The notes under the pieces: generated by a model | Database searches by the model: none | The model's input: the letters and a program-made list of their open reading frames with translations, nothing else | Told to the model about the DNA's origin: nothing | Shown here: piece after piece, positions 1 to 64,000 of the stretch | Numbering within the stretch: position 1 is the first letter of the stretch | How the letters are laid out: each line of letters opens with the position of its first letter | Source: a bacterium | Lineage (GTDB): Bacteria > Hydrothermota > Tepidihabitantia > B3-TA06 | Length of the DNA: 64,000 nucleotides | Direction of reading: 5' to 3' | Assembly: GCA_012517375.1 (NCBI GenBank) | Contig: JAAYVC010000095.1 | Coordinates: 7,061 to 71,060 of the forward strand | Made by a program: the position numbers and the translations under genes

Positions 1-784
1 GGAAAGGATCAAAACTGCGGGCATAAACCGGAGAATTAATAAGAATGCCTTCCCTATTTCGAATCATGCCTGCCGTACTCTCAAAAGCGCCCGTCTCAAG
101 GTCCAAAGCCTCTGCAAGCGGTGCTGATTCCTTATCCTTTCCTGTTAGGACCTTCCACAAGCCAAACATGAAAAGACCTTCAAATCCTGGCTTTACCCTG
201 ATAAATTTATGGGCAAAATGCGATGTGTTTGATGCTACCGAATCTACCACAATATAACGAAAATCCTTATTATCGCTCTTTGCCTTTGCAAGATATCCTG
301 ATACCACCGAAAACTGAGAATAAGGATCTCCGACGATTAATGCATATCCTGCTGACGTAACCGCGTCTTGGTTGACGCTATTTCTCTTTCCATAGTTAAA
401 GACTTTTGCCGGAGAAAAGGATACATACGCCATGTTCTTGAAACCCGATGCCGATATCCAGTTTGAATAAGCGTCGATTTCTTCAACGGAAAAAGTATTG
501 TCATAGAGAAAAAGAACCTCCTCGGGTTTGTAATCCGACAACCGCCGTCTCAGATATTCAATACCTGCCGCAATTGAGGATGATTTTCCTTCTACTATTG
601 AATGATACAATCTTTTAGGATGATTGACGAAACTCGAGGCAGCATTTCCTCTCGGACACAATCTGCCTTCATTCCTTGAATTCGCAGTGTATTCAACCCT
701 GCGGACCTCCCCGTCTTTAACCTCAAAGGAAAGCCTGCATCCGAGATTACAAAAAGGGCAAACGGTCGATTCTCTATCGCTCAT
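1..784 (-). CDS. Molybdopterin (Mo/W-bisPGD) oxidoreductase catalytic subunit, N-terminal part. It runs off the window start and has no TAT signal, so it is probably cytoplasmic, formate-dehydrogenase-like.
   Basis: I hand-translated the reverse strand. It is an open frame of 261 codons with no stop, beginning MSDRESTVCPFCNLGCRLSF...GRLCPRGNAASSFVNH. The CxxCxxxC...CP(K/R)G N-terminal 4Fe-4S motif is typical of MopB enzymes. Its ATG overlaps the upstream stop (ATGA). It is missing from the ORF track because it has no in-window stop. Confidence 0.7.
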   Translation of the reverse strand, partial: MSDRESTVCPFCNLGCRLSFEVKDGEVRRVEYTANSRNEGRLCPRGNAASSFVNHPKRLYHSIVEGKSSSIAAGIEYLRRRLSDYKPEEVLFLYDNTFSVEEIDAYSNWISASGFKNMAYVSFSPAKVFNYGKRNSVNQDAVTSAGYALIVGDPYSQFSVVSGYLAKAKSDNKDFRYIVVDSVASNTSHFAHKFIRVKPGFEGLFMFGLWKVLTGKDKESAPLAEALDLETGAFESTAGMIRNREGILINSPVYARSFDPF

Positions 785-1593
785 ACAAATGGATCCTCGA
801 GGTGTTTTATCCTGTCCCACGTGATAACCGGGCCATCCTTGCAGCAGTAAAGCTCACCCAGCCTGCAATGTCCGCATTTACCGAAACCGCAAGACATATT
901 CTTCTCCATGGAAAGATAGATATCTTCATCGGCAAATCCAAGTTCCAGCAGTCGCTTAGTGGCGAATTTCATCATTATTGGCGGACCGCAAACCACAGCC
1001 AATCCGTCTTTCGGCGAGAAAGGCAGATTATCTAATAAGATTGTTACAACACCAACCTGCTCTTTCCAGTTCTTGTCTCCAACATCAACGCTTCGTCTTA
1101 TCTCGACATTTTGGATCTTTGCCCATTCCTTAAACATTCTTTCGTAGACAATGTCCTTTGAGGTCCGAGCGCCATAGTAAAGATGTATACCTTTGTATGC
1201 TGTAGGATTGTGCGTAAGAGCGAAGAATAACGCGCGCAAAGGAGCCATCCCGACGCCACCACCAACAAGTAGAACATGACGCTTCTCGTATTTTTCTATG
1301 GAGTAAGGAACACCATAGGGTCCCCTCACAGCTAAGGAATCACCAGGTCTGGCATCGAATAATTTACCGGTAACACGTCCGACCTTCATTATTGTCATTT
1401 CAATGTTTTTCTGCTCGTAAGGGGAAGATGAAGGAGTAAACGGCGCTTCACCGACTCCGGGAACGGTTAATTCAATGAACTGTCCTGCCCTGAATGCAAG
1501 AAACGGCTTAGGTTCCAGAACGAATGTCCTGATGTTCGGAGTTTCGACAATCACTTCCTTAACAAGAGCTGGCCGGGCTTCGTAGGGATTCAT
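781..1593 (-). CDS. FAD/NAD(P)-binding oxidoreductase with a C-terminal 2Fe-2S cluster (sulfhydrogenase gamma / AsrB / PyrK-like).
   Basis: The ORF is 781..1707. I trimmed it to the internal Met (MNPYEARPALVKEV...), which abuts the upstream stop. FAD/NAD-binding motifs are present. The C-terminus CGFGKCGHCRLGELYCCKDGPV is typical of the PyrK/HydG/AsrB family. Confidence 0.75.
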   Translation of the reverse strand: MNPYEARPALVKEVIVETPNIRTFVLEPKPFLAFRAGQFIELTVPGVGEAPFTPSSSPYEQKNIEMTIMKVGRVTGKLFDARPGDSLAVRGPYGVPYSIEKYEKRHVLLVGGGVGMAPLRALFFALTHNPTAYKGIHLYYGARTSKDIVYERMFKEWAKIQNVEIRRSVDVGDKNWKEQVGVVTILLDNLPFSPKDGLAVVCGPPIMMKFATKRLLELGFADEDIYLSMEKNMSCGFGKCGHCRLGELYCCKDGPVITWDRIKHLEDPFV

Positions 1594-2612
1594 AGGGCCC
1601 CCAGAACTTTGCGTATGTCTATTTTCCCGGAACAAGCGGATATGCATCGGCCGCAGCCTGTACACGCAATAACCTTGAAGTTCCTGGGAAAACTCATGAA
1701 TTTGCATTCAAATCTGTTTCGAAGACGGTGTGAGAAATGTGCAAGGGGGTTTGCTCCCCCTCCAACTCTGCCATAGGCAGCATGGTAGCAAAAATCAAGA
1801 ACTTTGATTCTATTAAAACCCTTGTCGCTTGGAGTATCATAGAGCAGAAAACAATAGCAGGTCGGGCAAATGCGTTCACAAGCCTGACAGTCTACACAGT
1901 TTTCTAAAACCTTGGACCAGAATTTTGTATCCATTTGCTTTTCAACACGTTTATCCAAATCATTCGGAAATTCAGAAGAATTTATTTTCGATAAATTACG
2001 TTCTGCGTCGCTACGGAATTTCTCACGTCGCTTAAGCTCTTTTTCAGGAATCTCAGTGAAAAGAGTACTCGCCTTTTCTATAAATTGTTCGCCTTTCGAG
2101 GAAAGAATATCGATTAAGAGTCCTTCATCTCCGAATGAAATGTTTAGATCGCCACCCCATATCGAGTAAGGCTTCCCGCCAATGCTTGTACAAAAACATG
2201 TATCCTGCGGTTCAGGACAATCTACAGTAACTATAAAATATTTCTCCCTGCGCTCCCGATAGAATGGGTCTTCAACCTCCCCCTTTAGATATATATTATC
2301 CTGTATCTCGATAAGAGAACGGATATCACAATCCTTAGGACCTATGATAACTTTCGGCTGCGATTCTTTTGAAAAGAATTGAGGATATGATGCAACCCTT
2401 TCTCTCGAAACAAGAAAAAATTCCTTTAAAGGTTCAACTGGACGAATCGTCTTCAGAGCTTCAAGAAGCTCTTCTGGTTTGACGGTTTCGTTTTTCCATA
2501 ATTCATATACAGCTTGGCGACCCTTGTTGCGTGGATAATAGGTATCCCCCAAATGCGACAATCGGTTGTATAAAGTAGGAATCGAGGCGTTAACTAAATA
2601 AAGAGACCTCAT
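1590..2612 (-). CDS. Iron-sulfur subunit with two 4Fe-4S cluster motifs (AsrA / sulfhydrogenase beta HydB-like).
   Basis: The ORF is 340 aa with the motifs CVDCQACERICPTCYC and CTGCGRCISACSGKID. It is the first gene of a three-gene coupled operon. Confidence 0.7.
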   Translation of the reverse strand: MRSLYLVNASIPTLYNRLSHLGDTYYPRNKGRQAVYELWKNETVKPEELLEALKTIRPVEPLKEFFLVSRERVASYPQFFSKESQPKVIIGPKDCDIRSLIEIQDNIYLKGEVEDPFYRERREKYFIVTVDCPEPQDTCFCTSIGGKPYSIWGGDLNISFGDEGLLIDILSSKGEQFIEKASTLFTEIPEKELKRREKFRSDAERNLSKINSSEFPNDLDKRVEKQMDTKFWSKVLENCVDCQACERICPTCYCFLLYDTPSDKGFNRIKVLDFCYHAAYGRVGGGANPLAHFSHRLRNRFECKFMSFPRNFKVIACTGCGRCISACSGKIDIRKVLGAL

Positions 2613-2620
2613 TAACGCGA

Positions 2621-2648
2621 ACCATACTCATATTTTTTGGTTTGTCAA
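2621..2648 (-). promoter_or_regulatory. Sigma70-type promoter: TTGACA, 16-bp spacer, TATGGT. The -10 element lies 8 nt from the ATG at 2612, so the operon mRNA is probably leaderless.
   Basis: Read on the reverse strand as aatacTTGACAaaccaaaaaatatgagTATGGTtcgcgttaATG. There is no Shine-Dalgarno sequence. Confidence 0.5.
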
Positions 2649-2870
2649 GTATTTGTTCTGTAGCACTATTTGGAAAATCGTAGCACTGTTTCGTTTTAAC
2701 ATTAAAGTGAAATTTCTTGTGCTTAATGATATCAAGATTATCCGCGGAACACGAATTCTTGCAAGACCTGATGTCCTGGTGGAACAACGGCCGTGTGATG
2801 AGAAGCGTCGGATTTCCCGACGGTCTGGATTTGACAATTTACGATATGATAATACTGTTTGAAAAATGAA

Positions 2871-3180
2871 AACTCGATAATACATCCTTCAGATTCATTG
2901 TTCTTCTCAAGAATGGAACACCTATAGGAGAAACTTCCTACCTCGATCATGATACCGAAAGAAATCAGATCGAAATAGGTTTGAGATACGCAAACCCGAT
3001 CTGTGGGGACAAGGATACGGTACTGAAACCCTTAAGGTCATGACGAATTATGCCTTTGAACATTCGGGTGTGGAGCGCGCTCTTCTTAATCCATCTAAAT
3101 CCAATTCCCGGATTATCCATGTTAATGAAAAGTGCGGCTATAGAACAATTGGTGAAAAAAAAATTATTAATGGAACTTAA
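2871..3180 (+). pseudogene. Decayed GNAT N-acetyltransferase remnant: C-terminal half only, with frameshifts.
   Basis: Two frames together read ...IGETSYLDHDTERNQIEIGLRYANP / DLWGQGYGTETLKVMTNYAFEHSGVERALL...RIIHVNEKCGYRTIG. This is the classic RimJ/RimL-like GNAT core. It is interrupted by a 1-nt frameshift near 2996-2998, and an A9 tract at 3155-3163 gives alternative C-termini. There is no N-terminal half and no start codon. Confidence 0.55.
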
Positions 3181-3555
3181 AAAATGCAATTGGTTTCTGG
3201 ATGAAATCGAATCTGAAAGCATAATTCATTAAACCCTTTCCACTAATAATTCTTTATCTTCCTGAAAACATAAATCTAATACAGGAACACATAAGTTTTT
3301 TGAGGTCAATTTAGTTTGTTAATTACTGAGGTAGATTACAAGACTGGCTCTCCTTCCAATAACATTTCATAAATAAGATTCTGTTAATAGACTTGAACGC
3401 AAAAACCCAACTAAAAGTAAGATGTTATCCAGAGGACACTATCGGCTATCTTTAGGCCAAGCTGATAAATAATCGATATCCTGCGTACAATTGAATCGCA
3501 ATGACTAATCTTGACAGCTTTCAAACCAAACCGTGTTTTAAGATTAAGTTACGCA

Positions 3556-3583
3556 CTTGACAATCCGAAAAGCTGCCTTATAA
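3556..3583 (+). promoter_or_regulatory. Near-consensus sigma70 promoter: TTGACA, 16-bp spacer, TATAAT.
   Basis: The sequence is acTTGACAatccgaaaagctgcctTATAATat. An AAGGAGG RBS sits 6 nt before the ATG at 3654. Confidence 0.6.
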
Positions 3584-3653
3584 TATATCCTTATTGGAAG
3601 CTATGGAGGAGGAAGGAAAAAGATGTCGACGTTTTAACGCAAGGAGGACACTC

Positions 3654-4028
3654 ATGAAACATGAAATTTGGTATGATAACAAAGAAGATGTATTACGAGA
3701 AAGAATAATAGGTACATTAACAGAAGATGATATACCTGAATTCCTTGCCAAGGTTGCCGAATTATTTGAAGGTAAGACACGCAGACGAGCCATTATAGAT
3801 CTCACGCAGGCCTCAAAGCAGGTCTACAGCAAAAAAGCCAGACAAATGCTGTCTGAAGGTTCAGCAAAACTCGGTTATGAAGAAAAAATTGCTTTTGTGG
3901 GGGCGGACCCAACCATAAGAATGATGGCTAAGGTTCTCATTTCGGGAGCAAAATTCCTAGGCAAACCAATAACTGCTCAATTCTTTAAGACAGATAAAGA
4001 TGCGATTGACTGGTTAAATCGCCAATAA
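3654..4028 (+). CDS. SpoIIAA-like / STAS-fold protein (paralogue 1 of 5).
   Basis: I trimmed to the MKHEIWYD start, which has an RBS. The protein is 124 aa. Its C-terminal motif ...IRMMAKVL...FFKTDKDAIDWL is shared with the ORFs at 4974, 5463, 5865 and 8793. Confidence 0.6.
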   Translation: MKHEIWYDNKEDVLRERIIGTLTEDDIPEFLAKVAELFEGKTRRRAIIDLTQASKQVYSKKARQMLSEGSAKLGYEEKIAFVGADPTIRMMAKVLISGAKFLGKPITAQFFKTDKDAIDWLNRQ

Positions 4029-4051
4029 CACTATACCTTAACCATCAATCT

Positions 4052-4678
4052 ATGGACAACTCAAAAATTGACGGATATGTAAGGCCTGCAAGGCCGGAAG
4101 ATGCCACGTATGCAGCCCCTCTTATAATCGAAACGGGATACGATACTATAATCATAAGTTTCGGATCATTAAAAAAGGGAAACCATGTTTTAAAAAGAAT
4201 GTTCTCCTTGCCTTCAAATATGCACAGTTTTCAACACAGTTCCGTGTACGTTAATCAGAACAAAGTTAAAGGTTTGCTTTTAGGATATGGTTCCGAGGAG
4301 GAAAGAAAAGAAACGCTGACAAGTTCAATGCTTCTGATTTCCTCAATGGGAATCTATGGCTTACTGCTTCTTGAAAGACTTTTACGAATCAGGAATCTTA
4401 TCGGCGAAATTCCTGACGAGGATTATTATATTCATTGTCTTGCGGTAAGTCCTGAATTGCGCGGTCAAGGCATAGGCTCCCTGCTTATGAAAGAAGCGGA
4501 ACGAATAGCCAAGCTTTCAAATAAAAAAAGGATTTCGTTGCTTGTTGAAGCAAGAAACAAACGAGCCATCAAGTTCTATCTTCGGGAAGGTTTTAAGGTA
4601 ATAGGACAAAGATACGATACGAGTTTCAAACAGCGATTTAACTTCGATAGCTACATGAAAATGACAAAAGCTCTCTGA
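4052..4678 (+). CDS. GNAT family N-acetyltransferase.
   Basis: The protein is 208 aa. It has the acetyl-CoA-binding motif LAVSPELRGQGIGSLLM and ...NKRAIKFYLREGFKV. Confidence 0.8.
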   Translation: MDNSKIDGYVRPARPEDATYAAPLIIETGYDTIIISFGSLKKGNHVLKRMFSLPSNMHSFQHSSVYVNQNKVKGLLLGYGSEEERKETLTSSMLLISSMGIYGLLLLERLLRIRNLIGEIPDEDYYIHCLAVSPELRGQGIGSLLMKEAERIAKLSNKKRISLLVEARNKRAIKFYLREGFKVIGQRYDTSFKQRFNFDSYMKMTKAL

Positions 4679-4973
4679 CTGATTTAGAAAAGATCCAAAT
4701 AATCGACAAATAACTTTCGAACCAGACAACCAAAATTTCGTACTTGTCAGGATTATTACCTATTTATTACAGTAGGTTATCCATAGTATTGTGCAAAATC
4801 CTTTTCTACCTAGTATTCAGTTACAGGAAGTTTGTTTATGAGGAGTAATTTCTTATACTTAAAACGCTGGCTAAAACAGCCACGCCGTTCTAGATTTTCC
4901 ACTAAAAAATGTTTATTTCTATGCTTTATAACAGGAATTAAACAAACCTTTCTCCCTATGGAGGTAATAAGCA

Positions 4974-5354
4974 ATGGTGACTGAAAAAAAGTTCGAGGGT
5001 GCCTATAATGATGAAAAGAAGTATCTTCACGTTACGGTATACAAAATCGATTCTGCAGATGATGCGCATGGAATGTGGAAGATGATAATAAAGGAACTTG
5101 AAGGGAAAACAAATAGGGAGGTGCTTGTGGATCTGAGTCCAAATAAGCAGACCTCCGTTGCACTCTCGGCAAGAAAGGCTTTCAGGGAATACGAAGATTT
5201 TTTCACGACTATCTCCAAGGTCGCATTCATAGCGGAAAATCCAATAATCCGCATGCTCGTTAAAACGACAATGACCGTTATAGATAAAAATAAAGTCTCG
5301 AAGTATTTTAAAACCGTTTCTGAAGGTTTGGAATGGCTCAAGGAGGGCAATTGA
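4974..5354 (+). CDS. SpoIIAA-like / STAS-fold protein (paralogue 2).
   Basis: The protein is 126 aa with an RBS (GGAGGT). It contains ...VLVDLSPNKQTS... and the C-terminus IRMLVKT...YFKTVSEGLEWLKEG. Confidence 0.6.
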   Translation: MVTEKKFEGAYNDEKKYLHVTVYKIDSADDAHGMWKMIIKELEGKTNREVLVDLSPNKQTSVALSARKAFREYEDFFTTISKVAFIAENPIIRMLVKTTMTVIDKNKVSKYFKTVSEGLEWLKEGN

Positions 5355-5462
5355 ATAGCAATCTAAAAGGACAGGTTAAAAAAACATTGGAATCAAGCAG
5401 GCTGATGGAATTGTCAAATTGCCGCTTGAAAATAAATGCGAGACAAAAGGGAGTTATCTAAA

Positions 5463-5828
5463 ATGCTGCATGAGATTTATTTCGATTATAACACAGGCTC
5501 CATCAGGATGAATTTCAAGGGTTTGTTTACACCGCAAGATGCGGAAGAGTTTTTTCCGTTGACAAAAAAACTCTGCGAAGGAAAAAAACGCTGTTATCTC
5601 CTTTGTGATTTCAAGGAAGGAGGAACTGAAATACCTAAAGATAAGGAATACAGACAGTGGCTTATTAAAATGTACAAGGAATCTGGTTTCGATCGAATAG
5701 CAATCTTCAATACGTCGCCTTCCATGAGAATGCTTGCAAAGATAGCTCTCGCGGCAGCGGGACAATCTAAAAACGTCCGATTCTTCAAAACAGAAGAAGA
5801 GGCACTATCATGGTTTCAAAACGAATAA
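5463..5828 (+). CDS. SpoIIAA-like / STAS-fold protein (paralogue 3).
   Basis: I trimmed to MLHEIYFDYN, parallel to MKHEIWYDN of paralogue 1. The C-terminus is MRMLAKIAL...FFKTEEEALSWFQNE. Confidence 0.6.
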   Translation: MLHEIYFDYNTGSIRMNFKGLFTPQDAEEFFPLTKKLCEGKKRCYLLCDFKEGGTEIPKDKEYRQWLIKMYKESGFDRIAIFNTSPSMRMLAKIALAAAGQSKNVRFFKTEEEALSWFQNE

Positions 5829-5864
5829 ACAACGAAACCATAAGTTAGTAAAAGGGGTGTCATC

Positions 5865-6053
5865 ATGGATGAATACCTTATACCTCAGGCTCTGAATTTT
5901 CTCGATGAAGCCTGCAGAGAGATGAATTGGAAGAAAGTAGCGTTTATCAACGCCGGTTCTCTTGTCCTCATACAACGTCTTGCAGCAAAAGATGGAATTC
6001 GAATTTTCAACAGTAAAGATGAGGCATTGAACTGGTTGAAGGATGGATTATAA
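5865..6053 (+). CDS. Truncated SpoIIAA-like paralogue (C-terminal half only, 62 aa).
   Basis: It retains the family C-terminal motif LIQRLAAKDGIRIFNSKDEALNWLKDG. It has its own RBS (AAAAGGGGTG). Confidence 0.45.
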   Translation: MDEYLIPQALNFLDEACREMNWKKVAFINAGSLVLIQRLAAKDGIRIFNSKDEALNWLKDGL

Positions 6054-6332
6054 ACTATTTTTTTGTTAAATTATTATAATGCTATGCTCTTCACTTTCCC
6101 CTGTATCTAGTTTAGAAGATTATTGTAGGGTAATTCTGTATAATTATTCGTTAACTAATACCGTTTTTAAAAATAAGGATTATTCGAGCAATGGGGTTGC
6201 ATAAGAGGAAAATTATGTATAATTACGTTACGGGTATCGTAAAACTATTTGTATTGGTTTCAAGTGAGGTAATAAATCAGGAGGATGTAAAATCCTCAGG
6301 AAACCTCGTAATAAGATACTGAAGGAGTAAAA

Positions 6333-6986
6333 ATGGCTGAAGGAAAAGTAAAAGGAATCAGAAACTTCGAAAAGAGAATCGAAGCCATCGAAGAAGTGCT
6401 TGCTACTGCCGCTGGCGGCGATTTCATGTCAGAGATCTCCATCGATATGGAGGAACCTGATGTACTAACATCAGTTGAAACGGGCATAAATCTTTTGATT
6501 TCTGATCTCGGAGAAGAGGTACGCCAGAGTCAGAATCGTGCCCAGGAACTCCAGGATAAACTGGACCTAATCGAGAAACAAAGACAGGCAATCGAGGAGC
6601 TGTCAACACCCATAATAAAGATTTGGGATCAAGTGTTAGTCTTGCCTCTGATAGGCGCACTTGATACAAGACGTTCGCAAAAACTTACGGAATCGCTATT
6701 AAACGAGATTGCTTCAACTCAAAGCAAGGTCACGATACTTGACATCACGGGCGTTCCAACGGTGGATTCGGCAGTGGCTAACCACATACTCAAAACCGTT
6801 GCATCTGTGAAACTTCTCGGCGCCCAATGCGTAATTACAGGTATAAGACCTGAAGTCGCACAAACCATCGTTCACCTTGGAGTTGATCTATCTGAAGTCG
6901 AAACCCTATCAAATCTTTCAGAAGGACTCAAGTGGGCCTTCAAACATTTGCATCTTAAGATAACAGAAGATAACAAGAAGGCTTGA
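6333..6986 (+). CDS. rsbR: RsbR-like stressosome sensor/co-antagonist: a short N-terminal coiled-coil domain plus a C-terminal STAS domain.
   Basis: The C-terminal part STPIIKIWDQVLVLPLIGALDTRRSQKLTESLL...VTILDITGVPTVDSAVANHILKTVASVKLLGAQCVITGIRPEVAQTIVHLGVDL closely follows the RsbR STAS consensus. Confidence 0.8.
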   Translation: MAEGKVKGIRNFEKRIEAIEEVLATAAGGDFMSEISIDMEEPDVLTSVETGINLLISDLGEEVRQSQNRAQELQDKLDLIEKQRQAIEELSTPIIKIWDQVLVLPLIGALDTRRSQKLTESLLNEIASTQSKVTILDITGVPTVDSAVANHILKTVASVKLLGAQCVITGIRPEVAQTIVHLGVDLSEVETLSNLSEGLKWAFKHLHLKITEDNKKA

Positions 6987-6987
6987 A

Positions 6988-7422
6988 ATGCTGCAAAATA
7001 ATCCCGTTCCCATTCTCAAACTCAGGGATTTCCTCCTCGTTTCTATACAGACAGACCTCCATGACCGTATGGCAGAACAACTCCAATATGATATCCTCAG
7101 GCGGATTTCGGAAACGCAGGCGAAGGGCGTCTTGATAGATATCTCCGCATTAGAGATGGTCGATTCTTTCATTGGACGAACCCTTGCGGATACTGCACGA
7201 ATGGCAAACACGCTGGATGCAGAAATAGTAATAGTAGGAATGAAGCCTGCAGTCGCAATAACCCTAGTCGAACTCGGTCTTTCTCTTGGAGACGTTCAAA
7301 CCGCCCTTTCTTTGGAAGACGGATTCCACATCCTAGAAGAATCACTCCTTGATTCCAGTTCTAAAGACGAAGAGGAAGCTTCAGAAGAAACAGAGGTCGA
7401 AGAGAATGATGATTCCAATTAA
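6988..7422 (+). CDS. rsbS: RsbS-like stressosome scaffold (single STAS domain) with an acidic C-terminal tail.
   Basis: The sequence is PILKLRDFLLVSIQTDLHDRMAEQLQYDILRRISETQAKGVLIDISALEMVDSFIGRTLADTARMANTLDAEIVIVGMKPAVAITLVELGL. It starts 1 nt after the rsbR stop. Confidence 0.8.
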   Translation: MLQNNPVPILKLRDFLLVSIQTDLHDRMAEQLQYDILRRISETQAKGVLIDISALEMVDSFIGRTLADTARMANTLDAEIVIVGMKPAVAITLVELGLSLGDVQTALSLEDGFHILEESLLDSSSKDEEEASEETEVEENDDSN

Positions 7423-7792
7423 TGAGGAATCTGATATCGTTCACGCACGCAACGAAGCAAAGGAATTCGCAAAAAAGCTGGGATTCGGTCTTGTCGACCA
7501 GACAAGAATAAGCACAGCCGTATCCGAGCTCGCTCGAAACGTTTACACCTATGCAGGAAAAGGGGAGGTTACAATTCAAGAACTTTCAAATCCTCATCGG
7601 GGAATACGTATAGAGTTCAAGGATGAAGGACCTGGGATTGAAGACGTAGAACTCGCAATGCAGGACGGGTGGTCATCATCCCGGAGTATGGGCAAAGGAT
7701 TACCCGGCTCTAAAAGACTCGTCGATTTTATGGAGATAAATAGCAAACCTGGTTCAGGAACCTTAATTATTATTGAAAAATGGCTGAGTTGA
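7406..7792 (+). CDS. rsbT: RsbT-like switch serine kinase (GHKL ATPase).
   Basis: I trimmed to MMIPINEESDIVHARNEAKEFAKKLGF...ELARNVYTYAG...EDEGPGIED. The length and motifs match an anti-sigma-regulatory-factor kinase of about 130 aa. It overlaps the rsbS 3' end. Confidence 0.75.
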   Translation: MMIPINEESDIVHARNEAKEFAKKLGFGLVDQTRISTAVSELARNVYTYAGKGEVTIQELSNPHRGIRIEFKDEGPGIEDVELAMQDGWSSSRSMGKGLPGSKRLVDFMEINSKPGSGTLIIIEKWLS

Positions 7793-8796
7793 AACCAGAA
7801 AAAGGCGAACTTCAAATCGAAGTATCCGAACATATTCTCTGGGCTAAGGGTGTAGTAAAGCGATTCGCAGAAAAGCTTGGCTTCTATTCAAGCTCCCTTC
7901 ACGAAATAGAGCTTTGCGTTGCCGAACTTGCCACGAATCTTATCGTGCACAAGGTCAAAAATGGAAGATTGAGTTTTAACGCAATCTCTGAAAACGGGCT
8001 ACGCGGGATAGAAATCACGGCGCAGGACGAAGGACCTGGCATCAAAAACCTGCCGGACGCCTTGAGGGGAGGGGTAAGCTCCTCTGGCTCGTTGGGACAG
8101 GGTCTGGCTTCAGTACAACGATTTGCAGATGAATTCGAGATACATTCGAATCAGGAAGGAACGCATGTCAAAATACGCAAATACCTTCCACCTGAAAAAG
8201 AAAGCGAAGATACTTCCAGGAGAGACCTTACAGTCAGCGTTTCAGTAAGAACTCACCCCGAATCGACCGTTTGCGGAGATGGACATATAATCCGTCACGA
8301 CGGTCCAAAAACGCTTTTAGCCGTTATTGACGGCCTCGGACATGGCAAATCCGCACGGGAAGCCGCGGCCGCAGCCGAAGCTTATATACACGCTAATTAT
8401 CGGAAAACCCTGGAACAAATGCCTGAAGAATTGCATTCTATTCTGCGTCATACTAGAGGAGCGGTTGCATCCATAGCTAGAATCGACGAAGACAAGGAGA
8501 AAATTGACTACATTGGAGTCGGCAACATCAGTGCAAGATTATGGCTTCCTCAATCATCTGAAATGGTAAGGCTTGTCTCAATGAGCGGTACGCTCGGAGT
8601 CAGTCTTCGCACGCCGAGGCTTTTCAGTTATCCATGGAAAAAGAAAAGCGTTTTAATCATGCACAGCGACGGAATCCGCGAGCACTGGGAAGTTACAAAG
8701 AAAGAGCTTTCCGAATCGCCGACCGAAATAGCTCAGGAGTTGATTAAAAATTACTGGCGTAAAAACGACGATGCCACCGTTCTTGTCGCAAAATGA
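7780..8796 (+). CDS. Fusion protein: N-terminal RsbT/RsbW-like GHKL serine kinase domain plus a C-terminal PP2C (SpoIIE/RsbU/RsbX-type) phosphatase domain.
   Basis: The N-terminus VSEHILWAKGVVKRFAEKLGF...ELATNLIVHK...QDEGPGIKNL parallels RsbT. The C-terminus GDGHIIRHDGPKTLLAVIDGLGHGKSAREAA...IMHSDGI is a PP2C signature. Confidence 0.7.
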   Translation: MAELKPEKGELQIEVSEHILWAKGVVKRFAEKLGFYSSSLHEIELCVAELATNLIVHKVKNGRLSFNAISENGLRGIEITAQDEGPGIKNLPDALRGGVSSSGSLGQGLASVQRFADEFEIHSNQEGTHVKIRKYLPPEKESEDTSRRDLTVSVSVRTHPESTVCGDGHIIRHDGPKTLLAVIDGLGHGKSAREAAAAAEAYIHANYRKTLEQMPEELHSILRHTRGAVASIARIDEDKEKIDYIGVGNISARLWLPQSSEMVRLVSMSGTLGVSLRTPRLFSYPWKKKSVLIMHSDGIREHWEVTKKELSESPTEIAQELIKNYWRKNDDATVLVAK

Positions 8797-9173
8797 AACT
8801 CTTGAGTTTTACGGAGCAGGGCATATGTCGCATGCGACTCGAGGGGCTTCCCGAACCGAAAGAGATTGAAGATCTTATTGAAGAATATGTCACTCAAGTC
8901 GAGCTTCTTCCTTACTCTCTTAAAATAATATACTTTGATATTTCCAATCTCACCCACATGGGCGCGAGGGCAAGACAAGTTTTTTCGGAACTGCTTACCC
9001 AAGCTTCAATGCATTACGGCGGAAAAGTCCAGCTTGTTGTTGCAGGGGGATCACTCAATCTCAGACGTTTCATAGAGCTTTTCTGCAAAGGGATTGGATT
9101 CGTAGACCACAGCCACTTCTTTGAAACATTGAAAGAAGCTGATGATTGGGTGGCTGAATTTCTTTCTTCCTGA
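8793..9173 (+). CDS. SpoIIAA-like / STAS-fold protein (paralogue 5), a likely phospho-substrate (anti-anti-sigma-like) of the preceding kinase/phosphatase.
   Basis: It overlaps the upstream gene by ATGA. It contains ...IIYFDISNLTHMGARARQVF..., a DLS-x-SSG-like phospho-site region with Thr. The C-terminus FFETLKEADDWV matches the paralogue family. Confidence 0.55.
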   Translation: MKLLSFTEQGICRMRLEGLPEPKEIEDLIEEYVTQVELLPYSLKIIYFDISNLTHMGARARQVFSELLTQASMHYGGKVQLVVAGGSLNLRRFIELFCKGIGFVDHSHFFETLKEADDWVAEFLSS

Positions 9174-9239
9174 AACCCGTACTTGACAAAACCAAATACA
9201 ACCGCATAATAAAATTATAAACTCGTCAAGGAGGAGTCT

Positions 9240-10451
9240 TTGAATAAAACATTTCTTTTTGTCCTGGTTTTATACGCATCAACAGCGTTGATTGCAGGTG
9301 ATTCGCTAAATGTAAAGACAATTGGAAGCTACGAGTCCTCTACCCTTGCAAAATACATAACGATATCCGGGGATTATGCATATCTGTCGTGCTTTGATAT
9401 GGCGTTAAAAATCATTGATGTATCCGACAGAACCAATCCCATTGAAGTCAGCCATTATCAAACAACAGACTTCTACAATCCTAACGGAATCCACGTTTCA
9501 GGAACAAATGCCTTTCTTGCGTACGGTTTTGACAATGACAGTACAGGTATGGCTGTCGTAGATATCTCCAATGAATCCGGTCCGTTTGAAATCAGTTATA
9601 CACCAACCGAACTCAGGGCGCATGACGTTTATGTTTCCGGTTCGTACGCCTATGTTCCTGAGTGCCTGGGGCTTTGTATTTATGATATCTCTTCTCCATC
9701 AACACCGGATTCGATTGGATACTGCGAAATATCACTCTTATCCCATCCTCAATGCGTATTTGTTTCAGGTAATTATGCATACGTGGGCGGGACAAAAACC
9801 TTGAAGATAATCAATATAACCGATCCACACAAGCCCTTCGAATCAGGCTCCTGCACTGTGGAACCTTACGTTTGGGGCGTTTTCGTATCAGGTAACTACG
9901 CCTGCCTTGCGGCAGACATCTCAGGACTTAAGATACTGGACGTATCTGATCCCTCAAACCCCGCTGTTATCGGTTCGTACGACACACCTGGAAGCGCCAA
10001 TGCCGTTTACGTGTCCGGTTCTTATGCATACGTTGCGGATGACTTTGCTGGATTAAGAGTTATCGACATATCGACACCTACAACTCCACAAGAAGTGGGT
10101 TATTATGAGACCCCCAATATCGCTCTTGATGTCTATGCTTCTCATCCTTACGCTTATGTAACTTGCCAAAGCAAGGGTTTGCAAATATACGAATACGGAG
10201 AACTACCTGTATCGGTTAAGGAAACACAAGCGCAACAGCCGTGCATTTCCTGTTCTTTGAACAAACTAATCTATGATGTAGCTGAAAAGACGGATTTGAG
10301 AATATACGCTCCGAACGGTCGATTATTGTTTGTAACCCAGATATCCGGGAAAGGAGCAGTTGATTTTTCGAATAAGTTGGTAAGCGGTGTTTATTTCGCT
10401 CAACTAAGCGATGCTCCTGGGAACAGGGTTAAACTAGTTATCATGAATTGA
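9240..10451 (+). CDS. LVIVD-repeat secreted protein with a T9SS/Por-type C-terminal sorting domain.
   Basis: It has a signal peptide and TTG start. It carries 7 or more LVIVD-type repeats (VSGSYAYV...GL.I.DIS.P..P). The C-terminus is SGVYFAQLSDAPGNRVKLVIMN. Confidence 0.75.
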   Translation: MNKTFLFVLVLYASTALIAGDSLNVKTIGSYESSTLAKYITISGDYAYLSCFDMALKIIDVSDRTNPIEVSHYQTTDFYNPNGIHVSGTNAFLAYGFDNDSTGMAVVDISNESGPFEISYTPTELRAHDVYVSGSYAYVPECLGLCIYDISSPSTPDSIGYCEISLLSHPQCVFVSGNYAYVGGTKTLKIINITDPHKPFESGSCTVEPYVWGVFVSGNYACLAADISGLKILDVSDPSNPAVIGSYDTPGSANAVYVSGSYAYVADDFAGLRVIDISTPTTPQEVGYYETPNIALDVYASHPYAYVTCQSKGLQIYEYGELPVSVKETQAQQPCISCSLNKLIYDVAEKTDLRIYAPNGRLLFVTQISGKGAVDFSNKLVSGVYFAQLSDAPGNRVKLVIMN

Positions 10452-10474
10452 ATCTCTTATTAAGGTGTTTCTTA

Positions 10475-10515
10475 AAAGGAAGAAGCCGGTTGCCCGCTTC
10501 TTCCTTTTTATTATA
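10475..10515 (+). terminator. Rho-independent terminator.
   Basis: The sequence is AAAAGGAAGAAGCcggttgcccGCTTCTTCCTTTTTATTAT. Confidence 0.7.
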
Positions 10516-10544
10516 ATTGCCTTTGAACGAAAGGAGATGATTAA

Positions 10545-11597
10545 ATGAAATTGTTCGAGTTCGACACACTACCTGGTGTATATTCAATGACTACATTCCA
10601 TACCCTGGCACGAGAGGGAATCGAAGCTTTCAGCTTAGTTTCCCCTGAAACACCAATAATCAGCGTCGGCTATTTCCAGGACGCCAGCCTGGAGATTGAT
10701 TTGGACTACTGCGTGCAAAAAAATCTTCCTGTTTTCAGGCGCGAAATTGGAGGGGGAGGCGTATACCTTGATCGCAATCAGATATTCTATCACGTCATTC
10801 TTCGCCGCGACAACCCGTTGGCATCCCGAAGGATATCTGATCTATATGAGATGCTATCGATTCCACCGATAGAAACCTACAGGGAACTTGGAATAGAAAC
10901 AAAATTCCGGCCAGTTAATGATATTGTTACTTCCGACAGCGAGAGAAAGATATCGGGAGAAGGCGCAGGGGATATAGGTCCTTGCGTTGTTTTCGTCGGT
11001 TCTATAATGTTAGATTTTGATTATGATACAATGGCCCGAGTAATCAGAGTTCCTGATGAAAAATTCCGCGACAAAATTCACAAATCCATCAAGGATAATG
11101 TAACCACCGTTTTTAAAGAGACAGGCAAGCGACCTTCGAGACAAGAAATCCGCGAAATCCTCAAGAGAAAATTCTCAGCAATTCTTGGAAAATTCGAAGA
11201 AGCTGAGTTAACCAACGAGTTGATTGAACAACGCAAAGATATAACTTCGAAGATGATGGATCCGCAATTCGTTTTCAAACGCACAATGAAGAAACCTGGA
11301 GAACTTCGAATTCGCTCGGGCGTCGAGTACATCTTGGGAATCCACAAGGCCCCTGGCGGACTAATAAGAACGGCATCTGAAATCAAAAACAGCAGACTTG
11401 TTGATGTGTCCATATCCGGAGATTTCACGCTTCTACCCATTCAAGGCCTGCCTAAAATTGAGAACAGCCTTTCAGGCGTCGAACGCACTAAAGGTGAAGT
11501 CGCAAACAGGATAGAACGCGTAATCTCTGATGAAGAATTACAGGTCCCCGGAGTCTCAATCGAAGATTTTCTGCTGGCTCTGAAGATTGAAGAATAG
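10545..11597 (+). CDS. lplA: Lipoate-protein ligase A.
   Basis: The protein is 350 aa. It has the RREIGGGGVYLDRNQIFYH motif of the biotin/lipoate A/B ligase family. The length fits LplA. Confidence 0.75.
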   Translation: MKLFEFDTLPGVYSMTTFHTLAREGIEAFSLVSPETPIISVGYFQDASLEIDLDYCVQKNLPVFRREIGGGGVYLDRNQIFYHVILRRDNPLASRRISDLYEMLSIPPIETYRELGIETKFRPVNDIVTSDSERKISGEGAGDIGPCVVFVGSIMLDFDYDTMARVIRVPDEKFRDKIHKSIKDNVTTVFKETGKRPSRQEIREILKRKFSAILGKFEEAELTNELIEQRKDITSKMMDPQFVFKRTMKKPGELRIRSGVEYILGIHKAPGGLIRTASEIKNSRLVDVSISGDFTLLPIQGLPKIENSLSGVERTKGEVANRIERVISDEELQVPGVSIEDFLLALKIEE

Positions 11598-11705
11598 TTC
11601 AGCATTCGATCATTAATAATCTCTACAAACCTGAAGATAAGGTATTGACAACTAATAGTTATTTCTTATATTTCACTTTGAGAAAAATCCAACCAGGAGG
11701 AATGC

Positions 11706-12149
11706 ATGATTCATTCTAAAACAAGCCGCATAGTTCTATTGCTTGCTACCGTTCTCTTTTTTGCATTCATAAGCTGCAAAAAAGAAGACCCCCTTAAGGA
11801 AGGAGACTTAGTCTTCTGCCAGGATGATCCTGGCGAAGGTAATTTCTGGGAACCTGCGAAAGTGGTAAAGGTAGAAAATGAAACGGTGACAATAGCCTGG
11901 GATGATACCTTTATGAAAGACGGTCCTGAAGCTCAGAAAAGCATAAGTGAGGTAGTAAAACGCCAACAGGCCGATCCTAAGAAGGTTAAAGAGAACATGG
12001 CTATTATAATCCACCCGCCAGTATTTCTATATCCGTATAAAGGGATTATTGAGAAAGTCATGGGCGACCGCTATATCGTCAGATACAAGTCGGGAAGTGT
12101 TGAAAGGCACGACACAGTAGATATCACATCTCTCTATAAATACAAATAA
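11706..12149 (+). CDS. Hypothetical lipoprotein.
   Basis: It has a signal peptide with lipobox FISC. A TTGACA-N17-TATATT promoter sits at about 11644-11672. Confidence 0.5.
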   Translation: MIHSKTSRIVLLLATVLFFAFISCKKEDPLKEGDLVFCQDDPGEGNFWEPAKVVKVENETVTIAWDDTFMKDGPEAQKSISEVVKRQQADPKKVKENMAIIIHPPVFLYPYKGIIEKVMGDRYIVRYKSGSVERHDTVDITSLYKYK

Positions 12150-12166
12150 CCATTAAAGTCGTACCA

Positions 12167-12195
12167 CAAAGAGTCCCTTAAGGGACTCTTTCTTT
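12167..12195 (+). terminator. Rho-independent terminator.
   Basis: The sequence is AAAGAGTCCCttaaGGGACTCTTTcttttaa. Confidence 0.7.
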
Positions 12196-12328
12196 TAACA
12201 TGCAAAATTTATGCTTCTACGCAGTTCACCAAATAGTTGTTTTACGAGCGACTGAGAAACAAGAATGAGCTGTAAACACTTGACTCTTAACATTATACGA
12301 ATAGAATATAATTTACCGGAGGCAATAA

Positions 12329-12643
12329 ATGAATAATCAGGAATCTCAAATTCGTTTAGATGTGGAAATCAAACCTGAGCAAGCTGAAGGTGTCTATTCG
12401 AACCTCGTGCTTGTAGCCCACTCCTCTTCGGAGTTTATCTTGGATTTCGCCCGTATGCTTCCTGGATTGCCTAAAGCAAGGGTATTTTCAAGAATTGTGA
12501 TGTCTCCACAACATGTAGAACTCCTCCGCCGGACTTTAGAGGAAAACATAAAAAAATACGAGGCAAGATACGGTAAGATTGAAGTCAAGGATCAACCCGG
12601 AAGCTCTAAAGAAATGGGCTTCACTGCACCGCAACAGAAGTAA
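12329..12643 (+). CDS. Small hypothetical protein (DUF3467-like).
   Basis: The protein is 104 aa. The motif ...YSNLVLVAHSSSEFILDFARMLPG resembles the DUF3467 signature from memory. Confidence 0.45.
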   Translation: MNNQESQIRLDVEIKPEQAEGVYSNLVLVAHSSSEFILDFARMLPGLPKARVFSRIVMSPQHVELLRRTLEENIKKYEARYGKIEVKDQPGSSKEMGFTAPQQK

Positions 12644-12647
12644 CTCA

Positions 12648-13805
12648 ATGCGCTGGTTGGGAAAGCTGGCCGAACAAGAAAATGTAAAGTTATACCTGGT
12701 CGGCGGTGCAATCAGGGATAGATTGAATAAGGATAATACCTTAGACATAGATCTTGCGTGTGAAGGCAGTGTAAAGCATTTTGGGAAACGTCTTGCCAAA
12801 GAACTTGATGCAAAATTCATATACTACCCATCATTTCAGACGGGAACGATTGAATCCCTACAAGGCGCTAGAATAGACTTAGCTGCAACAAGGAAGGAAA
12901 CTTATCCCCGAAAAGGCGAACTACCTAAAGTCGAACATGCATCGATACATGAGGATATTTATCGTAGAGATTTCACAATAAACGCAATCGCCGAATCCCT
13001 AAACCCTGGTGAATACGGTAAGATTCTTGATCCCCTAAATGGAATTTCAGACATCAAAAAAAGATTAATCCGAGTGTTACACGACGAAAGCTTTGAGGAT
13101 GACCCGACCCGCATCTTCAGAGCCGTGCGTTATTCGGCAAGACTAAGATTCCGTATTGAACCCGAAACTTTTAATTTGTTAAAACGGTCGGTACCAAGAC
13201 TGATTAAGCTTTCTGGAGAACGGATTCTTTATGAGCTCAAATGTATTGCAAGAGAGGATAGCAAGGTACGCGTAAATACTATCAAACGATTAGAAGCGCT
13301 AGGCGCATTGAATTTTCTTGGCAAGCCTCTCAGGCCTCTCTCCCCTACTGAGTTGAACCGGATTTCTTCTGATGATTCATGCGCTTTTTTATGTTTTTTG
13401 CTTTCACATTTCGAAAATGCTTCTCTGTCAAAACTGCCCTTGAGCAAAAGATGCCTGAATACAATTGAAACCATATCCAAGATATATATATTGCAAACAG
13501 AACTAAAAAAACCTCGCAAACCTTCTCAGATTACTTCCGTCCTTAAGAAATATGATGAAAGAGGATTAGAGATAATTACCGTAACGAGCAAATTCAAAGT
13601 TTTCCAGAAAATAATAAGCTATCTTGAGAATTACAGCAAAATCAAAATAAAGACTACAGGAGAAGATCTCAAACGTCTTGGGATTAAACCTGGGCCAAAA
13701 TATGGTGAAATACTCGATTTAATTCTCAAAGCAAGACTTGACGGTTTAATAGAAGGGAAAAAAGAAGAAATAAGATATGCAAAGAAATTTCTCGAAGGAT
13801 GCTGA
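12648..13805 (+). CDS. tRNA nucleotidyltransferase / poly(A) polymerase family protein (CCA-adding-like head domain).
   Basis: I trimmed to MRWLGKLAEQENVKLYLVGGAIRDRLNK...DIDLA. The GG.RD and D.D nucleotidyltransferase motifs are present. Confidence 0.7.
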   Translation: MRWLGKLAEQENVKLYLVGGAIRDRLNKDNTLDIDLACEGSVKHFGKRLAKELDAKFIYYPSFQTGTIESLQGARIDLAATRKETYPRKGELPKVEHASIHEDIYRRDFTINAIAESLNPGEYGKILDPLNGISDIKKRLIRVLHDESFEDDPTRIFRAVRYSARLRFRIEPETFNLLKRSVPRLIKLSGERILYELKCIAREDSKVRVNTIKRLEALGALNFLGKPLRPLSPTELNRISSDDSCAFLCFLLSHFENASLSKLPLSKRCLNTIETISKIYILQTELKKPRKPSQITSVLKKYDERGLEIITVTSKFKVFQKIISYLENYSKIKIKTTGEDLKRLGIKPGPKYGEILDLILKARLDGLIEGKKEEIRYAKKFLEGC

Positions 13806-14461
13806 TGTTCTCAAGATTCGTTGATCCTTCATACTGGAAAGCTATATTGCTGGCCCTACCTGGAATGCTTATCGGACTGGTTTTTCATGAATTTTCCCAT
13901 GCATGGATGGCTAACAAAATGGGGGACCCCACACCAAGAGAATTCGGCAGATTAACCCTTAACCCGCTCCGCCATTTAGATATTATTGGAACCCTCGCCC
14001 TCGTTTTCCTGCGTTTCGGTTGGGCAAAGCCGGTGCCAATAAATCCGAATAATTTTAGAAATCCCCGTAGAGATATAATACTTGTCTCGCTTGCAGGACC
14101 AGGTTCAAATTTGATACTTGCTGTCTTCTTTGCTCTGCTATTTCGCTTGCTTAGTTACCTGATACCGATAGACACGCCTTTAGTAGCCTTATTCAAAGGC
14201 ATTGTGGGAATGACTGTACTTTACAATTTTCTTTTGGCTTTCTTTAATATCATCCCAATACCACCATTAGACGGTTCCCAGATTCTTTTCAGTTTACTGC
14301 CGTCGAGATTATCTAATGCCCTTCCGTGGCTGCAGCGCTACGGCTTTATAATCCTCTTACTCCTCCTTGCATTCGGCGTGCTATGGCCGGTAATAGGATT
14401 CCCCAGCGTGTTATTCACTACCCTTATTGCTGGTCCTGAAGCATTATTAGGGGGAATCTGA
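13799..14461 (+). CDS. Site-2 protease family membrane zinc metalloprotease (M50).
   Basis: It has the HEFSHAW HExxH motif in a transmembrane helix. It is a multi-pass membrane protein of about 220 aa. Confidence 0.75.
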   Translation: MLMFSRFVDPSYWKAILLALPGMLIGLVFHEFSHAWMANKMGDPTPREFGRLTLNPLRHLDIIGTLALVFLRFGWAKPVPINPNNFRNPRRDIILVSLAGPGSNLILAVFFALLFRLLSYLIPIDTPLVALFKGIVGMTVLYNFLLAFFNIIPIPPLDGSQILFSLLPSRLSNALPWLQRYGFIILLLLLAFGVLWPVIGFPSVLFTTLIAGPEALLGGI

Positions 14462-16866
14462 TGGCACGAGTAAAAACAGAAAAGAAATCTCCAAATCCAT
14501 CAAAGACAAATGGCGAAAAAACAAAAAATCAAAAAAACAAGAGAGATAATACTGATCCTATCATAGGTCTCCTTTTGATTCTTATTGCCGGCTTTGTAAC
14601 AATAAGCCTTATCAGCTTTGTTCCGAAAGGAACCGTTGATAATCCATTAAACTGGGGTGGCGTTCTTGGCTTCCTTCTCGCAAAAGCTCTTTACTCAGGG
14701 ATAGGAGTCGTTTCCTTTGTTATTCCCTTGCTGATTTTATTATGGGGAATAAATCGATTGCTGCGCAGACCTGCAAAAAAACTTTTACTGTCATCGTTAG
14801 TGCTTCTGGGTTTTTCTTTTTTTGTTGAAACAACACTGGGTTATTTTCATAACATACCGTTTTTTCCGGTAAGGACGCCCTCGGGCAAAATACTAGAATC
14901 TATGACGCTTGCCGGTAAACTAGGTTCTGCAGTATTTGATTACTTGGCAAACCTTGTAGGAAGACTGGGTCTTGGCTTCATTCTGGGATTTCTGCTGCTT
15001 ATTTCAGTTGTTCTGATATTTGACATCAATCTTCACAAACTCATTGTTAATGCAATTGAAAAGGCTAAGCGCATTTCTGAAGAAAATCGTCAGAAAAGAG
15101 CTATCATGGAAGCTACGCGGACGAAATCCGAATTCGAAGAAGAAGCGGAATTAACGCAACAGAAAGGTGAAAACGGAGAAAAAGAAACTACCGAAAAGAA
15201 TGATGAAAACAAGATAATAATCCCTACAGAGAGGATTGTGAGGCAGATTCCTGCGGAAATACCTGTAGAAGAACTTCATCTTGCAGAACTCCTGGACCCT
15301 GTAAACGAAGACTGGGATACCCTTCCGGATCATGAGGCTAAAGAAGGGGCAAAACTTCTTGTCAAAAGACTGGAGGAATTCGGGGTTACAGGCTCGGTAG
15401 GAGATATCATACCTGGACCTGTAATTACTCGATATGAGTTTCACCCTGCCCCGGGAATCAAGATATCTAAAATAATGGGACTCGCAGACGATCTTTCTCT
15501 ATCCTTGAAGGCAGAAAGAATAAGGATATTGCCGATTCCAGGGAAATCTGCCGTCGGGATAGAAATTCCCAACAGGAATCGAAAAAAAGTCGGGCTTCGC
15601 CTCGTTGTCGGCTCAAAGGATTTTCTTGATTCGCAGAGCCCTTTAACGATAGCGTTAGGAACAACAATAACCGGCGTACCGGAAGTTGCCGACCTTGCCG
15701 ATATCCCTCATCTATTAATTGCTGGCACTACAGGTTCGGGTAAATCAGTTTGTATTCACAGCCTGCTTACAAGCATGTTAATAAAATCAAGTCCAGCAGA
15801 TGTACGTTTCATGGCTATAGACCCAAAAAGGCTTGAACTGCCTGCCTATAATCCAATTCCTCACTTCATTCAGCCCGCTATTGTCGACCCCAGACAGGCA
15901 GCTAATAGTCTGGAGTTCGTAGTAAAGATCATGGAGGAAAGATACAAGGAGTTTTCTCGAGTAGGCGTCAGGGATATTGCAGGCTATAATGCTCAAACTA
16001 AGAACAAACGGCCTTATATAGTAGTCGTCGTGGACGAACTGGCCGATTTAATGCTTACTGCCCCTGCTGAAATAGAGCAACGTATTATTAGACTTGCACA
16101 AATGGCAAGAGCGGTCGGAATTCACCTGGTCTTAGCCACGCAAAGACCATCTGTAGATGTAATAACAGGACTGATAAAGGCAAACTTCCCTGGCCGAATT
16201 GCATTCCAGGTTGCCTCAAAAACAGACTCAAGAACGATTCTTGATATGAACGGAGCTGAAGCTCTTCTTGGCCGCGGAGACATGCTCTTTCTGCCCCCGG
16301 GTAAAGGCGAACCTGTAAGACTCCATGGGTCGTTCGTTTCAACAGGTGAAGCTGAAAGAATTGTTGATAAGCTCGCTGAATCGAGATTGAAATCCCTGCT
16401 TTCGACACAATTGGACGAAGAAAGGGCTTCAGAATTAGCCGAGGCCATCCTTTCCGCGGATCTCCTTGATCCCCTGCTCGATCCTTACGAACCTCTTTTC
16501 CAAACCAAACGGCAGCGCCTCGCAGAAATCATCTCTCCTGAGATACTCGCAGCCGTTGAGGGTCATTATTATCCTCCAATGGAAGAACTTGCTCCAATAA
16601 GAGAGCAGATGCAGCACACTGGTTCTATAGATGAAGTAGATGAATTCTTTGCGGAAGCGGCAAGACTCGTGATCAGGAATAAAGAAGCCTCGGTTTCGAT
16701 GCTGCAAAGACGTTTGAATGTGGGATGGGCAAGAGCTGGAAGAATAATCGATCAGCTTGAGCAAGCGACCATTGTCGGTCCTTATGAAGGCAGCAAATCC
16801 AGAAAGGTTCTGGTTCAGGATGAATCGGAACTTGAGAAAATCCTTAAGGGATTCGGGAATCTGTAG
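14461..16866 (+). CDS. ftsK: DNA translocase FtsK/SpoIIIE.
   Basis: It has N-terminal transmembrane helices and Walker A AGTTGSGKSV. It also has VVVVDELADLM, ATQRPSVDVITG, and a gamma winged-helix domain (QRRLNVGWARAGRIIDQLE). Confidence 0.95.
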   Translation: MARVKTEKKSPNPSKTNGEKTKNQKNKRDNTDPIIGLLLILIAGFVTISLISFVPKGTVDNPLNWGGVLGFLLAKALYSGIGVVSFVIPLLILLWGINRLLRRPAKKLLLSSLVLLGFSFFVETTLGYFHNIPFFPVRTPSGKILESMTLAGKLGSAVFDYLANLVGRLGLGFILGFLLLISVVLIFDINLHKLIVNAIEKAKRISEENRQKRAIMEATRTKSEFEEEAELTQQKGENGEKETTEKNDENKIIIPTERIVRQIPAEIPVEELHLAELLDPVNEDWDTLPDHEAKEGAKLLVKRLEEFGVTGSVGDIIPGPVITRYEFHPAPGIKISKIMGLADDLSLSLKAERIRILPIPGKSAVGIEIPNRNRKKVGLRLVVGSKDFLDSQSPLTIALGTTITGVPEVADLADIPHLLIAGTTGSGKSVCIHSLLTSMLIKSSPADVRFMAIDPKRLELPAYNPIPHFIQPAIVDPRQAANSLEFVVKIMEERYKEFSRVGVRDIAGYNAQTKNKRPYIVVVVDELADLMLTAPAEIEQRIIRLAQMARAVGIHLVLATQRPSVDVITGLIKANFPGRIAFQVASKTDSRTILDMNGAEALLGRGDMLFLPPGKGEPVRLHGSFVSTGEAERIVDKLAESRLKSLLSTQLDEERASELAEAILSADLLDPLLDPYEPLFQTKRQRLAEIISPEILAAVEGHYYPPMEELAPIREQMQHTGSIDEVDEFFAEAARLVIRNKEASVSMLQRRLNVGWARAGRIIDQLEQATIVGPYEGSKSRKVLVQDESELEKILKGFGNL

Positions 16867-16953
16867 AATTGACAATGTCTCTTGAAAACTTAAAATATTA
16901 CTATTCTTGGGGAAAATTTCGCTTAACACCTCGCCTTATTTAGGAGGAATAAA

Positions 16954-18333
16954 ATGATAACTTTTTTAAAAGAAATCTTAGCCCACGTTCCTTCAGATTA
17001 TGCCGAGTTGAGATACCATGACCGCCGCTTTAAGTCATTATCCGTAAGAAAAGGTGAGCCTGAAATTGCTCAATCTAATCATCTTACAGGCGTTGGTGTT
17101 CGTGTCCTTGACAGCGGCAGATGGGGTTTTTCTTCTTGTGCAGGCAGCGAAAGAACTGATATACTGAAGGCAGTTGAAAATTCTTTCACCGCTGCCAAGG
17201 TGTTGAATAAATCAAAAAAAGACCTTGCTCCAGCCAAACTAGCGAGAGGTGAATTCAGGCCAGTCATTAATGACCCCTTGGAGAACCACAGTCTTGAGGA
17301 GAAACTCGAAATAGTAAAAAAAGCAGAAGCTCTTTCAAGACGTTCAAAAAGCATAATTTCGGCTTCTAGCGGGTACGTTGAATTTATAGATAAGAAGGTT
17401 ATTGTTACTTCCGACGGAGCAGAAGCCTTAATAACGGATATCAAGCCTGAGTTCCGCTTAACCGTTGTTGCAGGCGAAGGCGCTAATATGGTCACGGCTT
17501 CAGAATCAATCGGAGTTACTGGAGGATGGAAGGAATTGTGGAGATTTCACAACTGGCAAGAGGTTGTAGAGAAAGCGGTTACAAGAGCTCAAAGGCTATT
17601 AAAGGCTGATTTCCCTAAAGGTGAAAAAACAAAGGTAATATTGAATCCAGAGCTTGTAGGGTTAATAGCCCATGAAGCAATAGGACATACAGTTGAAGCT
17701 GATTTTGTTCTTTCAGGTGCGGTTACAAAAGGGAAAATTGGGAAAAAGGTTGCAAGCGAATTGGTAACGCTGGCAGACACGGGTCCATCTCGATACGAGC
17801 CAGGAGCAGCAGGCACTCTAATTGTCGACGATGAAGGAGTCATTACCGAAAATACGGTCATTATCGAGAATGGTATACTTAAATCTTTTCTTCATAATCG
17901 CGAAAGCGCTGCAAGTTTCGGCGTCAATCCTACAGGCAACGCAAGAGCTTTTGAATACTCCGATGAACCTATCATCAGGATGAGAAACACTTACATTGAA
18001 CCTGGAAAAATAAGTTTGGAAGAACTCTTGGATTCTTCCGAAAAAGTGCTTCTGCTCGAAGGAGCTGGCAGTGGGCAAGCGGATGCAAATGCAGAGTTTA
18101 TGTTTGGAGTTCAGGAAGCGACGCTCATTGAAAAGGGCAAGAAGACCAAAACATTCAGAGGGGTTACGGTATCAGGAAATGCTTTTGAAGTTCTCCAATC
18201 CGTTGATGCGATATCTAAGGAATTTCGTTGGGCGCTCGGCTCAGGCTATTGCGGAAAGTTCCAGTCGGCTAAAGTCGACGCCGGAGGAGCATATGTCCGC
18301 TGCGAAGCAATAATTGGAGGCCGTCATGGATAA
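16954..18333 (+). CDS. tldD: Metalloprotease TldD.
   Basis: The protein is 459 aa. It has the HEAIGHTVEAD HExxxH motif typical of TldD. Confidence 0.9.
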   Translation: MITFLKEILAHVPSDYAELRYHDRRFKSLSVRKGEPEIAQSNHLTGVGVRVLDSGRWGFSSCAGSERTDILKAVENSFTAAKVLNKSKKDLAPAKLARGEFRPVINDPLENHSLEEKLEIVKKAEALSRRSKSIISASSGYVEFIDKKVIVTSDGAEALITDIKPEFRLTVVAGEGANMVTASESIGVTGGWKELWRFHNWQEVVEKAVTRAQRLLKADFPKGEKTKVILNPELVGLIAHEAIGHTVEADFVLSGAVTKGKIGKKVASELVTLADTGPSRYEPGAAGTLIVDDEGVITENTVIIENGILKSFLHNRESAASFGVNPTGNARAFEYSDEPIIRMRNTYIEPGKISLEELLDSSEKVLLLEGAGSGQADANAEFMFGVQEATLIEKGKKTKTFRGVTVSGNAFEVLQSVDAISKEFRWALGSGYCGKFQSAKVDAGGAYVRCEAIIGGRHG

Positions 18334-19663
18334 TTTACAGGGTATTGTAGAGAATCTAACAAAATGTGCCATAAAAAAAGGTGCAGATCAGGCAGAAGCA
18401 TTCGCCCAGCGCGTTGAATCCCGAGAGGTCTGGATTGAGAGCAATAAGTTCAAAACAGTAAAATCGGCGCCATCCCAAGGAATCGGCCTGAGGATAATCA
18501 GAAAAAATGCACTCGGATTTGCCTCCATTAGCAGTCTCGAGGATAGGTTCTTCGATGAACTCTGCGAAGAAGCCCTTGCTATAGCTAAAGCTAATCTTAA
18601 TGACAAACATTTGATCATCCCTGAGGCTTCAGTTTTATCGTATCTCAAAGATCTTTATGATCCTAAACTTGCGGCTCTTCAGCTTAAGGAAGTGATAAGC
18701 AAGGCTAAATTGCTGCTTGAAACCGCTCGCGGATACGATAAGCGAGTTACGGTTGATTCAGGAGGAGTATTCGTTAATGTGGGCGAAAAGGCTGTCTCAA
18801 ATTCGAATGGACTAAAAGCATATGAAGCAGAAACCAGCATCAGCACATTGATCATGGGTATGGCTAGAGACAAGGATGAGGTTTCCTCCTTCAGCATGGA
18901 ATTTGACGGAGCACTAGACTTATCAAAAATAAAAATCGAACAAACTGCCAAGAAATTTGCTGAAAATGTAATTCGATCACTTGGCGCAAGGCCCGTAAAA
19001 TCCTTTAAAGGAACGGTGTTGTTTTCACCGAATGCCGTTGCAGAAACCTTGCTCTTCCCTGTCATATTCGGAATAAACTCCCAGAATGTGCAAAAAGGGA
19101 TGAGTCGCCTATCTGGAAAACTTGGAAGTCAGATAGCCTCCAAAATCCTTAGCATTGAAGATAACGGCATACTTGAAGGAGGACTCTCTTCATCAACTTT
19201 TGACAGAGAAGGTCAACCGCATCAGAAAACCGTTATTGCTGAAGATGGAATCCTGCAGACATACCTTTACAACAGCTATACAGCCAAAAAGGACAACAAA
19301 AGATCAACAGGTCACGCAAGCGGCAGTTACAGGTCCTTACCCGGGATTGGCACAACCAATCTTGTAATACGAGAAGGTAGCGGTACAAAAAAAGATCTTA
19401 TAAAGGAAATTAAAGAAGGAATCCTTGTGACTCGGTTTTCCGGAAATTCAAATCCAATCAACGGTGATTTTTCTGGAACAGTGAAGGGAGGGTTTTATAT
19501 TAAAAACGGAAAACTCGATCACCCAATCACTAACACCATGATTGCTGGCAATGTTTTCGAGGCTATTTTGAATATTACATCCGTTTCAAAGGAAACTCAA
19601 AAGGTATTCTCGAATATACTTCCCTACATCACTGTCGAAGGAATTTCTATAACGTCATCATAA
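18314..19663 (+). CDS. pmbA: Metalloprotease PmbA/TldE.
   Basis: The protein is 449 aa. It is a TldD/PmbA-family protein without HExxH, and is the usual partner of TldD. Confidence 0.85.
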   Translation: MEAVMDNLQGIVENLTKCAIKKGADQAEAFAQRVESREVWIESNKFKTVKSAPSQGIGLRIIRKNALGFASISSLEDRFFDELCEEALAIAKANLNDKHLIIPEASVLSYLKDLYDPKLAALQLKEVISKAKLLLETARGYDKRVTVDSGGVFVNVGEKAVSNSNGLKAYEAETSISTLIMGMARDKDEVSSFSMEFDGALDLSKIKIEQTAKKFAENVIRSLGARPVKSFKGTVLFSPNAVAETLLFPVIFGINSQNVQKGMSRLSGKLGSQIASKILSIEDNGILEGGLSSSTFDREGQPHQKTVIAEDGILQTYLYNSYTAKKDNKRSTGHASGSYRSLPGIGTTNLVIREGSGTKKDLIKEIKEGILVTRFSGNSNPINGDFSGTVKGGFYIKNGKLDHPITNTMIAGNVFEAILNITSVSKETQKVFSNILPYITVEGISITSS

Positions 19664-19668
19664 GATCT

Positions 19669-20985
19669 TTGAACAAATTGACATATAAAAAAAGCCTGGA
19701 ATTTCTGTCATCTCTTATTGATTATGAAAGATGGCACCATCACAATTACGAATTCAAACTGGAAAACTACCGATACTTTCTTAATAAAATTGACAACCCT
19801 CAGTTGAAAGTCAAAAAAACCGTACTTATAGCCGGTACGAAAGGAAAGGGATCCACTGCAACAATGCTTGCCAAGCTTCTTCAATCTCAAGGAGAAACGG
19901 TAGGATTATATACCTCTCCCCATCTCTGCGATTACAGGGAAAGAATACGAATAAATGGCTCACCAATTAAACAAAATGATTTTGCTTCTATCATGGATTT
20001 TCTTCAACCATTTATAATAAAAGAAAAGCAAAGAATTACTTTTTTTGAGACGTTAACCACCATTGCATTTCTTTTTTTTCAAATGCAAAAAACGACAGTA
20101 AATGTATTTGAGATAGGATTAGGCGGGAGACTGGATGCGACCAATGTCACGGAACCAGAGTTATCAATTATTACACGAATAGGTTACGATCACACACATT
20201 TGCTCGGTAAAACCCTCGGTAAAATTGCCGGGGAAAAATGCGGGGTTCTAAGAAGAAACAAGCAAGTCGTTATTTCTTATCAGCGTAACGCAGCACTAAA
20301 AGCAATTGAAAAAAAAATTAAAGAAACAGGTGCGATAGGTGTTTATTACGGTAAGGATTATGACGCAACCCTACTTGAAGAAACTATCACGGGATTAAAG
20401 ATTCACTACAACGGCATTAATAATGATTTAGATATTAGCGTTCCTATGCTCGGAATCCATCAAATCTATAATATCTCGACGGCTCTTGCAGCCGTTGAAT
20501 TGCTTAAGCCCAATCTAAACATTAATAAAACGCAAAAATCTCTCGAAAAAATGGTAATGCCTGCACGAATCCAAATAATACAAAACAACCCCATCATAAT
20601 CCTCGATATGTCTCATAATGCCGAATCCGCCGAATGTTTGCGGGATGTACTTGATAAGCATTTCTCGAATAAAAAAAGGAAGATATTATTAATAGGTATC
20701 ACAAAGGAGAAAGCGAAGAATTCTATCCTTAAGGCTCTTTCTTCTTTCTTTTCTGAGATATACGTCACTCAGGCGGATTTGCCAAGAGCCGAATCCAGAG
20801 AGATTCTATACCGAATCTGCTGCAAATTCCACAACAAATGTTTTATGACACAATCAGTTGAAAGTGGAGTAAATCACATTGTTAATATAATGAATACCCA
20901 TGACTTATTGGTAATTACCGGTTCAGTTTACGTAGCCGGAGAGGCAGTTAAGGCTCTACAGACGAGAGAAAGGTCCAACATCTAA
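19669..20985 (+). CDS. folC: Bifunctional folylpolyglutamate synthase / dihydrofolate synthase.
   Basis: It has the Mur-ligase P-loop IAGTKGKGST and SPHL...RERI. It has a TTG start. Its AT-rich composition (about 38% GC) differs from its neighbours. Confidence 0.85.
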   Translation: MNKLTYKKSLEFLSSLIDYERWHHHNYEFKLENYRYFLNKIDNPQLKVKKTVLIAGTKGKGSTATMLAKLLQSQGETVGLYTSPHLCDYRERIRINGSPIKQNDFASIMDFLQPFIIKEKQRITFFETLTTIAFLFFQMQKTTVNVFEIGLGGRLDATNVTEPELSIITRIGYDHTHLLGKTLGKIAGEKCGVLRRNKQVVISYQRNAALKAIEKKIKETGAIGVYYGKDYDATLLEETITGLKIHYNGINNDLDISVPMLGIHQIYNISTALAAVELLKPNLNINKTQKSLEKMVMPARIQIIQNNPIIILDMSHNAESAECLRDVLDKHFSNKKRKILLIGITKEKAKNSILKALSSFFSEIYVTQADLPRAESREILYRICCKFHNKCFMTQSVESGVNHIVNIMNTHDLLVITGSVYVAGEAVKALQTRERSNI

Positions 20986-21933
20986 AGCAGACACCTTTCC
21001 TTCAAGAAAAGCATTAATTCCGACAATAGATCCTTTCATAATCATATTATGTATTTTAGCCCCGGAATTAACAATGGAATCAGAAATAATGCTGTTTTGA
21101 ATTTCAACAGTATCACCAATTGAAACATAGGGTCCTATGATAGAGTTCTCTATGATGACGCTGGATGAGATCCAACAAGGTGGTTTAATTGTTGACCCCT
21201 TAGAAGGAATCGCTCTGGAATTCAGTTTTAATAATTCTCTATTCGCTTCCAGCAATGAACTTGATGTTCCACAATCGAACCATTCATCAACTATAACAGA
21301 CCTAAGCCTCTCCCCGTTCTCTATAAGCAATGTCAATGCATCCGTTAACTGGAATTCGCCTCTTGTCTTATGATCCCTCTTGATAATATCTTCCAATGCA
21401 CTATTCAGCCTTTTAGCGGACGGCAAATAGTAAACCCCGGCGATAGCCAAATTACCCAATGGTTTTTCCGGCTTCTCGACAAGCCCTGTTATCCAATTTT
21501 TTTCATTTGTCTCTATGACTCCAAAACGCCTTGGTTCATCAACTTTTTTTGCCAAAAGAAACCCGGTCCCAACTTCGGTATCAAGAATAGCCTTTCGGTA
21601 ATCGAATGGAATTATCGTATCTGAAAGTATTATCAATACTGGTTCGTCCTGCAAATCCTTTAATGCCTGTAAAACAGCGTGGCCTAACCCAAGAGGTTCT
21701 GCTTGTTCCCAGAAAGAACAATGTCTTTCCGGATACATCTCACGCATTTTTTTGGGCAATAAAGTTTCGGGTGCACATACGATTCTATACTCTGAGATCT
21801 CGAGCTTGTCGAGATATGAAAATATGTAACCAAGGATAGTGTCACCCGCCACAAAAAGAAGAGGTTTGGGCGTGTAAAGGGTATGAGGTCTTAGACGCGT
21901 ACCCAAACCACCTGCGGGGATAACAACCTTCAA
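20956..21933 (-). CDS. Sugar-phosphate nucleotidyltransferase with a C-terminal left-handed beta-helix (mannose-1-P guanylyltransferase / GlmU-like).
   Basis: The N-terminus is MKVVIPAGGLGTRLRPHT. The C-terminus has hexapeptide repeats (IIENSIIGPYVSIGDTVEIQNSIISDS...). Confidence 0.75.
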   Translation of the reverse strand: MKVVIPAGGLGTRLRPHTLYTPKPLLFVAGDTILGYIFSYLDKLEISEYRIVCAPETLLPKKMREMYPERHCSFWEQAEPLGLGHAVLQALKDLQDEPVLIILSDTIIPFDYRKAILDTEVGTGFLLAKKVDEPRRFGVIETNEKNWITGLVEKPEKPLGNLAIAGVYYLPSAKRLNSALEDIIKRDHKTRGEFQLTDALTLLIENGERLRSVIVDEWFDCGTSSSLLEANRELLKLNSRAIPSKGSTIKPPCWISSSVIIENSIIGPYVSIGDTVEIQNSIISDSIVNSGAKIHNMIMKGSIVGINAFLEGKVSALDVGPFSRL

Positions 21934-22913
21934 GAAAGCTCCTTCTTGAGTCTTTCAATTGAATTAATTCGAAATGGATCAACACCACGGACTGAGGCCA
22001 GAAAAAAGCTCAGCAAGTCGACTTTAACTAGTAGCGAAATAAAGCGTTCCAGTCTGGTTCCACCTTCTGCATCAATGCTAAATACAGGCAGTGATTCCGG
22101 AATTATTCTTCTTAAGACAATCTCCCTGCGAACTATATTCCTGTGATTGGCAAAACCTACACCGGGGTTAATAACAACTATAGCAAGATTTCTGATATCT
22201 CCTTCATACCCAACTATTTCATTATGATTCATCTCCGGATAAACGCTCGAATGAGCTATCATCTTTGCATTTTCGTTTAGCTGACATGATAGTCTATATC
22301 CTATCGCCGAAAAGCTTGCATCAAGCGTGTGAATTATAGGTAAAGTGTTTTTGAGGCCTTCCGCAAACGACCTCATTTCTGCTTCCCAGTGTTCAGTCCG
22401 CGAATTAATCAGGTCTATTGAAGCTTCTAATTCCGATTGTGCAGCATCATAAAGATTCCAATGATAACTTAATCTGAGAAGAGGAGCGAAAAGGTATCCA
22501 ATAGAGGCTCTTGGAGGATTTCCTGGAGGTACTCTTACTATAGGATGTTCTTGTTTTATTGCATTATCTTCAAGTGTTCCGCCTGAGGTTATTGCTAAAA
22601 TATCTAATCCTCTCCTGCGCATTGAATCCCATGCAGATAATGTTTCTTCTGTGTTGCCTGAATAACTGATTGCAATCCCGAAGTGATCTTCTTTAATCCA
22701 TAAAGGCAAGGTATAGTCTTTCAGAACTTCTATCGAAACACTTGAATCGTAATAAAGGAGACCGCGAAGCAAATCCCCTGCAATCCCGGAGCCGCCCACA
22801 CCGCATATTACAATCCTAGTAAGATTTTTTTTATCAATTCTTTCTATCGTGTCTTTTGAAGATAACCACCCGTAATTTAGCTGAGATGGTATTGAACGAA
22901 TCAAGTTGAGCAA
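21930..22913 (-). CDS. Bifunctional phosphoglucose/phosphomannose isomerase (SIS domain, archaeal-type PGI/PMI).
   Basis: The protein is 327 aa. It has the SIS motifs VICGVGGSGIAGD and ISYSGNTEET. Confidence 0.7.
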   Translation of the reverse strand: MLNLIRSIPSQLNYGWLSSKDTIERIDKKNLTRIVICGVGGSGIAGDLLRGLLYYDSSVSIEVLKDYTLPLWIKEDHFGIAISYSGNTEETLSAWDSMRRRGLDILAITSGGTLEDNAIKQEHPIVRVPPGNPPRASIGYLFAPLLRLSYHWNLYDAAQSELEASIDLINSRTEHWEAEMRSFAEGLKNTLPIIHTLDASFSAIGYRLSCQLNENAKMIAHSSVYPEMNHNEIVGYEGDIRNLAIVVINPGVGFANHRNIVRREIVLRRIIPESLPVFSIDAEGGTRLERFISLLVKVDLLSFFLASVRGVDPFRINSIERLKKELS

Positions 22914-24667
22914 TAGTTCTTCCTTTCAAGGAATAATGCCGAGAGTTCCGGAAATTTACGACTTAGTTCCCTTCTAAGGTAGCGAATAACTTCAATAGGA
23001 GTAGAGTATTCCAAAGCTTTAGAAGAAATCTTTCTCAAATCCTCAATGCTCACGTTGCGTATTATATTGCGGACAACAGGCACTGCACAAGGAGTCATCG
23101 ACAATTCATCGACACCCAGACCTAGAAGTAATCCGACACCCAAAGGTTCGGCGGCCATTTCTCCGCAAACACCTACCCAGATATGTGCTTTGTGGGCAGC
23201 CCCTATTACCCGTCTGATTAGCTGAAGTATTGCAGGATGATAATGAGAAAAAAGCCTGGATATTTTTTCATTACCCCGGTCTACAGCTAAAGTATACTGA
23301 GTAAGGTCATTGGTTCCTATACTAAAGAAATCGACATACTCAGCAAATTTATCGGCCATCAGAGCAGCAGATGGTATTTCGATCATTATACCGACTTCTA
23401 TTTCAGAATTAAATGACTCCTTCTTGGATGCTAATTCATTCTGGGCTCTTTTTATGAGTAATTTTGCCCGTTTTATTTCGGAAATATCAGAAACCATCGG
23501 AAACATAATCTTTATATTTCCATGCGCAGAAGCCCGCAAAATTGCTCTTATCTGGTCCAGAAAAATATCCTCATTGTCAAAGCAGAATCGTATGGCCCGC
23601 CAGCCTAGAAATGGATTGGCTTCGCTGTATGATTGAAAAATCTTGTCCCCACCGATATCAAGAGTACGAATAATAAGAGGTTGCGGCTTCAATTGCGTTG
23701 CGGCTTCTCTATAAATTTGATACTGCTCATCCTCGGTGGGAATTCTTCTTTTTGTAAGAAAAATATACTCCGTTCTGAACAGCCCGACACCCTCTGCTCC
23801 GTATCGTTTTAACGAATATATCTCGCTTGTGAATTCAATATTAGCTGAAACATCAATCTTCCTTTCATCACGGCTAAGAGTAGCTTGAGTTGAGGAACTA
23901 ACAAATAGATCCTTCTCTTTTTCATAATCCTTTAATTCATTCCTGTAACTCGAAAGTTTATGGTCGGTGGGCCAGAAAACCACTTGTCCTCTTTGGCCGT
24001 CGATTACAACCAAACCGTCGCCGTTTCCTGCATTGTCTATTAATCGTTCCACGCCTAAGAGAGAAGGAATCTCAAGAGCTTTGGTTATTATTGCTATGTG
24101 AGAGGTTCTGCCGCCTATCTCGGTCGCCAAGCCCCGAACTAGTTTAGGATCGAGGAGAACTACCTCCGAAGGCGGAATACTATGCGCAAGAACAACCGCA
24201 CCTTCTGGAACGTCAATAATCGATAACGATGGAAGAGAAAGAAGATTCCTTAAGACTCTGTTTGTTACATCCTCGATATCAGCCATTCTTTCTTTGAATA
24301 GCCCGGCTTTTGAGGATATGAGCGGTTTTGCAATGTCTTCAACAGCCTTATTGAAAGCATATTCGGAACTGTAGGCTTGATCTATATAAGTTAGACTTTT
24401 TTCAAAGATAGCAGGATCGGATAATATTTGAATTTGCACTTCAAGGAAATTAGCGAACTCGGGTCCAAGGGAATTGCGTATTCTGATCTGAAGATCGCCT
24501 AGTTCCTTAGTTGTTGATAATAAGGTTTTCTCAAGACGTTCTTTCTCCTCTTGTACTTTTTTTTCAGGAATACGTATTCTTCTTAATTCGGGAGGAAGAG
24601 AAGTAAAGATAAACGGTTTTCCAATTCCTATCCCTCCCGATACAGCTATGCCGCGAAGGATTATCAA
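22901..24667 (-). CDS. ptsI: PTS enzyme I (PEP-protein phosphotransferase).
   Basis: It has GGRTSHIAIITKALEIPSLLGV (active-site His), RTLDIGGDK, GIMIEIPSAA and FFSIGTNDLTQY. Confidence 0.95.
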   Translation of the reverse strand: MIILRGIAVSGGIGIGKPFIFTSLPPELRRIRIPEKKVQEEKERLEKTLLSTTKELGDLQIRIRNSLGPEFANFLEVQIQILSDPAIFEKSLTYIDQAYSSEYAFNKAVEDIAKPLISSKAGLFKERMADIEDVTNRVLRNLLSLPSLSIIDVPEGAVVLAHSIPPSEVVLLDPKLVRGLATEIGGRTSHIAIITKALEIPSLLGVERLIDNAGNGDGLVVIDGQRGQVVFWPTDHKLSSYRNELKDYEKEKDLFVSSSTQATLSRDERKIDVSANIEFTSEIYSLKRYGAEGVGLFRTEYIFLTKRRIPTEDEQYQIYREAATQLKPQPLIIRTLDIGGDKIFQSYSEANPFLGWRAIRFCFDNEDIFLDQIRAILRASAHGNIKIMFPMVSDISEIKRAKLLIKRAQNELASKKESFNSEIEVGIMIEIPSAALMADKFAEYVDFFSIGTNDLTQYTLAVDRGNEKISRLFSHYHPAILQLIRRVIGAAHKAHIWVGVCGEMAAEPLGVGLLLGLGVDELSMTPCAVPVVRNIIRNVSIEDLRKISSKALEYSTPIEVIRYLRRELSRKFPELSALFLERKNYCST

Positions 24668-24924
24668 GCCTCCTCCTCTGCAAAAATAGTGCTCAAAGCC
24701 TGAAATGCTTTTTCTTCATCAGGTCCATCTATTTCAAGGATAATAGTGCTTCCTTCTTCTGCGGCAAGGGTTAAAAGAGAAAGTATACTTTTACCATTTA
24801 CTCTAATGCCATTTTTAGAAACCCAGATTTCGCTATCAAAGGTTTCTGCAGCCTTCACGAATTGAGCCGCTGGACGCGCATGAAGCCCTATTTTGTTTCT
24901 GATAATAACTTCCTTTTTTATCAT
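24664..24924 (-). CDS. ptsH: Phosphocarrier protein HPr.
   Basis: I trimmed to MIKKEVIIRNKIGLHARPAAQFV (His15 motif). The protein is 87 aa. Confidence 0.9.
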   Translation of the reverse strand: MIKKEVIIRNKIGLHARPAAQFVKAAETFDSEIWVSKNGIRVNGKSILSLLTLAAEEGSTIILEIDGPDEEKAFQALSTIFAEEEA

Positions 24925-25625
24925 ATCATGAAACCTACAACTATGACTGCAGCGAGATTGAAGAATAAACCAAGGATGAATGGAATCTTTAGAATTGAAA
25001 AAAATAGGGATACAGCAAAAAGAGGAAGGAAAATAAACCATTCAACTCGAGCGAACAAGAAATGTTCATTGTTAAGTATAAAAAGCATTAAGGAAACTAG
25101 AAAGCCTAGAATGACTCCTGCAACAATCAAAACAATTTTCTTTATCTTTGACAGCGAGGTCAACAAAGGAACCAACGCTTCTTTGCCTTTCTCCAATCCC
25201 CTTTTAAATCCAACCAGTCTTTCTCCCTGAGCGAATGCATTGAAACCCAGGAAGAATACTAACATACCTATGAGAGGTTGTCCGAAAAGTACAAATCCCA
25301 TCGAGATTAACAAAGCAGCAGGCCTTAAAAGTCTCCAATACAAATCATCTCCTTGTGCAGCAAGGCTTGTTTCTAGGAGAGATGATATCTCTTCCATCTT
25401 TTCCCCCGAGTTTTCTTTTAGCAAAACCCCGGCAAGAAAAGAGGCCAGATATGGATGGGTATTCAAAGTATTCCTGGGAATTGACACTATCCTACCTTTA
25501 TTCCTAATTGATAATGCGAGCGTCATTCCAATACGTTGTTCATTATGGAAATTCCACCCATTCTGAATAAACAGCTGAAACATATAGTTCACAAGAATTT
25601 TATACAAAACCATACTACTGCCCAT
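24921..25625 (-). CDS. PTS mannose/fructose/sorbose family IID component.
   Basis: LFIQNGWNFHNEQRIGMTLAL parallels ManZ LFQGSWNFERMQALGF. It is a multi-pass membrane protein. Its start is probably at a later Met (25613 or 25583). Confidence 0.8.
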   Translation of the reverse strand: MGSSMVLYKILVNYMFQLFIQNGWNFHNEQRIGMTLALSIRNKGRIVSIPRNTLNTHPYLASFLAGVLLKENSGEKMEEISSLLETSLAAQGDDLYWRLLRPAALLISMGFVLFGQPLIGMLVFFLGFNAFAQGERLVGFKRGLEKGKEALVPLLTSLSKIKKIVLIVAGVILGFLVSLMLFILNNEHFLFARVEWFIFLPLFAVSLFFSILKIPFILGLFFNLAAVIVVGFMI

Positions 25626-26272
25626 GATGCAAAACCCGCAAGGGCGGGAATAGCTGCCTTCTTAAGACCAATCAGGGTTAATGCTCCTGCAAGTCCTATG
25701 CTAAAAGTGGAAACTAACAATCTTTCAAACGGAATAAAAGGTATATAAGCAATCAAAGGTACTGACAGCAAACTTACAACAAATGATGCGACTGCAATAA
25801 TAACGCCCCTTAAAAATGCAACATCCAATGCCGCAGCATGAACAAAAGCAACTTCCCAAAGACTTGTTGCGCGTTCAATTCTCAAGGATATATAACCGTT
25901 TATCTTTCGTTGTACCAAGTCTAACCATCCGCCCAGTATGCTCATTATTGAGGCTAAAACAATTGCCGCAAATGCGGCTTTTTCAAAAGGAACCTTGCCG
26001 ATCAATATTAAAGTAAAAAAAACAACCGCTCCTGCGATTCCTGAAGCCTGACCGTCCAGCGGGACTTTTCTGCCTATAGGAAGCTCAACAATCCATAAAG
26101 GCTGCAGAAGCAAACCTAACAAAACCCCTTTGGAAAAATCACCGGCTGCAAAACCCAGTATTGAAGCAGATAGAAGGGGCTGGGAAATCCCGAACTCTCC
26201 AACCGAATACTTATCAAGTAATATGATTCCTGAAATCAAACACATGATAATCAATAATAATTGCGGCGTCAT
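25589..26272 (-). CDS. PTS mannose-family IIC component.
   Basis: It has a ManY-like N-terminus and is a polytopic membrane protein of 227 aa. Confidence 0.75.
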   Translation of the reverse strand: MTPQLLLIIMCLISGIILLDKYSVGEFGISQPLLSASILGFAAGDFSKGVLLGLLLQPLWIVELPIGRKVPLDGQASGIAGAVVFFTLILIGKVPFEKAAFAAIVLASIMSILGGWLDLVQRKINGYISLRIERATSLWEVAFVHAAALDVAFLRGVIIAVASFVVSLLSVPLIAYIPFIPFERLLVSTFSIGLAGALTLIGLKKAAIPALAGFASWAVVWFCIKFL

Positions 26273-26769
26273 GTTACCCTTTTTTGCATTATCATACTAA
26301 TTACATCAACTTCTTTAGAACCAGGTAAATCCTTTGCAACAATCTTGATTCCTTCTTTTGCCAAATCAAGTATAGCTCTCATCTCGGTAGAGTCAAGATA
26401 TAAATAGGGAAGAAACATTTCTCTGCCACTCTTGGCATGGATACCGCCAAGTACAAGCATAGAGATGCTGAAGCCTGACTTTACAAGATATACGGCGTCT
26501 TCAATTGATTCTATAACAACCATAATTTTTTTATCTGGGCTTTTTGTCTTCAACACGTTTATAAAATTCTTCTTCGTAAGAATTTCAATGTCAATATCAT
26601 CCGCTAGCGCGCTAGCGGCGCTTAAGAGAGTTTTTTTTAACCATGCATCTTCATCAATTCTGTCGGATATAAGAATGATTTCTTCAATACATAAAGGTAT
26701 AGCCCACCCTACAACAACCTGCCCGTGTATTAAGCGATCATCTACTCTAATTATAAGATTATTTTTCAA
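26269..26769 (-). CDS. PTS mannose-family IIB component.
   Basis: IRVDDRLIHGQVVVGW is the phospho-His motif of EIIB(Man). Confidence 0.85.
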   Translation of the reverse strand: MKNNLIIRVDDRLIHGQVVVGWAIPLCIEEIILISDRIDEDAWLKKTLLSAASALADDIDIEILTKKNFINVLKTKSPDKKIMVVIESIEDAVYLVKSGFSISMLVLGGIHAKSGREMFLPYLYLDSTEMRAILDLAKEGIKIVAKDLPGSKEVDVISMIMQKRVT

Positions 26770-27677
26770 GAACCCGCCGTGGGTATCTCTACAAATGCAG
26801 GCGAAACAATATTTCCTGCAGCATCCTTTCCCCAGATACGGGCTCTCAATGGAAGGGCAGGCAACCTATCCGCTGCAAACACGCTTATTGAAGCCTCAAG
26901 GGTTTCAGAGGCTTTAAGAGGAGGGAGTGTAATTTCCTCAAAAGATAAGTACTGCTCGAGACCGGTATCCCGCATTACAACATTGAGATATATCGAATCT
27001 GAATCACGCAATCCTTTGTTGGAAACCAAAAATAGAAGTCTCCCCTGTTCGCCAGGATCAAGAATGCCATTGGCGTTACCGTTCAAGGCGTCTTCAAAAA
27101 TAACACTCGAAATCTCAAGACGAGGCAAAACCTTTTCGGATGAAACTGGACCAGACGTGCCAACGAAACCGGAAATGTTGAGATAAACTCTTAATCCAGC
27201 ATCTTTAGGTATTAAAGTCCCTATAGTTGCTTCTACTCCAAGCATTCTTATTGGAGACCATCTGCCTGCAATTTCAATCGAAATATAGGGTGCTTTTGCT
27301 TCCCAATCGGGAGAAAGAATGAAAGACAAGGGACTTACACCGTTATATCTCTGCCCCCAGGGAGAACCCCTTATTTTCAAATAAAGCAATCTGTCAAAAA
27401 AAGCTTCTTCTTTCCAAAAAGCTATTTTCTGATAGATATTCATTGTAACCTGAAGAGGAAGAAGGGATCCAATGAATTGGCCTCCGTCAACAAATCCGTA
27501 AGATTCAACAACAGATGTTCCTATACCAAAATGAGAAATACCTAAACTGAAATCCACAAGATTCAACCGGTTAGATACGGGTACTCCAATCCCAAAACGG
27601 GCGCCTATATCGCCCCATTCTTTTACTTGAGTATCACCCCAAAAAGCCGCACAAAGCAGCAAAAAAATATTAAGCAA
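26766..27677 (-). CDS. Hypothetical secreted protein (possibly an outer-membrane protein) co-oriented with the PTS operon.
   Basis: It has a signal peptide and is 303 aa. I recognised no motif. Confidence 0.4.
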   Translation of the reverse strand: MLNIFLLLCAAFWGDTQVKEWGDIGARFGIGVPVSNRLNLVDFSLGISHFGIGTSVVESYGFVDGGQFIGSLLPLQVTMNIYQKIAFWKEEAFFDRLLYLKIRGSPWGQRYNGVSPLSFILSPDWEAKAPYISIEIAGRWSPIRMLGVEATIGTLIPKDAGLRVYLNISGFVGTSGPVSSEKVLPRLEISSVIFEDALNGNANGILDPGEQGRLLFLVSNKGLRDSDSIYLNVVMRDTGLEQYLSFEEITLPPLKASETLEASISVFAADRLPALPLRARIWGKDAAGNIVSPAFVEIPTAGS

Positions 27678-27684
27678 AACTATT

Positions 27685-28233
27685 CTACTCTATTTCGTTA
27701 ATCCAGCGGTTGAATCCTTCAAGAGCTTCTTTGCGATACATATACAAGGTGTAATTCTTTTTTCCCAAGGTCAACGTTCCCTTTCCGCCAGGAAGTCCTG
27801 TGAAAACGGTAAGAACTAACTTGATTGTACCTAGTTGCTCCCCAGAAACGATTTGTCCTAGTTCGGTAACCTTGCTTGAAAATACTTTGGCTTCCAGATA
27901 GTTGCTGCTCAATTCAATGACTTCAAGAGGATACGTATTGTATCCCAACCTGATTGCCGATGGTTTTACTAAGACTTTTTGACTTACCGGAACCGAACCC
28001 ATTGAGGTTTCAGCCGCCTCAAGCTCTTGAACTCTCGAATATATCTTTAAGACAAAAGTCTCCGGGTTGACTTTAGCAGTATCAACGGGCGGGCTTTCGT
28101 AGGCAAAACCCAAACCTATTAACTCTAAGGTGTATACGCCTTCTTCACTAGAAACCGTTCCATAAGGTAAATCGGCTGCTTGTATTACTCCTATTACCCC
28201 TAAGAAGACAACCCAAACCACGACACGCTTCAT
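27685..28233 (-). CDS. Hypothetical secreted protein.
   Basis: It has a signal peptide and is 182 aa. Confidence 0.4.
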   Translation of the reverse strand: MKRVVVWVVFLGVIGVIQAADLPYGTVSSEEGVYTLELIGLGFAYESPPVDTAKVNPETFVLKIYSRVQELEAAETSMGSVPVSQKVLVKPSAIRLGYNTYPLEVIELSSNYLEAKVFSSKVTELGQIVSGEQLGTIKLVLTVFTGLPGGKGTLTLGKKNYTLYMYRKEALEGFNRWINEIE

Positions 28234-28259
28234 GATAAGCCTCCTAAGACATTCTAAAT

Positions 28260-29945
28260 CTACAACGCAATTATGTCAACGCGGCGATTCATATCCTGGC
28301 CAACTCTCGTACGATTATTGCCACGAGGTCTGGATTCTCCGAATCCAACAACACTGATTCGATCGGAAGATATGCCGTTTCCTACAAGAAAGGATTTAAC
28401 AGATTCAGCGCGTTTTACCGATACGTAATAATTTGATTCCGAATCGCCTACGCTGTCAGTATTTCCCTGAAGTTCAATCTTAACATACGGATTTGTTTTA
28501 AGGATATCGACAACCTGCTGCAGCATAGCATAGTTTTTTGGAGAAACAAACACTTCACCTCTGCCGAAATATACAACTGGAAAAACAAGTGGTTTTGGTT
28601 GAGGTCCTTCAGCAGATTTCTCAAGCCTGAAATCTACCACAAGTTCATCTGCTTCCTTAAGAAGCATACTCTTATGTGATTTTTTGTAGGCATTTGCTTC
28701 TACATTGACCTTATAGGTTCCGGCAGGCACTATTGCTCTATAATAACCAGATACAGGATCACTCTTAAAGGATGAAATAATTGTATCTGCGCTAATATTG
28801 ACAAACGAAAGTACCGCTGAAATCGGATCTCCATCAACTGCATCGGATACTACGCCTACAACTGTTGCTCCTGCTGAATATTTGGAAAGCTCTAGCATTA
28901 CCGTTCCGCCTTCGAGCTCAATTAATTCCGAGGCGGTCTTTGTTGCTAAATAATCTGGATGCTCTGCAAGCAATGTGTACTCTCCAGACGGTCTGGATAT
29001 CGTAAACCGGCCATCGGGACCTGTAGTATAAGGTTCTATATCAGAAGATCCTTCAATTGATATTTTTGCCCCTTCAATAGGCTTCTGAGTTTCTTTATCC
29101 ACAACAAGTCCGGATATCAGTCCTTCTTTAGATGGCATCAGATCAAAACCCAGTCCAAAGCCGGCTAGCGCATGCCAGCGGAAAGGCGTCTGCATAGGCT
29201 CAAGCTCAGCACCAAGATTGATATTGAACTTTACGACTCTTCCGCCAAAACCGAAGCGCAATCCAGGAGTTACTCTTAAATAATTTGCGAAATTTGCGAA
29301 ATCATTAGATGGAATCCTTGCAGTACCGTCAACTATTATTCCTGCGAACTTGAAAGGCCAAATCTCAAGTCCGGCTCCTCCAAGAACATTGCTAGTGGTT
29401 GTAGGTCCTGTTATGTATTCATATCCGCCATTTAGATGAATGCCAAACCAGGCGGCATTAAATGTAAACAATCCAAGGCCGCCAAAACCGTAACTTTGTG
29501 CAGGCGTTCCCAAGCCGTGCATGTACGCGAAACCGTCTATGCCCGGCGCGATATATAAGTTGTTGTTTTCATTGAAATATATAGGTATTCCGCCTTTGAC
29601 CGAAAGCCCGAGATCGTTGTAAAAATCAGAAACTGCCGAACTGTAATTTCCTATGGTTGCATATCGACCGTGCCCCCACAGACCAAACTCAAGGTAATGC
29701 CAGGGCGTAAAAGAAAGTCCAAAGTATGGCAGCACTTCTGTAAGTTGCGCAGTTACCGTATCATTGCCAATCACCGTATCCTGGATATTTATCATCGTTC
29801 CAAGGGCGTTCAAGTCGATGGTAAGCATACCCATATCTTCACAGCTGCCTGAGTAAACGTTGTAAGTTCCGCGATTACCGAGATTTGTGTTGTAAGCAAA
29901 AGCGGCGGTCAAAACCAAAAGTGCTGAAATTAAGACTTTCCTCAT
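28260..29945 (-). CDS. OmpA-family outer membrane protein with carboxypeptidase-regulatory-like domains.
   Basis: It has a signal peptide and CarbopepD_reg-like segments (GLVVDKETQKPIEGAKISIEG...PDGRF). The C-terminal OmpA peptidoglycan-binding domain reads ...LQGNTDSVGDSESNYYVSVKRAESVKSFL...NRRVDI. Confidence 0.8.
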   Translation of the reverse strand: MRKVLISALLVLTAAFAYNTNLGNRGTYNVYSGSCEDMGMLTIDLNALGTMINIQDTVIGNDTVTAQLTEVLPYFGLSFTPWHYLEFGLWGHGRYATIGNYSSAVSDFYNDLGLSVKGGIPIYFNENNNLYIAPGIDGFAYMHGLGTPAQSYGFGGLGLFTFNAAWFGIHLNGGYEYITGPTTTSNVLGGAGLEIWPFKFAGIIVDGTARIPSNDFANFANYLRVTPGLRFGFGGRVVKFNINLGAELEPMQTPFRWHALAGFGLGFDLMPSKEGLISGLVVDKETQKPIEGAKISIEGSSDIEPYTTGPDGRFTISRPSGEYTLLAEHPDYLATKTASELIELEGGTVMLELSKYSAGATVVGVVSDAVDGDPISAVLSFVNISADTIISSFKSDPVSGYYRAIVPAGTYKVNVEANAYKKSHKSMLLKEADELVVDFRLEKSAEGPQPKPLVFPVVYFGRGEVFVSPKNYAMLQQVVDILKTNPYVKIELQGNTDSVGDSESNYYVSVKRAESVKSFLVGNGISSDRISVVGFGESRPRGNNRTRVGQDMNRRVDIIAL

Positions 29946-29982
29946 GTAAAGCCTCCTTTAAAAGATTTCCACATTCAAAAAG

Positions 29983-30034
29983 CAGAAATACATTTCTGCG
30001 TGTAATATTTTACAATAGAACTAAGGATTTGTCA
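29983..30034 (-). promoter_or_regulatory. Sigma70 promoter (TTGACA-N17-TAAAAT) for the OmpA-family gene, with a perfect 7-bp inverted repeat CAGAAAT-ac-ATTTCTG over the transcript start.
   Basis: The reverse strand reads gggacTTGACAaatccttagttctattgTAAAATattacacgCAGAAATgtATTTCTGc...AGGAGGctttacATG. Confidence 0.55.
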
Positions 30035-30312
30035 AGTCCCTTTAGACCTGAACTTAACTAACAAAAAATGAGCTCGTCAAGGCGCTGTAAATGCATGCTC
30101 GTCTTACTGGCTGTAAGATATTCCTTGCTTAAACTTATGATGAGTATGTTTTTACAACCTCTCGAATCCGCTATAAAGTTATCCACAATCCACAATTCAA
30201 GGAATAAGGCAGGCATAAGTGCAGTGATTCATTAATCCTGACTCGGTTTGTGGCACGCTTTCCGCTCGCCGTAGCACGCTTGAGGTCAGGTTTTATGGAC
30301 AAATACTCCCCA

Positions 30313-30356
30313 AAAGCTGGTCAAAAGATGGTCAGAAGATGGTCAAATGATGGTCA
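30313..30356 (+). repeat. Four tandem copies of the 11-bp direct repeat RAWGMTGGTCA.
   Basis: The copies are AAAGCTGGTCA AAAGATGGTCA GAAGATGGTCA AATGATGGTCA. The same unit recurs at 53412-53444 and 53542-53607. Confidence 0.9.
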
Positions 30357-30748
30357 ATTTCGAGGGTGTTGGGTGCTCAGGTATTGTTTTAAGACCCGAT
30401 CCACTGAGTGAAAGCCGACCCTATTTCTTTGTAGAGATTAAGCAGGTCGGTTTACCTTGTGCTCTTGAGCTTTTCCTTAGTCTTGGGTTCGGACAGGCCT
30501 TGTGGGAACTCAGGAGGATAATAAATAGCAATAGCCATATCTGCGCTTAATTGCTCTATTCTTTTCTTAGCATCGGCTTCGGCATCTTGCTTGGAGTAGG
30601 AACCCTCAAGAACAACGGCAAGACCTTGATAGGAAACAAGGACATCCTGTCTTCCCTTTTTCCCTATTAGTTCGGCTCTTGAGATAATGCCTGTTTGGTG
30701 AAGTAACTCTGACAGGTAAACGTTTAGAATACTCTCATAAACAAACTT

Positions 30749-32974
30749 CTACTTCAGTATCACGAACTTGACGCGCTCGGAGCGCGCGGCAAAGCGCACG
30801 ACCGCTATGTAGAGCCCGGCTGAAAGGTTCTGCACCCCGAGCTCCGCCTGTTTTACGCCCTGTATGGTTCGGAACCCGGACGAGGGAATCTCCGCAACCC
30901 TCTCCCCTGCCAGGGTGTAGATGACAACGCTTTGCGCGTCGTCGAGCGGCGTAAAGCGCACGGGCAGTCCAAGCGACGCATAGCAAGGATTAGGGTATAC
31001 GGATATTTTTTCAGACGTTGTGTCGGTGTATTTGGGCATGGTGAAGAGTGACACCCCTCCCCCTGCAGTGCCTATTGCAACACGTCCGGTGCGGTCCGCC
31101 GAGAGCGTCGTGTAGTCGAATCCCGGCATGATGGAGCTGTTGGATGTCGTGAAAATCTGCCACAGCCCTGCGGAGGTGTCGTATGCAGCGCCTGCCGGAT
31201 CGTGCACCAGCAAGCCTTTGTGCTTCATGAGGAAGTACAGTCTGCCCCAGGGATCCCGGTCCACGTCGACAATATCGTTCTCCATCATCGAAAGGTTGTT
31301 CTGGTTGTAGCGGGTTGTTGAGTTCTGGGTCCAGTGGAACACTCCCTCATTGGTTGCGCCCCAGCATCCGCCCCGGCCGTCCAGAGCTATGCCCGTAACC
31401 TTGGAGTTCGTAAGAAGACGCTCGCTGAACTCGCCGTGCTCGAGGTCGGAGACGAAGTCCTGCGGCTTGTATGAGATAAGTCCTGCGCTTGTCGCGGCCC
31501 AGAGCGTGCTGGAGTCGAACTTAAGGTCCCAGACATAGTCGTAGGGCCAGTCCAGGACCGCAATCTCTTCGAGGTCATCTGATAGGACGCGCAGCTGGTT
31601 CGAGTAGAATATGGAGACCCAGATCCTGTCCAGAGGGTCAACCGCCAGCCATGAAACCCTGTTCGACACGGGCGAAGCGCCCCATGAGTGCTCCTCCCAT
31701 GCGCCCGCGACCGGATCGAATCTTGTAACGCCTCTGCCGCCCCACCATCCTCCGAAAACAACTCTTCCCTTTGAATCAACGGCAGTGATCTTGGTGGATG
31801 CGTCGAAATCTACGGTATCATTCTCCGTATAAGCCCTGTAAATGAAGTTCTCCCAATGCCCATCGTGATATCGTGTGACGCCTCGTTCATTATAAGCAAA
31901 CCAGTGCGCGGTCCAGAGGTTCTGATTATCATCAAGAAGCGCGTGGAATATGTAGTTCGAATTAAGCCCAGGATTGTCTACAACCTTGACGCGATTCTTC
32001 TTCACGTCCCAGACAACCAGGCCGTCTCCTGCGAACTCACCTGATGCTCCCGCCCATACTCTTCCCGAAGCGTCCGTCCTTACGCAGGAAATCGTCCTCA
32101 TCCAGTGAGGGGCTGTGCCCGCAGATGCGTTTATCCAAAACCCGATAGTATCAAGCGTATCGAGAGATTCTACGTATCTGAACAGACTCTTGTAAGTCCC
32201 TGAAATTCCGAGCGTGGAAACGTAAAAAGTGTCTCCTGCCTCTGCGATAGAAGTGAACTGGGGCAGGGGGTCCTGAAAGGCATAAACAGTCTTGAAGAAG
32301 CCGGAATCCGCATCGTATCTGGCAAACCCTTTCGAACACAGCGCAACCATGGATTCTTCGATGCATACGTCTGCAACGTCGGAGGATGGAAGCCCTTTTG
32401 AAATCGCATACCACTGAGTTGAGTCTCCATTAAGATAGTAGCGCAACAAACCTATGGATGTCGCCATCCATAAATCCCCCATGAACCATGCGGCCTTTCG
32501 AATCGAATACTCTTGAGAGTTCTCAGGAGTAAAAAAGAATACATCGTCATCTTCAAAGCTGCCGGGTGTATTCATCGTTCGTATGATATAGATCCCTGTC
32601 TTTGTCACCACTGCAAGCGTATCTCCGGACAAGGCAAGAGAGAAAACAGTATCAGAAATACCCTGGTAGCGCCTGGCCGCGCCCGAAGAAGGCACGATAA
32701 GGGCCAGCCCAAGATCGGTTCCGGCCCAGAGTTCACCCGTTTGAGTAATGGCAATAGCCCTCGATGTGTTGTGAGGCAAACCGTCCGTGTTTCTGAACGA
32801 GAGCGTAAATGAAGAGTCCTCCAGCGAAAAGAAATGGACTCCGCCGTTAGTCGCGCACCATGCGCCTTCGTCCGAGGGCGCGATGTCGTAAATCCTGTTG
32901 GAGTTCAAAAGACTTGTCCATTCTCCGGCCTTTATGCTTGAGAAAAAAAGGATTGCTGTAAAAAAAGCTGTCAT
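30749..32974 (-). CDS. Secreted beta-propeller protein (two-component-regulator-propeller-like repeats) with a T9SS-type C-terminal sorting domain.
   Basis: It has a signal peptide and repeated ...GGV/GL..F...W.. propeller-like blocks. The C-terminus is AGLYIAVVRFAARSERVKFVILK. GC is about 60%. Confidence 0.6.
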   Translation of the reverse strand: MTAFFTAILFFSSIKAGEWTSLLNSNRIYDIAPSDEGAWCATNGGVHFFSLEDSSFTLSFRNTDGLPHNTSRAIAITQTGELWAGTDLGLALIVPSSGAARRYQGISDTVFSLALSGDTLAVVTKTGIYIIRTMNTPGSFEDDDVFFFTPENSQEYSIRKAAWFMGDLWMATSIGLLRYYLNGDSTQWYAISKGLPSSDVADVCIEESMVALCSKGFARYDADSGFFKTVYAFQDPLPQFTSIAEAGDTFYVSTLGISGTYKSLFRYVESLDTLDTIGFWINASAGTAPHWMRTISCVRTDASGRVWAGASGEFAGDGLVVWDVKKNRVKVVDNPGLNSNYIFHALLDDNQNLWTAHWFAYNERGVTRYHDGHWENFIYRAYTENDTVDFDASTKITAVDSKGRVVFGGWWGGRGVTRFDPVAGAWEEHSWGASPVSNRVSWLAVDPLDRIWVSIFYSNQLRVLSDDLEEIAVLDWPYDYVWDLKFDSSTLWAATSAGLISYKPQDFVSDLEHGEFSERLLTNSKVTGIALDGRGGCWGATNEGVFHWTQNSTTRYNQNNLSMMENDIVDVDRDPWGRLYFLMKHKGLLVHDPAGAAYDTSAGLWQIFTTSNSSIMPGFDYTTLSADRTGRVAIGTAGGGVSLFTMPKYTDTTSEKISVYPNPCYASLGLPVRFTPLDDAQSVVIYTLAGERVAEIPSSGFRTIQGVKQAELGVQNLSAGLYIAVVRFAARSERVKFVILK

Positions 32975-32993
32975 CTGTCCCCCTTATATTTGT

Positions 32994-35900
32994 TTATTTT
33001 AATTCATCCAACGCTTCCTGCGCCCGCATCCCGAAGGGGTCGTTGATGCCGCGCGAAGCGATGATGGCCTCGAAAATAACCCTTGCATCCTCAAGACGCT
33101 CGAGCTGAACGTAGCCCGAACCGGCCTGGAACCAGCTCTCGAGTCCCCACTGATCCTGCGGGAATTCATCGTGACATTTAAGGAACAGGGAGACCGCCTT
33201 CTCGGTATGCTCAGGGTCTGCAAAAGCGGCGTACGAACGGGCAGTCCAGTAAAGGAGCCTTGCTCTGTCCTTCGTGACGAGCGGAGTGGCCTTCTCGAAG
33301 TACGTGACCGCCTGCGAAAACTTGTACGCATTGTATGCCGTTATGCCTAGTTCGGTGTAAAGATCGCCGCGCTCCTCGGGAGAGCTGGATTCGTTCACAA
33401 GGGTTTCAAAATACTCGAAGGCTTTGTTGTATTCCTCCTTGTTCCTTGCAATAACGGCAAGATTGCGAAGAGCTGAGGAACGAAGATCAGGGTCCGCGAG
33501 AGCGTCGGAATAATGCAGGGCGGCGCTGTCAAGCTCCTGGATCATGTAGAAGAGCGTTCCCAGCTTGAAGTGAACGGCGGGTACAAGCTGGCTGCGCGGA
33601 AAGGCTTCGAGGAACGCCTTGAAATTCTCGAGGGCTTCCTCCTGCCTGCCGGCTTTTGCCGCAGTCAATCCTTTATAGTAGATGTAGTTCTCGTTGCGCA
33701 TGAGCGAACGAACGTTCGAAAGGGACGAAAGTACCTTGTCCGCTTCGTCAACACTTCCCGCGTTGAGAAGATAGCCAACCTTTTCAAGAAGCAGTGCGGA
33801 CTGGTCTCCTGGACTCAGCAGATCGAGCCTCATCCACAACGAATCCGCTTCCTTCAGTTCGCCGGAGCGGTAGAGCGCCGTCACGAGTTTGGATAGAACG
33901 AGCGTATCCGTAGGGTTGGCCGCATAGAGTTTTCGCAAGGTTGCGACGGCGTTTGAGTCCTCGCCGCCGGCAAGCTGGTGCTGAGCGACCAGGAAGTCGG
34001 CCTTTGATACAAGACTCGAATCCCTGCCTTCACTGACCAGACGTTCAAGCAGATGCCTTCCGAGTCTGTTGTGATCAACGAGGCTTAATCCGACTCCGGA
34101 CCAGTAAAGATATGGGTCCTTGAGCGCAGCGGGCCTCTGATGCATCAAGCTTTTGACATCGTCGACCTTTGCAAGCTGGCTCTCGACTTTCGCGACCTTA
34201 ATCCAGAACGAGATTTCGTCCTGGTACTCCGAATCCTCGAGAGCGCGTGCAAACTCATCCAGTTCGTTGTACTGCCTCAGCTTGAATATGAGTCCGAGCG
34301 CTTTGTGCCAGATATCCCGCGGTATCACGCCGAGCTCGACTGCCATGTTTCTGTAAAGCGAAAGCGCCTCAAGATTGCGTCCTCGAGACTCCTCTATCTC
34401 GGCCAGATTCTTTAATGCAAGATAATAGACAGTATCGTGGGGAGATATTGAAAGTATAAGGTTGAACTTCGCCGACGCGTCGCTTGTATCAGCCTCAAGC
34501 AGCGCCAGCTCCGCTAGCTCGTACAGCACGGGAAGATTGTAGGAGCTCTTCGGTTTTGTCAGATAAAGATTCTCCCACTCGCTTCGGGCCGCAACAGTAT
34601 CGCCAAGAGAAAGCTGGACACCGCCCAGAAGGAAACGGATTTCATCCGAGTAGCGGCCTTCGGGAAAGTGGTCGAGATAGTTGAGCGCCCTCTCCATCTT
34701 CTTCAGGGGATCCCTTAGTTCTATGAGGAAGAGACGGTACAGAGCGTCCTCGACGAGAGCGTCCTCAGGAAACTGCCAGTATAGATTCTCGTATCTCTCC
34801 CTTGCCTTGTCAAGCAATCTAACCTTGCCATCCTTCAGGTAAAGGCGCTCATAGGACAAGGCGGAGTAGTAAAACGCCTGAGGAGTCGCAACGGTATCAA
34901 GGAAGGAGATTGCGCCCTCGTAATCCTTCGCATCCTCGAAAAGAATCTTGCCCTTCTCCGAAGAGGTCGTTGCCCTTACCAGTTTTTTTAAGGCGGCATC
35001 GGCGTCTTTGAATTCAAAGTATTTAATGATGTCAGCTTCCCTCTGAACCTCGGAGCGGTTTACCGAATAAGGCGCCCTTTTAAGGAAATCGCTATAATAA
35101 TCGAGCGCTTCCTTGGGAAGTCCTCGCGAGTTTGCAAACCTTGCCCTTCTTAAGATGTCCTCTACCCTTTCGAATTTCGACAGAGAAAGAAGTCTATCGT
35201 ACGTCTGGAAATCTTTCTTTTCGCTGAGTGCATCCAGCACTTTTTCGAATTCATCCCATGTCTTGAAGCTGGCGTCTGTCAAAGCCCGTGCATCGTATTC
35301 GAGTCCCGATAGTATTCTTGCCTTCGCCTCGAGGGCGCGATCGGATTGAGTGAAGGAAAGCTTCTTTCGAGCATCGTCGTAAGCCTTAAGGGCTTTTGGC
35401 GTATTGCCCAGAAGCGAATAGGAAGAAGCAAGGGGAAGCAGGGCATCGTAATAATGCTGTTTTGAAGCCGATTCAAAGTACTCGACCGCATCCTCGTAGA
35501 GAGAGAAACTCTCGAAAAGTTTACCCAAGGCGTATGCCTGCGCCGGGTTGATTGTCGACGGCTCGCCCATTGCAAGACCCGCCTCCATTGAAGAAAGGCT
35601 GTCTGCCCTTGCAAGGGTTGCATCTATCTGAAGCGAAGCAACAGTTGCCGCAACCTGCGGATAGGTTTTTTCAAGATCGGCAAGATACGGTCTCAGGAGA
35701 TCTTGTCTTCCTGCGGCAAGAAGCATCTTTGCACCCATGAGCCGCAGATCAGGGTCGTCAATGGTCATATAGACATCGCGCGCGCGCTCGTACTCCTTTG
35801 CCTCCTCGAGTTTCATTGCGAGGCGAAGCTTCACGTCCTTCGCAGGTTCAAGACGCGGATATTTCATGAATAGTTCGTAGGATTTTGCGAGCTGCCCCAA

Positions 35901-36188
35901 TTCAAGGGATGAGATTACGCATCTTTCAAGAGCGTAAGGGTCAGGGTCGGAAGATTCGGCAAGATGGCGCTCAAGGTAGCGCAGGGCCTTGTCGTATCTC
36001 GAAAGCGCGAATGCGGACTGTCCGGCGATAAGAAGCGCGCTGTCCTGTGCCTCGAAACCGGGTTCAAGCAGAAGCTGTTCCATCGCGTAGAGCGCGGGTC
36101 CGTAAAGCCCGTTGCGGTAAGCCTCAACCGCCTGATCGAAATCCTCCCTGGGAGTGGAGAAAAGAAAAACGAGAAGCACAGAAAACAT
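32994..36188 (-). CDS. Large tetratricopeptide-repeat (TPR) protein, secreted or periplasmic.
   Basis: It is 1064 aa with a signal peptide. It has pervasive TPR-like A/Y/L periodicity (ALRYLER..., AIEYFE..., AVTYFEKA...). Confidence 0.7.
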   Translation of the reverse strand: MFSVLLVFLFSTPREDFDQAVEAYRNGLYGPALYAMEQLLLEPGFEAQDSALLIAGQSAFALSRYDKALRYLERHLAESSDPDPYALERCVISSLELGQLAKSYELFMKYPRLEPAKDVKLRLAMKLEEAKEYERARDVYMTIDDPDLRLMGAKMLLAAGRQDLLRPYLADLEKTYPQVAATVASLQIDATLARADSLSSMEAGLAMGEPSTINPAQAYALGKLFESFSLYEDAVEYFESASKQHYYDALLPLASSYSLLGNTPKALKAYDDARKKLSFTQSDRALEAKARILSGLEYDARALTDASFKTWDEFEKVLDALSEKKDFQTYDRLLSLSKFERVEDILRRARFANSRGLPKEALDYYSDFLKRAPYSVNRSEVQREADIIKYFEFKDADAALKKLVRATTSSEKGKILFEDAKDYEGAISFLDTVATPQAFYYSALSYERLYLKDGKVRLLDKARERYENLYWQFPEDALVEDALYRLFLIELRDPLKKMERALNYLDHFPEGRYSDEIRFLLGGVQLSLGDTVAARSEWENLYLTKPKSSYNLPVLYELAELALLEADTSDASAKFNLILSISPHDTVYYLALKNLAEIEESRGRNLEALSLYRNMAVELGVIPRDIWHKALGLIFKLRQYNELDEFARALEDSEYQDEISFWIKVAKVESQLAKVDDVKSLMHQRPAALKDPYLYWSGVGLSLVDHNRLGRHLLERLVSEGRDSSLVSKADFLVAQHQLAGGEDSNAVATLRKLYAANPTDTLVLSKLVTALYRSGELKEADSLWMRLDLLSPGDQSALLLEKVGYLLNAGSVDEADKVLSSLSNVRSLMRNENYIYYKGLTAAKAGRQEEALENFKAFLEAFPRSQLVPAVHFKLGTLFYMIQELDSAALHYSDALADPDLRSSALRNLAVIARNKEEYNKAFEYFETLVNESSSPEERGDLYTELGITAYNAYKFSQAVTYFEKATPLVTKDRARLLYWTARSYAAFADPEHTEKAVSLFLKCHDEFPQDQWGLESWFQAGSGYVQLERLEDARVIFEAIIASRGINDPFGMRAQEALDELK

Positions 36189-36197
36189 CTTGACCCG

Positions 36198-36944
36198 CTA
36201 CATGAGCATTCCGCCGTCCACCCTGATCACCTGACCGGTGATGTAGGAGGCGTCATCCGAACAAAGGAACTTGACGACCTTTGCAACGTCTTCCGGGGTG
36301 CCCGGCCGCTTCAGGGGAATCTGTTTGAGGAAGTATTCCTTGACCTCATCGGGCAGGACTTCCGTCATTGGCGTCTGGATATACCCTGGCGCCACGCAGT
36401 TTACCGTTATGTTTCTCGAGCCCAGCTCGCGTGCAAGAGTCATTGAAAAGCCAATTAGGCCCGCCTTGGATGCCGAGTAGTTTGCCTGGCCTACGTTTCC
36501 CATCTGCCCGACTACCGAACTCATATTGATTATACGGCCCCAGCGCTCCTTCATCATCGACTTGACGAAAGCCTTTGATACATTGAATGCGCCAGTGAGA
36601 TTGACCTTAAGCACCGTTTCCCAGGTATTTGAGTCCATGCGGATGAACAGCGTGTCGCGCGTTATCCCGGCGTTGTTTATTACTATGCTGACAGTGCCCT
36701 GCTCCTGCTCTATTCGCAAGGCAAGCTCATTCATCGCATCGAGAGATGTAACGTCGGCTTTGTAAAAAAAAGCCTCTCCTCCAGCGTCTTCGACGAGTTT
36801 CTTTGTTTCTTTGAGTCCTTCCTCGTTAACATCCAGAAGAATCTCGCGGTAAGTGCCTGCCAGTTCCAACGCTATTGACCTGCCTATTCCTGCTGCCGCA
36901 CCTGTTATCAATGCCCTTTTGGTTTCATTCACAATTTCCTCCAA
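36198..36944 (-). CDS. fabG: 3-oxoacyl-[ACP] reductase (SDR family).
   Basis: It has TGAAAGIGRSIA, NNAGITRD and YSASKAG catalytic-tetrad motifs. It is 248 aa. Confidence 0.85.
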   Translation of the reverse strand: MEEIVNETKRALITGAAAGIGRSIALELAGTYREILLDVNEEGLKETKKLVEDAGGEAFFYKADVTSLDAMNELALRIEQEQGTVSIVINNAGITRDTLFIRMDSNTWETVLKVNLTGAFNVSKAFVKSMMKERWGRIINMSSVVGQMGNVGQANYSASKAGLIGFSMTLARELGSRNITVNCVAPGYIQTPMTEVLPDEVKEYFLKQIPLKRPGTPEDVAKVVKFLCSDDASYITGQVIRVDGGMLM

Positions 36945-36950
36945 ACTGTA

Positions 36951-38681
36951 TCATCGAACAAGAGTCAGCGTACTCTTGCTCCGCTCTTTGACCAATCCGT
37001 TTTCGTACGTTTCGATTATATAGAAATAAAGTCCGGAAGCCACCGGTTTCTTGCCGTCGTTCCTGCCGTCCCAGTAAGCGACTCGACCGTAGACGCTTAT
37101 CTCAGCGGGCTTCTCATCGAGAACCCTGACCCGCTCGCCCGCGAGATTGTAGATGTAGACCTTGAAATCGGGGTACTGACCCTGGGTCTTTTCTTCGTCC
37201 GTAGGTTCGTAGACGATGGTTACTTTCTCCCTTTCATGCGCGTTGAAGGGATTAGGATAAGAGTAGGTTCTGCCGAGAAGAAGAGCCGCTATCTCTAATC
37301 TGGCCGTCATTATGCTGTCGGCTTCTGATATGAGGGATACGGAAGCGCCCGAAGGCACGCCGTCATAAAATCTGCTGGATGGCACCGAGGAGTTCGAGAA
37401 ACCGAAGCTGTCGGACTTCCACAGATCGGATGCCGAACCCTGGCCCGAGGTGAAGAGGAATTGAGGGCTGCCGTCGGCCTGCATAATTCCTACCAGAGGA
37501 TTCGAAAGATTGTTGTTGTTCTCCTGGGATTCATCGACATGGAGTACAAGAAGCCCGTCTCCGGGCAATCCCTTGTCGAATCCCTTGCGCCTTCGGTTTT
37601 CGGCAAGAAAATATTCTCCTATGCCGGCTTTCTCGAAAGACCACTCGGCGCCGGATGGGTTCGCAAATATCCTCCATGCCGAGGCGGATGAATTCGATTC
37701 GGCGAACTCCGCCGCATCAACCTCTTCAAGGGCTCCCCTCTCAAGCGACTGCGGTTCCACCCAGCCGAGGAGATACTTGCACCACGCAGAGGGATGAACA
37801 GGAGATGAACCAGCAGGCGTTCCGCCCCACGAACCAGATGCCATGAGGCAGAAGATGCCGAGACCTGCAGAGCCTGAGGATGGACCATCGGTGATGTAGA
37901 GGTCGGGCAAGCCGAATCCGTGGCCCCACTCGTGGCAGAATACGCCAATGCTCGATATCGTTCCATCGACGGACTCGCTTGAGCGCTCGGGGTTGATGGT
38001 GTAGACGTCTATCTTTATCTTCTGGCCCGGGTGATTGGGATCGGCATCGTTCGTCTCATAGACGCCAGGGCCTCCGTAGGACGCCCAGCCTGAGAGAGAG
38101 AACTCGTGGGACCAGATATCGCCGGTGATTCCGGTCTCCTCTGCTCCGTAGCCAACGTGTATGACGGTGAAGATATCTACATACCCGTCGCCGTCGTTGT
38201 CGTACAGCGAGTAGTCGACCGATGCATCGGACGCCTGACAGGCCTCAAGAACGAGCGCGCCTGCCGAACGCGCATAGTTGTTGCCTATGCCGTAGTTGTC
38301 GTCGGCATAGTAGGATGCAGTGTATTTTGCAGGATACGGCCCGACTACTTGGCCTCGCAGATCAACTTTTCCGTAGGAAACCTCTTCGTAATAGTCGTGC
38401 GCGGACCCGCTGGTCCAAGGTCCGTCGAAGAGCATAGCCTGAAAATCAGAGGCATCATACTCAGCCCCGACGTCTGAATACGACATGAACACTACAGGGA
38501 AACGCCTAGTTCCGGATACTGTCTGGATCTGTATGTTTCCAGTTGTTGTCCGAGCGAATCCCCTGGATTGATTCAGTCCCAGTTCTCCGTATCTTTGCCA
38601 GGCATTAGCTGATAACGTTACCCCCGCCTTGGGAGGCATTGACCACAGCAACGCAAGTGTCGCACACAGTGCGGCATTCAT
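36951..38681 (-). CDS. M6-family (immune inhibitor A-like) zinc metalloprotease with a T9SS-type C-terminal sorting domain.
   Basis: It has HEWGHGFGLPDLY (HExxH...D/E). It has a signal peptide. The C-terminus is GLYFYIIETYENGLVKERSKSTLTLVR. Confidence 0.7.
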   Translation of the reverse strand: MNAALCATLALLWSMPPKAGVTLSANAWQRYGELGLNQSRGFARTTTGNIQIQTVSGTRRFPVVFMSYSDVGAEYDASDFQAMLFDGPWTSGSAHDYYEEVSYGKVDLRGQVVGPYPAKYTASYYADDNYGIGNNYARSAGALVLEACQASDASVDYSLYDNDGDGYVDIFTVIHVGYGAEETGITGDIWSHEFSLSGWASYGGPGVYETNDADPNHPGQKIKIDVYTINPERSSESVDGTISSIGVFCHEWGHGFGLPDLYITDGPSSGSAGLGIFCLMASGSWGGTPAGSSPVHPSAWCKYLLGWVEPQSLERGALEEVDAAEFAESNSSASAWRIFANPSGAEWSFEKAGIGEYFLAENRRRKGFDKGLPGDGLLVLHVDESQENNNNLSNPLVGIMQADGSPQFLFTSGQGSASDLWKSDSFGFSNSSVPSSRFYDGVPSGASVSLISEADSIMTARLEIAALLLGRTYSYPNPFNAHEREKVTIVYEPTDEEKTQGQYPDFKVYIYNLAGERVRVLDEKPAEISVYGRVAYWDGRNDGKKPVASGLYFYIIETYENGLVKERSKSTLTLVR

Positions 38682-38685
38682 AACG

Positions 38686-39042
38686 TCACTTCTTAGTCTC
38701 CTCCTTCTCCTTCATCGAGCATCGGCCTTCAAAAAAGACGTTGTCCTGAATCACGAGCCCTTTGCATGTGACGTCGCCAGTCAGATTCGCCCCTGAATGC
38801 ATCTCAACCTTGCCGTGCGAATAGACGTTACCCTCTATTCTTCCGCCGACAAAGGCATCCTTGCAGCGAACGTCGCCTTTAACCCGGGCGCTTGAACCGG
38901 CCGTGAAGGTATCGGAGACGGTTATGTTGCCTTCGAACTCTCCGTCTATACGGAGACTGCCCTTAGTTTTAACGTTGCCTGTAATTATTGTCTCTTTTCC
39001 AATTATCGTATCAAGCTTGGCGTCTTTGCCAGTGCTATTCAT
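38686..39042 (-). CDS. Bactofilin family cytoskeletal protein.
   Basis: It is 118 aa with beta-helical repeats (GSLRIDGEFEGNITVSD...ARVKGDVRCKDAFVGGRIEGNVYSHGKVEMHSGANLTGDV). Confidence 0.8.
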   Translation of the reverse strand: MNSTGKDAKLDTIIGKETIITGNVKTKGSLRIDGEFEGNITVSDTFTAGSSARVKGDVRCKDAFVGGRIEGNVYSHGKVEMHSGANLTGDVTCKGLVIQDNVFFEGRCSMKEKEETKK

Positions 39043-39991
39043 TGTATACTCCTCCTTTATATTCGCGTTTGAGGATGAAAAGGTTAGAGGGGTCTATAGG
39101 GGTTCCTTTGTGGCGCACTTCGAAGTGAAGATGAGGTCCGCTCGAGCGGCCTGTGTTGCCCACAAAGCCCACTATTGTATTCATTTTTACTTTTTCTCCC
39201 TTTTTCACCGTAACAGACTGCAGGTGTCCGTAGAAAGTTTCGTAATAAGGCCCGTGTCGTATCTTAAGAAAATTGCCGTATGTGGAATCGACACCTACAT
39301 CGCTTACAACACCCTCAGCCGTAGCAAAAACAGGCTTCCCCTCAGACGTTGCAAAATCTATTCCGGGGTGCGATTGAGAAAAGCCACGAGAAACCTGGAA
39401 ACCTACCGTGGGTAGTACCTGAGGATAAAAACCTTCTACGTCTTTCTCTATAAGATTCGTGTCAGGAGGCAAGGTGTCCAGGCTGTCCAGCTTCGGGATA
39501 ATAGGCCTGTACTGAAAAACAAGTTCTGTTGAATCCACAGGTCCGGGAGCTTTGGCAAGTCCGAGCATTATCCTGAGCTGGTCGAGTTTCTTCTCGCTCG
39601 TCGCAAGTTCCTTTTTAAGAACGGGCAAGTTGACCAAACCCTCTTCAAGTTCGGAGTTTCTCCTTCGCAAGTAATGGACCTCAGCTACTTGTCCGTATAT
39701 TTGAAGGGAATAAATAAGCATGAAGATGACGCCCGCTACGAAAACTCCAATGCCTGATAGTATTGCCAGAACCGCGTTCCTCGAATAGGTTTTGCCGAAG
39801 TATTTGTTTGTGTAGTTGGGTGTGATATTGAAGGATATCCTCTTCGGGATACTAAGCGGTTTATCGTAACGCTTCGGGGTCCGCTCTACGGGTTTTGTTG
39901 TAGCTTCACCGTTTGGTGGTTTATCCAGCTTCAGCTCCTGCTGTTTTTTATTCGATTTCTGCTCTTTTGGCTTCATTTCACAAGCCTCCAT
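39035..39991 (-). CDS. M23 family (LytM-type) peptidoglycan endopeptidase, membrane-anchored with a coiled coil.
   Basis: It has an N-terminal transmembrane helix and coiled coil. The C-terminus is HPGIDFAT...GNFLKIRHGPYYETFYGHL...GNTGRSSGPHLHFEV. Confidence 0.85.
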   Translation of the reverse strand: MEACEMKPKEQKSNKKQQELKLDKPPNGEATTKPVERTPKRYDKPLSIPKRISFNITPNYTNKYFGKTYSRNAVLAILSGIGVFVAGVIFMLIYSLQIYGQVAEVHYLRRRNSELEEGLVNLPVLKKELATSEKKLDQLRIMLGLAKAPGPVDSTELVFQYRPIIPKLDSLDTLPPDTNLIEKDVEGFYPQVLPTVGFQVSRGFSQSHPGIDFATSEGKPVFATAEGVVSDVGVDSTYGNFLKIRHGPYYETFYGHLQSVTVKKGEKVKMNTIVGFVGNTGRSSGPHLHFEVRHKGTPIDPSNLFILKREYKGGVYNE

Positions 39992-40872
39992 ACGAGCTTA
40001 AGCAATGCATCGTAATCGGTTTTCCTTACCTTCTCGACCCCCTGAGCGTAGCGCTCTAATGGTATTCCTAATACGGCACATTCTAAACCCGCCCTTGCGA
40101 GAATGTCCGATGCCGATGAATGCTCTAAATTTATTGTATTCCTAACGACGACTTTCTCCTTCGCGGCAAGATCGCTTACATACTCCCTCGTGTTTGACGA
40201 GGGAATACTCCGCTGGGTTCTCACCGGCAACAACACGCTTCCCTCGCTGTTTTGGGATGGCGAAGGCATCGCTTCAAGAACGAACGTATTCGAGACGCTC
40301 ATACCCGCCATTGACGATGTAAGTCCCATATATCCAAGATGCTTCCCTGTGTAAAAAAGAAAGGCAACAGGCTTTTTGATTTCACCCGATTTTGATGCGA
40401 GTTCGAGCAGAATAGCCGAGGCGAGCCTGTCGGAAAGGGCGCTTGCATATATTGAATTATCTGTTTCGAAAAACTCGGGCGCCCGAACAAGAAACGTGCC
40501 TGCAGAAATATCGCCAGCGAAAAGTGGTTCGGCGCGCTGCTCCTTCCCGTCGCACGAAGGCGACACCAAATAGCGGTTTCCCTTTTCATCGAGGGCCCAG
40601 CCGCCTTCCTGAACCGGACCGGATGGAAGCGTTTTCAGATGCATTACGCCCTCAGCGTCCTTGTGTTCAACCACCCACGAACGCTGGTCGGTGTTAGTGA
40701 CAAAAAGCTCATAAGGCTCTTTCCCGCGGAAGCCCTTAAGATTTCCGAGATTGTCTATTGATACTTCAAAACCGGCATCGCTTAGTTCTTTCTTCAAATA
40801 CTCGACAAACAAAGCCTCCCTGCCCGTAGGTCCAAAAAGGAAGCAGACTTTCTTTAGCAATTCAACGTTCAA
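39973..40872 (-). CDS. M42 (TET/FrvX aminopeptidase) family paralogue that is predicted catalytically inactive.
   Basis: It aligns with the two downstream M42 genes. It has TNTDQ in place of H(M/L)D(E/Q)VG, and GKHLG in place of QEEVG. At 299 aa it is shortened. Confidence 0.55.
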   Translation of the reverse strand: MNVELLKKVCFLFGPTGREALFVEYLKKELSDAGFEVSIDNLGNLKGFRGKEPYELFVTNTDQRSWVVEHKDAEGVMHLKTLPSGPVQEGGWALDEKGNRYLVSPSCDGKEQRAEPLFAGDISAGTFLVRAPEFFETDNSIYASALSDRLASAILLELASKSGEIKKPVAFLFYTGKHLGYMGLTSSMAGMSVSNTFVLEAMPSPSQNSEGSVLLPVRTQRSIPSSNTREYVSDLAAKEKVVVRNTINLEHSSASDILARAGLECAVLGIPLERYAQGVEKVRKTDYDALLKLVWRLVK

Positions 40873-41899
40873 TGTAACGCCTCTTTAAATCATGTGTCAC
40901 TTTTTTAACTAGCTTTATTGCATTAATTATATCATCAGTGGATGAAATTGCAACAGGCGAATGTATGTATCTAGAAGGTACTGCCACAACGGCCGCATCA
41001 AGAGATTTAACCCTTACCGCAGCGCCTGCATCAGTACCGCCGACAAGAGGTCTTTTATACTGCCAAGGCAGGCCGCAAGCGTCCGCCGTATTCGTTATGA
41101 AATCCATAAGTCTTCTGCTCGCGACAACGCTTCCGTCCAGTATGGTAATGACAGGACCCTTGCCGATTCTCGGAAGCCGCGACGTGTCTTTATCGACCGG
41201 AACATCGCCTGCGCCAGTACCTTCAACGACGATTAGTATATCCGGCTTAACCCTTGCGGAGGCTATTCTTGCGCCTCGCAATCCCACCTCCTCCTGCACC
41301 GTCCAGATAAAGGTAACCGGTACATCATAGTCTTCGCGAATGAGTTCTGCGAGTATGTAGCAGCCGAGTCTGTCGTCAAAAGCTTTTCCCTTTATGATGC
41401 CGTCTCTTGCTTCGAAATTCGTATCGAAAGCGACCGGATCTCCTGGCGATACAAGGCTTTGGGCCTGCGCTTTTGATGATGCTCCTATATCCAACCTTAA
41501 ATCTTTTATGCCTATAACTTTTTTTGAATCCATGGCATCCACGAGGAAAGGCGGTACGCTGCCGATGACGCCAGGTATCCGTTCCTTTCCGACGGTCACT
41601 CTCTTCGCAAGAAGGACCCTTGGGTCTATACCGCCCAGAGGAGTAAGCTTGATATATCCATCTTCGTCCACCCTGTCGACCATCAGCCCGACCTCATCCA
41701 TGTGCGCTGCAAAGGCGAGATGAGGTCCGCGATTTCCCTTCCCCTTAGTCATATAGAGATTGCCGAGCCAGTCAGTTTCGACTTCATCGGCATAGCTTGA
41801 GACTTTGTCGTGGATGAGCGTCCTGACTTCATCTTCAAGTCCGGGAAGCCCGTTCGTGTCCGTCAGTTCTTTAAGGAATTCTCTGTCTAAAGACTCCAT
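40862..41899 (-). CDS. M42 family metallo-aminopeptidase (TET / FrvX-like).
   Basis: It has FAAHMDEVGLMV, FDDRLGCY, VQEEVGLRGA and YIHSPV, so all metal ligands are present. Confidence 0.8.
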   Translation of the reverse strand: MESLDREFLKELTDTNGLPGLEDEVRTLIHDKVSSYADEVETDWLGNLYMTKGKGNRGPHLAFAAHMDEVGLMVDRVDEDGYIKLTPLGGIDPRVLLAKRVTVGKERIPGVIGSVPPFLVDAMDSKKVIGIKDLRLDIGASSKAQAQSLVSPGDPVAFDTNFEARDGIIKGKAFDDRLGCYILAELIREDYDVPVTFIWTVQEEVGLRGARIASARVKPDILIVVEGTGAGDVPVDKDTSRLPRIGKGPVITILDGSVVASRRLMDFITNTADACGLPWQYKRPLVGGTDAGAAVRVKSLDAAVVAVPSRYIHSPVAISSTDDIINAIKLVKKVTHDLKRRYIER

Positions 41900-42927
41900 A
41901 TCTCCTTATCCGCAAACACTCTTGAAAGAAGAAGCGAGGCATTCTCGACATCCTTCATGTCCATCACCTCGACGGGCGTATGCATGTAGCGGACTGGTAT
42001 TGAAATAAGCGCCGCAGGCAAACCTTCGGCTATAAGGGTAATGACGTCCGATTCTGTGCCTGTAGAGCGTCCGAGAGGTTCCAGACCATAGGGCACGGAT
42101 AGCGTCTCAGCCTTATTTTTTATTGCCTCAAGATGCGGCTTTGACAAGACAGGACCAACGCCCAGCGTCGGGCCTGCACCCAAGGGAAATGAATAATCGC
42201 TCGATCCGTGAGAAATTCCGTATGTAACATCGGCGACAACGGCAAAAGAAGGATGAGCGGAGGACATGCTTCTTGCAGCGGATGAAGCCCCTAACATCGA
42301 GACCTCCTCCTGTGCGGATGCGACGAATAGAATCTTGCCGGGAAGCTTGCGCGCGTTGAGTTCCTTGGTAAGAAGCAAAGAAAGAAATACACCCGCCTTG
42401 TTATCCAGGCCGGCTGAGGTCACGAGAGAACCTTGAAGCGCCTTCGGTTTGGAATTCCAGACACACGGGTCTCCGGTTCCGACAATCCCTCTTAGCTCCT
42501 CAGCCTTCATACCGACGTCTATGTAAAGCTTGTCTGCAGGAATTGTCTGTCTGCGCTCTTCTTCGGTGACGAAGTGCGGCGGGCTCATACCTACAACGCC
42601 CCTTAGAGCTTTTTTCCCAAGCACGGTTAGCTCCTGTGAAACCACTATCCTAGGATCGATGCCGGGCATCTTGACGTATATGTAGCCTTCATCATCTACA
42701 TGTTCGACGATCAAGGACACCTGGTCAAGATGCGCGAAAAAAAGCGCCGTTCTCTCACCCTGGCCTATCTCCCAGCTCAGGCCTGAAGTACCAAGGTCAA
42801 AAGAACGGACGCTAATCGAATCAAGATACTCTTCAAGAAATCTCTTGGCCATTCCTTCGTGACCGGATGGAGATGGGATCTCAAGAAAACTGAAAAACAA
42901 ATCCCGGTTCATCTGGTTTTGAACCAC
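41887..42927 (-). CDS. M42 family metallo-aminopeptidase (TET / FrvX-like).
   Basis: It has FFAHLDQVSLIV, LDNKAGVF, AQEEVSMLGA and YMHTPVE. Confidence 0.8.
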   Translation of the reverse strand: MVQNQMNRDLFFSFLEIPSPSGHEGMAKRFLEEYLDSISVRSFDLGTSGLSWEIGQGERTALFFAHLDQVSLIVEHVDDEGYIYVKMPGIDPRIVVSQELTVLGKKALRGVVGMSPPHFVTEEERRQTIPADKLYIDVGMKAEELRGIVGTGDPCVWNSKPKALQGSLVTSAGLDNKAGVFLSLLLTKELNARKLPGKILFVASAQEEVSMLGASSAARSMSSAHPSFAVVADVTYGISHGSSDYSFPLGAGPTLGVGPVLSKPHLEAIKNKAETLSVPYGLEPLGRSTGTESDVITLIAEGLPAALISIPVRYMHTPVEVMDMKDVENASLLLSRVFADKEIWSL

Positions 42928-43748
42928 TCTATCAGTCTTGACAGTTCCGATTCGTCAGAGAAGAGAAGTTCTAGACGACCGCCCTTTCCGGAACGTAGGA
43001 GTCTTACCTTTACACCAAGCTTTTCTCCAAGGAATTCTTCAGTGGACGCCCTTATTCCGTCATGCTGCTTGCGCCGCTCTGGCATCGTTACCCTGTTTGA
43101 CGACTGCGCTATCTTCTCGACAGACCTCACGGTAAGTCCTTCGCTCACTATTCTGTCGCATACCTTTTCGATAAGCGATACGGACGTGATGGAAAGCATC
43201 GCCCTTGCATGTCCCTCCGATATCTTGCCCTCTTCAATGAACAATCTGGCTTTTCGCGGAAGCGACAGCAACCTCATGGTGTTCGCAACAGTGGAGCGGT
43301 CCTTTGCGACAATCCTTGCTATCTCCTCCTGGGTCATGGCGAACTCCTCGCTTAACTGCTTGTATGCAAGCGCAGACTCAATAGGATTAAGGTTCTCCCT
43401 CTGAAGGTTCTCAACCAAAGCAAGCGCCAGCATCTGCTTCTCGGTAACTTCCTTGATGACGACCGGAACGTCAGTAAGACCTGCGAGCTGGGACGCCTTA
43501 AGCCTGCGCGAGCCAGCTACAAGCTGATAGCCTGAGCCGTGTTTTCGAACGACTATCGGCTGCAGCACCCCGTGCTCCCTTATTGAAGCTGCAAGTTCGG
43601 CGACCTCCTGGCCCGTCACCTTTCTCGGCTGGTACGGGTTATCGGCAATGAGCTTTACAGGAAGCGTGAGCGGCGGTTCCTTTGAGTCCTTCTGGACGGT
43701 TGCAGGGATCAGCGCTTCGATTCCCTTTCCTAGCGCTTTTCTAGCCAC
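42909..43748 (-). CDS. parB: Chromosome partitioning protein ParB.
   Basis: It has GLTDVPVVIKEVTEKQMLALALVENLQRENLNPIE (ParB box) and a helix-turn-helix. Confidence 0.9.
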   Translation of the reverse strand: MARKALGKGIEALIPATVQKDSKEPPLTLPVKLIADNPYQPRKVTGQEVAELAASIREHGVLQPIVVRKHGSGYQLVAGSRRLKASQLAGLTDVPVVIKEVTEKQMLALALVENLQRENLNPIESALAYKQLSEEFAMTQEEIARIVAKDRSTVANTMRLLSLPRKARLFIEEGKISEGHARAMLSITSVSLIEKVCDRIVSEGLTVRSVEKIAQSSNRVTMPERRKQHDGIRASTEEFLGEKLGVKVRLLRSGKGGRLELLFSDESELSRLIEWFKTR

Positions 43749-44496
43749 GCGATATCACCTCGCTCGCAAGCTCGAGATAAGCCTGGGCGCCTCTTGAGTT
43801 GATGTCGTAGTGAAGGATGGTCTGGCCGAAGCTCGGAGCCTCGGCAAGGCGAACGTTACGCGGAATCATAGTTACGAAAACCTTTCCCGAGAAATACTTT
43901 CTTACCTCCTCTGCGACCTGGTCTGCAAGATTCGTGCGGGGGTCGTACATAGTCAGAAGCACACCGAAAATCTCGAGACCGGGATTTAGGGACTGCCTGA
44001 CGCGGTTGAGGGTATCAGTAAGCTTGCTGATTCCCTCAAGAGAATAGTACTCGCACTGAACCGGAATAAGCACGCCCTCGGCAGCAACAAGCGCATTGAG
44101 GGTAAGGATGCCGAGCGAAGGCGGAGCATCCATAATGACGTAATCGTAGGAATCAAGCCCTTCTATCGCTCGTTTAAGTCTTGCTTCCCTTGCCTCTGAG
44201 TCGATCAGCTCTATCTCAAGGCCTGCAAGATCGAGCGACGCCGGTATAATGTCAAGGTACTTTACAGAAGTACCCTGTACGGCTTCGCGGGTACGCTCCG
44301 GGTCCATGAATATCTCGTATGTAGAAAGCTTCGGCTCGCGGTTGTCTATCCCCAGACCGGATGTGGCGTTTGCCTGGGCATCCACATCGATGAGAAGAAC
44401 CCGTTTTTCGGCAACCGCTAGCGCGGCCGAAAGGTTGATGGCGGTGGTGGTCTTGCCGACCCCGCCCTTTTGGTTGACTACGGCAATCCTTCTCAT
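43741..44496 (-). CDS. parA: Chromosome partitioning ATPase ParA/Soj.
   Basis: It has the deviant Walker A motif MRRIAVVNQKGGVGKTTTAINLSAALA. Confidence 0.95.
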   Translation of the reverse strand: MRRIAVVNQKGGVGKTTTAINLSAALAVAEKRVLLIDVDAQANATSGLGIDNREPKLSTYEIFMDPERTREAVQGTSVKYLDIIPASLDLAGLEIELIDSEAREARLKRAIEGLDSYDYVIMDAPPSLGILTLNALVAAEGVLIPVQCEYYSLEGISKLTDTLNRVRQSLNPGLEIFGVLLTMYDPRTNLADQVAEEVRKYFSGKVFVTMIPRNVRLAEAPSFGQTILHYDINSRGAQAYLELASEVISRG

Positions 44497-44499
44497 TCT

Positions 44500-45810
44500 T
44501 TATGTTATTGAATTATCACCGCTTGTCAACAAAACCGCGGGAGACATAAGTTCCGGAATCTTGTATAAGTCGTCTGCAGAGACTTCCTTCTGCTCACTGG
44601 TTGTCATGTTTCGCAAGATAAAGCGTCCTTTAGCTATCTCATCGTCGCCTATTATCAGTACATACCTTGCGTTTCTTGCGGAAGCGCGCTTAAGGAGTTT
44701 GGAAAGACCTGCCTCGCGGTATTCGAGCTGGACATGGATTCCTTTTTCGCGGAGCCTGAAGGCGAGTTCCAGGCCAAAGCTTGCTCCACGTTCACCTAAA
44801 GGAAGCAAAAGAAGCGGTATGGCGTAACCCGGGAATTCGAGAATCGATTCCCCCTTCGAAGCAAGGAGCGCGCGTTCGACACCGAAAGCGAAACCTATGC
44901 CAGGAGCCGGCTGCCCGCCCATCTCCTCCATGAGGTAGTCGTACCTGCCTCCGCCGCAGACGGTATCCTGGGCGCCGAGTGTTGTCGATTTGAATTCTAT
45001 GACGGTACGGGAATAGTAGTCGAGTCCTCTGACCAGACGAGCGTTTTCGGTATACGGTATCGAAAAGGTGCCGAGACCTCTTTTGACGCCTGAAAAATGC
45101 GCCGAACACTCCTCGCACAGATATTGTGATTGCGACGGAGCGTCCTTCAGAATATTCTGACACCTTTGGAGTTTGCAGTCGAACACCCTTAAGGGATTGC
45201 GGGTCATCCTCAGCTTGCAGTCGTCGCAAAGGTCTTCTTTATGCTTTTCGAGAAAGGCCACAAGGGTTGACGTATAGCCGGGCCTGCACTCTCTGCATCC
45301 TATCGAGTTGAGTTCGAGGTAAAGCCCTGCGATTCCTATGTTCGAGAAAAGGTCGTATCCGAGTTTTATCAATTCGACGTCGACCCCAGACTCTGCCTCG
45401 CCCAGAATCTCGACGCCTATCTGCGTGTGTTCTCGGTAGCGGCCCTTTTGCGGTTTGTCCTGCCTGAACATGGGCATCATGTACCACAACCGTATGGGTA
45501 GTTTGAGATTGTTTTCCAGTACGGCGCGTATAACAGAGGGGGTTCCCTCGGGACGAAGTGCAAGTTCCCTCTGAGCCATATCCTTGAAGTGGTACATCTC
45601 CTTGGTGACGATATCGGAAGATTGACCAGTGGAACGTTCGTAAAGCTCGCAGGATTCGAATGTGGGCGTCAAAATTGGCAGGATTCCGGCCTTAAGGAAG
45701 TATCTTGAGACGAGTTCCTGGAGCTCCTGTCGCGCGAAACCCTCTCTCGGAAGGACGTCTCTGGTTCCTTTAACCCGCTGAAAGCGCACGTTTCTTTCTC
45801 CAGTAGCCAA
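44500..45810 (-). CDS. hisS: Histidine--tRNA ligase.
   Basis: It has FQRVKGTRDVLP (motif 1 region), class II motifs and GGGRYD. It is 436 aa. Its true start is possibly an internal GTG. Confidence 0.9.
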   Translation of the reverse strand: MATGERNVRFQRVKGTRDVLPREGFARQELQELVSRYFLKAGILPILTPTFESCELYERSTGQSSDIVTKEMYHFKDMAQRELALRPEGTPSVIRAVLENNLKLPIRLWYMMPMFRQDKPQKGRYREHTQIGVEILGEAESGVDVELIKLGYDLFSNIGIAGLYLELNSIGCRECRPGYTSTLVAFLEKHKEDLCDDCKLRMTRNPLRVFDCKLQRCQNILKDAPSQSQYLCEECSAHFSGVKRGLGTFSIPYTENARLVRGLDYYSRTVIEFKSTTLGAQDTVCGGGRYDYLMEEMGGQPAPGIGFAFGVERALLASKGESILEFPGYAIPLLLLPLGERGASFGLELAFRLREKGIHVQLEYREAGLSKLLKRASARNARYVLIIGDDEIAKGRFILRNMTTSEQKEVSADDLYKIPELMSPAVLLTSGDNSIT

Positions 45811-46102
45811 GAAAATATCCGGTTATTATGCCTGCTTCGTTGAATGCTATATCCCAGAAGCCCACCTGCCTTCCAGGAGCAAGAAGTTGAAGAAACTCGT
45901 TTCCTGCTCCGAAGGCGAGAACGAGAATTGCTGCCCACCATCCGAATGACCTTGAGGTAAGGTATCCCAGATACGAAAATGCAAAAAAATGCAGTATCTT
46001 ATCCATGGGGAATTTGTGAGCAGGCGTTATCCTTCCCGGTATGAGGGAAAGCGCGACCAGGAATAACACCCATACGATAAGATATACGTGATACCGCCGC
46101 AT
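45770..46102 (-). CDS. VanZ-like family membrane protein.
   Basis: It is 110 aa with 3-4 transmembrane helices. It has DKILHFFAFSYLGYL and NEFLQLLAPGRQVGFWDIAFNEAG. Confidence 0.55.
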   Translation of the reverse strand: MRRYHVYLIVWVLFLVALSLIPGRITPAHKFPMDKILHFFAFSYLGYLTSRSFGWWAAILVLAFGAGNEFLQLLAPGRQVGFWDIAFNEAGIITGYFLGYWRKKRALSAG

Positions 46103-46103
46103 C

Positions 46104-46721
46104 CTAACCCCTTATTATCTCTTTAATCCTCATGAGGCGAGTGAGATTCCCTCGCTCCATCTCCGAAAGCTTCAGGTTAATGTAGGAGATCGTTTCCTTG
46201 ATATTCGGGACCACTATGTATTCCAGGGCATTCACGCGCCGCCGGGTACGCTCAATCTCTTCGGCAACAAGTTCAAGTGTCTTCTCCTTCTCGGCCAATA
46301 GAACCATCTTTTCGAGAACGGCGAATATAGCTTCAAGCGAAAGGTCAAGCTCGGCAGACGTTTCGAGAAAACCGTAGCACCGCATTTTTCCTTCGAGCCT
46401 TGGCTTGAAGGTCGGCGCCTTTACGTTAAGGATTCTTTTCGTCCCTGATTCTATTTCGAGTTTCACAGACGGAAGCGACGTTGCGATATCGGCCGAGCGG
46501 GGATTACGCTGATTCTTGGCCAAAGCGTATCTGGCAAAGGCTTTCCTCAGTGCGTCCTCCACCTCCTTCCGGAGAGCCTGAATCTCGTCGACAAGAGAGT
46601 AGACATTGCGCATGAGCTCTTCGAGCTTGTCCTTGAGAAGTTTGTGGCCTCGCTCCGCGATAACGAGTCTCCGCCTCAGCTTCAGGAGCTCCATCCTTGT
46701 CGCGTTGACGTTCAATCTCAC
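46104..46721 (-). CDS. atpD: V-type ATP synthase subunit D.
   Basis: The N-terminus MRLNVNATRMELLKLRRRLVIAERGHKLLKDK is a hallmark of the V/A-type D subunit. Confidence 0.9.
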   Translation of the reverse strand: MRLNVNATRMELLKLRRRLVIAERGHKLLKDKLEELMRNVYSLVDEIQALRKEVEDALRKAFARYALAKNQRNPRSADIATSLPSVKLEIESGTKRILNVKAPTFKPRLEGKMRCYGFLETSAELDLSLEAIFAVLEKMVLLAEKEKTLELVAEEIERTRRRVNALEYIVVPNIKETISYINLKLSEMERGNLTRLMRIKEIIRG

Positions 46722-46772
46722 GAAAACCTCTCTTCCGCAGATTGAGCAATTCTCTTATAAAAGGTCTTCAAC

Positions 46773-48266
46773 TCAGTCCTTCTTCGAATCCTTGCCGGCA
46801 AGGGCTGCATCGAAGTATTTCGCAAGATTCTCATCACGGACGCGCTTCATTTCAGATCTTGGAAGCGTGGTCAGGAGCTCCCAGCCCAGGTCGAGCGTAT
46901 ACTCTATTGTTCTGTTCTCATATTCCGACTGGGAGATGTAGCGGCGTTCGAAATCCTCCGCAAACTTCATGTAAAGCTTATCTATATCCGTGAGAGCGGC
47001 CTCTCCGAGAATGACCGCAAGTTCCTGAGCCTCTTTCCCTCTCGCGTAAGCCGCATATAGCTGATTGAAGGAATCGGCATGATCCTCACGAGTCTTGCCT
47101 TTGCCGATGCCCTTATCCTTCAAACGAGAGAGAGAAGGAAGAACGTCTACGGGAGGCGCGACGTTCTTGTTGTTGAGGACTCGGGAGAGGATTATCTGAC
47201 CTTCGGTGATGTAGCCTGTGAGGTCGGGAATAGGATGGGTCTTATCGTCCTCAGGCATGGTAAGTATGGGTATGAGGGTTATGGAACCCTTAGAGCCTTT
47301 GATTCTTCCGGACCGCTCATAGATAGTCGCAAGATCAGTGTAGAGATAGCCGGGATAACCGCGCCTGCCGGGAATCTCCTTTCTTGCTGCCGAGATCTCG
47401 CGAAGCGCCTCGCAGTAGTTGGTCAAATCGGTCAAGATGACGAGAACGTGGTAATTCTTTGTAAAAGCCAGGTACTCGGCTGCGGTGAATGCCACGCGCG
47501 GTGTTGCGATTCGCTCGATTGCCGGGTCATCGGCAAGATTAAGAAAAAGGACGGTGCGTTCAAGAGCGCCAGTGCGTCGGAAATCCTCGATGAAAAACTC
47601 TGCCTCCTCGAAGGTAATGCCCATTGCTCCGAAGACGACTGCGAACTCCTCGCCCGTTCCAAGAACCCTGGACTGCCGGGCAATCTGCGCGGCCATGCGG
47701 TTGTGAGGAAGACCGGAACCTGAGAAGATGGGCAGCTTCTGACCGCGAACTAGCGTGTTGAGGCCGTCGATGGCGGAGATGCCTGTCTGGATGAACTCGT
47801 TAGGGTAGCTTCTTGAGAAAGGATTGATAGGAAGACCGTTTATGTCCCTGAACTCCTCGGGTATGATTGCGGGAGAGTGGTCGCGCGGCCTGCCAAGACC
47901 GTCGAATACCCTGCCTAAAAGCTCTTCGGAGACACCCAGGGTGATGCCCTTACCGAGAAAGCGCACGCGTGTTTGGCCTATTTCGATTCCGGACGAACCC
48001 TCGAATATCTGGATAAGAGCCTTATCCTGGTTGACCTCAAGCACTCTGCCCCTGCGGCGTTCGCCTGACGGAAGGTAAATCTCAACGAGTTCTTCGTATT
48101 TGACTCCCTCCACTCCCTCGACAAGAAGCAAAGGCCCTGCAACTGAGGAGATAGTCTGGTAATCGGTTATGCCTTTAAAGGCTCTAGTTACATCTGATGC
48201 ATCACTGGTGTCGCTGGTGCTACGGGTGTTACGGGTATTACTGGTATTACGGGTGTTACGGGTCAT
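46773..48266 (-). CDS. atpB: V-type ATP synthase subunit B, with an unusual ~27-aa low-complexity N-terminal extension.
   Basis: The core from [36 protein letters not shown]... onward aligns with the NtpB/AtpB consensus. The N-terminal [26 protein letters not shown] is encoded by 9-bp tandem repeats. Its ATG overlaps the atpA stop. Confidence 0.9.
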
Positions 48267-50035
48267 GATACATCCTTTCTCAAAGCTGAAATATCTGTGG
48301 TGATTTCTTCTTCGATTTTCGTGATGCTTTCCCGTTCGGCTTCAGGCAGGTATCTGACTCGGGCTATCTTCTCCCTTACGGGCAGATTGATAAGGCCGTC
48401 AAGCCCGGCGCCCTGTTCGAGCGCCTTCTTCGATTCGCGGAAGTATCTGAGTACAAGGGAGAGCATGCGCGCCTGCTTATCAAGGCTTGCGTATGTGTCA
48501 ATCTCGTGGAATGCGTTTTGATGCAGGAAATCCTCGCGGATAGAGCGCGCGGCTTCCATTATAAGGCGCTCGTTAGGCGAAAGGGCGTCAATGCCTATGA
48601 GACGGACTATCTCAGCGAGATCGGCCTCCTCCTGAAGAAGCCTCATGGCTTCCTTTGAATCCTCGAGGAACTTCGGACCGATGACCGATTTAAGGGATGA
48701 GGCTATTGAGTCAGAGTATAAGGAGTACGAACGAAGCCAGGAGATGGCAGGAAAATGGCGGGCGTAGGCAAGGTTCGCTTCAAGCGACCAGAACACCTTC
48801 ACGACGCGAAGGGTCGCCTGCACTACAGGGTCGGAAAGGTCTCCTCCGGGTGGCGAAACTGCTCCTATTACGGAAAGCGCGCCACGCCTTGAATCCGAGC
48901 CAAGGCACTCGACAAGCCCGGCCCGCTCGTAAAACTCGGCGATACGGGCGGAGAGGTATGCAGGATAACCTTCCTCGCCCGGCATCTCCTCGAGCCTGCC
49001 GGATATCTCGCGCATTGCTTCTGCCCACCTTGAGGTCGAGTCTGCCATAAGGGCCACGGAGTAGCCCATATCGCGGAAATATTCTGCGATAGTTATTCCT
49101 GTGTAGACTGAGGCTTCGCGCGCAGCAACCGGCATGTTAGATGTGTTGGCTATGAGTACCGTCCGTTTCATAAGGGGTTCTCCGGACTTGGGGTCCTTGA
49201 GTTCAGGGAACTCGATGAGAACGTCGGTCATCTCGTTACCGCGCTCTCCGCAGCCCACGTACACGATGACCTCGGCATCAGCCCATTTAGCAAGCTGGTG
49301 CTGGATTACCGTTTTTCCAGAACCGAAAGGTCCTGGAACGCAGGCGGTTCCTCCCTTACCCAGAGGGAAAAAAGCATCAACCACGCGCTGTCCGGTCGAA
49401 AGTATCTCATGCGGAGCGTATTTGCGTTCATAAGGTCTGGGCTTGCGGACCGGCCAGCGTTCGAGCATTGTCACTTCAGCCTTTTTCCCGTCGGCATTCT
49501 TGATAACGGCAACGGTTTCTTCGATTGTAAAGCTGCCGGAGTTTATCTCCACTACCTCGCCTGAAACTCCGGGCGGAACCATTATCCTGTGCTCTACAAG
49601 GATGGTTTCTTTTACCGTACCGAGGATATCGCCGGGTTTTACGTTCTGGCCTTTTTTTGCAGAAGGATTAAACTGCCACCTGCGCTGTCTTGAAAGAGCA
49701 GGGACTTCCACACCGCGGGATATGAATGCTCCCGTTTTTTCACTGATGTCGGACAATGGACGCTGGATGCCGTCGTAAATGGCTTCCATGAGTCCTGGAC
49801 CAAGCTCGACTGAAAGAGGTTCGAAGGTCGGATACACGGGTTCTCCCGGGCCTATCCCACCCGTATCTTCGTAAACCTGAATGGACGCTCTGTCGCCTGT
49901 AAGACCGATTATCTCTCCGACCAGACGTTTTTCCGAAACCTTAACCACATCGTACATCTTCGAGGTGCTCATACCCTCTGCGACAACTAGGGGTCCTGAA
50001 ACCTTAACTATGCGACCGGTATCTTCTTTTCTCAC
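48263..50035 (-). CDS. atpA: V-type ATP synthase catalytic subunit A.
   Basis: It has Walker [10 protein letters not shown] and the typical non-homologous-region insert. It is 590 aa. Confidence 0.95.
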
Positions 50036-50373
50036 TTTTGCTCCCAGTAGACATCTACTCCAATGGCCTTTTTGATTAATTCTCTCAAGCGTTCTAAAGC
50101 GTACCTTTCTCCTTCACCCAGCGAAGGAATAGGGATGTAGGTCGGGAAAACCCCGCCCTGCCGCTTTAGAAGAAATTCTCTTAAATGAGGATAAAACTCT
50201 TCGGCGTAAAATACTATCTTGTAGTCGCTCTGAGAAAGAGCTTTCGCTCTTTCAAGAGCATCCGATTTTCCTGCAACAATACCTTTAAGACCTACCGCTC
50301 TGAATGGCTCGAGCAGCTCCTTCGGTCCCAGAATACAGGCTTCGCTCGAAACCTTTTCAGTCAAACCATGCAA
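50032..50373 (-). CDS. atpF: V-type ATP synthase subunit F.
   Basis: It is about 100 aa. It has ...[23 protein letters not shown]..., a V-ATPase F-like GF.LAGI region. It lies between C and A as in ntp operons. Its start may be non-ATG. Confidence 0.65.
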
Positions 50374-51343
50374 TTGAATTCCTTACGGTTTCTTTTTCCA
50401 GTCCATACCGCAGTCCTGTGGCAACTCGCGCTATGTTCTTGCGCTCTTCACGCTTTATGAGCGCGTACCCGACAAGAGGTTCGTAACCGAATGTGAGTCT
50501 CCGCGTCGACAATAGCAACAAGAGTTCCGATTCCTTTATTTGCTTTTCAAGCAAAAGAAAACTCTCCGAAACCGCTTTTAATCCCTCTGAAAAGGATTTG
50601 TAACTGTCAATCTTTAAAACGGATGATGATATACCGTCCCTGCCCTGCTCCCACAATATTTTGAATCTTTCAATCTTTACTGCACCGTACGGCAGAAAGC
50701 CTTTTTCAAAAACATCCCATTCTCCTTCTGAGAATTTTAACCTGAGGAAGGTAAGGAGATTTGTCGAATCAACCTGGTGAACCAGAATCGCCCTCAAAAA
50801 TGAATACCCTTTTGAAACCAGATACAGATGTTCTACGAGGGCATTATCGATTATGACGTCAATACTAAAAGCGTCCACGTTCCTGATGTTTGCGGCTACT
50901 GCTTCGCCTGCCGCGTCCTTCAACCAGAGAGGCGCACTTACAGATTCTCCTTCAAGCATCTTCTTGAACACCTCAATTGAGGGTGAACCTTTGGGAACGA
51001 AGAGACTATCGTCTATTTCAGCGCCGTACAATCTGCGAAGTGCTAACTTGAGATTGGAAGCAAGATTAGGCGCATTAAAGAAGTCGCGGATGTCTTCTTC
51101 CTCAAGATAGCGCAGAAAAAAAGCTTCTTCCTCTGCCTCCGCGCGGCCGAGCATTGTATCTACGTCGTCAGCTCTTGTCTCTGAATACGGCGTATCGGCT
51201 AGAGAAGAGATGATCTGATCCTCGCTGCGCGATTCGGAAAGCCGCTCAAACTGCTGTCGGGAAAGAATTCTGGCTTCGCGCGAACGCACACGGCCTACCG
51301 CAAATCCATACCGCGGGTCTTCAGAGGGGGTATACGCGATCAT
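50357..51343 (-). CDS. atpC: V-type ATP synthase subunit C (V0 d-type).
   Basis: The N-terminus YGFAVGRVRSREARILSRQQFERL...ISSLADTPY parallels NtpC. It is 328 aa. Confidence 0.8.
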   Translation of the reverse strand: MIAYTPSEDPRYGFAVGRVRSREARILSRQQFERLSESRSEDQIISSLADTPYSETRADDVDTMLGRAEAEEEAFFLRYLEEEDIRDFFNAPNLASNLKLALRRLYGAEIDDSLFVPKGSPSIEVFKKMLEGESVSAPLWLKDAAGEAVAANIRNVDAFSIDVIIDNALVEHLYLVSKGYSFLRAILVHQVDSTNLLTFLRLKFSEGEWDVFEKGFLPYGAVKIERFKILWEQGRDGISSSVLKIDSYKSFSEGLKAVSESFLLLEKQIKESELLLLLSTRRLTFGYEPLVGYALIKREERKNIARVATGLRYGLEKETVRNSIAWFD

Positions 51344-51351
51344 GTGGAAGG

Positions 51352-51379
51352 ATTATATACAGGCGAAAAGTAGTGTCAA
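51352..51379 (-). promoter_or_regulatory. Perfect-consensus sigma70 promoter (TTGACA-N16-TATAAT) 8 nt upstream of the atpC ATG, so the V-ATPase operon mRNA is probably leaderless.
   Basis: The reverse strand reads cgggTTGACActacttttcgcctgtaTATAATccttccacATG. There is no Shine-Dalgarno sequence. Confidence 0.6.
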
Positions 51380-51480
51380 CCCGAATTCTGAAAGGACAAA
51401 TACATCGAATCAGCCACAAAACCGCTTCTCAAGGGAATAATTTAATGCTCCTGCGGTATTAATGGACAAAGGAGGATGAA

Positions 51481-52110
51481 ATGGCACAAAAAACAGCCAC
51501 CATCCGCGAACATGCAACCGAACGCATGCAGATGGGAGTGATAGGCTCACTGGGAATAGTTGTCACGCTCTTTCTGGTACTTGGAAATATGGGAATTAAA
51601 CCGATGGAAATAAAAAGGGTAAGCTCGGATCCGGTTAAATGGAACGGAACATTGATGGATGAAACAAAATACACTCCTCCGCCCATTAACAGCAAGGTCG
51701 TCGAGGTGACAAAGGCAACATCCGACGATAAGGCAGATACAACCTTACCTGGGCAAACAAATTTCAACGATATTACATTAATAGGCAACGACCGTCTGAA
51801 GAGGACGTTCGACGATGTCAACATCCCTCCTGTAAACGCTGTAAAGCCTCAACTTGTAGGAAAAATGGACGTAAGGTATCCCGAAAGGATGCGCAGACTT
51901 GAAGCCGAAGGACTCGTTATCGTAGGTGCAGCGCTCGACGAAGAAGGACTGGTCTTTGATACAAGGATTTTAAAAGGTTCCGGTTTCGCTGAACTTGACA
52001 GTGCAGCCGTAGATGCTGTCCGCAAGGCCCGCTTTACCCCTGCGATGCAGGGCGACAAGGCTCTTGCAGTCAAGATCTCGGTACCTGTAAAATTCAAACT
52101 AACGGATTAG
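51481..52110 (+). CDS. tonB: Energy transducer TonB family protein.
   Basis: It has an N-terminal transmembrane helix and a Pro-containing linker. The C-terminal TonB domain reads ...YPERMRRLEAEGLVIVGAALDEEGLVFDTRILKGSGFAELDSAAVDAVRKARFTP.... Confidence 0.8.
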   Translation: MAQKTATIREHATERMQMGVIGSLGIVVTLFLVLGNMGIKPMEIKRVSSDPVKWNGTLMDETKYTPPPINSKVVEVTKATSDDKADTTLPGQTNFNDITLIGNDRLKRTFDDVNIPPVNAVKPQLVGKMDVRYPERMRRLEAEGLVIVGAALDEEGLVFDTRILKGSGFAELDSAAVDAVRKARFTPAMQGDKALAVKISVPVKFKLTD

Positions 52111-52125
52111 CACTAGGAGGCTATC

Positions 52126-53121
52126 ATGAAGTTTTTCTTAGGAGTTATACTTGCAGTTCTGGGTTCAACTGCAGACGATGAAGCCGTAGTCAACGCAATA
52201 CCCGGAAAGGTGAGCATTCTCAACTATACAGAGGCTGAAAACCTGAGAATCTATCCCCTATCCTACTCCGGCGACGCTAAAAGCTTTATGGTTCTCAAGG
52301 ATGCCCTGGATAAAGGGCTCGTCGTTGTCAAGGAAAAGGACGAAGGCGAAGTCAATACAGTACTTGTGAAAAATAAGGGATCGAACTCCGTTTTCGCGAT
52401 GGCAGGCGAAGTCATCCTCGGCGCTAAACAGGACCGAATGATAGAAAACGACCTTATCCTTCCACCGAACTCCGGATGGCTCGAAGTCGCAGTCTACTGC
52501 ACCGAACACGGCCGCTGGTCAGGCTCAAGCAAGGAGTTTGCAGCCGCAGACATCAACGTCTCGCCTTCTGTACGAGCCAACGCACGGGCGAATAAAAATC
52601 AGTCAGAAGTCTGGGCTAAAGTAGCTGAGAATCAAGAGAAAGTAATGGGCGGCGCTTCTTCAACCGGCGCATTCAAGGATATTTACGATTCAAAATCCTA
52701 CCAGGGCGACCGCGACAAGTACTGGAAAAAGCTCAAAGACCTTGCCGACAACAACTCAAACATGAAGGGCGTTATCGTATGCGTAGGCGATGAGGTTGTA
52801 GGGATCGACCTCTTCAGTTCCCATACGATGATGAAGAGCTATTGGCATAAGTTGCTGGATTCTTATATAGTTGAAGCAATGCAGGGCGATCAGCACGGCT
52901 CCGTCTCATGGCAGGAAGCAAAAGACCTTTTGAATGAATACACAAAGGCAGACCTCGACGACGAGTATACTCCGGGATCAGGTGACTTATACGAAGTCGA
53001 AGGCGGCGATTCGCAAGGTTCTGTGATTCTTTCAGGCGGCATTCTCGTGCATACCGACCTGTTTCCCGAGCAAACCTCTAAGCCCGTGATTGACGATTAC
53101 AACCAACGATACAACGAGTAG
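52126..53121 (+). CDS. Hypothetical secreted protein.
   Basis: It is 331 aa with a signal peptide. I recognised no catalytic motif. It starts 16 nt after tonB. Confidence 0.45.
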   Translation: MKFFLGVILAVLGSTADDEAVVNAIPGKVSILNYTEAENLRIYPLSYSGDAKSFMVLKDALDKGLVVVKEKDEGEVNTVLVKNKGSNSVFAMAGEVILGAKQDRMIENDLILPPNSGWLEVAVYCTEHGRWSGSSKEFAAADINVSPSVRANARANKNQSEVWAKVAENQEKVMGGASSTGAFKDIYDSKSYQGDRDKYWKKLKDLADNNSNMKGVIVCVGDEVVGIDLFSSHTMMKSYWHKLLDSYIVEAMQGDQHGSVSWQEAKDLLNEYTKADLDDEYTPGSGDLYEVEGGDSQGSVILSGGILVHTDLFPEQTSKPVIDDYNQRYNE

Positions 53122-53199
53122 AAGTTACTATCCGACAAGGGGTTATGGAGTCTGCCCCAACGGATAACCCAATGAGCACAAAGACTCCGCATGTAGCGA

Positions 53200-53232
53200 G
53201 CGATCGCCGCCACAATAAGTGGCGGCGATTTG
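53200..53232 (+). terminator. Perfect 11-bp-stem hairpin ATCGCCGCCAC-aataa-GTGGCGGCGAT, probably the terminator of the 52126..53121 gene.
   Basis: It was seen directly in the sequence. It is followed by TTTGCTTAAGTTATT. Confidence 0.5.
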
Positions 53233-53411
53233 CTTAAGTTATTCCTTTCCTTAAGTTATAGATTGACTTAAGCTGAGGGATTCAATTCCTACGACACGTA
53301 ATAAGTGACGGCGATTTACTAAGTTATTTTTTATTTTTATTTCGATGGAACCAAGCGCATCTTTCTAAAAGGGTCCCCGCAAAGCTGCGGAGCAGGTTTG
53401 TGGGATAGAAA

Positions 53412-53444
53412 AAGATGGTCAAAAGATGATCAAAAGATGGACAA
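53412..53444 (+). repeat. Three tandem 11-bp repeats of the RAAGNTGGTCA family.
   Basis: The copies are AAAGATGGTCA AAAGATGATCA AAAGATGGACA. Confidence 0.85.
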
Positions 53445-53492
53445 TTCGGGAAATTTGCCTTCCAAAATGACCAAATAATAGGGACAAATTTA

Positions 53493-53520
53493 AAACCGCC
53501 ACTCAGGGCGGTAGGTTTTC
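53493..53520. terminator. Bidirectional rho-independent terminator-like hairpin.
   Basis: The sequence is aaACCGCCactcagGGCGGTaggttttctc. It is T-rich on both sides. Confidence 0.5.
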
Positions 53521-53541
53521 TCGGAGTATTTTTCGTGAAAA

Positions 53542-53607
53542 AAAGTAGGTCAGAAGTTGGTCAGAAGTGGGACAAAAGATGGTCAAAAGCTGGTCAAAAG
53601 ATGGACA
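53542..53607 (+). repeat. Six tandem 11-bp repeats of the RAAGNTGGTCA family.
   Basis: The copies are AAAGTAGGTCA GAAGTTGGTCA GAAGTGGGACA AAAGATGGTCA AAAGCTGGTCA AAAGATGGACA. Confidence 0.9.
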
Positions 53608-53806
53608 AATCAACCGCTAAGATGAAGTCAGATTTAATAGTTTGTTGTCAGGTTCAATGGAACGCCTCAGAGCAACATTCCAATGTCATTGCGAGGCTTC
53701 ATCCAGAAGACGAAGCAATTGCCCAAATCATCTTGATCTTTACCCTCTCCTCAGGAAGATGATTCAACGTAGGGGCCGACTTTCAAGTCGACCCGCACCG
53801 CTCGGG

Positions 53807-55057
53807 CTAGATGTTTCCTTCCTCATTTCCATCATCTTGATCTTCATTTTCTTCTTCATATCCAATTTCTTGCTTTGCTTCTTCAACGGGAAGTTCTTCG
53901 ACTTTTCTAAGTTTACCCTGTATCGTTTTCGTTTTTGTAGTGGCTCTTTTTATTGTACCACTTACAGTTTGCAATTGCTTTTGTGTGGTTTCTAAAAGCT
54001 GACCGAAGTTCCCAAACTCGGTCTTAACAGCACCTAGCAATTTCCATACTTCACTAGAACGTTTTTGGATTGTCAAAGTTCTAAACCCCATATGCAAACT
54101 ATTGAGAAATGCAGCAAGCGTCGTTGGACCATTAATTGCAACCCTAAATTCACTTTGCAGACTCTCGGATAACCCTGGTATTCTTATAATCTCCGCAAAT
54201 AGACTCTCTGTGGGTAAGAACATTATTCCAAAATCTGTAGTCTTTGGTGGATCTAAGTATTTATCTTTGATTGATCTAGCTTCTTTTTTGATTGTATCCG
54301 CTAGTTGTTTTCTAGCTATCTCAATCAGCGTGACATCTGCCTTTTCTTGGGCTTCAAGCAATTTGGAATAATCTGCCTGTGGAAATTTTGCATCTATAGG
54401 TAGAAAGACCTCTCCTCCATCCTCATCGCTTTTACCAGGCAACTTTATGGCGTATTCAACCCTCTCTTTTGACCCCTTCTTTATTTGCACATCTTTTTCG
54501 TATTGTTCAGGTGTTAATATTTCTTCAAGAAGATTGCCTAGTTGAATCTCCCCCCAAGTACCTCTAGCTTTCACATTGGTTAATACTTTCTTGAAATCGC
54601 CAACATCGGCCGCCAAAGTCTTCATCTCACCAAGCCCCTGCTGAACGGATTCAAGTTGCTTACTTACCTGATTGAACGATTCACCTAAACGTTTTTCAAG
54701 AGTTGTGTGTAGTTTTTCATCAACTGTTTGTCGCATTTGTTCAAGTTTTTTTTCATTGTCTTCCCGTAATTCCTTTAGCTTCTGATCCATAGTATCTCTC
54801 ATGTAATCAAGTCTTTTCCCAGTTGATTCGGATAAGTCTTTTATTTGATTATTTACTTCTTCCCTAAGAACCTTAGCGTTTTCATTGGATTCTTTTCGAT
54901 TGGTTGCAAACTCACCACGTACAGTACTTCCTAATTCGTTATTAAAACCTTTTAAGATTTCTGATATTTTTTCCTCACTTTTAGTGGGTTTTTTTAGAAG
55001 CACAAATACAAGTAGAACGATAACCACAATCAAAAGAGAAAGCAGAACATATTGCAT
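53807..55057 (-). CDS. rmuC: DNA recombination protein RmuC.
   Basis: It has an N-terminal transmembrane helix and a long coiled coil. The RmuC domain reads ...GTWGEIQLGNLLEEILTPEQYEKDVQ.... It has an acidic C-terminal tail. GC is low (about 40%). Confidence 0.8.
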   Translation of the reverse strand: MQYVLLSLLIVVIVLLVFVLLKKPTKSEEKISEILKGFNNELGSTVRGEFATNRKESNENAKVLREEVNNQIKDLSESTGKRLDYMRDTMDQKLKELREDNEKKLEQMRQTVDEKLHTTLEKRLGESFNQVSKQLESVQQGLGEMKTLAADVGDFKKVLTNVKARGTWGEIQLGNLLEEILTPEQYEKDVQIKKGSKERVEYAIKLPGKSDEDGGEVFLPIDAKFPQADYSKLLEAQEKADVTLIEIARKQLADTIKKEARSIKDKYLDPPKTTDFGIMFLPTESLFAEIIRIPGLSESLQSEFRVAINGPTTLAAFLNSLHMGFRTLTIQKRSSEVWKLLGAVKTEFGNFGQLLETTQKQLQTVSGTIKRATTKTKTIQGKLRKVEELPVEEAKQEIGYEEENEDQDDGNEEGNI

Positions 55058-55094
55058 AGAAACCTCCTGTTTGGTTTCTTTTTTTTGAATTCGG

Positions 55095-55125
55095 AATTAC
55101 GAAATCTTACCCCTTTTCCCTTCCT
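55095..55125 (-). promoter_or_regulatory. Sigma70-like promoter (TTGACA-N16-TAAGAT) for rmuC.
   Basis: The reverse strand reads gcTTGACAaggaagggaaaaggggTAAGATttcg. The RBS is CAGGAGG. Confidence 0.45.
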
Positions 55126-55263
55126 TGTCAAGCCCATTCTTATCAGGAACTTAAGGCGTAAAAGAATCCGTCATCGCGAGGGAGTCGAAGGCGACCGTGG
55201 CGATCTCATAGCACTATCTCAAAAAACGCAAGAAAGAGCCATGTGTTTTAAGCATGTTGCCAT

Positions 55264-55322
55264 GAGATTGCTTCGATTGCTCGAAGCAATCTCGCAAAGA
55301 CAAGGGGCTTAAGCCCCTTGTC
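55264..55322. promoter_or_regulatory. Two adjacent perfect palindromes: a 13-bp-arm inverted repeat (GAGATTGCTTCGA-ttgc-TCGAAGCAATCTC) and a 24-bp perfect palindrome (GACAAGGGGCTTAAGCCCCTTGTC).
   Basis: They were seen directly. They lie between the transporter 3' end and the rmuC promoter, so they could be a terminator or a dimeric-regulator site. Confidence 0.6.
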
Positions 55323-55521
55323 TGAAAAAAGGCTGAAGGCGATTGTTCCGCAAGCGTCGCCCTTCGGACTCACGGCCGCTAGAAGCATCCTCAGAATGAC
55401 GTGGGAGTGTTGTTACGGGTCCCCCTCCCTGGTGGACAGCGTGCCCCTTGGGGTGCCTGCACCTCATAGGGTAGGGGGTTGGGGGCGGGGACATCCGGGG
55501 GGTCCCCAAACGAGAACGCAG

Positions 55522-56781
55522 TTATCGATTGGGGTGCTGGAACAGCAGAAGCCAGACCGCGAACGTCACGATTGCGACAGCGATAACGGATGGAACCAGC
55601 CACTTGTAGACCGAACCCCAGCTTGCCCGAAAGTACTCGCGGGATAAGGCAAGGCAGAGATGCGAGGGCGAAAGCATGACGCCGAAGAAGCCAAACGCAT
55701 AGGCGAGCATGACGAGTCCGGGGTCATGACCGATGAAGGGCGCGAGCAGGGGGAACGTGGTTGCAACGTAAGCCTGGTTAAGCCCCACGAGGAGCCCGAC
55801 GACGAAGGGCAGGAACATTATCATGGCGACGATGAGGGAGGAGGGGGCGCCGGAAAGCATAGGACCCAGACCGGCGAGGGCGGACGAGCGGTCGAGCATG
55901 TACTTGAAGAACATGACCGAAGCCATTAGCGATATAACGCGCCAGTCGAGCGCGGAAAGGATGAGCTTTCCTGAGCCTTTGAGAGGCACCTTGTAGAATA
56001 TCCACGAAGAGACCAGAACGACGAGCATGACCGCGGAAACGGGAATCTTGATTATCGAACCCAGCGCCTGCGTGATAGCGATGAGGACGACGATGATCAT
56101 GAGAGGAAACGCGCCGTAGAGCACGTCTTTTGTGGAGGAGCTGCCCTTGCCCGGCAGGCGTTCGGGACGAACATCTCTGCGCTTGACGAATGCGAAGAGG
56201 ATAACGGCGCCTGCGGCTATAGCGAGCAGGGTGACGAACGACTGGTGGACGATAACGGAGCCGACTGTCAAGTTCTTGATGATGGCGAAGCCCACGATAA
56301 GGCCTGGGTACAGCGGCCAGAAGTACTCCCACACGTGCCTGAACCAGTAGTTGATGTAGACCGCAAGCCCTGGCTTTATTCCGTAGGGCTTTATCTGCTC
56401 CTCGGTCATTGGGGCCGTGAAGTATGCGCCGCCCGGCATTGGCAGGAGACCGACGAACATCGGAATCGTGACCACGCTCACGCGAGAGCCGCGCAGCAGG
56501 TAGTCGGCGCCTCCGGCGAAGCGGGAGAGGATTCCGCGCTCCTTCATCATCTTGCCGAGGATCTCGATGAAGCATACGATGAGGATGGTGTCAATGGTGT
56601 AGAAATCGATGACGCTATCGAGAAAGGTCCTCGCGATATCGAACGCAGGCATGGTGAAGAGTATGCCGGTTACTATTGCGCCGAGCAGGATGGGAACGAA
56701 CGTCGGCAGCCTGAAAATCATGACCAGGATGATGACGCCGAAGATGATTCCGAGTTTTGCGAGGAGAGGTAAGTGCTCCAT
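55522..56781 (-). CDS. Polytopic membrane transporter (DUF401-like / ion-transporter superfamily).
   Basis: It is 419 aa with about 12 predicted transmembrane helices. It has no ATP-binding motifs. The family assignment is from memory. GC is about 60%. Confidence 0.45.
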   Translation of the reverse strand: MEHLPLLAKLGIIFGVIILVMIFRLPTFVPILLGAIVTGILFTMPAFDIARTFLDSVIDFYTIDTILIVCFIEILGKMMKERGILSRFAGGADYLLRGSRVSVVTIPMFVGLLPMPGGAYFTAPMTEEQIKPYGIKPGLAVYINYWFRHVWEYFWPLYPGLIVGFAIIKNLTVGSVIVHQSFVTLLAIAAGAVILFAFVKRRDVRPERLPGKGSSSTKDVLYGAFPLMIIVVLIAITQALGSIIKIPVSAVMLVVLVSSWIFYKVPLKGSGKLILSALDWRVISLMASVMFFKYMLDRSSALAGLGPMLSGAPSSLIVAMIMFLPFVVGLLVGLNQAYVATTFPLLAPFIGHDPGLVMLAYAFGFFGVMLSPSHLCLALSREYFRASWGSVYKWLVPSVIAVAIVTFAVWLLLFQHPNR

Positions 56782-57097
56782 AACGCTCGATTATACGGGC
56801 TTTGGGAACGAGGTCAACTCGTGCGGCCCTGTTCTCGACAAAAAGGAATAAATTTCTACACAGGTTGTATTGCGAGTATACTATAAACTTGCGAGACAGC
56901 AAGGAGGGCGCGCCTGGAAGGCGCTTGGCGGAAGTTTTACTTCCGCAATTTTACTGCCGGTCTTTAAGGAGGCGCCTGGGCGGCGCCGTGTTGAACCCAA
57001 TGCTGCGATGGGCGTCATGGGGTCCCTTGAAAATCACAGAGTGATTTTCAAGGCTGGTGTTTCCTGTCTCCGTAAAACAAACCTAAAGGAGATAACA

Positions 57098-58558
57098 ATG
57101 TCAACCCTGAAAAAACTAATGGTTATCGTCGCAGTGATGCTTGTGAGCGCAAGCCTTTTCGCCGAAAGGATTGAAGGCTATGCCAGCCCTTGGGCCGTCA
57201 AAGGCATCTCACAAGTTTATGTTAACTACGGATATCTGGGTCACGACGACTACGGGGTTTATGGCAAAGATAGCTCAAGCAATAACCATGGATATCTTGG
57301 TTCAGACGACTACGGTGCTTATGGAAAACATTCTTCCTCGGGCAACTATGGATACCTGGGTTCATATTATTACGGGGCCTACGGATACGACAGCTCGTCA
57401 GGAAACTACGGGTACCTGGCACACAACCTTTACGGCGCATATGGAAGGAGCAGCGGCAATTACGGTTATCTAGGTTCATCTTCCAACGGCGCATACGGCA
57501 GCAGCTCTTCGGGCAACTACGGCATTCTTGGATCTTCCAGCTATGGAGCCTACGGAAGATACACCAACGGCAACTACGCATATCTCGGCGGTTCCACGAA
57601 AGCTTTGGGCTCATACGCGGCGACCGCGGCCTCTTACGCCGCCCACTTCTCTCATATCAGCGGCTCATATATGTATCTTGGAGCCAATTCGTACGGGGCG
57701 TTCTTCCATGGCCCGGGGTCGTCCTCGGCAACTATTTGCAACTCCTCGGATATAGGAATCGGAGCGTACGGTCCTGAAGATGCCGCATACTTTACGGGCG
57801 ACGTTACCGTTTCGGGCGACCTTTACGTAACAGGCGACAAGGACAACGTGATCAAGCTCGACGACGGCACGTGGGTCACCATGTCGGCAACCGAGGCGCC
57901 CTATCCGGAGTACACGATATCGGGACGGACAAAGCTCTCCAACGGCACAGCGAGGATAGAGTTCGATGAGCCGTACCCAAAGGTGATTTCAAAGGAAATC
58001 CCGATAAAGGTAATCGTGACGCCCGAAGGTTCTTACAGCGGCATATACGTGAAGGACGTGTCGGTAAATGGTTTTACGGCTGTTTCCGATGTTGGCGACC
58101 GCAACGCGACCTTCAGCTGGATGGCTATTGCGCGAGTAAAGGGGAAGGAACAAAAGACCGACTACGGGGCGGTCACAGCGAAGATGCAGAAGCTTGAGGC
58201 CTCGCAGAGGCTGCTCGGGCTCCCGAATCGCAATACACCGATGGAACACGAGGAAGCTTTGGAGCCTCGGAAAATCCAGTCGCTGCCGGAGCTTCGTCTT
58301 TCAGCGCCTGAGCTGAGTGCGGGTAATTTGACCATCGAATACGAGCTACCCACTGCTTCAAGCGCAACCCTTTCCGTTTTTGACGAATCAGGCAGGCTGG
58401 TGCGGACGCTTGCGAGCAGTCAAATGAGTAAAGGCAATCACATCCTCTTCTGGGATCGCACGGACGACGCGGGCCGTGCGGTATCCGCAGGCGTCTACTA
58501 CATGAGACTCGACGCCGGCGCCGACACAAAGACGGCGAAGGTGACTATCGTCAAGTAA
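57098..58558 (+). CDS. Secreted Gly/Tyr-rich tandem-repeat protein with a T9SS-type C-terminal sorting domain.
   Basis: I trimmed to MSTLKKLMVIVAVMLVSASLFA (signal peptide). It has about 7 repeats of about 17 aa (NYGYLGSDDYGAYGKHSSSG...). The C-terminus is GVYYMRLDAGADTKTAKVTIVK. Confidence 0.7.
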   Translation: MSTLKKLMVIVAVMLVSASLFAERIEGYASPWAVKGISQVYVNYGYLGHDDYGVYGKDSSSNNHGYLGSDDYGAYGKHSSSGNYGYLGSYYYGAYGYDSSSGNYGYLAHNLYGAYGRSSGNYGYLGSSSNGAYGSSSSGNYGILGSSSYGAYGRYTNGNYAYLGGSTKALGSYAATAASYAAHFSHISGSYMYLGANSYGAFFHGPGSSSATICNSSDIGIGAYGPEDAAYFTGDVTVSGDLYVTGDKDNVIKLDDGTWVTMSATEAPYPEYTISGRTKLSNGTARIEFDEPYPKVISKEIPIKVIVTPEGSYSGIYVKDVSVNGFTAVSDVGDRNATFSWMAIARVKGKEQKTDYGAVTAKMQKLEASQRLLGLPNRNTPMEHEEALEPRKIQSLPELRLSAPELSAGNLTIEYELPTASSATLSVFDESGRLVRTLASSQMSKGNHILFWDRTDDAGRAVSAGVYYMRLDAGADTKTAKVTIVK

Positions 58559-58582
58559 ATCATTTAAGGATAAAATGACGGG

Positions 58583-58600
58583 CGGCGAAAGCCGCCCTTA
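58583..58600 (+). terminator. Rho-independent terminator-like hairpin.
   Basis: The sequence is GGGCGGCgaaaGCCGCCC followed by ttaccttt. Confidence 0.55.
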
Positions 58601-58741
58601 CCTTTACCCAAAGCTGGTTCGCATCTTAGCGGGGACGCCGAATCGCAGGATTGTATTGCCACTTTCATCTGGACGATCCTTTTTGTCTCGAGAATAAAAA
58701 CGGGGCCTTCAAGCGAGAACGACTTTATCGCTTGGGGTTAA

Positions 58742-59509
58742 TTAAAGCGGCAGAAAAATCTGGCGCCTGCCTGTCTGCGGGTGCCGGCCCTCGACCGGCC
58801 GCACTCCCCAGTAACGTTCTATGATCTCTGGCTTAAGGAGCGCGTCGGGAGAATCGTCCTCGGCTAGCCGGCCGCGGGCGAAGATGAGCATCCGGTTCGA
58901 GCAGAGCGCGGCCTGGTTGAGGTCGTGCGCAACGAGAACGATGCAAATCCCCTCCTCGTTCAAGCTTCTGAGAAGCGCGAGCACATCGTGCTGGTGTGCA
59001 AGATCTAGATGATTGAGAGGTTCATCGAGAAGGATTACGGATGGCTCCTGCACGAGCGCTCGACAGATAACGGCGAGTTGGCGCTCTCCAGATGAGATAT
59101 TGTTGATGGACTTTTCCGCGAGATGGAGAATACCAAGCCTCTCGAGCGCCGAGCGGGCTAGGGCGTAATCGGATGAGCGATAGCGCTCGAGCGCGCCAAG
59201 GTAAGGATGGCGTCCATGAAGCACGGTCTCGATAACGGTAAAATCAAGGCTGAAACGGCTCTCCTGCGCAACGTATGCAAGGCTTCTGGCAAGCTCGCGT
59301 CGGCTGATGGAATCGAGCTCGGTACTGTTAAATAGGATACCGCCGGACGATGGATGAAGAAGACGCGCGAGAAGCTTCACGAACGTGCTCTTTCCTGCCC
59401 CGTTCGGTCCAACAACGGATACGAATTCGCTCTTGCCGATGCTCGCCGAGAGGTTCTCGAAAAGAGGCCGTCTCGGATAGGAGAAGGAAAGCGCGCGAAC
59501 ATCAAACAC
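58742..59509 (-). CDS. ABC transporter ATP-binding protein (iron-siderophore/cobalamin type, BtuD/FecE-like).
   Basis: It has Walker A GPNGAGKST, the signature LSGGERQ and Walker B ILLDEP. Confidence 0.9.
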   Translation of the reverse strand: MFDVRALSFSYPRRPLFENLSASIGKSEFVSVVGPNGAGKSTFVKLLARLLHPSSGGILFNSTELDSISRRELARSLAYVAQESRFSLDFTVIETVLHGRHPYLGALERYRSSDYALARSALERLGILHLAEKSINNISSGERQLAVICRALVQEPSVILLDEPLNHLDLAHQHDVLALLRSLNEEGICIVLVAHDLNQAALCSNRMLIFARGRLAEDDSPDALLKPEIIERYWGVRPVEGRHPQTGRRQIFLPL

Positions 59510-60446
59510 TAAGCCTCCTTTTCATGATGAAGAGGAAGAACGGCACGCCTATAATCGTTGTGACAACCGAAAGTGGCAGATAAACGTTCGTAGCCATGGA
59601 AAAAAGCCTGAGCGCGAGATCGGAGGCGAGAAGCAAAGATGCTCCAACAAGGACGCTTGCCGGAAGAACCCGCAAGTGTCTGGGCCCGAAGAGGAAACGG
59701 ACGATATGGGGAACAATAAGCCCCACGAAGCTCACGGCGCCTGCAAATGCGACAACGACACCAACGAGCAAGGCGGATATTATAAAGACCTCGGAAGTCA
59801 GTCTGCGCGTGTTGACTCCCAGCGTTTCCGCGGCTTCTACGTTGGATGAAAGGATATCGAGCGAGCGCCATCGACCGAGTATCCATGCGGCGCCTGCAAC
59901 GGAAAGCGATGCCGAAACGATAAATGTCCAGAGTTCCTGCGGGGTAAAGATGATGTTGGTCGAACCCATAAGAAGATAGATGATCTGGGAAAGTTCGGAG
60001 CGTGAAAGCACCATGAGCACCATTACAAGGCTCGAACAGACGAAGCTCAGGGCAACCCCTGAGAGTATGAGGGATAGCCTGGTCGCCCTGCCGCGAACGC
60101 TGGCTATTGCGTACACGAGCGCAAGCGCGCCTATTGCTCCTGCGAACGCGAATAAAGGCCTGCCGAAAACGGACGTCCACCCGAAAAGAAGCGAAAGGGC
60201 GACACCGACTCCCGCACCTGAGGATGAGCCGATTATATAAGGGTCTACTAAAGGGTTTTCGAGAAGCCCCTGCAAGCTGGCGCCCACGAATGCAAGAATA
60301 CCGCCCGCAAATACGGTCAAAATCACCCTCGGAAGCCGGAAAACCAGCAGCTCAAGGGAGAATCCGGCAGGTCCCAAAAAGCAAGAAAGGATTACAAGCG
60401 CGGCAAGAAGGATACCAAGAAGCAGCCAGCCCAGACTAGTGCGCAT
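59502..60446 (-). CDS. ABC transporter permease (FecCD/BtuC family).
   Basis: It is 314 aa with about 9 transmembrane helices. It has the FecCD-type pattern ...GAIGALALV..RLSL...G. Confidence 0.85.
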   Translation of the reverse strand: MRTSLGWLLLGILLAALVILSCFLGPAGFSLELLVFRLPRVILTVFAGGILAFVGASLQGLLENPLVDPYIIGSSSGAGVGVALSLLFGWTSVFGRPLFAFAGAIGALALVYAIASVRGRATRLSLILSGVALSFVCSSLVMVLMVLSRSELSQIIYLLMGSTNIIFTPQELWTFIVSASLSVAGAAWILGRWRSLDILSSNVEAAETLGVNTRRLTSEVFIISALLVGVVVAFAGAVSFVGLIVPHIVRFLFGPRHLRVLPASVLVGASLLLASDLALRLFSMATNVYLPLSVVTTIIGVPFFLFIMKRRLSV

Positions 60447-61344
60447 GAGTGACGATGGAATCTGTTTTTACGAGAGCACCGACAAAACGAGGACCCGGAC
60501 GCATCATCTCGTCAAGCGGAAGAGAATCAAAAACCAGCCTTTCCCTTACAGCGGGGATGCCGGACCAGCCGATGCGCGAAAGCACGGATTCCCGACTCGC
60601 GCCGGGATAAAGAAGCAGTATGACCCTTGGCGAGCGTTTGATGACCTCCTCCTGGTCAATAGCAGGATACCCTTCACGTTCGGAAAATACGTTGCGAAGC
60701 CCTATTTTTTCGAGTCCATCGGTAATGTATGTCTTTCCGACGGTAATCAAGGGACTCGACGATATCTCAACGTAGACAGAAACGGTTTCCCTTTTTTCTA
60801 TCGAGGCAAGCTCCCTGCGAAGACTGTCTGCAAGCCGCTTTCCCTTCTCGTGAACGCCGACAGTATCCGCTAGCGATTCAATCTGTTCAAGCATCTCCTT
60901 AATGCTGGAGGGATCCCTGAACACGGCTACCCTGTATCCCATTGTCTTCAGGGACACAGCAAGCTGAGACTGCGTCGGCGTCGTAACAAGAATTAAATCC
61001 GGCTTCAACGCCTCGAGCTTTTCAGGATCTGGAGAAAGAAAATCGCCGACAGTTGGCTTAGTTAATGCATCTTTAGGATAGTCGCAGAAGGTCGTAACAC
61101 CCGCAAGCCTTGATTCCGCGCCCAATGCATACACTATCTCGGTAAGACTCGGTACAAGCGAAACAATCCTCTTTGGATGACCTTCGCTCTTCTGTCTGCC
61201 AGATGGAAAGCAGGAACTAAGGCTTAAAGCGAGGAGAAAGAGGAGTATTCCTTGAGTACTCTTTATAAACTTCGCCCCATTCAACGGCAAGCTTGCGCTC
61301 CTCGAATCTAATTTCAAGATACCACAAAGGAAGTCCCACAACAA
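60436..61344 (-). CDS. ABC transporter periplasmic substrate-binding lipoprotein (BtuF/FecB-like).
   Basis: It has lipobox LSLSSC. It has PKRIVSLVPSLTEIVYALG, typical of the cobalamin/siderophore-binding class. It overlaps the upstream ICMT gene by about 128 nt as annotated, so its true start is probably a downstream non-ATG codon. Confidence 0.7.
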   Translation of the reverse strand: MLWDFLCGILKLDSRSASLPLNGAKFIKSTQGILLFLLALSLSSCFPSGRQKSEGHPKRIVSLVPSLTEIVYALGAESRLAGVTTFCDYPKDALTKPTVGDFLSPDPEKLEALKPDLILVTTPTQSQLAVSLKTMGYRVAVFRDPSSIKEMLEQIESLADTVGVHEKGKRLADSLRRELASIEKRETVSVYVEISSSPLITVGKTYITDGLEKIGLRNVFSEREGYPAIDQEEVIKRSPRVILLLYPGASRESVLSRIGWSGIPAVRERLVFDSLPLDEMMRPGPRFVGALVKTDSIVTHAH

Positions 61345-61852
61345 CGGTCAAAAGCATAGCCCAAGGCGAAAAGAAGACAATGGGCACGGCAAACATGATG
61401 AGAAGCATCCCGATATAGCGGGGATGTCTTGAAAGCTGCCATGGTCTTGTCCTGAGTACATCCTTGGGATTCTTTTTTGATTTTATGACGAAAAGAGACC
61501 AGAGCCGGACAGATATACCTGAGGCAAAGATGAGTAACCCAAGAACGCCGAACAAAGGATAAAGAAACCGGATCTCGGTCCCGCCGAAAGCGTCCCAGGG
61601 CGCGAGACCCTGAAGGGCATAGAAGTAAATTGCAAAACCGGCCTTTAGCCAGGGATTGAAGTTCGGTACAAGACTCGACTGGAAAAACAACGCTCCAAGG
61701 TAAAACTCGACGCCCAGCCACAAGAGCCATAAGGAAAAATATACTATCGGTATAGCCGCTTCCGAGCCCGCGACATCTCCAAAAAGATTCTTTACGAAGT
61801 TGAAAAGATACAAAACCACGAAAAGGGTCCAGAGCAGTCTTCCCCATCTCAT
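61217..61852 (-). CDS. Isoprenylcysteine carboxyl methyltransferase (ICMT/PEMT) family membrane protein.
   Basis: I trimmed to MRWGRLLWTLF. The C-terminus is RTRPWQLSRHPRYIGMLLIMFAVPIVFFSPWAML...EERKLAVEWGEVYKEY. Confidence 0.65.
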   Translation of the reverse strand: MRWGRLLWTLFVVLYLFNFVKNLFGDVAGSEAAIPIVYFSLWLLWLGVEFYLGALFFQSSLVPNFNPWLKAGFAIYFYALQGLAPWDAFGGTEIRFLYPLFGVLGLLIFASGISVRLWSLFVIKSKKNPKDVLRTRPWQLSRHPRYIGMLLIMFAVPIVFFSPWAMLLTVVVGLPLWYLEIRFEERKLAVEWGEVYKEYSRNTPLSPRFKP

Positions 61853-61893
61853 CCCGCTCTTCTTTTCATCTTTTTTTGCAACTGCTATCTGCG

Positions 61894-63033
61894 TCAATCG
61901 TCCTCCTTTGCAAACATTTGCTTGGCTAACCATCCCGACACAAGACCTGTCGGTCTTGCTTGCACTCCCTCAAAAGCCATGTTGCCGACAAAAAGGGATG
62001 ACGGTACGATTACTTCTTTCACGTTCAAACCCAAATCTTTTTTGTTTTCTCCCGCCGACGCGATATAGTCCTCGCTTGAAACCGCAAGAAAAATCTCCGG
62101 GGAGAAAATCCTTCGCATCTGGCCGAAGGTTATATCACCTGCCGGCAACGAATCTCTGACAAACCCGTCTCCCAGGTAGACTATAGCGCCCTCCTGGGAT
62201 GCAGATTTCAAGATATTTTCAGCAAGCGTTCGAAGCGAATCCCTGCCTATGCCTTGAGCGCTGAAACCTATGATCTCGGAATCCATTGAATCGACTTTGG
62301 CGCTCCATAGCGAGTACGGATTAAGCGTCGACTGACCGGCTGGCCTTATAGGCTTCTCTTTGAGTCTGAATTCCCGAGCGCTTTGAATACTTAGGGTCAA
62401 GTCGCGGGACCTTCCTCCTCTGGAAATCGACTCGATTCCCGATGCGGCCTTGTTCAAGGAATCAGTGTTGAAGAAAAAAAAGTAGTCTGATTGAAGCGCG
62501 AGGAAAGATGCGGTAACGGGTAAAAGCGAGTCGGTATCTAAGAATTTCAAGCCCGCTGAACCCATTCCTTCGGGGAAAGCGGGCGCTGCAGCTGAAAAAG
62601 CAAGTCTGTAAGGACTCTGGGTTCTGATCATGTAGCGCGGAAGAGGATATCTCATCGAATCGTCGCAAAGATTGAGACTGACGATAAAGAAATCGGCCTC
62701 TGCTGATAGTTGCTTGAGCTTTTCTGCACCAAGATAAAGCCAAGTCGAAGGTGGAAGGAATATGTCAGCCCCCAGAGTATCACAGAGAAAGAGCTCCTTC
62801 TCGCCCTCCCACCATGCAAGATCGGCAAGAGTTGAAAAGGATGAATCATCAATTATAACAAGCGGTTTGTTGAATGATTTTATCGAGGAGTAGAGCGCGG
62901 AAAACTCGGCGTCCGAGCGAGGAAGTTCTGAGATGTACAGTATATCGAGCTCGCTCCTTGCTTTTTTAACGGATTGCGACGCGCATCCTGCCAAAAACAA
63001 AAAAATCGAGACGAGTGTAAGCCAACGCTTCAT
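61894..63033 (-). CDS. Hypothetical lipoprotein.
   Basis: It has lipobox FLFLAGC and is 379 aa. Any 5'-nucleotidase C-terminal resemblance is weak. Confidence 0.4.
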   Translation of the reverse strand: MKRWLTLVSIFLFLAGCASQSVKKARSELDILYISELPRSDAEFSALYSSIKSFNKPLVIIDDSSFSTLADLAWWEGEKELFLCDTLGADIFLPPSTWLYLGAEKLKQLSAEADFFIVSLNLCDDSMRYPLPRYMIRTQSPYRLAFSAAAPAFPEGMGSAGLKFLDTDSLLPVTASFLALQSDYFFFFNTDSLNKAASGIESISRGGRSRDLTLSIQSAREFRLKEKPIRPAGQSTLNPYSLWSAKVDSMDSEIIGFSAQGIGRDSLRTLAENILKSASQEGAIVYLGDGFVRDSLPAGDITFGQMRRIFSPEIFLAVSSEDYIASAGENKKDLGLNVKEVIVPSSLFVGNMAFEGVQARPTGLVSGWLAKQMFAKEDD

Positions 63034-63250
63034 AAGGCATTATAAGACATGCTCCCCGATATGTCAACCGAAAAACAAATTGACTTCCCAAGTCGATACG
63101 CCCCCCCGCGACAAGGATTTATCTATCGGGTATAGCCAAAGTTTCGGTTATCACATCAAGTTTGCGGTCATGGGAAAGTCTATAAGTCGATAGCGACTTG
63201 ATCGAGTGTCGATATCTAATACATGCAAGAGATTATGACGCCGGTTATAC

Positions 63251-63278
63251 TTGACTCCTCCCCTGACCCGTGTAAGAT
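63251..63278 (+). promoter_or_regulatory. Sigma70 promoter TTGACT-N16-TAAGAT ending 5 nt before the rmlA ATG, so the mRNA is probably leaderless.
   Basis: The sequence is acTTGACTcctcccctgacccgtgTAAGATagcgcATGAAAC. There is no Shine-Dalgarno sequence. Confidence 0.5.
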
Positions 63279-63283
63279 AGCGC

Positions 63284-64000
63284 ATGAAACTTCACAAAGG
63301 CGTAATACTTGCCGGAGGAATGGGAACAAGGCTCTCACCCCTGACCAACGTTACGAACAAGCATCTCCTGCCTGTTTACGATAAGCCGATGGTGCTTTAT
63401 CCCTTAGAGAAACTGGTCGAGGCCGGAATCGAGGAAATCCTTCTCGTTACCGGCGGCGAGTTTGCGGGCGATTTTTTAAGGCTCCTCGGCAATGGCAAGA
63501 AGTTCGGCATCAAGGGGCTGCACTACACCTACCAGGACGGACACGGCGGAATCGCCGAGGCGCTTTCCCTGGCTGAGGATTTTTCAGAAGACGAGCCGGT
63601 TATCGTGATACTTGGGGACAACATCTTTTCAGCCCCCCTCCTCCCCTACATAAATAAGTATAATGCGACCGGCGCTGGAGCTATGATTCTTTTGAAGGAA
63701 GTCAAGGATGCATGCAGGTTCGGCGTGGCTTCTGTAGACGGAAAAAGAGTTTCAAAGATAGTCGAGAAGCCTAAGAATCCAGAATCAAACCTTGCCGTCA
63801 CAGGCATCTACTTCTACGACAAAAGGGTATTCGAGATTGTCAAGGGACTTTCACCGTCTGCAAGAAACGAGCTTGAGATTACGGACGTGAACAACACGTA
63901 CATCTCATGGGGCCAGATGCGTTGGGCAAAGCTTTCAGGTTGGTGGACGGACGCCGGCACCTTCGAATCGCTCTACCGTGCGACAGAACTCGCGAGAAAA
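63284..64000 (+). CDS. rfbA: Glucose-1-phosphate thymidylyltransferase (RmlA-like), N-terminal 239 codons; it runs off the window end.
   Basis: MKLHKGVILAGGMGTRLSPLTNVTNKHLLPVYDKPMVLYPLEKLVEAGIEEILLVTG parallels the RmlA N-terminus (GGSGTRL...K.LLP.YDKPMI.YPL). There is no stop in the window, so it is missing from the ORF track. Confidence 0.8.
   Translation, partial: MKLHKGVILAGGMGTRLSPLTNVTNKHLLPVYDKPMVLYPLEKLVEAGIEEILLVTGGEFAGDFLRLLGNGKKFGIKGLHYTYQDGHGGIAEALSLAEDFSEDEPVIVILGDNIFSAPLLPYINKYNATGAGAMILLKEVKDACRFGVASVDGKRVSKIVEKPKNPESNLAVTGIYFYDKRVFEIVKGLSPSARNELEITDVNNTYISWGQMRWAKLSGWWTDAGTFESLYRATELARK

Follow-up and report, generated by a model that had tools for sequence, protein, structure and literature searches.

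The gene composition of the operon presented here is not new; metagenome studies have described it on at least three occasions (PMC6349859; bioRxiv 10.1101/765248; bioRxiv 10.1101/536078). The "enigmatic" group-4 hydrogenase of Saganbacteria RX5A (Matheus Carnevali et al. 2019, PMC6349859), the "Mbh-Mrp-oxidoreductase type" group-4 hydrogenase (Meheust et al. 2020, bioRxiv 10.1101/765248), and the Hun Ni-Fe hydrogenase-Na+/H+ antiporter supercomplex, which is encoded in 16-gene operons (Glass et al. 2021, bioRxiv 10.1101/536078), are the same thing. According to Glass et al., the CGIC-CYCC signature is specific to HunG, and a gene with a molybdopterin domain is located between HunB and HunC only "in some MAGs" (bioRxiv 10.1101/536078). 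In Saganbacteria, an unclassifiable molybdopterin protein that fits no MopB clade is accompanied by cooF-like, asrA-like, and asrB-like genes (PMC6349859). The hosts named in these papers are Atribacteria, Firmicutes, Omnitrophica, Elusimicrobia, Bacteroidetes, Kosmotoga, and Saganbacteria (10.1101/536078; 10.1101/765248; PMC6349859).

Other well-known systems share single modules with the Hun type. The Mbh hydrogenase of Pyrococcus furiosus (PDB 6CFW) has the nearest solved large subunit, NuoB/C/H/I-like subunits, an Mrp-derived membrane arm, and presumably the same coupling of H2 chemistry to H+/Na+ movement, but it takes its electrons directly from ferredoxin and has no AsrAB-like, MopB-like, or HycB-like subunits. 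In the soluble sulfhydrogenase I of the same species (group 3b, PDB 9NEZ), a beta-gamma pair connects NADP(H) with a [NiFe] hydrogenase. In the formate hydrogenlyase (FHL) of Escherichia coli (FdhF-HycBCDEFG, PDB 7Z0S/7Z0T) and the Mrp-linked Fdh-Mfh-Mnh system of Thermococcus onnurineus, a MopB-fold subunit with one [4Fe-4S] cluster is found beside a multi-cluster HycB-like ferredoxin that feeds a group-4 [NiFe] hydrogenase, an arrangement resembling that of the present operon.

The first genes of the operon

The window, that is the whole stretch of 64,000 nucleotides that was analysed, contains the first 2.6 kb of an operon of 17 translationally coupled genes (14.9 kb). Operon gene 1 is hunA-like (gene A, 1590..2612, minus strand) and encodes an AsrA / sulfhydrogenase-beta (HydB/ShyB)-like iron-sulfur protein of 340 aa. 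It matches Fer4_22 in Pfam (7.2e-22) and ShyB (1.2e-45), HydB (2e-36), and AsrA (2.8e-30) in NCBIfam, although all of the latter stay under the equivalog cut-offs. Its closest solved relative is the beta subunit of P. furiosus sulfhydrogenase I (9nez_B, 1.4e-30), and in the alignment it retains the motifs CDI, C..CxC, and, twice, CxxCxxCxxxC. The hunB-like gene B (781..1593, minus strand) encodes an AsrB / sulfhydrogenase-gamma (HydG)-like flavoprotein for FAD, NAD(P), and [2Fe-2S]. While the longest open reading frame opens at 1707 (308 aa), we have taken 1593 as the start (270 aa), which is the gene callers' choice and the point from which homologues align with their residue 1. Gene B matches NAD_binding_1 (1.8e-15), DHODB_Fe-S_bind (9.2e-8), and FAD_binding_6 (4.3e-6) in Pfam, and AsrB (3.5e-63) and HydG (6.9e-52) in NCBIfam. 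In the alignment to its closest solved relative, the sulfhydrogenase I gamma subunit (9nez_C, 6.7e-51), the nucleotide-binding motif GGGVGMAPLRA and the [2Fe-2S] motif CGxGKCGHC..C are retained. Genes A and B are homologues of the beta and gamma subunits with all cofactor motifs kept, but they score well under the NCBIfam equivalog cut-offs and, in contrast to sulfhydrogenase I, accompany a membrane-bound group-4 hydrogenase instead of group-3b alpha and delta subunits.

Downstream follows the 5' part of a MopB-like gene (gene C, 1..784, minus strand). Its product, an iron-sulfur protein with the molybdopterin-oxidoreductase (MopB) fold, has 535 aa, of which the first 261 are encoded in the window. 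The frame 784..1 is free of interruptions over the 261 codons and runs past the window edge; the other 274 codons and 14 more operon genes are located beyond position 1. As the preliminary description had supposed, the gene is missing from the list of open reading frames because it leaves the window, and the premature stops named there as a possible objection do not occur. Judged by sequence comparison, the E-values of the domain matches of the three genes are far beyond chance. Both ends of gene B are 4-base ATGA overlaps ("ctATGAatc" at 1593-1590 and "gtATGAgcg" at 784-781, read directly in the sequence), and the overlapping junctions and the translational coupling described before are therefore correct, as are the gene order and the families of genes A and B, which agree with the open reading frames and the Pfam/NCBIfam matches.

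The AsrA-like and AsrB-like subunits follow each other in the same order as in the anaerobic sulfite reductase AsrABC. In contrast to AsrABC, however, no gene for AsrC (siroheme) is present in the 17-gene operon or its flanks, and genes A and B reach only 105.7 and 213.2 bits, where the equivalog cut-offs are 323 for AsrA and 289 for AsrB. An assignment to sulfite reductase was therefore rejected, and genes A and B should not be annotated as such.

A predicted membrane-bound hydrogenase of the Hun type

Two contigs differing from the window at 3 of 6,800 bases (99.96% identical) give the full operon, and this extension to the left, which had been proposed earlier, recovered the complete MopB-like protein. 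On the strand that is the minus strand in the window, the operon begins with the AsrA-like, AsrB-like, and MopB-like genes. Beyond the window are genes for a 4-cluster HycB/CooF-like ferredoxin, NuoH-like, NuoB-like, and NuoC-like subunits and the group-4 [NiFe] large subunit, an Mrp antiporter module comprising three antiporter-like subunits, MbhD/E, MnhB, a NuoK/MnhC-like subunit, MnhE, MrpF, and MnhG, and, as the last gene, a NuoI-like ferredoxin (the downstream genes were assigned by Pfam and NCBIfam). The genes stand in identical order in 14 genomes that represent species of WOR-3, Latescibacterota, Dehalococcoidia, and unclassified bacteria, and four more relatives, among them the complete WOR-3 genome CP070680.1, share this order; the MopB-like gene is present in all 18 loci inspected.

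The large subunit (394 aa) contains the Ni-Fe motifs RICGICSSSH and DPCYCCTER, which include all four Ni-Fe-ligating cysteines (CxxC twice). Among solved structures it comes closest to P. furiosus MbhL (6cfw_L, 1.5e-80), followed by E. coli HycE (7z0s_E, 1.5e-75), with the latter of which it shares a C-terminal extension past the second motif; ShyA matches weakly (4.2e-13). The NuoB-like small subunit has the four cysteines of the proximal cluster (SPCNNCD, GSCAISG, GGCPPKPE). By their sequences, the hydrogenase subunits are of the group-4 / complex-I type, and the large subunit, NLI98938.1, deposited as "NADH:ubiquinone oxidoreductase", is to be annotated as [NiFe] hydrogenase. A soluble group-3b sulfhydrogenase was rejected because the hydrogenase subunits belong to this type; group-3b alpha and delta subunits are not encoded with the beta/gamma-like pair in the operon.

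By motif signature and synteny, the operon is predicted to encode a membrane-bound, ion-pumping group-4 [NiFe] hydrogenase belonging to the described Hun type. The AsrA-like (HunA, 2612..1590) and AsrB-like (HunB, 1593..781) genes are at its head and are followed, as in Hun operons, by an Fe-S protein, NuoH/B/C-like subunits, a large subunit with the CGIC ... CYCC (L1/L2) pair, the Mrp-type antiporter module, which is complete, and a terminal NuoI-like subunit, all in one operon. It is the 17-gene variant, with the MopB-like gene between HunB and HunC as in some MAGs, and its host, a MAG closest to candidate division WOR-3, differs from the lineages named in the papers. The preliminary description had proposed a cytoplasmic redox complex of uncommon composition; genes A to C are not a self-contained soluble Mo enzyme but head a membrane hydrogenase operon, and their combination is known. 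It had also suggested a check for fdhD and moa genes downstream, where hydrogenase and antiporter genes are found instead.

The MopB-like subunit

The 261-aa fragment of gene C matches Molybdop_Fe4S4 (1.9e-13), and no other domain passes the Pfam threshold. The full-length protein reaches 49.2 bits for PF04879, 26.3 bits for PF01568 (domain IV; cut-off 26.8), and 12.8 bits for PF00384 (cut-off 24). Its AlphaFold model is confident (pLDDT 82.8, pTM 0.84), and the best Foldseek matches of the model are Nap, FDH, and NuoG with query-normalised TM-scores of 0.71-0.79 at 13-15% identity (E-values 1e-27 to 1e-21). In the model the protein has the four-domain MopB fold, and the profile-profile alignment (hhalign) of the family to 22 canonical FdhF/Nas-type proteins also has 100% probability. 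The N-terminal FS0 [4Fe-4S] site, CxxCxxxC...C, is the only feature found to be kept as invariant: C9, C12, C16, and C43, followed by P-[KR]-G, are present in all relatives at 21-27% identity. A Tat (twin-arginine) signal is absent from gene C, whose first cluster cysteine is already residue 9; ahead of it the N-terminus, read directly (MSDRESTVCPFC...), is too short to hold a signal peptide. The protein is thus expected to be cytoplasmic, as had been stated before, and a periplasmic Tat-exported MopB enzyme was rejected.

The same profile-profile alignment reveals two deletions. The first, of eight residues, spans C-A-R-V-U140-H141-G-P and removes the loop with the FdhH-type Sec/Cys140-His141 Mo ligand, and the residues flanking this position are variable within the family. 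The second, of about 43 residues, spans the R333-G-Q-N-N-V-Q-G segment. Arg333 with its RGQNNVQG segment was found neither in the protein nor in its top 20 full-length relatives, and each of these 20, which come from an exhaustive search of 1.84 billion proteins, is devoid of both catalytic motifs, whereas true FDH-like matches lower in that list carry CARLCH and RGQNNVQG. At 123 positions that are each at least 90% identical among canonical MopB proteins, the family keeps 30 and has deleted 31, compared with 41 kept and 16 deleted in the cofactor-less E. coli NuoG. The MopB-like protein is also the least conserved subunit in every locus, with 22-28% identity versus 53-69% for the large subunit and 47-62% for the AsrB-like subunit. 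None of the three Hun-type papers reports the deletion of the Sec/Cys-His and Arg segments.

Because of these two deletions, the earlier assignment of gene C as a catalytic Mo-bisPGD subunit, of which the fragment reaches the Pfam threshold for the Fe4S4 domain only, is not supported. The same deletions led to the rejection of a formate dehydrogenase, which gene C had been said to resemble and as which it should not be annotated; the Sec/Cys ligand that was to be checked is gone with its loop. The possibility that the Mo-bisPGD domains are lacking applies in part: the catalytic loops are deleted, but the MopB fold and the [4Fe-4S] site are kept. Most likely, the subunit is cofactor-less or non-catalytic and serves as a scaffold and relay of Fe-S electrons comparable to NuoG. 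NuoG (Nqo3) of complex I also contains a MopB-derived domain, in which the molybdopterin chemistry is gone but the N-terminal [4Fe-4S] site (N7) is kept, its loss of canonical MopB positions is comparable or smaller, and it resides in the peripheral arm of a complex-I-type machine beside an NAD(P)H-oxidising flavoprotein. In contrast to the MopB-like protein, NuoG has a further domain at its N-terminus, which is [FeFe]-hydrogenase-like and holds three clusters, and its partner is NuoEF (FMN) and not an FNR-type FAD protein.

Proposed electron input and alternative functions

The AsrAB-like pair probably constitutes an electron-input module by which NAD(P)(H), and possibly ferredoxin as well, is connected via Fe-S wires with the ion-translocating hydrogenase, with the MopB-like subunit as NuoG-like scaffold and relay; we put the probability of this reading at roughly 0.55. 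The link to NAD(P)(H) is what we infer most directly from the AsrB/HydG-like flavoprotein with its kept cofactor motifs, and in this respect the earlier proposal may well be right. NAD(P)H, possibly together with reduced ferredoxin, would be exchanged at the AsrB-like flavoprotein. The electrons would next pass the AsrA-like clusters, then the [4Fe-4S] cluster of the MopB-like subunit and the 4-cluster ferredoxin, and by way of the clusters in the NuoI-like and NuoB-like subunits they would arrive at the Ni-Fe site, where protons would be reduced to H2 or, in reverse, H2 oxidised. The NuoH/Mrp membrane arm would couple this redox step to H+/Na+ movement as in Pyrococcus Mbh, and the MopB-like subunit would play the part of the MopB-derived domain of NuoG in complex I. 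Because the reduction of protons to H2 by NAD(P)H is endergonic under standard conditions (about +18 kJ/mol), we can only infer the direction and coupling of the complex. Where the partial pressure of H2 is low, as in sediments and digesters, NAD(P)H-driven H2 evolution might become feasible, or else the ion gradient could drive it. Of the earlier interpretation as a whole, the genes and the translational coupling have stood and the NAD(P) link is still probable, but the soluble Mo complex, the likeness to formate dehydrogenase at the active site, and the uncommon composition have not stood.

A further-reaching idea, which we regard as possible but doubtful, is that the complex is an ion-translocating hydrogenase linked to NAD(P)H whose peripheral arm arose independently of NuoEFG, out of an AsrAB-like FNR-type flavoprotein pair and a degenerate, cofactor-less MopB protein. 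It might then represent a second, convergent "N-module" on the Mbh/Mrp chassis and a present-day analogue of the form postulated to be intermediate between hydrogenases linked to formate or NAD and respiratory complex I.

Glass et al. proposed ferredoxin, and not NAD(P)H, as the donor to HunABC, which counts against the reading with NAD(P)H (bioRxiv 10.1101/536078). The complex could accordingly be a ferredoxin-driven Mbh-type hydrogenase, in which HunA, HunB, HunC, and the MopB-like subunit form a polyferredoxin antenna fed by reduced ferredoxin, and in which the NAD(P) site of the AsrB-like subunit is vestigial or regulatory, or ferredoxin and NAD(P)H are used together. The closest solved large subunit is indeed that of the ferredoxin-dependent Mbh, and H2 formation from ferredoxin is exergonic and able to power the Mrp arm (PMC8165549). 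Nevertheless, we consider it rather unlikely: the AsrB-like subunit is well conserved (47-89% identity), its FAD and NAD(P) motifs are intact and also occur in the gamma subunit of sulfhydrogenase I, which binds NADPH, and Mbh itself works without such a module.

Some MopB enzymes, e.g. arsenite oxidase, have no protein ligand to Mo. In the MopB-like family, remnants of the nucleotide fold are invariant (G152-D153 for GxN, P199-G-x-E202 for PGTD), and D181 is kept in close relatives; binding of the pterin cofactor may therefore persist. It is thus conceivable that the subunit is a new kind of catalytic Mo/W-bisPGD enzyme without a protein ligand, acting on a substrate such as an oxyanion of sulfur or nitrogen, while H2 or NAD(P)H would serve as its redox partner. 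The kept fold with its confident model, the several invariant nucleotide-fold residues, the score of domain IV close to the threshold, and the failed placement in a MopB clade by Matheus Carnevali et al. (PMC6349859) would fit such an enzyme. However, it seems improbable given that fewer canonical positions are kept than in cofactor-less NuoG, that the deleted segment of about 43 residues lines the pterins in canonical enzymes, that the sequence drifts rapidly, and that the gene has been reported in only some Hun operons (bioRxiv 10.1101/536078).

In E. coli FHL and in Fdh-Mfh-Mnh of T. onnurineus, electrons from formate reach the hydrogenase through the HycB-like ferredoxin. A respiration of this kind, with the MopB-like subunit oxidising formate or another one-carbon compound, is suggested by the adjacency of the MopB-like and HycB-like genes, which mirrors FdhF-HycB, by the matches of the ferredoxin to HycB3 of HDCR (7.8e-21) and HycB of FHL (1.8e-19), and by the formate dehydrogenases that are the best PDB matches of the family profile (9t1s_L, 3.8e-36), but it is very improbable because the catalytic Sec/Cys-His and Arg residues are deleted, the would-be ligand position is variable, PF00384 stays under the threshold in this least conserved of the subunits, the 17-gene operon contains no formate transporter or channel, fdhD, or moa genes, and no Moco riboswitch was found. 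Different from these systems, the operon has an extra AsrAB-like flavoprotein pair and a complete Mrp module.

If the AsrAB-like pair indeed couples NAD(P)H to a pumping hydrogenase, glycolytic NAD(P)H could be re-oxidised directly with formation of H2 while ion-motive force is gained or spent. Complexes of the Hun type seem to be widespread among the uncultivated anaerobes that live in sediments, aquifers, and digesters, and the way in which these fermenters shed reducing equivalents and conserve energy may depend on them. The degenerate MopB-like subunit would also offer a useful parallel for why NuoG in complex I carries a dead molybdopterin domain.

Regions flanking the operon

Upstream of the operon, a promoter-like site (TTGACA-16 nt-TATGGT, 2621..2648, minus strand), which is a consensus match only (10 of 12 positions), ends 9 nt 5' of the hunA ATG at 2612. 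Because six such sites were found in the region compared with 3.9 +/- 1.8 in shuffles, it is not significant by itself. Genes for hypA and hypB are located directly 5' of the operon in one of the other loci (L018), and a HycI-like protease gene is found 3' of it in another (L017), all assigned by eye from their motifs.

A hydrogenase/Mrp operon at the left edge of the window

The three genes at the start of the window are all encoded on the minus strand. Gene A (2612..1590) is an ORF of 340 codons and is followed by gene B (1593..781) and by a fragment of gene C (784..1), which starts with the ATG at 784 and stays open for 261 codons up to window position 1. The longest ORF in the frame of gene B begins at 1707, but the ATG at 1593, which results in a product of 270 aa, is the start chosen by the gene callers on identical contigs, and the homologues align from residue 1 of this start. 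ATGA overlaps can be read in the sequence at both the A/B and the B/C junction ('ctATGAatc' and 'gtATGAgcg', respectively). Gene A matches Fer4_22 (7.2e-22) and the NCBIfam families ShyB (1.2e-45), HydB (2e-36), and AsrA (2.8e-30), while gene B matches NAD_binding_1 (1.8e-15), FAD_binding_6 (4.3e-6), DHODB_Fe-S_bind (9.2e-8), AsrB (3.5e-63), and HydG (6.9e-52). The gene C fragment matches Molybdop_Fe4S4 only (1.9e-13). The NCBIfam scores of genes A and B are far below the equivalog cut-offs, and both are therefore relatives of the named proteins and not orthologues. Their best solved relatives are the beta and gamma subunits of the P. furiosus sulfhydrogenase I (9nez_B, 1.4e-30, and 9nez_C, 6.7e-51). 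According to the alignments to these structures, gene A has conserved its Cys motifs at the N-terminus along with the two CxxCxxCxxxC motifs, and gene B the nucleotide motif GGGxGxAPLRA and the [2Fe-2S] motif CGxGKCGHC...C. The N-terminus of gene C (MSDRESTVCPFC) is too short for a Tat signal. The preliminary description had seen in these genes a cytoplasmic, formate-dehydrogenase-like Mo-bisPGD subunit coupled to an AsrAB-type electron-transfer pair. Its account of the strand, the overlapping junctions, the families (with matches far beyond chance), and the cytoplasmic location was correct, and the NAD(P)(H) link is plausible.

What that description overlooked is that genes A to C only head a 17-gene operon of a membrane-bound hydrogenase/Mrp complex. 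The product of gene A was found on at least 23 metagenome contigs by exact-sequence look-up. Two of these near-identical contigs, L001 and L094, differ from the window in 3 of 6,800 ungapped bases and thus belong to the same organism at the strain level. On these contigs gene C is complete (535 aa) and the operon comprises 14.9 kb, of which the window covers just the first 2.6 kb. Gene C as a pseudogene caused by sequencing errors can be rejected because the frame is open and the full-length protein is 99% identical on independent assemblies. Beyond genes A to C there are 14 tightly spaced or overlapping genes. Gene C is followed by a Fer4_11 ferredoxin (155 aa, 16 cysteines in four cluster motifs), NuoH-like (315 aa), NuoB-like (145 aa), and NuoC-like (156 aa) proteins, the [NiFe] large subunit (NuoD-like, 394 aa, L094 10001-11185), two antiporter-like subunits (468 and 657 aa), MbhD/E (183 aa), MnhB (145 aa), a NuoK/MnhC-like protein (116 aa), a third antiporter-like subunit (505 aa), MnhE (163 aa), MrpF (88 aa), MnhG (126 aa), and finally a NuoI-like 2x[4Fe-4S] protein (202 aa), after which a convergent TPR gene is found. 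The membrane genes were assigned to the NuoH and Mrp/Mnh families by NCBIfam and Pfam. The nearest matches of the ferredoxin are a 152-aa 'Fe-S-cluster-containing hydrogenase subunit' (9mqx_E, 1.9e-21), HycB3 of HDCR, and HycB of FHL. An AsrABC sulfite reductase was rejected because the operon does not contain AsrC.

Identity of the hydrogenase

The large subunit contains RICGICSSSH near the N-terminus and DPCYCCTER near the C-terminus, and thus all four Ni-Fe cysteines are present. The NuoB-like protein keeps the four cysteines of the proximal cluster. The best solved relatives of the large subunit are MbhL of P. furiosus (6cfw_L, 1.5e-80) and HycE of E. coli (7z0s_E, 1.5e-75), while complex I NuoD matches with a lower score. 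Judged from these motifs, the operon product is predicted to be a true hydrogenase. Complex I, Ehr, and Mbs were rejected because all Ni-Fe cysteines are present, and a group-3b sulfhydrogenase because the hydrogenase subunits belong to group 4. The NCBI entry NLI98938.1, which is identical to the large subunit, is named 'NADH:ubiquinone oxidoreductase [bacterium]', and many relatives carry the label 'NADH-quinone oxidoreductase subunit D'. Given the four Ni-Fe cysteines these labels are a systematic misannotation. Like HycE, which has a C-terminal extension after the second motif, the large subunit continues for 32 residues past DPCYCCTER, which suggests a HycI-type C-terminal processing. Inspecting motifs by eye, we found a HycI-type protease gene after the operon of the Dehalococcoidales relative L017, and hypA-like (113 aa) and hypB-like (259 aa) genes directly upstream of the gene A homologue (hunA) in the Dehalococcoidia relatives L018 (5282-8534) and L019. 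In the latter two, a 288-aa protein resembling, by eye, two tandem cyclic-nucleotide-binding domains is encoded between hunA and hunB. This arrangement hints at a lineage-specific regulation of the complex.

Relation to known systems and conservation

Complexes of this kind have appeared in three metagenomic papers. Matheus Carnevali et al. 2019 (PMC6349859) described an 'enigmatic' group-4 hydrogenase in Saganbacteria RX5A and suggested NuoE and NuoF roles for proteins encoded together with it. Meheust et al. 2020 (bioRxiv 10.1101/765248) reported a 'Mbh-Mrp-oxidoreductase type' in Elusimicrobia, stating that the function of the oxidoreductase was unknown. Glass et al. 2021 (bioRxiv 10.1101/536078) defined the 'Hun' supercomplex of 16 subunits in Atribacteria, Firmicutes, Omnitrophica, Elusimicrobia, Bacteroidetes, and Kosmotoga, in which HunAB are AsrAB-like and HunG falls into HydDB group 4g and is distinguished by the motif pair CGIC-CYCC. 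The operon agrees with Hun feature by feature, including the CYCC motif, and represents the variant with the molybdopterin-domain gene. It is therefore a further member of a known but uncharacterised kind, and a literature search for biochemical studies of a Hun-type complex found none.

Scanning one genome per species with the profile of the MopB-like protein (gene C) revealed 14 loci from candidate division WOR-3, Latescibacterota, Dehalococcoidia, and unclassified MAGs, which share the order A-B-MopB-ferredoxin-NuoH-NuoB-NuoC-large subunit-Mrp. The identical 17-gene layout was found in all four further relatives of the large subunit (66-71% identity), one of which is the complete WOR-3 genome CP070680.1 (3.26 Mb). 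A Hun operon without the MopB-like gene was not found among these four, all of which have the gene; its 'optional' status comes solely from Glass et al. (bioRxiv 10.1101/536078). The closest species representative is a WOR-3 MAG, with 90.6% identity in the large subunit, 88.9% in the AsrB-like protein, and 61.5% in the MopB-like protein.

The MopB-like subunit has lost two catalytic segments of formate dehydrogenases

The AlphaFold model of the MopB-like protein (12 family members; pLDDT 82.8, pTM 0.84) superposes in Foldseek searches on NapA, formate dehydrogenases, and NuoG (query-normalised TM 0.71-0.79, 13-15% identity), and formate dehydrogenases lead the PDB sequence matches of the family profile (9t1s_L, 3.8e-36). 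The initial view of the fold and the broad clade was thus right. However, the proposed role as an FDH-type catalytic subunit is not borne out. We compared the family profile with 22 canonical FdhF/Nas-type proteins (probability 100%) using E. coli FdhF as reference. An 8-residue deletion takes out C-A-R-V-Sec140-His141-G-P including the Sec/Cys ligand loop, and a gap of about 43 residues takes out the R333-G-Q-N-N-V-Q-G segment. In a joint alignment of 95 representatives both motifs are absent in all 20 top full-length relatives, while bona fide FDH-like proteins further down the list contain CARLCH and RGQNNVQG. Of the 123 positions with at least 90% identity among the canonical proteins, 30 are kept and 31 deleted in the family, compared to 41 and 16, respectively, in the cofactor-less E. 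coli NuoG. The kept positions are mostly located in the region of the N-terminal [4Fe-4S] cluster FS0 or are scattered glycines. In Pfam, only the Fe4S4 domain of the full-length protein passes (49.2 bits), while PF01568 (26.3 versus a cut-off of 26.8) and PF00384 (12.8 versus 24) stay below threshold. In every locus the MopB-like protein shows the lowest identity of all subunits (22-28%, compared to 53-69% for the large subunit and 47-62% for the AsrB-like protein), but its four FS0 cysteines do not vary even where the identity is 21-27%.

At the sequence level these comparisons demonstrate that the MopB-like subunit has lost both catalytic FDH segments, that its degeneration equals or exceeds that of NuoG, and that it evolves fastest of all subunits while keeping the [4Fe-4S] site. 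This combination, which is the new aspect here, points to a NuoG-like role as scaffold or relay. Neither the context of the operon nor the loss of the catalytic loops is compatible with a stand-alone soluble NAD(P)H-dependent FDH, which can be ruled out.

A word-indexed, k-mer-limited homology search resulted in 14 MopB-like clusters, all unnamed or 'hypothetical', and understates the family; an exhaustive HMM search of 1.84 billion representatives identified 109 MopB-like proteins at E <= 1e-30. A larger second group of short MopB-like proteins (about 550-620 aa; P0041-P0164 of the exhaustive search) also lacks the Cys/Sec loop but still has a remnant of the RGQNNVQG segment, of the type 'LPLFTYGNAxGAY'. 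These may represent further degenerate MopB proteins that serve in respiratory complexes.

Possible electron path and alternatives

From the gene content, cofactor motifs, deletions, and synteny we infer that the AsrB-like flavoprotein would exchange hydride with NAD(P)(H), and that electrons would pass from its [2Fe-2S] cluster via the AsrA-like clusters to FS0 of the MopB-like subunit and/or to the HycB-like ferredoxin with its four clusters. From there they could reach the Ni-Fe site through the clusters of the NuoI-like and NuoB-like proteins, and the NuoH/Mrp arm would couple the redox step to ion movement as in Mbh. Under standard conditions, making H2 from NAD(P)H is energetically unfavourable. 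Thus, it would require a low H2 partial pressure or be driven by the ion gradient; alternatively, the complex would run in reverse, oxidising H2 and reducing NAD(P)+.

The main rival is ferredoxin as electron donor, as preferred by Glass et al., which is not exclusive of the coupling to NAD(P)H. A formate-hydrogenlyase is unlikely because the catalytic residues of the MopB-like subunit are deleted and formate-related genes are absent. Binding of a pterin by this subunit is also unlikely, judged from its sequence, yet possible because remnants of the nucleotide fold (G152-D153, D181, P-G-x-E202) are conserved in the family and MopB enzymes without a protein ligand exist; a new ligand-less Mo/W chemistry finds little support.

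Surroundings of the operon

Only 9 nt separate a TTGACA-16-TATGGT site from the hunA ATG; if used, this site would leave the transcript with a very short leader or none. Neither a Moco riboswitch nor any other Rfam family was detected upstream of the operon or elsewhere in the window. The adjacent region of about 1 kb (2613-3593) contains no convincing gene and has no Rfam match; the gene callers disagree on near-identical contigs and propose ORFs of 47, 60, 70, or 85 aa on either strand. It is followed by a dense partner-switching or stressosome-like cluster on the plus strand (3594-8796), divergent from the operon, whose Pfam labels were taken from the gene tables of identical contigs. This cluster encodes small STAS/SpoIIAA-like paralogues (144, 126, 130, 62, 217, and 144 aa), a GNAT acetyltransferase (208 aa), and two HATPase_c_2 kinases (RsbT/RsbW-like, 147 and 338 aa), the longer of which is fused to a SpoIIE phosphatase domain and followed by an LVIVD-repeat protein.

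Between 12.5 and 42 kb of the window, a search for genes of Moco biosynthesis, hyp genes, and formate-related genes found none; the genes identified there have housekeeping functions only (for example FtsK, TldD/PmbA, a Mur ligase, PTS components, and peptidases). The G+C content of the window is 0.39-0.45 at 1-30 kb, 0.50-0.54 at 30-50 kb, 0.46 at 50-56 kb, and 0.54-0.55 at 56-60 kb, with abrupt shifts at about 30000-50000 and 56000-60000. The high-GC block may have been acquired or may stem from a chimeric assembly. Its genes include those for a 1064-aa TPR protein, a Reg_prop protein, M23 and M42 peptidases, and an M6 peptidase that carries a sorting domain of the CHU_C family (type IX secretion). 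The minus strand carries a sugar-handling block at 20956-26272. Its PTS genes are those of PtsI (PEP-utilising enzyme I, 588 aa) and of the mannose-family components IID and IIC, and a nucleotidyl transferase and a bacterial PGI-type SIS protein are encoded next to these. This block is ordinary and fits a fermentative host.

What the first reader, a model, noticed from the sequence alone, without database searches (positions are those of the whole stretch)
3556..6053. Array of four divergent single-domain SpoIIAA-like (STAS) paralogues, one truncated, plus a GNAT, just upstream of the stressosome operon
The ORFs at 3654, 4974, 5463 and 5865 (plus 8793 downstream) share a C-terminal signature, (I/M)RM(L/M)AK...(F/Y)FKT(D/E)(K/E)(D/E)A(I/L)(D/S)W(L/F), and parallel N-termini (MKHEIWYDN versus MLHEIYFDYN). 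Otherwise they are highly diverged, each with its own RBS, and 5865 keeps only the C-terminal half. Five antagonist-like proteins for one kinase/phosphatase is an unusual expansion. The first gene has a near-consensus sigma70 promoter, and a GNAT acetyltransferase is embedded in the array. They could be alternative partner-switching inputs or outputs, or decoys.
Basis: partly seen in the sequence, partly recalled or inferred. Interest (0 to 1): 0.6.

Follow-up and report, generated by a model that had tools for sequence, protein, structure and literature searches.

The report
STAS-like partner genes of HAMP-type stressosome
The small paralogous genes upstream of this stress-signalling operon have a real STAS fold, but they belong to a little-studied family that almost always sits directly before a signalling protein starting with a cytoplasmic HAMP domain. 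That points to them being detachable input subunits, greatly multiplied in this bacterial lineage.

Summary
A (3654), B (4974) and C (5463) are true paralogues of Pfam PF11964/PF25056, and an AlphaFold model of C has a STAS fold. D (5865) is a decayed C-terminal relic. E (8793) is a distant but homologous subfamily. The GNAT gene, the perfect sigma-70 promoter and the RsbR-RsbS-RsbT-PP2C operon are all present.

The interpretation needs revising. These proteins are not SpoIIAA/RsbV-type antagonists: they get no TIGR00377 hit and have no D-S phospho-motif. The window's RsbR carries an N-terminal cytoplasmic HAMP domain instead of a globin or LOV sensor.

The family ("PARA") is tied to exactly that HAMP type:
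- 24 of 31 genome loci found through PARA have an N-terminal-HAMP protein directly downstream.
- 72 of 77 metagenome loci found through the HAMP motif alone have a PARA gene immediately upstream.
- The partners are mostly histidine kinases, in Bacteria and Archaea.

In WOR-3 and TA06 bacteria the HAMP is fused to the RsbR STAS domain. In several WOR-3 genomes PARA is amplified into arrays of up to 32 consecutive genes. The window's own MAG has a second locus with about 23 more.

The most likely mechanism is that PARA proteins are trans-acting input partners of the RsbR HAMP. No paper in the searched library describes this.

The parts
3557..3584 (+). Sigma-70-type promoter, TTGACA-16 nt-TATAAT, upstream of gene A
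   Evidence: 12 of 12 consensus match, the best in 2600-9600
3654..4028 (+). PARA-A, 124 aa, PF11964/DUF7793 STAS-like protein (NCBI NLI98947.1, 'STAS/SEC14 domain-containing protein')
   Evidence: PF11964 29.4 bits. Family HMM 138 bits. Exact match in NCBI. AAGGAGG Shine-Dalgarno motif. Ser at the helix alpha2 N-cap, the position that aligns with the RsbS phospho-Ser.
4052..4678 (+). GNAT N-acetyltransferase, 208 aa, 23 bp after A. Lineage-specific insert in the array.
   Evidence: PF00583 E 3.5e-15; only sub-threshold RimI-like NCBIfam hits. No homologue in any of the other fetched loci.
4974..5354 (+). PARA-B, 126 aa (NCBI NLI98949.1, GX441_09880)
   Evidence: PF25056 30.4 bits. Family HMM 130 bits. 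Closest relatives are in the second array of the same MAG (47%) and in L007 (45%). Exact NCBI match.
5463..5828 (+). PARA-C, 121 aa. The last intact paralogue before rsbR, and the likely cognate partner of the RsbR HAMP.
   Evidence: PF11964 38.9 bits. AF2 pLDDT 88.1 with a STAS fold. Orthologues at 66-70% identity; in L007 the orthologue lies immediately upstream of rsbR. Asp60 occupies the phospho-Ser-equivalent position.
5865..6053 (+). D, 62-aa relic covering only the C-terminal half of a PARA domain (beta4 to alpha4). Probably a decaying remnant.
   Evidence: Family HMM positions 65-119 only, 23.5 bits. Pfam sub-threshold. Best phmmer hit 22 bits. No room for an N-terminal half, because only 36 bp follow C. 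Similar fragments occur in other arrays.
6127..6225 (+). Two copies of a 20-nt element, each containing TGTATAAT (an extended -10-like motif), in the 279-bp gap before rsbR
   Evidence: Direct repeat D2 at 6127-6146 and 6206-6225, 85% identical. Any promoter function is inferred.
6333..6986 (+). RsbR-like protein, 217 aa: N-terminal cytoplasmic HAMP (about aa 11-60), a long linker helix (to aa 90), then a STAS domain
   Evidence: PF01740 E 5.6e-18. N-terminus versus HAMP N-termini of PARA-linked kinases: hhalign 97%, E 7.8e-11. AF2 shows H12-27, loop, H44-90, then STAS. Foldseek top hit is Listeria stressosome RsbR 7b0u, E 7.6e-13. D145-S146 and T191 are invariant in 62 homologues.
6988..7422 (+). 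RsbS-like STAS protein, 144 aa, carrying the canonical V-D-S phospho-motif
   Evidence: PF01740 E 3.2e-11. D59-S60 invariant.
7406..7792 (+). RsbT-like GHKL serine kinase, 128 aa
   Evidence: HATPase_c_2/HATPase_c. Sub-threshold TIGR01925 spIIAB similarity, E 4.5e-14, 52.5 bits against a cut-off of 135.
7780..8796 (+). GHKL (RsbW/RsbT-like) + PP2C (SpoIIE-type) phosphatase fusion, 338 aa
   Evidence: HATPase_c_2 aa 24-134 and SpoIIE aa 177-337. Conserved after rsbT in L007, L016 and L027.
8793..9173 (+). E, 126 aa. A distinct, conserved PARA-related subfamily that always follows the PP2C gene.
   Evidence: hhalign to the PARA profile 95.9%, E 5e-9; to canonical STAS 7.7%. Orthologues in L007, L016 and L027 at 50-58% identity.

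Best explanation
A, B and C, together with the diverged E, belong to a STAS-fold family (PF11964/PF25056, here called PARA). Its conserved genomic partner is a cytoplasmic HAMP domain at the extreme N-terminus of a signalling protein.

In most lineages one to four PARA genes directly precede a HAMP-histidine kinase. In WOR-3 and TA06 bacteria the same HAMP type is fused to the RsbR STAS domain of a stressosome (RsbR-RsbS-RsbT plus a PP2C).

Proposed mechanism:
1. The RsbR HAMP has no membrane or sensor domain of its own. PARA proteins dock on it, probably through their invariant R64/R89/W117 face.
2. Their ligand-bound or modified state sets the HAMP conformation.
3. The signal passes down the long linker helix into the STAS core and controls capture or release of the RsbT kinase. 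The GHKL-PP2C protein, possibly together with E, resets the system.
4. The many deeply diverged paralogues are alternative plug-in inputs. There are 3 here, about 23 more elsewhere in this MAG, and up to 32 consecutive genes in a relative.

D is a dead remnant and the GNAT gene is a local insertion.

Shown: fold, family membership, gene linkage, the HAMP identity of the RsbR N-terminus, and the amplification. Inferred: physical PARA-HAMP contact, a sensing role, and the direction of signal flow.
For: Fold and family:
- AF2 model of C has pLDDT 88 and pTM 0.81. Foldseek matches SpoIIAA, 2q3l and RsbS.
- Profile search of the PDB gives 3bl4 at E 8.8e-10 and 2q3l at 8.9e-4.
- The family has 3,424 cluster representatives, nearly all single-domain and about 120 aa.

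Linkage to HAMP:
- Forward test: 24 of 31 genome loci found with a PARA motif have an N-terminal-HAMP ORF directly downstream.
- Reverse test: 72 of 77 metagenome loci found only through the HAMP motif have a PARA gene within 400 bp upstream on the same strand.
- All 20 downstream proteins scanned carry histidine-kinase or PAS signalling domains (18 of 20 a kinase ATPase domain), and 15 of 20 show a Pfam HAMP hit at or near the N-terminus.
- HAMP-only ORFs lie inside PARA arrays or between PARA genes: L030, L020 16781-17017 and L022.

The window's RsbR N-terminus is this HAMP type: hhalign 97%, E 7.8e-11, and AF2 shows helix-loop-long helix.

Linkage to the stressosome:
- One PARA per RsbR in TA06 and in WOR-3 Bin.72.
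- Arrays run straight into rsbR with 0-3 bp gaps in L007 and L016.

Cognate pairing: PARA and HAMP identity matrices correlate (Mantel r 0.75; 0 of 2000 permutations reach it). Type-2 HAMPs are always preceded by type-2 PARAs in three genomes.

Maintenance by selection:
- Within-array identity has a median of about 29%, yet all ORFs are intact.
- Orthologues show pN 0.20 against pS 0.95.

Diversification is concentrated in alpha1 and the beta3-alpha2 loop, while one face stays invariant.
Against: - No direct evidence of PARA-HAMP binding. Everything rests on gene order, covariation (confounded by phylogeny) and domain logic.
- Pfam's HAMP model does not hit the window's RsbR itself.
- In the window, the array is split into separate transcription units. 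A+GNAT have their own promoter, and a 279-bp gap plus the D relic separate C from rsbR.
- Some WOR-3 PARA clusters (L021, L023) have no adjacent HAMP gene.
- Dozens of paralogues for one to five HAMP-RsbRs is a stoichiometric puzzle.
- The helix alpha2 N-cap, which aligns with the RsbS/SpoIIAA phospho-Ser, is Ser/Thr in 39 of 42 kinase-paired PARAs and Ser/Thr/Asp in 95 of 120 array members. That pattern would also fit regulation by phosphorylation.
Confidence: 0.55

Rival explanations
1. Partner-switching substrates or decoys. PARA proteins bind and/or are phosphorylated by the RsbT-like kinase or by the GHKL domain of the PP2C protein, acting as RsbV/SpoIIAA-like antagonists. Copies with Asp at the acceptor position would act as constitutive phosphomimics.
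For: STAS fold, with top PDB matches being SpoIIAA in complex with SpoIIAB. The helix alpha2 N-cap aligns with the RsbS phospho-Ser; it is Ser in A and B and Asp in C, S/T in 93% of kinase-paired members, and D/S/T in 79% of array members. Two GHKL domains and a PP2C are encoded next door. E always follows the GHKL-PP2C gene.
Against: No hit to ant_ant_sig or spore_II_AA models. The Asp preceding the acceptor Ser (D-S, conserved in the local RsbS and RsbR) is missing. S, T and D are also simply the preferred helix N-cap residues. In most lineages PARA is paired with histidine kinases, with no Ser kinase or PP2C nearby. hhalign to the local STAS domains gives only 22%.
Confidence: 0.2
2. Alternative core subunits. 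PARA proteins co-assemble with the RsbR and RsbS STAS domains into the stressosome shell, tuning its composition.
For: Same fold class as RsbS and RsbR. Encoded in one operon with rsbR/S/T in relatives. Natural proteins with 2-4 tandem PARA domains exist.
Against: The PARA model superposes poorly on RsbS (TM about 0.62, rmsd 4.1 A), whereas the window's RsbR STAS matches RsbS at TM 0.92, rmsd 1.3 A. The family's ancestral context is HAMP-kinases without RsbS or RsbT.
Confidence: 0.1
3. Carriers or enzymes for hydrophobic small molecules, as proposed for the Shewanella PF11964 proteins, with no direct signalling role. On this view the linkage to signalling genes is only regulatory.
For: Sequence relatives 2q3l and 2ook were interpreted as CRAL-TRIO-like ligand carriers (PMC2954212). 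LuxE/LuxC acyl-activating genes flank PARA genes in TA06 and WOR-3 Bin.72. A GNAT gene follows A in the window.
Against: The near-obligate, same-strand, abutting position before an N-terminal HAMP (72 of 77) is hard to explain without a direct functional link. Ligand binding is compatible with, and is part of, the best explanation.
Confidence: 0.08
4. Largely non-functional, drifting tandem duplicates produced by unequal crossing-over.
For: Truncated relics such as D occur in several arrays. Copy number varies widely between relatives, from 3 to 34 per locus.
Against: Copies are old (median about 29% identity) yet keep intact ORFs, overlapping start/stop codons and the same invariant residues. 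Orthologues show pN far below pS. No DNA repeats indicate recent duplication in the window.
Confidence: 0.04

Closest known systems
Stressosome (RsbR-RsbS-RsbT with an RsbX-type PP2C) of Bacillus subtilis, Listeria, Vibrio vulnificus and Moorella thermoacetica
   Same: The gene order is RsbR (STAS), RsbS (STAS), RsbT (GHKL kinase), then a PP2C. The D-S phospho-motifs are conserved in RsbS and RsbR. The RsbR model best matches Listeria stressosome RsbR 7b0u and RsbS 6jhk. Several inputs feeding one hub recalls the RsbRA-RD/YtvA paralogues (own knowledge; PMC9765535 abstract).
   Different: The RsbR sensor domain is replaced by a bare cytoplasmic HAMP. The variable, presumably sensing, modules are separate small proteins rather than RsbR N-terminal domains, and they number in the dozens. 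The PP2C carries an N-terminal GHKL domain. No sigma factor or RsbU/V/W lies nearby, so the output is unknown.
SpoIIAA / RsbV anti-sigma-factor antagonists (PF01740, TIGR00377)
   Same: beta-alpha STAS fold. SpoIIAA chains are the top Foldseek hits (TM 0.65-0.68).
   Different: No match to TIGR00377 or TIGR02886. 12-19% identity. No D-S-S-G or D-S acceptor motif. A different Pfam family. The conserved partner is a HAMP domain, not an anti-sigma kinase.
PF11964 'SpoIIAA-like' / DUF3478 and PF25056 (DUF7793) proteins with solved structures: Arthrobacter arth_0117 (3bl4), Shewanella Shew_3102 (2q3l), YP_749275.1 (2ook)
   Same: Same sequence family: 3bl4 E 8.8e-10 with the shared motifs ..AR..F..P..R.LA.. 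and FF.(S/T)E..AL.WL; 2q3l E 8.9e-4. Single-domain proteins of about 120 aa.
   Different: Those proteins have no assigned function; a lipid or hydrophobic-ligand carrier role was proposed (PMC2954212). They are not reported next to HAMP proteins or stressosomes. The Aliiglaciecola-type members found here (L049) likewise lack a HAMP neighbour.
Trans-acting partners of sensor turrets or kinases, for example Listeria Prli42 binding RsbR, or the KipI/Sda inhibitors of KinA (own knowledge, not tested here)
   Same: A small separate protein modulating a signalling protein that lacks its own sensor for that cue.
   Different: Unrelated folds. None targets a HAMP domain, and none forms large paralogue arrays.

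Membership tests
STAS fold superfamily (Pfam clan of PF01740, PF11964, PF13466) | Four- to five-stranded beta-sheet with flanking helices in the order beta-beta-alpha-beta-alpha-beta-alpha-beta-alpha; structural match to solved STAS domains | tested here: met
   AF2 model of C has pLDDT 88.1 with the expected order of elements. Foldseek probability is 1.00 to SpoIIAA, 2q3l, RsbS and stressosome chains, TM 0.6-0.68.
PF11964 SpoIIAA-like / PF25056 DUF7793 | Score above Pfam's gathering threshold | tested here: met
   A 29.4 bits against 25 (PF11964). B 30.4 against 26 (PF25056). C 38.9 against 25 (PF11964). D (14 bits) and E (no hit) are below threshold, but they join the family through the custom HMM (D, E 7e-6) and hhalign (E, 95.9%).
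SpoIIAA/RsbV anti-sigma-factor antagonist (TIGR00377, TIGR02886) | Match to the family model | tested here: not met
   No NCBIfam hit for A, B, C, D or E at E<=1. In the same search the window's RsbR and RsbS get only sub-threshold matches to TIGR00377 (33.7 and 28.0 bits against a cut-off of 53.45).
SpoIIAA/RsbV anti-sigma-factor antagonist (TIGR00377, TIGR02886) | Phosphorylatable Ser/Thr preceded by Asp (D-S) at the N-terminus of helix alpha2 | tested here: not met
   The aligned position is S (A), S (B), D (C) and G/A (E), and the preceding Asp is absent. The hhalign register is low-confidence (22%) but agrees with the helix start in the AF2 model.
SpoIIAA/RsbV anti-sigma-factor antagonist (TIGR00377, TIGR02886) | Phosphorylation by, and binding to, a cognate GHKL anti-sigma kinase | not testable with these tools
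   Needs biochemistry. GHKL proteins are encoded nearby, but no sigma factor lies within about 10 kb.
Stressosome module (for the adjacent operon) | Adjacent rsbR (C-terminal STAS), rsbS (STAS) and rsbT (GHKL kinase) genes, with conserved phospho-acceptor residues | tested here: met
   Pfam and NCBIfam domain hits. RsbS D59-S60 and RsbR D145-S146 and T191 are invariant. The best structural match is stressosome RsbR/RsbS.
Stressosome module (for the adjacent operon) | Assembly into a pseudo-icosahedral complex of about 1.8 MDa that sequesters RsbT | not testable with these tools
   Requires expression and cryo-EM or SEC.
HAMP domain (PF00672), for the RsbR N-terminus | Two amphipathic helices of about 16 residues joined by a connector of about 14 residues; match to the HAMP model | tested here: inconclusive
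   Pfam HAMP does not hit the window's RsbR. Its N-terminal profile aligns at 97% probability (E 7.8e-11) with the N-termini of PARA-linked kinases, and 15 of 20 of those have Pfam HAMP hits at or near the N-terminus. AF2 gives helix 12-27, a 16-residue connector, and a helix starting at residue 44. The four-helix dimer cannot be tested here.
PARA + N-terminal-HAMP gene pair (defined in this report) | A PARA gene on the same strand immediately upstream of a gene whose product begins with this HAMP subtype | tested here: met
   In the window, C lies 508 bp upstream of rsbR, with the D relic in between. The orthologous C in L007 is 3 bp from rsbR. Across all loci the rule holds in 72 of 77 and 24 of 31 cases.

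The most novel reading that the evidence does not exclude
PARA proteins are a previously unrecognised class of detachable, trans-acting sensor subunits for cytoplasmic N-terminal HAMP domains, used by histidine kinases across Bacteria and Archaea. In WOR-3/TA06 bacteria the HAMP is fused to RsbR. A single stressosome could then be loaded with any of 25-55 diverged plug-in sensors encoded in giant tandem arrays, giving a combinatorial receptor repertoire for stress sensing. The variable beta3-alpha2 loop and helix alpha1 would set ligand or signal specificity.
Probability: 0.35. Interest if true: 0.85.

Novelty: new variant of a known kind. Interest (0 to 1): 0.72.

Why it matters
What stressosomes actually sense, and how the signal enters the STAS core, is a long-standing open question. 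This lineage offers a natural system in which the presumed sensing modules are separate small proteins, and the entry point is a HAMP domain, a well-understood signal converter. That makes the question testable by binding assays and cryo-EM.

More broadly, the near-obligate PARA/N-terminal-HAMP gene pair would give a function to a large family of unknown role (PF11964/DUF7793 subset, thousands of sequence clusters). It would also explain how 'orphan' cytoplasmic HAMP-kinases that lack a sensor receive input.

The giant arrays, up to 32 consecutive genes and more than 50 per genome, are an unusual case of regulator amplification in small genomes of uncultured anaerobes.

Tried and rejected
Searches and scans that failed or found nothing:
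- The genome scan with the full 25-sequence alignment failed because it had no sufficiently conserved stretch. I repeated it with 8 closer sequences.
- The single-sequence word-index search with C found only 4 close relatives.
- A repeat search in 3300-6400 found no attC-like, recombination-site or recent-duplication repeats, so an integron-cassette or cassette-switching reading was rejected.
- tblastn for LuxE/LuxC in the window and the big arrays, and for the GNAT in all loci, found none beyond the window's own strain.
- tRNA and Rfam scans of the window found nothing.

Selection tests that gave no usable signal:
- dN/dS between the window and L007 could not be estimated because synonymous sites are saturated (pS 0.83-0.95). 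Only pN far below pS can be stated.
- Population variation gave nothing. The locus is 100% identical in six metagenome samples.

Literature:
- Four searches found no paper on PARA-HAMP pairing, HAMP-type RsbR or WOR-3 stressosomes.
- At least one 'HAMP' hit in a stressosome paper turned out to be 'Hampton Research'.

Not attempted:
- I prepared 43 PARA+HAMP concatenated pairs for a complex prediction but did not submit them.

Weak evidence:
- The Mantel correlation is reported only as weak support because shared phylogeny inflates it.

Full report
**1. What is in the window**

ORFs A (3654-4028), B (4974-5354), C (5463-5828), D (5865-6053) and E (8793-9173) exist as described, with a 208-aa GNAT gene (4052-4678) between A and B. 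A perfect sigma-70 consensus, TTGACA-16-TATAAT, lies at 3557-3584. Shine-Dalgarno-like motifs precede A, B, C, D and rsbR but not the GNAT gene.

Downstream lie four more genes:
- an RsbR-like STAS protein (6333-6986);
- an RsbS-like STAS protein (6988-7422);
- an RsbT-like GHKL kinase (7406-7792);
- a 338-aa GHKL+PP2C protein (7780-8796).

A, B and C are 25-30% identical to each other, with pairwise E-values of 1e-8 to 3e-19. Each passes the gathering threshold of PF11964 (SpoIIAA-like) or PF25056 (DUF7793). D matches only the C-terminal half of the family profile (positions 65-119, 23.5 bits), and only 36 bp separate it from C, so it is a relic. E belongs to a conserved sister subfamily: hhalign gives 95.9% to the family profile and 7.7% to canonical STAS. 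It always follows the PP2C gene in relatives.

**2. Fold and family**

An AlphaFold2 model of C, built on 45 homologues, has pLDDT 88.1 and pTM 0.81 with STAS topology. Its best PDB matches are SpoIIAA (1th8_B, TM 0.65/0.68), the DUF3478 protein 2q3l, and RsbS 6jhk. By sequence profile the nearest solved structures are the uncharacterised proteins 3bl4 (E 8.8e-10) and 2q3l (8.9e-4). The only functional proposal for this family is a CRAL-TRIO-like carrier of hydrophobic ligands (PMC2954212). A profile search of 1.84 billion representatives finds 3,424 clusters, almost all single-domain proteins of about 120 aa.

The proteins are not SpoIIAA/RsbV-type antagonists:
- They get no hit to TIGR00377 or TIGR02886.
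- Profile similarity to the local RsbS/RsbR STAS domains is weak (22%).
- The D-S acceptor motif, invariant in the local RsbS and RsbR, is absent.

The residue that aligns with the phospho-Ser is the N-cap of helix alpha2. It is Ser in A and B, Asp in C, and Gly/Ala in E.

**3. The expansion is far larger than the window shows**

The window locus is identical in six metagenome assemblies. It corresponds to an NCBI MAG labelled only 'bacterium' (A = NLI98947.1, B = NLI98949.1 / GX441_09880).

The same MAG (GX441_03540) carries a second locus with about 23 full-length paralogues, one fragment and a second RsbR-like gene. Relatives carry:
- 12 full-length copies plus one fragment directly abutting rsbR (L007);
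- at least 12 full-length copies plus one fragment (L013);
- in the WOR-3 MAG GCA_016934635.1, 32 consecutive genes followed by rsbR, then more copies and a complete rsbR-S-T module. At least 53 full-length copies lie on three contigs of that genome.

Genes in these arrays overlap or abut, which suggests translational coupling. The paralogues are old, with a median within-array identity of about 29%. Orthologues are conserved: C is 66-70% identical between species, with pN 0.20 against pS 0.95. This argues for maintained, distinct functions.

**4. The conserved partner is an N-terminal HAMP domain**

Scanning GTDB genomes with a PARA motif returned 31 loci. Besides the WOR-3/Stahlbacteria arrays, there were 1-3 PARA genes in Prolixibacteraceae, Rikenellaceae and other Bacteroidota, Dehalococcoidia, Aminicenantes, Fibrobacterota, Calditrichales, Thermoplasmata and Methanosarcina. 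In these they sit immediately upstream of a larger gene whose N-terminus matched the N-terminal 85 residues of my RsbR profile, not its STAS domain.

The downstream genes encode cytoplasmic signalling proteins. Most are histidine kinases with architectures HAMP-HisKA-HATPase, with or without PAS, GAF or REC domains. Pfam detects a HAMP domain at or near the N-terminus in 15 of the 20 proteins scanned.

The window's RsbR N-terminus aligns with this HAMP subtype..RI..I..V..AA.GD(F/Y)......D.....V..GIN.(L/M)I.D(L/I). The hhalign result is 97%, E 7.8e-11. Its AF2 model shows helix 12-27, a 16-residue connector, and a helix 44-90 that runs into the STAS domain. That STAS domain superposes on RsbS at TM 0.92 and best matches Listeria stressosome RsbR.

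Counts for the association:
- Forward test: 24 of 31 loci show it.
- Reverse test: among metagenome loci retrieved through the HAMP motif alone, 72 of the 77 with enough upstream sequence have a PARA gene within 400 bp upstream on the same strand. Three of the five exceptions are the weakest HAMP matches.

Two further observations point at the HAMP itself as the partner. HAMP-only ORFs occur inside arrays or between PARA genes. In TA06 and WOR-3 Bin.72 each HAMP-RsbR is preceded by exactly one PARA gene.

PARA and HAMP divergence are correlated (Mantel r 0.75), and a second RsbR HAMP subtype is always paired with a matching PARA subtype in three genomes. This is weak support because phylogeny contributes to the correlation.

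**5. Mechanism proposed**

A HAMP domain normally relays a signal from transmembrane helices. Here it is at the extreme N-terminus of a soluble protein, so it needs an input delivered in trans.

The most economical reading is that PARA proteins bind this HAMP and set its conformational state. In most organisms that would control a histidine kinase. In this lineage it would control, through the long linker helix, the STAS core of a stressosome and hence RsbT.

The residues invariant in both the kinase-paired and the array members are D49, R64, A80, R89, F108, A114 and W117 (C numbering). They define a common face, presumably the partner-binding one. By contrast, helix alpha1 and the beta3-alpha2 loop are hypervariable in the arrays, while that loop is conserved (NKAGKx[ST][SP]xARK) in kinase-paired members. 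This fits a model of a common docking surface with diversified specificity.

Fold, family, linkage, HAMP identity and amplification are shown. Binding, sensing and the direction of signalling are inferred. I put this at about 0.55.

**6. Rivals**

- Partner switching or decoys for RsbT or the GHKL-PP2C (about 0.2). Favoured by the S/T/D pattern at the acceptor-equivalent position: 39 of 42 S/T in kinase-paired members, and D 47, S 30, T 18 of 120 in arrays. Disfavoured by the missing D-S motif, the failed model matches, and the absence of Ser kinases next to most PARA genes.
- Co-assembly into the STAS core (about 0.1). Disfavoured by the poor structural match to RsbS (rmsd 4.1 A for PARA against 1.3 A for RsbR).
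- Pure ligand carriers (about 0.08). Compatible as a sub-function. LuxE/LuxC genes flank PARA genes in two lineages, and a GNAT follows A here. That GNAT is unique to this strain.
- Junk duplicates (about 0.04). Contradicted by the conservation of old copies.

**7. Novelty and verdict**

In the searchable literature I found nothing on PARA-HAMP pairing, HAMP-type RsbR or these arrays. The stressosome module itself is known, and PF11964 is a known family without a function.

I classify the finding as a new variant of a known kind: a stressosome whose sensor domain is replaced by a HAMP, served by detached and massively amplified STAS-like proteins.

The window holds a small, partly eroded outpost of that system: three intact copies, one relic, one inserted GNAT and the E subfamily member. 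Interest 0.72.

Noticed in passing
L130 4053-9044; L131 578-12259: In TA06 and WOR-3 Bin.72, PARA genes are repeatedly paired divergently with LuxE (acyl-protein synthetase, PF04443) and LuxC (acyl-CoA reductase) genes on the opposite strand. This is a possible clue to an acyl or hydrophobic ligand or modification. No such genes occur in the window or the large arrays.
   Followed up: partly
window 6127-6146 and 6206-6225: Two 85%-identical 20-nt elements, each containing TGTATAAT (an extended -10-like motif), lie in the 279-bp gap between the D relic and rsbR. They suggest the stressosome operon has its own promoter(s) here, unlike relatives where the array abuts rsbR.
   Followed up: no
window 9183-9210: Near-consensus promoter (TTGACA-16-CATAAT, 11/12) in front of the LVIVD-repeat gene (9240-10451) that follows E. 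It marks the 3' end of the stressosome operon.
   Followed up: no
window 1-2612 and upstream (L001 1-8959): On the minus strand, divergent from the array, lies a gene cluster resembling formate hydrogenlyase or a group-4 [NiFe]-hydrogenase: molybdopterin oxidoreductase, Fe-S proteins, NuoH/L-like subunits and the NiFe large subunit.
   Followed up: no
P0094 (578 aa), P0045 (288 aa): Natural single polypeptides with four and two tandem PARA domains joined by Q/E/P-rich linkers. PARA domains can evidently work as covalently linked multimers.
   Followed up: partly
L016 15771-16560 (= L020 19399-20284): The WOR-3 genome with the 32-gene array also has a duplicated RsbS-RsbT pair between rsbT and the GHKL-PP2C gene.
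   Followed up: no
L020 16781-17017; L022 9119-9385 and 11278-11514; L030 9422-9859: Free-standing ORFs (about 70-145 aa) that consist only of the N-terminal HAMP-like segment, embedded in PARA arrays or flanked by PARA genes.
   Followed up: partly
L036 10445-11347: A 300-aa ORF, possibly a transposase (not scanned), is inserted between a PARA gene and its HAMP-histidine kinase in a Prolixibacteraceae genome. It is the only case where the pair is interrupted by a full gene.
   Followed up: no
L007 11029-11742: In the related species a PatA-type response regulator (PatA_N + REC) follows the E-like gene and could be an output component. The window has no equivalent, since the LVIVD gene follows E.
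   Followed up: no
window 7349-7422: The RsbT ORF can start at TTG 7349 or ATG 7406. Both overlap the 3' end of rsbS, and gene callers used 7406. rsbT, the PP2C gene and E also overlap by 4-13 bp, consistent with translational coupling.
   Followed up: no

Follow-up and report, generated by a model that had tools for sequence, protein, structure and literature searches.

In the B. subtilis stressosome, RsbR paralogues co-assemble in the core. Systems of the SiaABC or RsbV-RsbW type have a separate kinase, PP2C phosphatase, and phosphorylatable STAS-like switch protein. For rsbRSTX modules outside the Bacillales, the absence of a sigma factor is normal. The sigB-less rsbRSTX module is the widespread form of the system; RsbX resets the stressosome, rsbU, rsbV, and rsbW are missing as well as sigB, and the gene following X is a variable output gene (PMC9237108).

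Here we analyzed a 64-kb stretch of DNA (the window) carrying five tightly coupled ORFs on the + strand (6333-9173), which encode an RsbR-like STAS protein, RsbS, RsbT, a fusion of an RsbT-like domain to a PP2C phosphatase (gene 4, or X), and a small protein (gene 5, or G5). The locus shares the R-S-T-X order and translational coupling of the modules from Vibrio vulnificus (VvRsbRSTX) and Moorella thermoacetica (MtR/MtS/MtT/MtX), together with their composition of two STAS proteins, a GHKL kinase, and an RsbX-type PP2C with conserved phospho-acceptors; it also lacks the same sigB, rsbU, rsbV, and rsbW genes as other minimal modules. However, X carries an added N-terminal RsbT-like domain, whereas MtX (193 aa) and Vibrio RsbX are single-domain proteins (PMC9237108), RsbR lacks a globin or any other sensor domain, and the output slot is filled by a small protein of predicted STAS fold rather than by an enzyme. 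With the B. subtilis sigma-B stressosome the locus has in common the R, S, T, and X parts, equivalents of RsbRA T171/T205 and RsbS S59, the GHKL boxes, and the Asp residues that bind metal in the PP2C; unlike that system, it has no RsbU, RsbV, RsbW, or sigma factor, and its rsbT is followed immediately by rsbX, which is fused to an RsbT paralogue. Like the SiaABC/RsbV-RsbW systems, the locus combines a GHKL kinase-like domain and a PP2C with a small protein of predicted STAS fold, and SiaC is among the structural matches of G5. In contrast to those systems, the kinase-like domain and PP2C are parts of a single polypeptide that is conserved together with the stressosome rather than with G5, and the G5 acceptor position has no conserved Ser/Thr. 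Our findings extend, rather than overturn, current models of the stressosome.

Organization of the operon

The five stressosome-type genes predicted by an earlier, sequence-only reading of this DNA were all present, and Pfam searches confirmed their domain order. The rsbR-like co-antagonist gene (6333..6986, 217 aa) has a C-terminal STAS domain (5.6e-18). It is followed by rsbS (6988..7422, 144 aa), whose product, the scaffold/antagonist, has a single STAS domain (3.2e-11) and then, as the earlier reading had it, an acidic C-terminal tail. The GHKL serine kinase gene rsbT (7406..7792, 128 aa) matches HATPase_c (1.9e-09), HATPase_c_2 (1.4e-08), and spIIAB (5.9e-14); its mechanical ORF begins at a TTG at 7349, and gene callers choose the ATG at 7406. 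Gene 4 (7780..8796, 338 aa) indeed encodes both a kinase-like and a phosphatase domain, with HATPase_c_2 at residues 24-134 (6e-13) and SpoIIE/PP2C at residues 177-337 (7.3e-11). Gene 5 (8793..9173, 126 aa) encodes a protein for which AlphaFold2 predicts a STAS/SpoIIAA fold. The junctions had been described as overlaps of 1-17 nt; this holds for rsbS/rsbT (17 nt), rsbT/X (13 nt), and X/G5 (4 nt, ATGA), but rsbR and rsbS are separated by a 1-nt spacer (TGA-A-ATG).

Direct reading of the AT-rich intergenic stretch 5' of rsbR (6054..6332) revealed two TGTATAAT-like elements. This stretch is likely the promoter region of the operon, although the consensus scan did not list its sites. The scan did identify a promoter-like site on the + strand with 11/12 matches (TTGACA-16-CATAAT, 9183..9210), which precedes the next gene, encoding an LVIVD-repeat protein (Pfam LVIVD), and delimits the operon on its 3' side. 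Further upstream, a GNAT acetyltransferase gene (4052..4678, +; Pfam Acetyltransf_1, 3.5e-15) is not conserved beside the module in other WOR-3 loci; we treat it as context that may or may not belong to the system.

Using SigB and RpoE queries, we detected no sigma factor in the window, and no sigma Pfam families were listed within +/-10 kb of the operon. The earlier statement that the window has neither a sigma nor an anti-sigma gene still stands, and on the sigma side the homologous loci gave the same picture, with just one ECF match among the 87 surveyed. This lack had been considered unusual, whereas the form without sigB is the widespread one, as described above. Neither RsbU_N nor an additional RsbT-like domain was found in the window. 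The final output is not encoded within the operon.

A sensorless RsbR and the upstream U genes

Except for the sensor of RsbR, RsbR, RsbS, RsbT, and X have all the tested sequence features of an rsbRSTX stressosome module. Of the five proteins, RsbR is the most conserved (80% identical to its WOR-3 orthologues). Its D145-S146 is equivalent to T171 of B. subtilis RsbRA (the column is T in 68/74 and S in 6/74 sequences) and its T178 to T205 (T in 73/74). RsbS is ~70% identical to its orthologues over its full length, including the acidic tail, and its phospho-acceptor D59-S60, corresponding to B. subtilis S59, is invariant in all 78 RsbS proteins of the surveyed loci. In RsbT, the N, G1, and G2 boxes (E41, N45, D73xGxG77, and G96xG98) are invariant in 80/80 sequences.

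The N-terminal region of RsbR is short and helical. As had been noted, it contains no globin; residues 1-95 gave only a weak coiled-coil match (E = 0.002) and no domain match, whether to a globin (with or without haem), PAS, or RsbRD_N sensor. Because the sensor domain varies within the family, its absence makes the locus a stressosome variant and does not exclude it from membership.

Upstream of the operon lies a series of small + strand genes for STAS-like proteins: U1 (3594..4028; PF11964, the SpoIIAA-like/DUF3478 family, 2.2e-06; DUF7793, 5.8e-05), U2 (4974..5354; DUF7793, 4.4e-07; phmmer to U1, 3e-10), and U3 (5436..5828; PF11964, 1.9e-09; phmmer to U1, 1.5e-15). Gene callers place the start of U1 at 3603 or 3654 and that of U3 at 5463. 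At the family cut-offs, U1 and U3 pass PF11964 (PDB 2OOK, 2Q3L), and U2 and U3 pass DUF7793 (PF25056). The 62-aa ORF U4 (5865..6053, +), which four assemblies annotate as a gene, has no Pfam match, and its similarity to the U proteins is limited to their C-terminal half. By eye, its C-terminal motif IFNSKDEALNWLK is similar to the FFKTxxEAxxWL of U1-U3, and U4 is probably a truncated U paralogue.

In WOR-3 loci, one to five U copies, mostly three to five, precede the module. A U gene was present in 28/29 loci with a short RsbR and in none of the 40 with a long RsbR; six of the eight long homologues that we checked have RsbRD_N, PAS, or protoglobin. No description linking PF11964 or DUF7793 to stressosomes was found. 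DUF3478 structures contain an openable nonpolar cavity that suggests ligand binding, and the PF11964 family has no conserved acceptor Ser (PMC2954212).

Gene 4 joins an RsbT-like domain to an RsbX-type phosphatase

Gene 4 consists of an RsbT-paralogous GHKL domain (residues 1-139), a disordered linker (140-148), and an RsbX-type PP2C (150-338), and its AlphaFold2 model (pLDDT 88.7, pTM 0.59) likewise shows two domains joined by a flexible disordered linker. The catalytic motifs that the sequence-only reading wanted checked are all intact: the N (E49...N53), G1 (D83-E-G-P-G87), and G2 (G106-x-G108) boxes of the GHKL half and the CGD167G, D184GLGHG, HSD297G, and D330D331 motifs of the PP2C. In the gene 4 alignment, the metal-binding residues D167, D184, D297, D330, and D331 are invariant, E49 is also invariant, N53 is at least 90% conserved, and most members retain the G1 and G2 boxes. 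The intact GHKL motifs of the protein in the window are compatible with real kinase activity.

This fusion had been thought to combine an RsbW-type kinase with an RsbU-type phosphatase, acting in opposition on the antagonist. The homologies do not support this. The N-terminal half shares 39% identity with the RsbT of the operon, and its PDB sequence match is SpoIIAB. The PP2C half matched just two PDB sequences, B. subtilis RsbX (3W40, 4e-16) and Moorella MtX (3ZT9, 5e-15), both of them feedback phosphatases of stressosomes. RsbX-like PP2Cs carry a 'GN' motif-5 signature (PMC4524716), which is present in gene 4 as VGN. Judged by sequence, then, the PP2C half is an RsbX-type feedback phosphatase.

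Fusions of the gene 4 type recur across many phyla, archaea included, with at least 454 genomes carrying one. A full fused homologue was present in 79 surveyed loci. In 78 of these, the fusion directly follows rsbS-rsbT, so that a separate rsbT gene is kept beside gene 4, and in 71, R-S-T lies upstream; of the others, six are truncated at a contig end. At least 75 fusion loci from other phyla have no G5, which adjoins the fusion only within the WOR-3 clade. Because S-T adjoins the fusion in nearly every locus and G5 is absent outside WOR-3, the conserved partners of the fusion are RsbR, RsbS, and RsbT, and this distribution, too, argues against opposing activities on a G5 antagonist. The fusion is a standard fourth gene across a large, phylum-spanning set of stressosomes and is not unusual. 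Nevertheless, the characterized RsbX proteins that we checked are all single-domain (MtX, 193 aa; the B. subtilis RsbX chain, 199 aa), and a literature search found no paper describing the fused form.

The earlier reading had proposed a neighborhood survey for a conserved output partner; the genes downstream of the fusion vary. The gene 3' of the fusion encodes an RsbT-like domain in 52/71 loci, N-terminal in 49 of these, and such RsbT-like-headed output proteins occur in most Acidobacteriota and Bacteroidota loci. In the two annotated examples, the domain is fused to HisKA-HATPase, with or without REC; other downstream products are GGDEF-EAL, RsbU_N-HD-GYP, and RsbU_N-HK-REC proteins. The genes following the fusion are thus predicted to be modular outputs.

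Not all members of the family have retained their catalytic motifs. The G1 box is deleted in the homologues P0015 and P0017, and in one WOR-3 lineage (L086 and L090) gene 4 lacks the PP2C Asp motifs, the G1 box, and the N-box residues, yet the gene is kept. Therefore, ATP binding is dispensable in parts of the family, and the retention of a degenerate gene 4 points to a function in binding in addition to catalysis.

G5 is a lineage-specific protein with a predicted STAS fold

G5 matched no Pfam or NCBIfam model. Searches returned no more than 31 homologues, every named one from WOR-3, and only four clusters among 1.84 billion representatives. G5 is thus, as far as its detectable relatives go, a small lineage-specific family confined to WOR-3-type bacteria. 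The suggestion that it is SpoIIAA-like agrees with its AlphaFold2 model (pLDDT 92.3), for which Foldseek returned SpoIIAA (1TH8_B, E = 5e-06, TM 0.67-0.72), RsbS (6JHK), DUF3478 (2Q3L), and SiaC. Profile-profile comparison gave an hhalign probability of 96.5% with the upstream U family, making G5 a remote relative of PF11964 and DUF7793 through this comparison only, since it matches neither Pfam model. The probability with RsbS was 2%, with only a short local motif aligned.

In that motif, the DIS-x-L-x-x-M-D-S of RsbS/SpoIIAA is replaced by DIS-N-L-T-H-M-G-A. The acceptor position is G57-A58, with A58 aligned to RsbS S60 and helix 2 of the model beginning at residue 58, and this column is A, V, I, or L in 26/26 orthologues. 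The Thr that had been assigned to the phospho-site, T54, is instead four residues upstream and variable. Position 60 is Ser or Thr in most orthologues but Ala in the protein of the window. Invariant residues include D49, I50, S51, H55, R61, S65, S72, and W119. As in DUF3478 (PMC2954212), the phospho-Ser of SpoIIAA is not conserved, and G5 probably acts by binding rather than by being phosphorylated.

The T-X-G5 adjacency and the X/G5 overlap are conserved over the WOR-3 loci, even in genomes that have lost rsbR and keep only a truncated rsbS. In L086 and L090, G5 is kept at 63% identity beside the degenerate gene 4, and in L085 it adjoins a REC gene at a site with no R, S, T, or X gene. The persistence of T-X-G5 despite the loss of rsbR and the truncation of rsbS is easier to reconcile with a self-contained T/X/G5 unit than with a stressosome with nothing but a reset phosphatase. 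The WOR-3 restriction of G5, the survival of T-X-G5 without rsbR and with a truncated rsbS, and the co-occurrence of short RsbR with U genes are new observations.

Discussion

We think it likely that the operon encodes a sigma-independent rsbRSTX stressosome in which an RsbX-type reset phosphatase is tethered by an RsbT-like docking domain and G5, as a non-phosphorylatable adaptor, takes the output slot. By analogy with B. subtilis and Vibrio biochemistry, RsbR and RsbS would form a STAS core that sequesters RsbT; upon a signal, RsbT would phosphorylate RsbS Ser60 and RsbR Ser146/Thr178 and be freed. The PP2C of gene 4 would then dephosphorylate the core and reset it. Its N-terminal RsbT paralogue would most likely dock on the RsbT-binding STAS surfaces, and the flexible linker would keep the phosphatase close to its phospho-substrates. 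For the sensorless RsbR, U1-U3 and the truncated U4 probably supply input or extra core subunits. G5 would most likely take part in non-covalent partner switching by binding RsbT or the N-terminal domain of gene 4, a role that its predicted fold and its position suggest with low confidence.

The N-terminal domain of gene 4 could instead be a second core kinase, specific for example for RsbR Thr178, with gene 4 alone setting the phospho-cycle or forming heterodimers with RsbT. Its close paralogy to RsbT and the conservation of E49, N53, and, in most of the family, the G1/G2 boxes are what one would expect of a kinase. However, the deletion of the G1 box in P0015 and P0017, its loss along with the N-box residues in L086 and L090, and the retention of a separate rsbT next to gene 4 make it extremely unlikely that this is the case. 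It has also been argued, in effect, that gene 4 is a bifunctional kinase/phosphatase for G5, whose phospho-state, as in an RsbV-, SpoIIAA-, or SiaC-like switch, would control a non-transcriptional target. The predicted STAS fold of G5 with SiaC among its matches, the 4-nt X/G5 overlap, the adjacency of T-X-G5 despite loss of rsbR and truncation of rsbS, the intact GHKL and PP2C motifs in the window, and the frequent Ser/Thr at G5 position 60, two residues past the canonical site, are consistent with such a switch. We nevertheless regard it as very improbable: A58 occupies an acceptor column that never holds Ser or Thr in the 26 orthologues, T54 varies, the protein of the window has Ala at position 60, the related PF11964 also lacks a conserved acceptor Ser (PMC2954212), the fusion occurs after R-S-T but without G5 in other phyla, and L086 and L090 keep G5 although both catalytic halves of gene 4 have decayed.

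Another possibility is that G5 and the U proteins serve as additional STAS-fold subunits of the stressosome core rather than as outputs, and that some of them bring ligand-binding input. G5 and U1-U3 are mutually homologous and STAS-like by their own fold or family match, the U genes are multicopy and tied to the short, sensorless RsbR, and the cavity of DUF3478 (PMC2954212) would suit an input role. As an account of G5, however, this fits poorly with its occurrence in L085 beside a REC gene, its persistence where rsbR is gone and rsbS truncated, and its negligible alignment to RsbS, and it seems to us quite unlikely overall. For the tethered-reset stressosome that we prefer, the presence of an RsbT-like domain on both the fusion and the downstream outputs suggests a general, portable stressosome-docking module, while the link between a sensorless RsbR and PF11964/DUF7793, together with G5 in the output slot, provides concrete input and output candidates.

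A more speculative proposal, unlikely in our estimation, is that T-X-G5 is a self-contained, phosphorylation-independent switch in which G5, with its invariant His55, binds RsbT-like domains and relays the state of the stressosome to REC proteins of the response-regulator type, and in which PF11964/DUF7793 proteins are trans-acting sensor or core subunits of sensorless-RsbR stressosomes. If true, it would give two uncharacterized families, PF11964 and DUF7793, their first function, and it would explain why RsbT-like domains are fused to a reset phosphatase and to output kinases in several phyla.

The operon and its R-S-T core

The operon at 6333-9173 is real and correctly delimited: all five + strand ORFs that an earlier sequence-only reading had placed there are present at their positions. 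The product of rsbR (6333-6986, +) has a Pfam STAS domain at residues 95-187, that of rsbS (6988-7422, +) also matches STAS, and that of rsbT (7349/7406-7792, +) matches HATPase_c and HATPase_c_2. Gene 4 (7780-8796, +), here also called X, encodes HATPase_c_2 at residues 24-134 and SpoIIE/PP2C at residues 177-337. Results from NCBIfam (sub-threshold anti-sigma-antagonist and spIIAB-type matches) were consistent with Pfam, and gene 5 (8793-9173, +), or G5, had no match in Pfam or in the NCBIfam profile search. A 1-nt spacer separates rsbR from rsbS, and the following junctions are overlaps of 17 nt (S/T), 13 nt (T/X), and 4 nt (X/G5). Gene callers agree on this gene set across four independent assemblies of the organism and place the RsbT start at 7406. 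Because a promoter-like site (9183-9210, 11/12 matches) lies ahead of the next gene, we place the 3' end of the operon at gene 5. Positions 9240-10451 hold this next gene, behind a strong promoter-like site of its own. Its product is an LVIVD-repeat protein with a C-terminus that resembles, by eye, a T9SS sorting signal; the gene is missing from the corresponding position in the sister loci L087 and L088.

In the stressosome family, RsbT is sequestered by RsbR together with RsbS, signal-dependent phosphorylation frees RsbT, and RsbX resets the system. Each of the R, S, and T proteins was compared at its core residues with 74-80 homologues taken from other genomes. D59-S60 of RsbS (corresponding to B. 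subtilis S59) and the RsbT N box (E41, N45), G1 box (D73xGxG77), and G2 box (G96xG98) were invariant, and RsbR D145-S146 (equivalent to T171) and T178 (equivalent to T205) were conserved. By these residues, R-S-T is a canonical stressosome triad. In the N-terminal ~95 residues of RsbR, a domain search recognised no sensor domain and gave a weak coiled-coil match, and thus "short coiled-coil N-domain" had been a fair description.

Gene 4 encodes a putative fused RsbX

In a sequence search of the PDB, the C-terminal half of gene 4 matched only B. subtilis RsbX (3W40, 4e-16) and Moorella MtX (3ZT9, 5e-15). The N-terminal half matched SpoIIAB and shares 39% identity with RsbT, the product of the preceding gene. 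A lack of PP2C catalytic Asp residues or GHKL motifs would have refuted the sequence-only reading; in fact the protein has every PP2C metal-binding motif (GD167G, D184GLGHG, SD297G, and D330D331), the GHKL boxes, and "VGN", a signature described for RsbX-like PP2Cs (PMC4524716). An AlphaFold2 model, the sole basis of our structural conclusions here as for G5, shows two domains, each well folded, whose relative orientation is left undefined by the disordered stretch that links them at 140-148 (pLDDT 88.7, pTM 0.59). Gene 4 is thus predicted to be an RsbX-type feedback phosphatase with an N-terminal RsbT paralogue. MtX is not a two-domain kinase-phosphatase: a search with the 3ZT9 sequence showed a full protein of 193 aa with PF07228 only. 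Since MtX is single-domain, unlike the window protein, the fused form is absent from characterised RsbX proteins. Searches of the literature by architecture and by NCBI product name found no published study of it, and we consider the architecture moderately interesting.

The fusion is common. A protein search returned 794 relatives of gene 4, and nearly all among the matches listed carry PF13581 plus PF07228, under source names such as "ATP-binding SpoIIE family protein phosphatase" or "anti-sigma regulatory factor/PrpC". When one genome per species was scanned, at least 454 loci proved to encode the fusion, among them loci in Acidobacteriota, Bacteroidota, Nitrospirota, Cyanobacteria, Bacillota, Bipolaricaulota, KSB1, Methanomicrobiales, and Promethearchaeota. 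Among the 79 loci with a full ORF of the fusion, called mechanically, rsbS-rsbT lies directly 5' of it in 78 and rsbR-rsbS-rsbT in 71; six of those without the complete triad are cut by a contig end. The conserved context is therefore R-S-T and not gene 5, and most of the operon belongs to a module that is known and widespread. Of the kinase/phosphatase fusion acting on an antagonist, put forward as surprising, the fusion itself is supported by Pfam and is ordinary, and the proposed target is not supported. Archaea also have complete R-S-T-fused-X modules, in MAGs of Promethearchaeota (Asgard) and of Methanomicrobiales (L008, L014, L055, and L069), and the Methanoplanus endosymbiosus genome encodes the fused protein as well.

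The genes 3' of the fusion encode varied outputs. The next protein has an RsbT-like (HATPase_c_2) domain of its own in 52 of 71 loci, and in 49 of these the domain is N-terminal. Such operons thus carry three RsbT-like domains; one of the genes concerned is L009:9057-10424, from the L009-L084 set. The two proteins of this kind that were annotated add HisKA-HATPase (histidine kinases), one with REC. Other outputs were GGDEF-EAL, RsbU_N-HD-GYP, and RsbU_N-HK-REC. Bacteroidota loci (L034-L083; e.g., L034:6129-11208) share a six-gene order of a PF11964-like gene, a short RsbR (~229 aa), RsbS, RsbT, fused X, and a hybrid histidine kinase with an RsbT-like domain.

Gene 5

We found 31 homologues of G5, none with a Pfam domain; the named ones are all from WOR-3 (Stahlbacteria), the clade of the window's close relatives, and the others are metagenome entries. 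Only 4 clusters emerged when 1.84 billion representatives were scanned in full with HMMER. The AlphaFold2 model, built from a 26-sequence alignment (pLDDT 92.3), has the topology beta-beta-alpha-beta-alpha-beta-alpha-beta-alpha, and its best solved matches are SpoIIAA in the SpoIIAB complex (1TH8_B), RsbS (6JHK), DUF3478 (2Q3L), stressosome chains, and SiaC. The earlier label "SpoIIAA-like" thus appears right at the level of fold. In profile comparisons, G5 is a remote homologue (hhalign probability 96.5%) of U1-U3, small STAS-like paralogues encoded 5' of rsbR that match PF11964/DUF7793, and its alignment with RsbS is not significant overall (probability 2%).

Locally, the RsbS/SpoIIAA motif D-I-S-x-L-x-x-[MV]-D-S aligns with G5 D49-I-S-N-L-T54-H-M-G57-A58, and helix 2 of the model begins at residue 58. 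By this mapping, which combines the motif alignment with the predicted helix start and is not a residue-level structural superposition, the acceptor position is A58. Column 58 is A, V, I, or L in 26 of 26 orthologues. The Thr previously put forward as the phospho-site, T54, does not hold up: its column varies (T, I, V, R, K, A, E). Position 60 is Ser/Thr in most orthologues and Ala in the window protein. The acceptor Ser is likewise lost in DUF3478 (PF11964) structures, for which a nonpolar ligand-binding cavity has been proposed (PMC2954212). G5 would be a STAS protein that is specific to WOR-3, occupies the output slot, and cannot be phosphorylated, a prediction of moderate interest.

Within WOR-3 the closest genomes have ~66% identity in gene 4, and the layout varies: five U genes and then R-S-T-X-G5 (L089), G5'-U-U-R-S-T-X-G5 (L007), or U-S-T-X-G5 with rsbR absent (L006). 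At L005:7778-8011, L087:6397-6597, and L088:5406-5630, rsbS comprises the C-terminal 66-77 residues, without the phospho-Ser, and rsbR is absent; T-X-G5 is kept whole there (66-72% identity), and its chromosomal neighbourhood is the one seen in the window. The gene 4 homologue of another lineage (L086:7054-8004, L090:6096-7004) lacks all PP2C Asp motifs and the GHKL G1 box; it is evidently a pseudo-enzyme, still kept between rsbT and G5. In that lineage a REC-PatA_N/DUF4388 gene comes directly after G5 and is translationally coupled to it, with a 4-nt overlap (L086:8001-9091, L090:7001-8130). At L085:8001-8793, G5 is followed 4 nt on by a stand-alone REC gene, and none of the R, S, T, and X genes is nearby; a 135-aa ORF before this G5 is probably spurious (no Pfam match, odd composition). 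From this variation we conclude that the conservation of G5 equals that of RsbT and gene 4, and that it is linked most tightly to T-X and sometimes to REC proteins.

U genes and the sensor-less RsbR

Upstream of the operon, positions 3594-6053 hold the array U1, GNAT, U2, U3, U4, in which the U genes are paralogous and U4 is truncated to 62 aa. Sister WOR-3 loci have similar U arrays of 1-5 copies before the module; the GNAT gene is not conserved in them, and we rejected it as a member of the system. Across the surveyed loci, a U-type gene lies immediately upstream of an RsbR shorter than 250 aa in 28 of 29 cases and upstream of a long RsbR in 0 of 40; six of eight long forms checked carry RsbRD_N, PAS, or protoglobin. 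Bacteroidota make up most of the 28 loci, with one from Stahlbacteria, so that the cases do not count as independent events. Short RsbR and U genes are nevertheless linked in at least two phyla, and the connection of PF11964/DUF7793 to sensor-less stressosomes is moderately interesting.

Output and possible mechanism

Searches by phmmer with two query sequences, SigB and RpoE, which divergent sigma factors could escape, found no sigma factor in the window, as had been claimed, and one ECF sigma match across 87 loci. The condition under which the sequence-only reading would have failed, a sigma/anti-sigma pair at every homologous locus, therefore does not apply. Nor is the absence surprising, as had been thought; rsbRSTX without sigB, with RsbX as the reset phosphatase, is described as the widespread form (PMC9237108). 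A search for known RsbT targets found no RsbU_N domain and no further RsbT-like domain in the window, which also contains no REC homologue of the G5-linked regulators, and the output is not identifiable within it. An anti-phage defence reading was rejected; none of nine proteins had a PADLOC match.

In the mechanism we propose, gene 4 uses its RsbT-like domain to dock the PP2C on the STAS core. A domain of this kind also stands at the head of the proteins that come after the fusion in most loci from Acidobacteriota and Bacteroidota. For the sensor-less RsbR, the U proteins may supply input or extra core subunits, and G5 may bind an RsbT-like domain non-covalently. That gene 4 is instead a genuine second kinase seems very improbable; its GHKL boxes would allow it, and one WOR-3 lineage retains the protein without the G1 box. 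A SiaABC-like phospho-switch acting on G5, to which the SiaC match might point, is quite unlikely given the residue at the acceptor position. We also consider it unlikely that G5 and the U proteins are themselves stressosome core subunits, a reading consistent with their STAS-like fold and weakened by the non-significant overall alignment of G5 with RsbS. We favour docking by gene 4 and, with low confidence, non-covalent binding by G5.

Elsewhere in the window, GC rises from ~0.40 (1-30000) to 0.50-0.54 (30000-50000) across a long run of minus-strand genes. An island is not obvious, because the genes of this run look housekeeping: they encode HisRS (44500-45810), V-type ATPase subunit A (48263-50035), two M42 aminopeptidases, M23 and M6 peptidases, and a large TPR protein.
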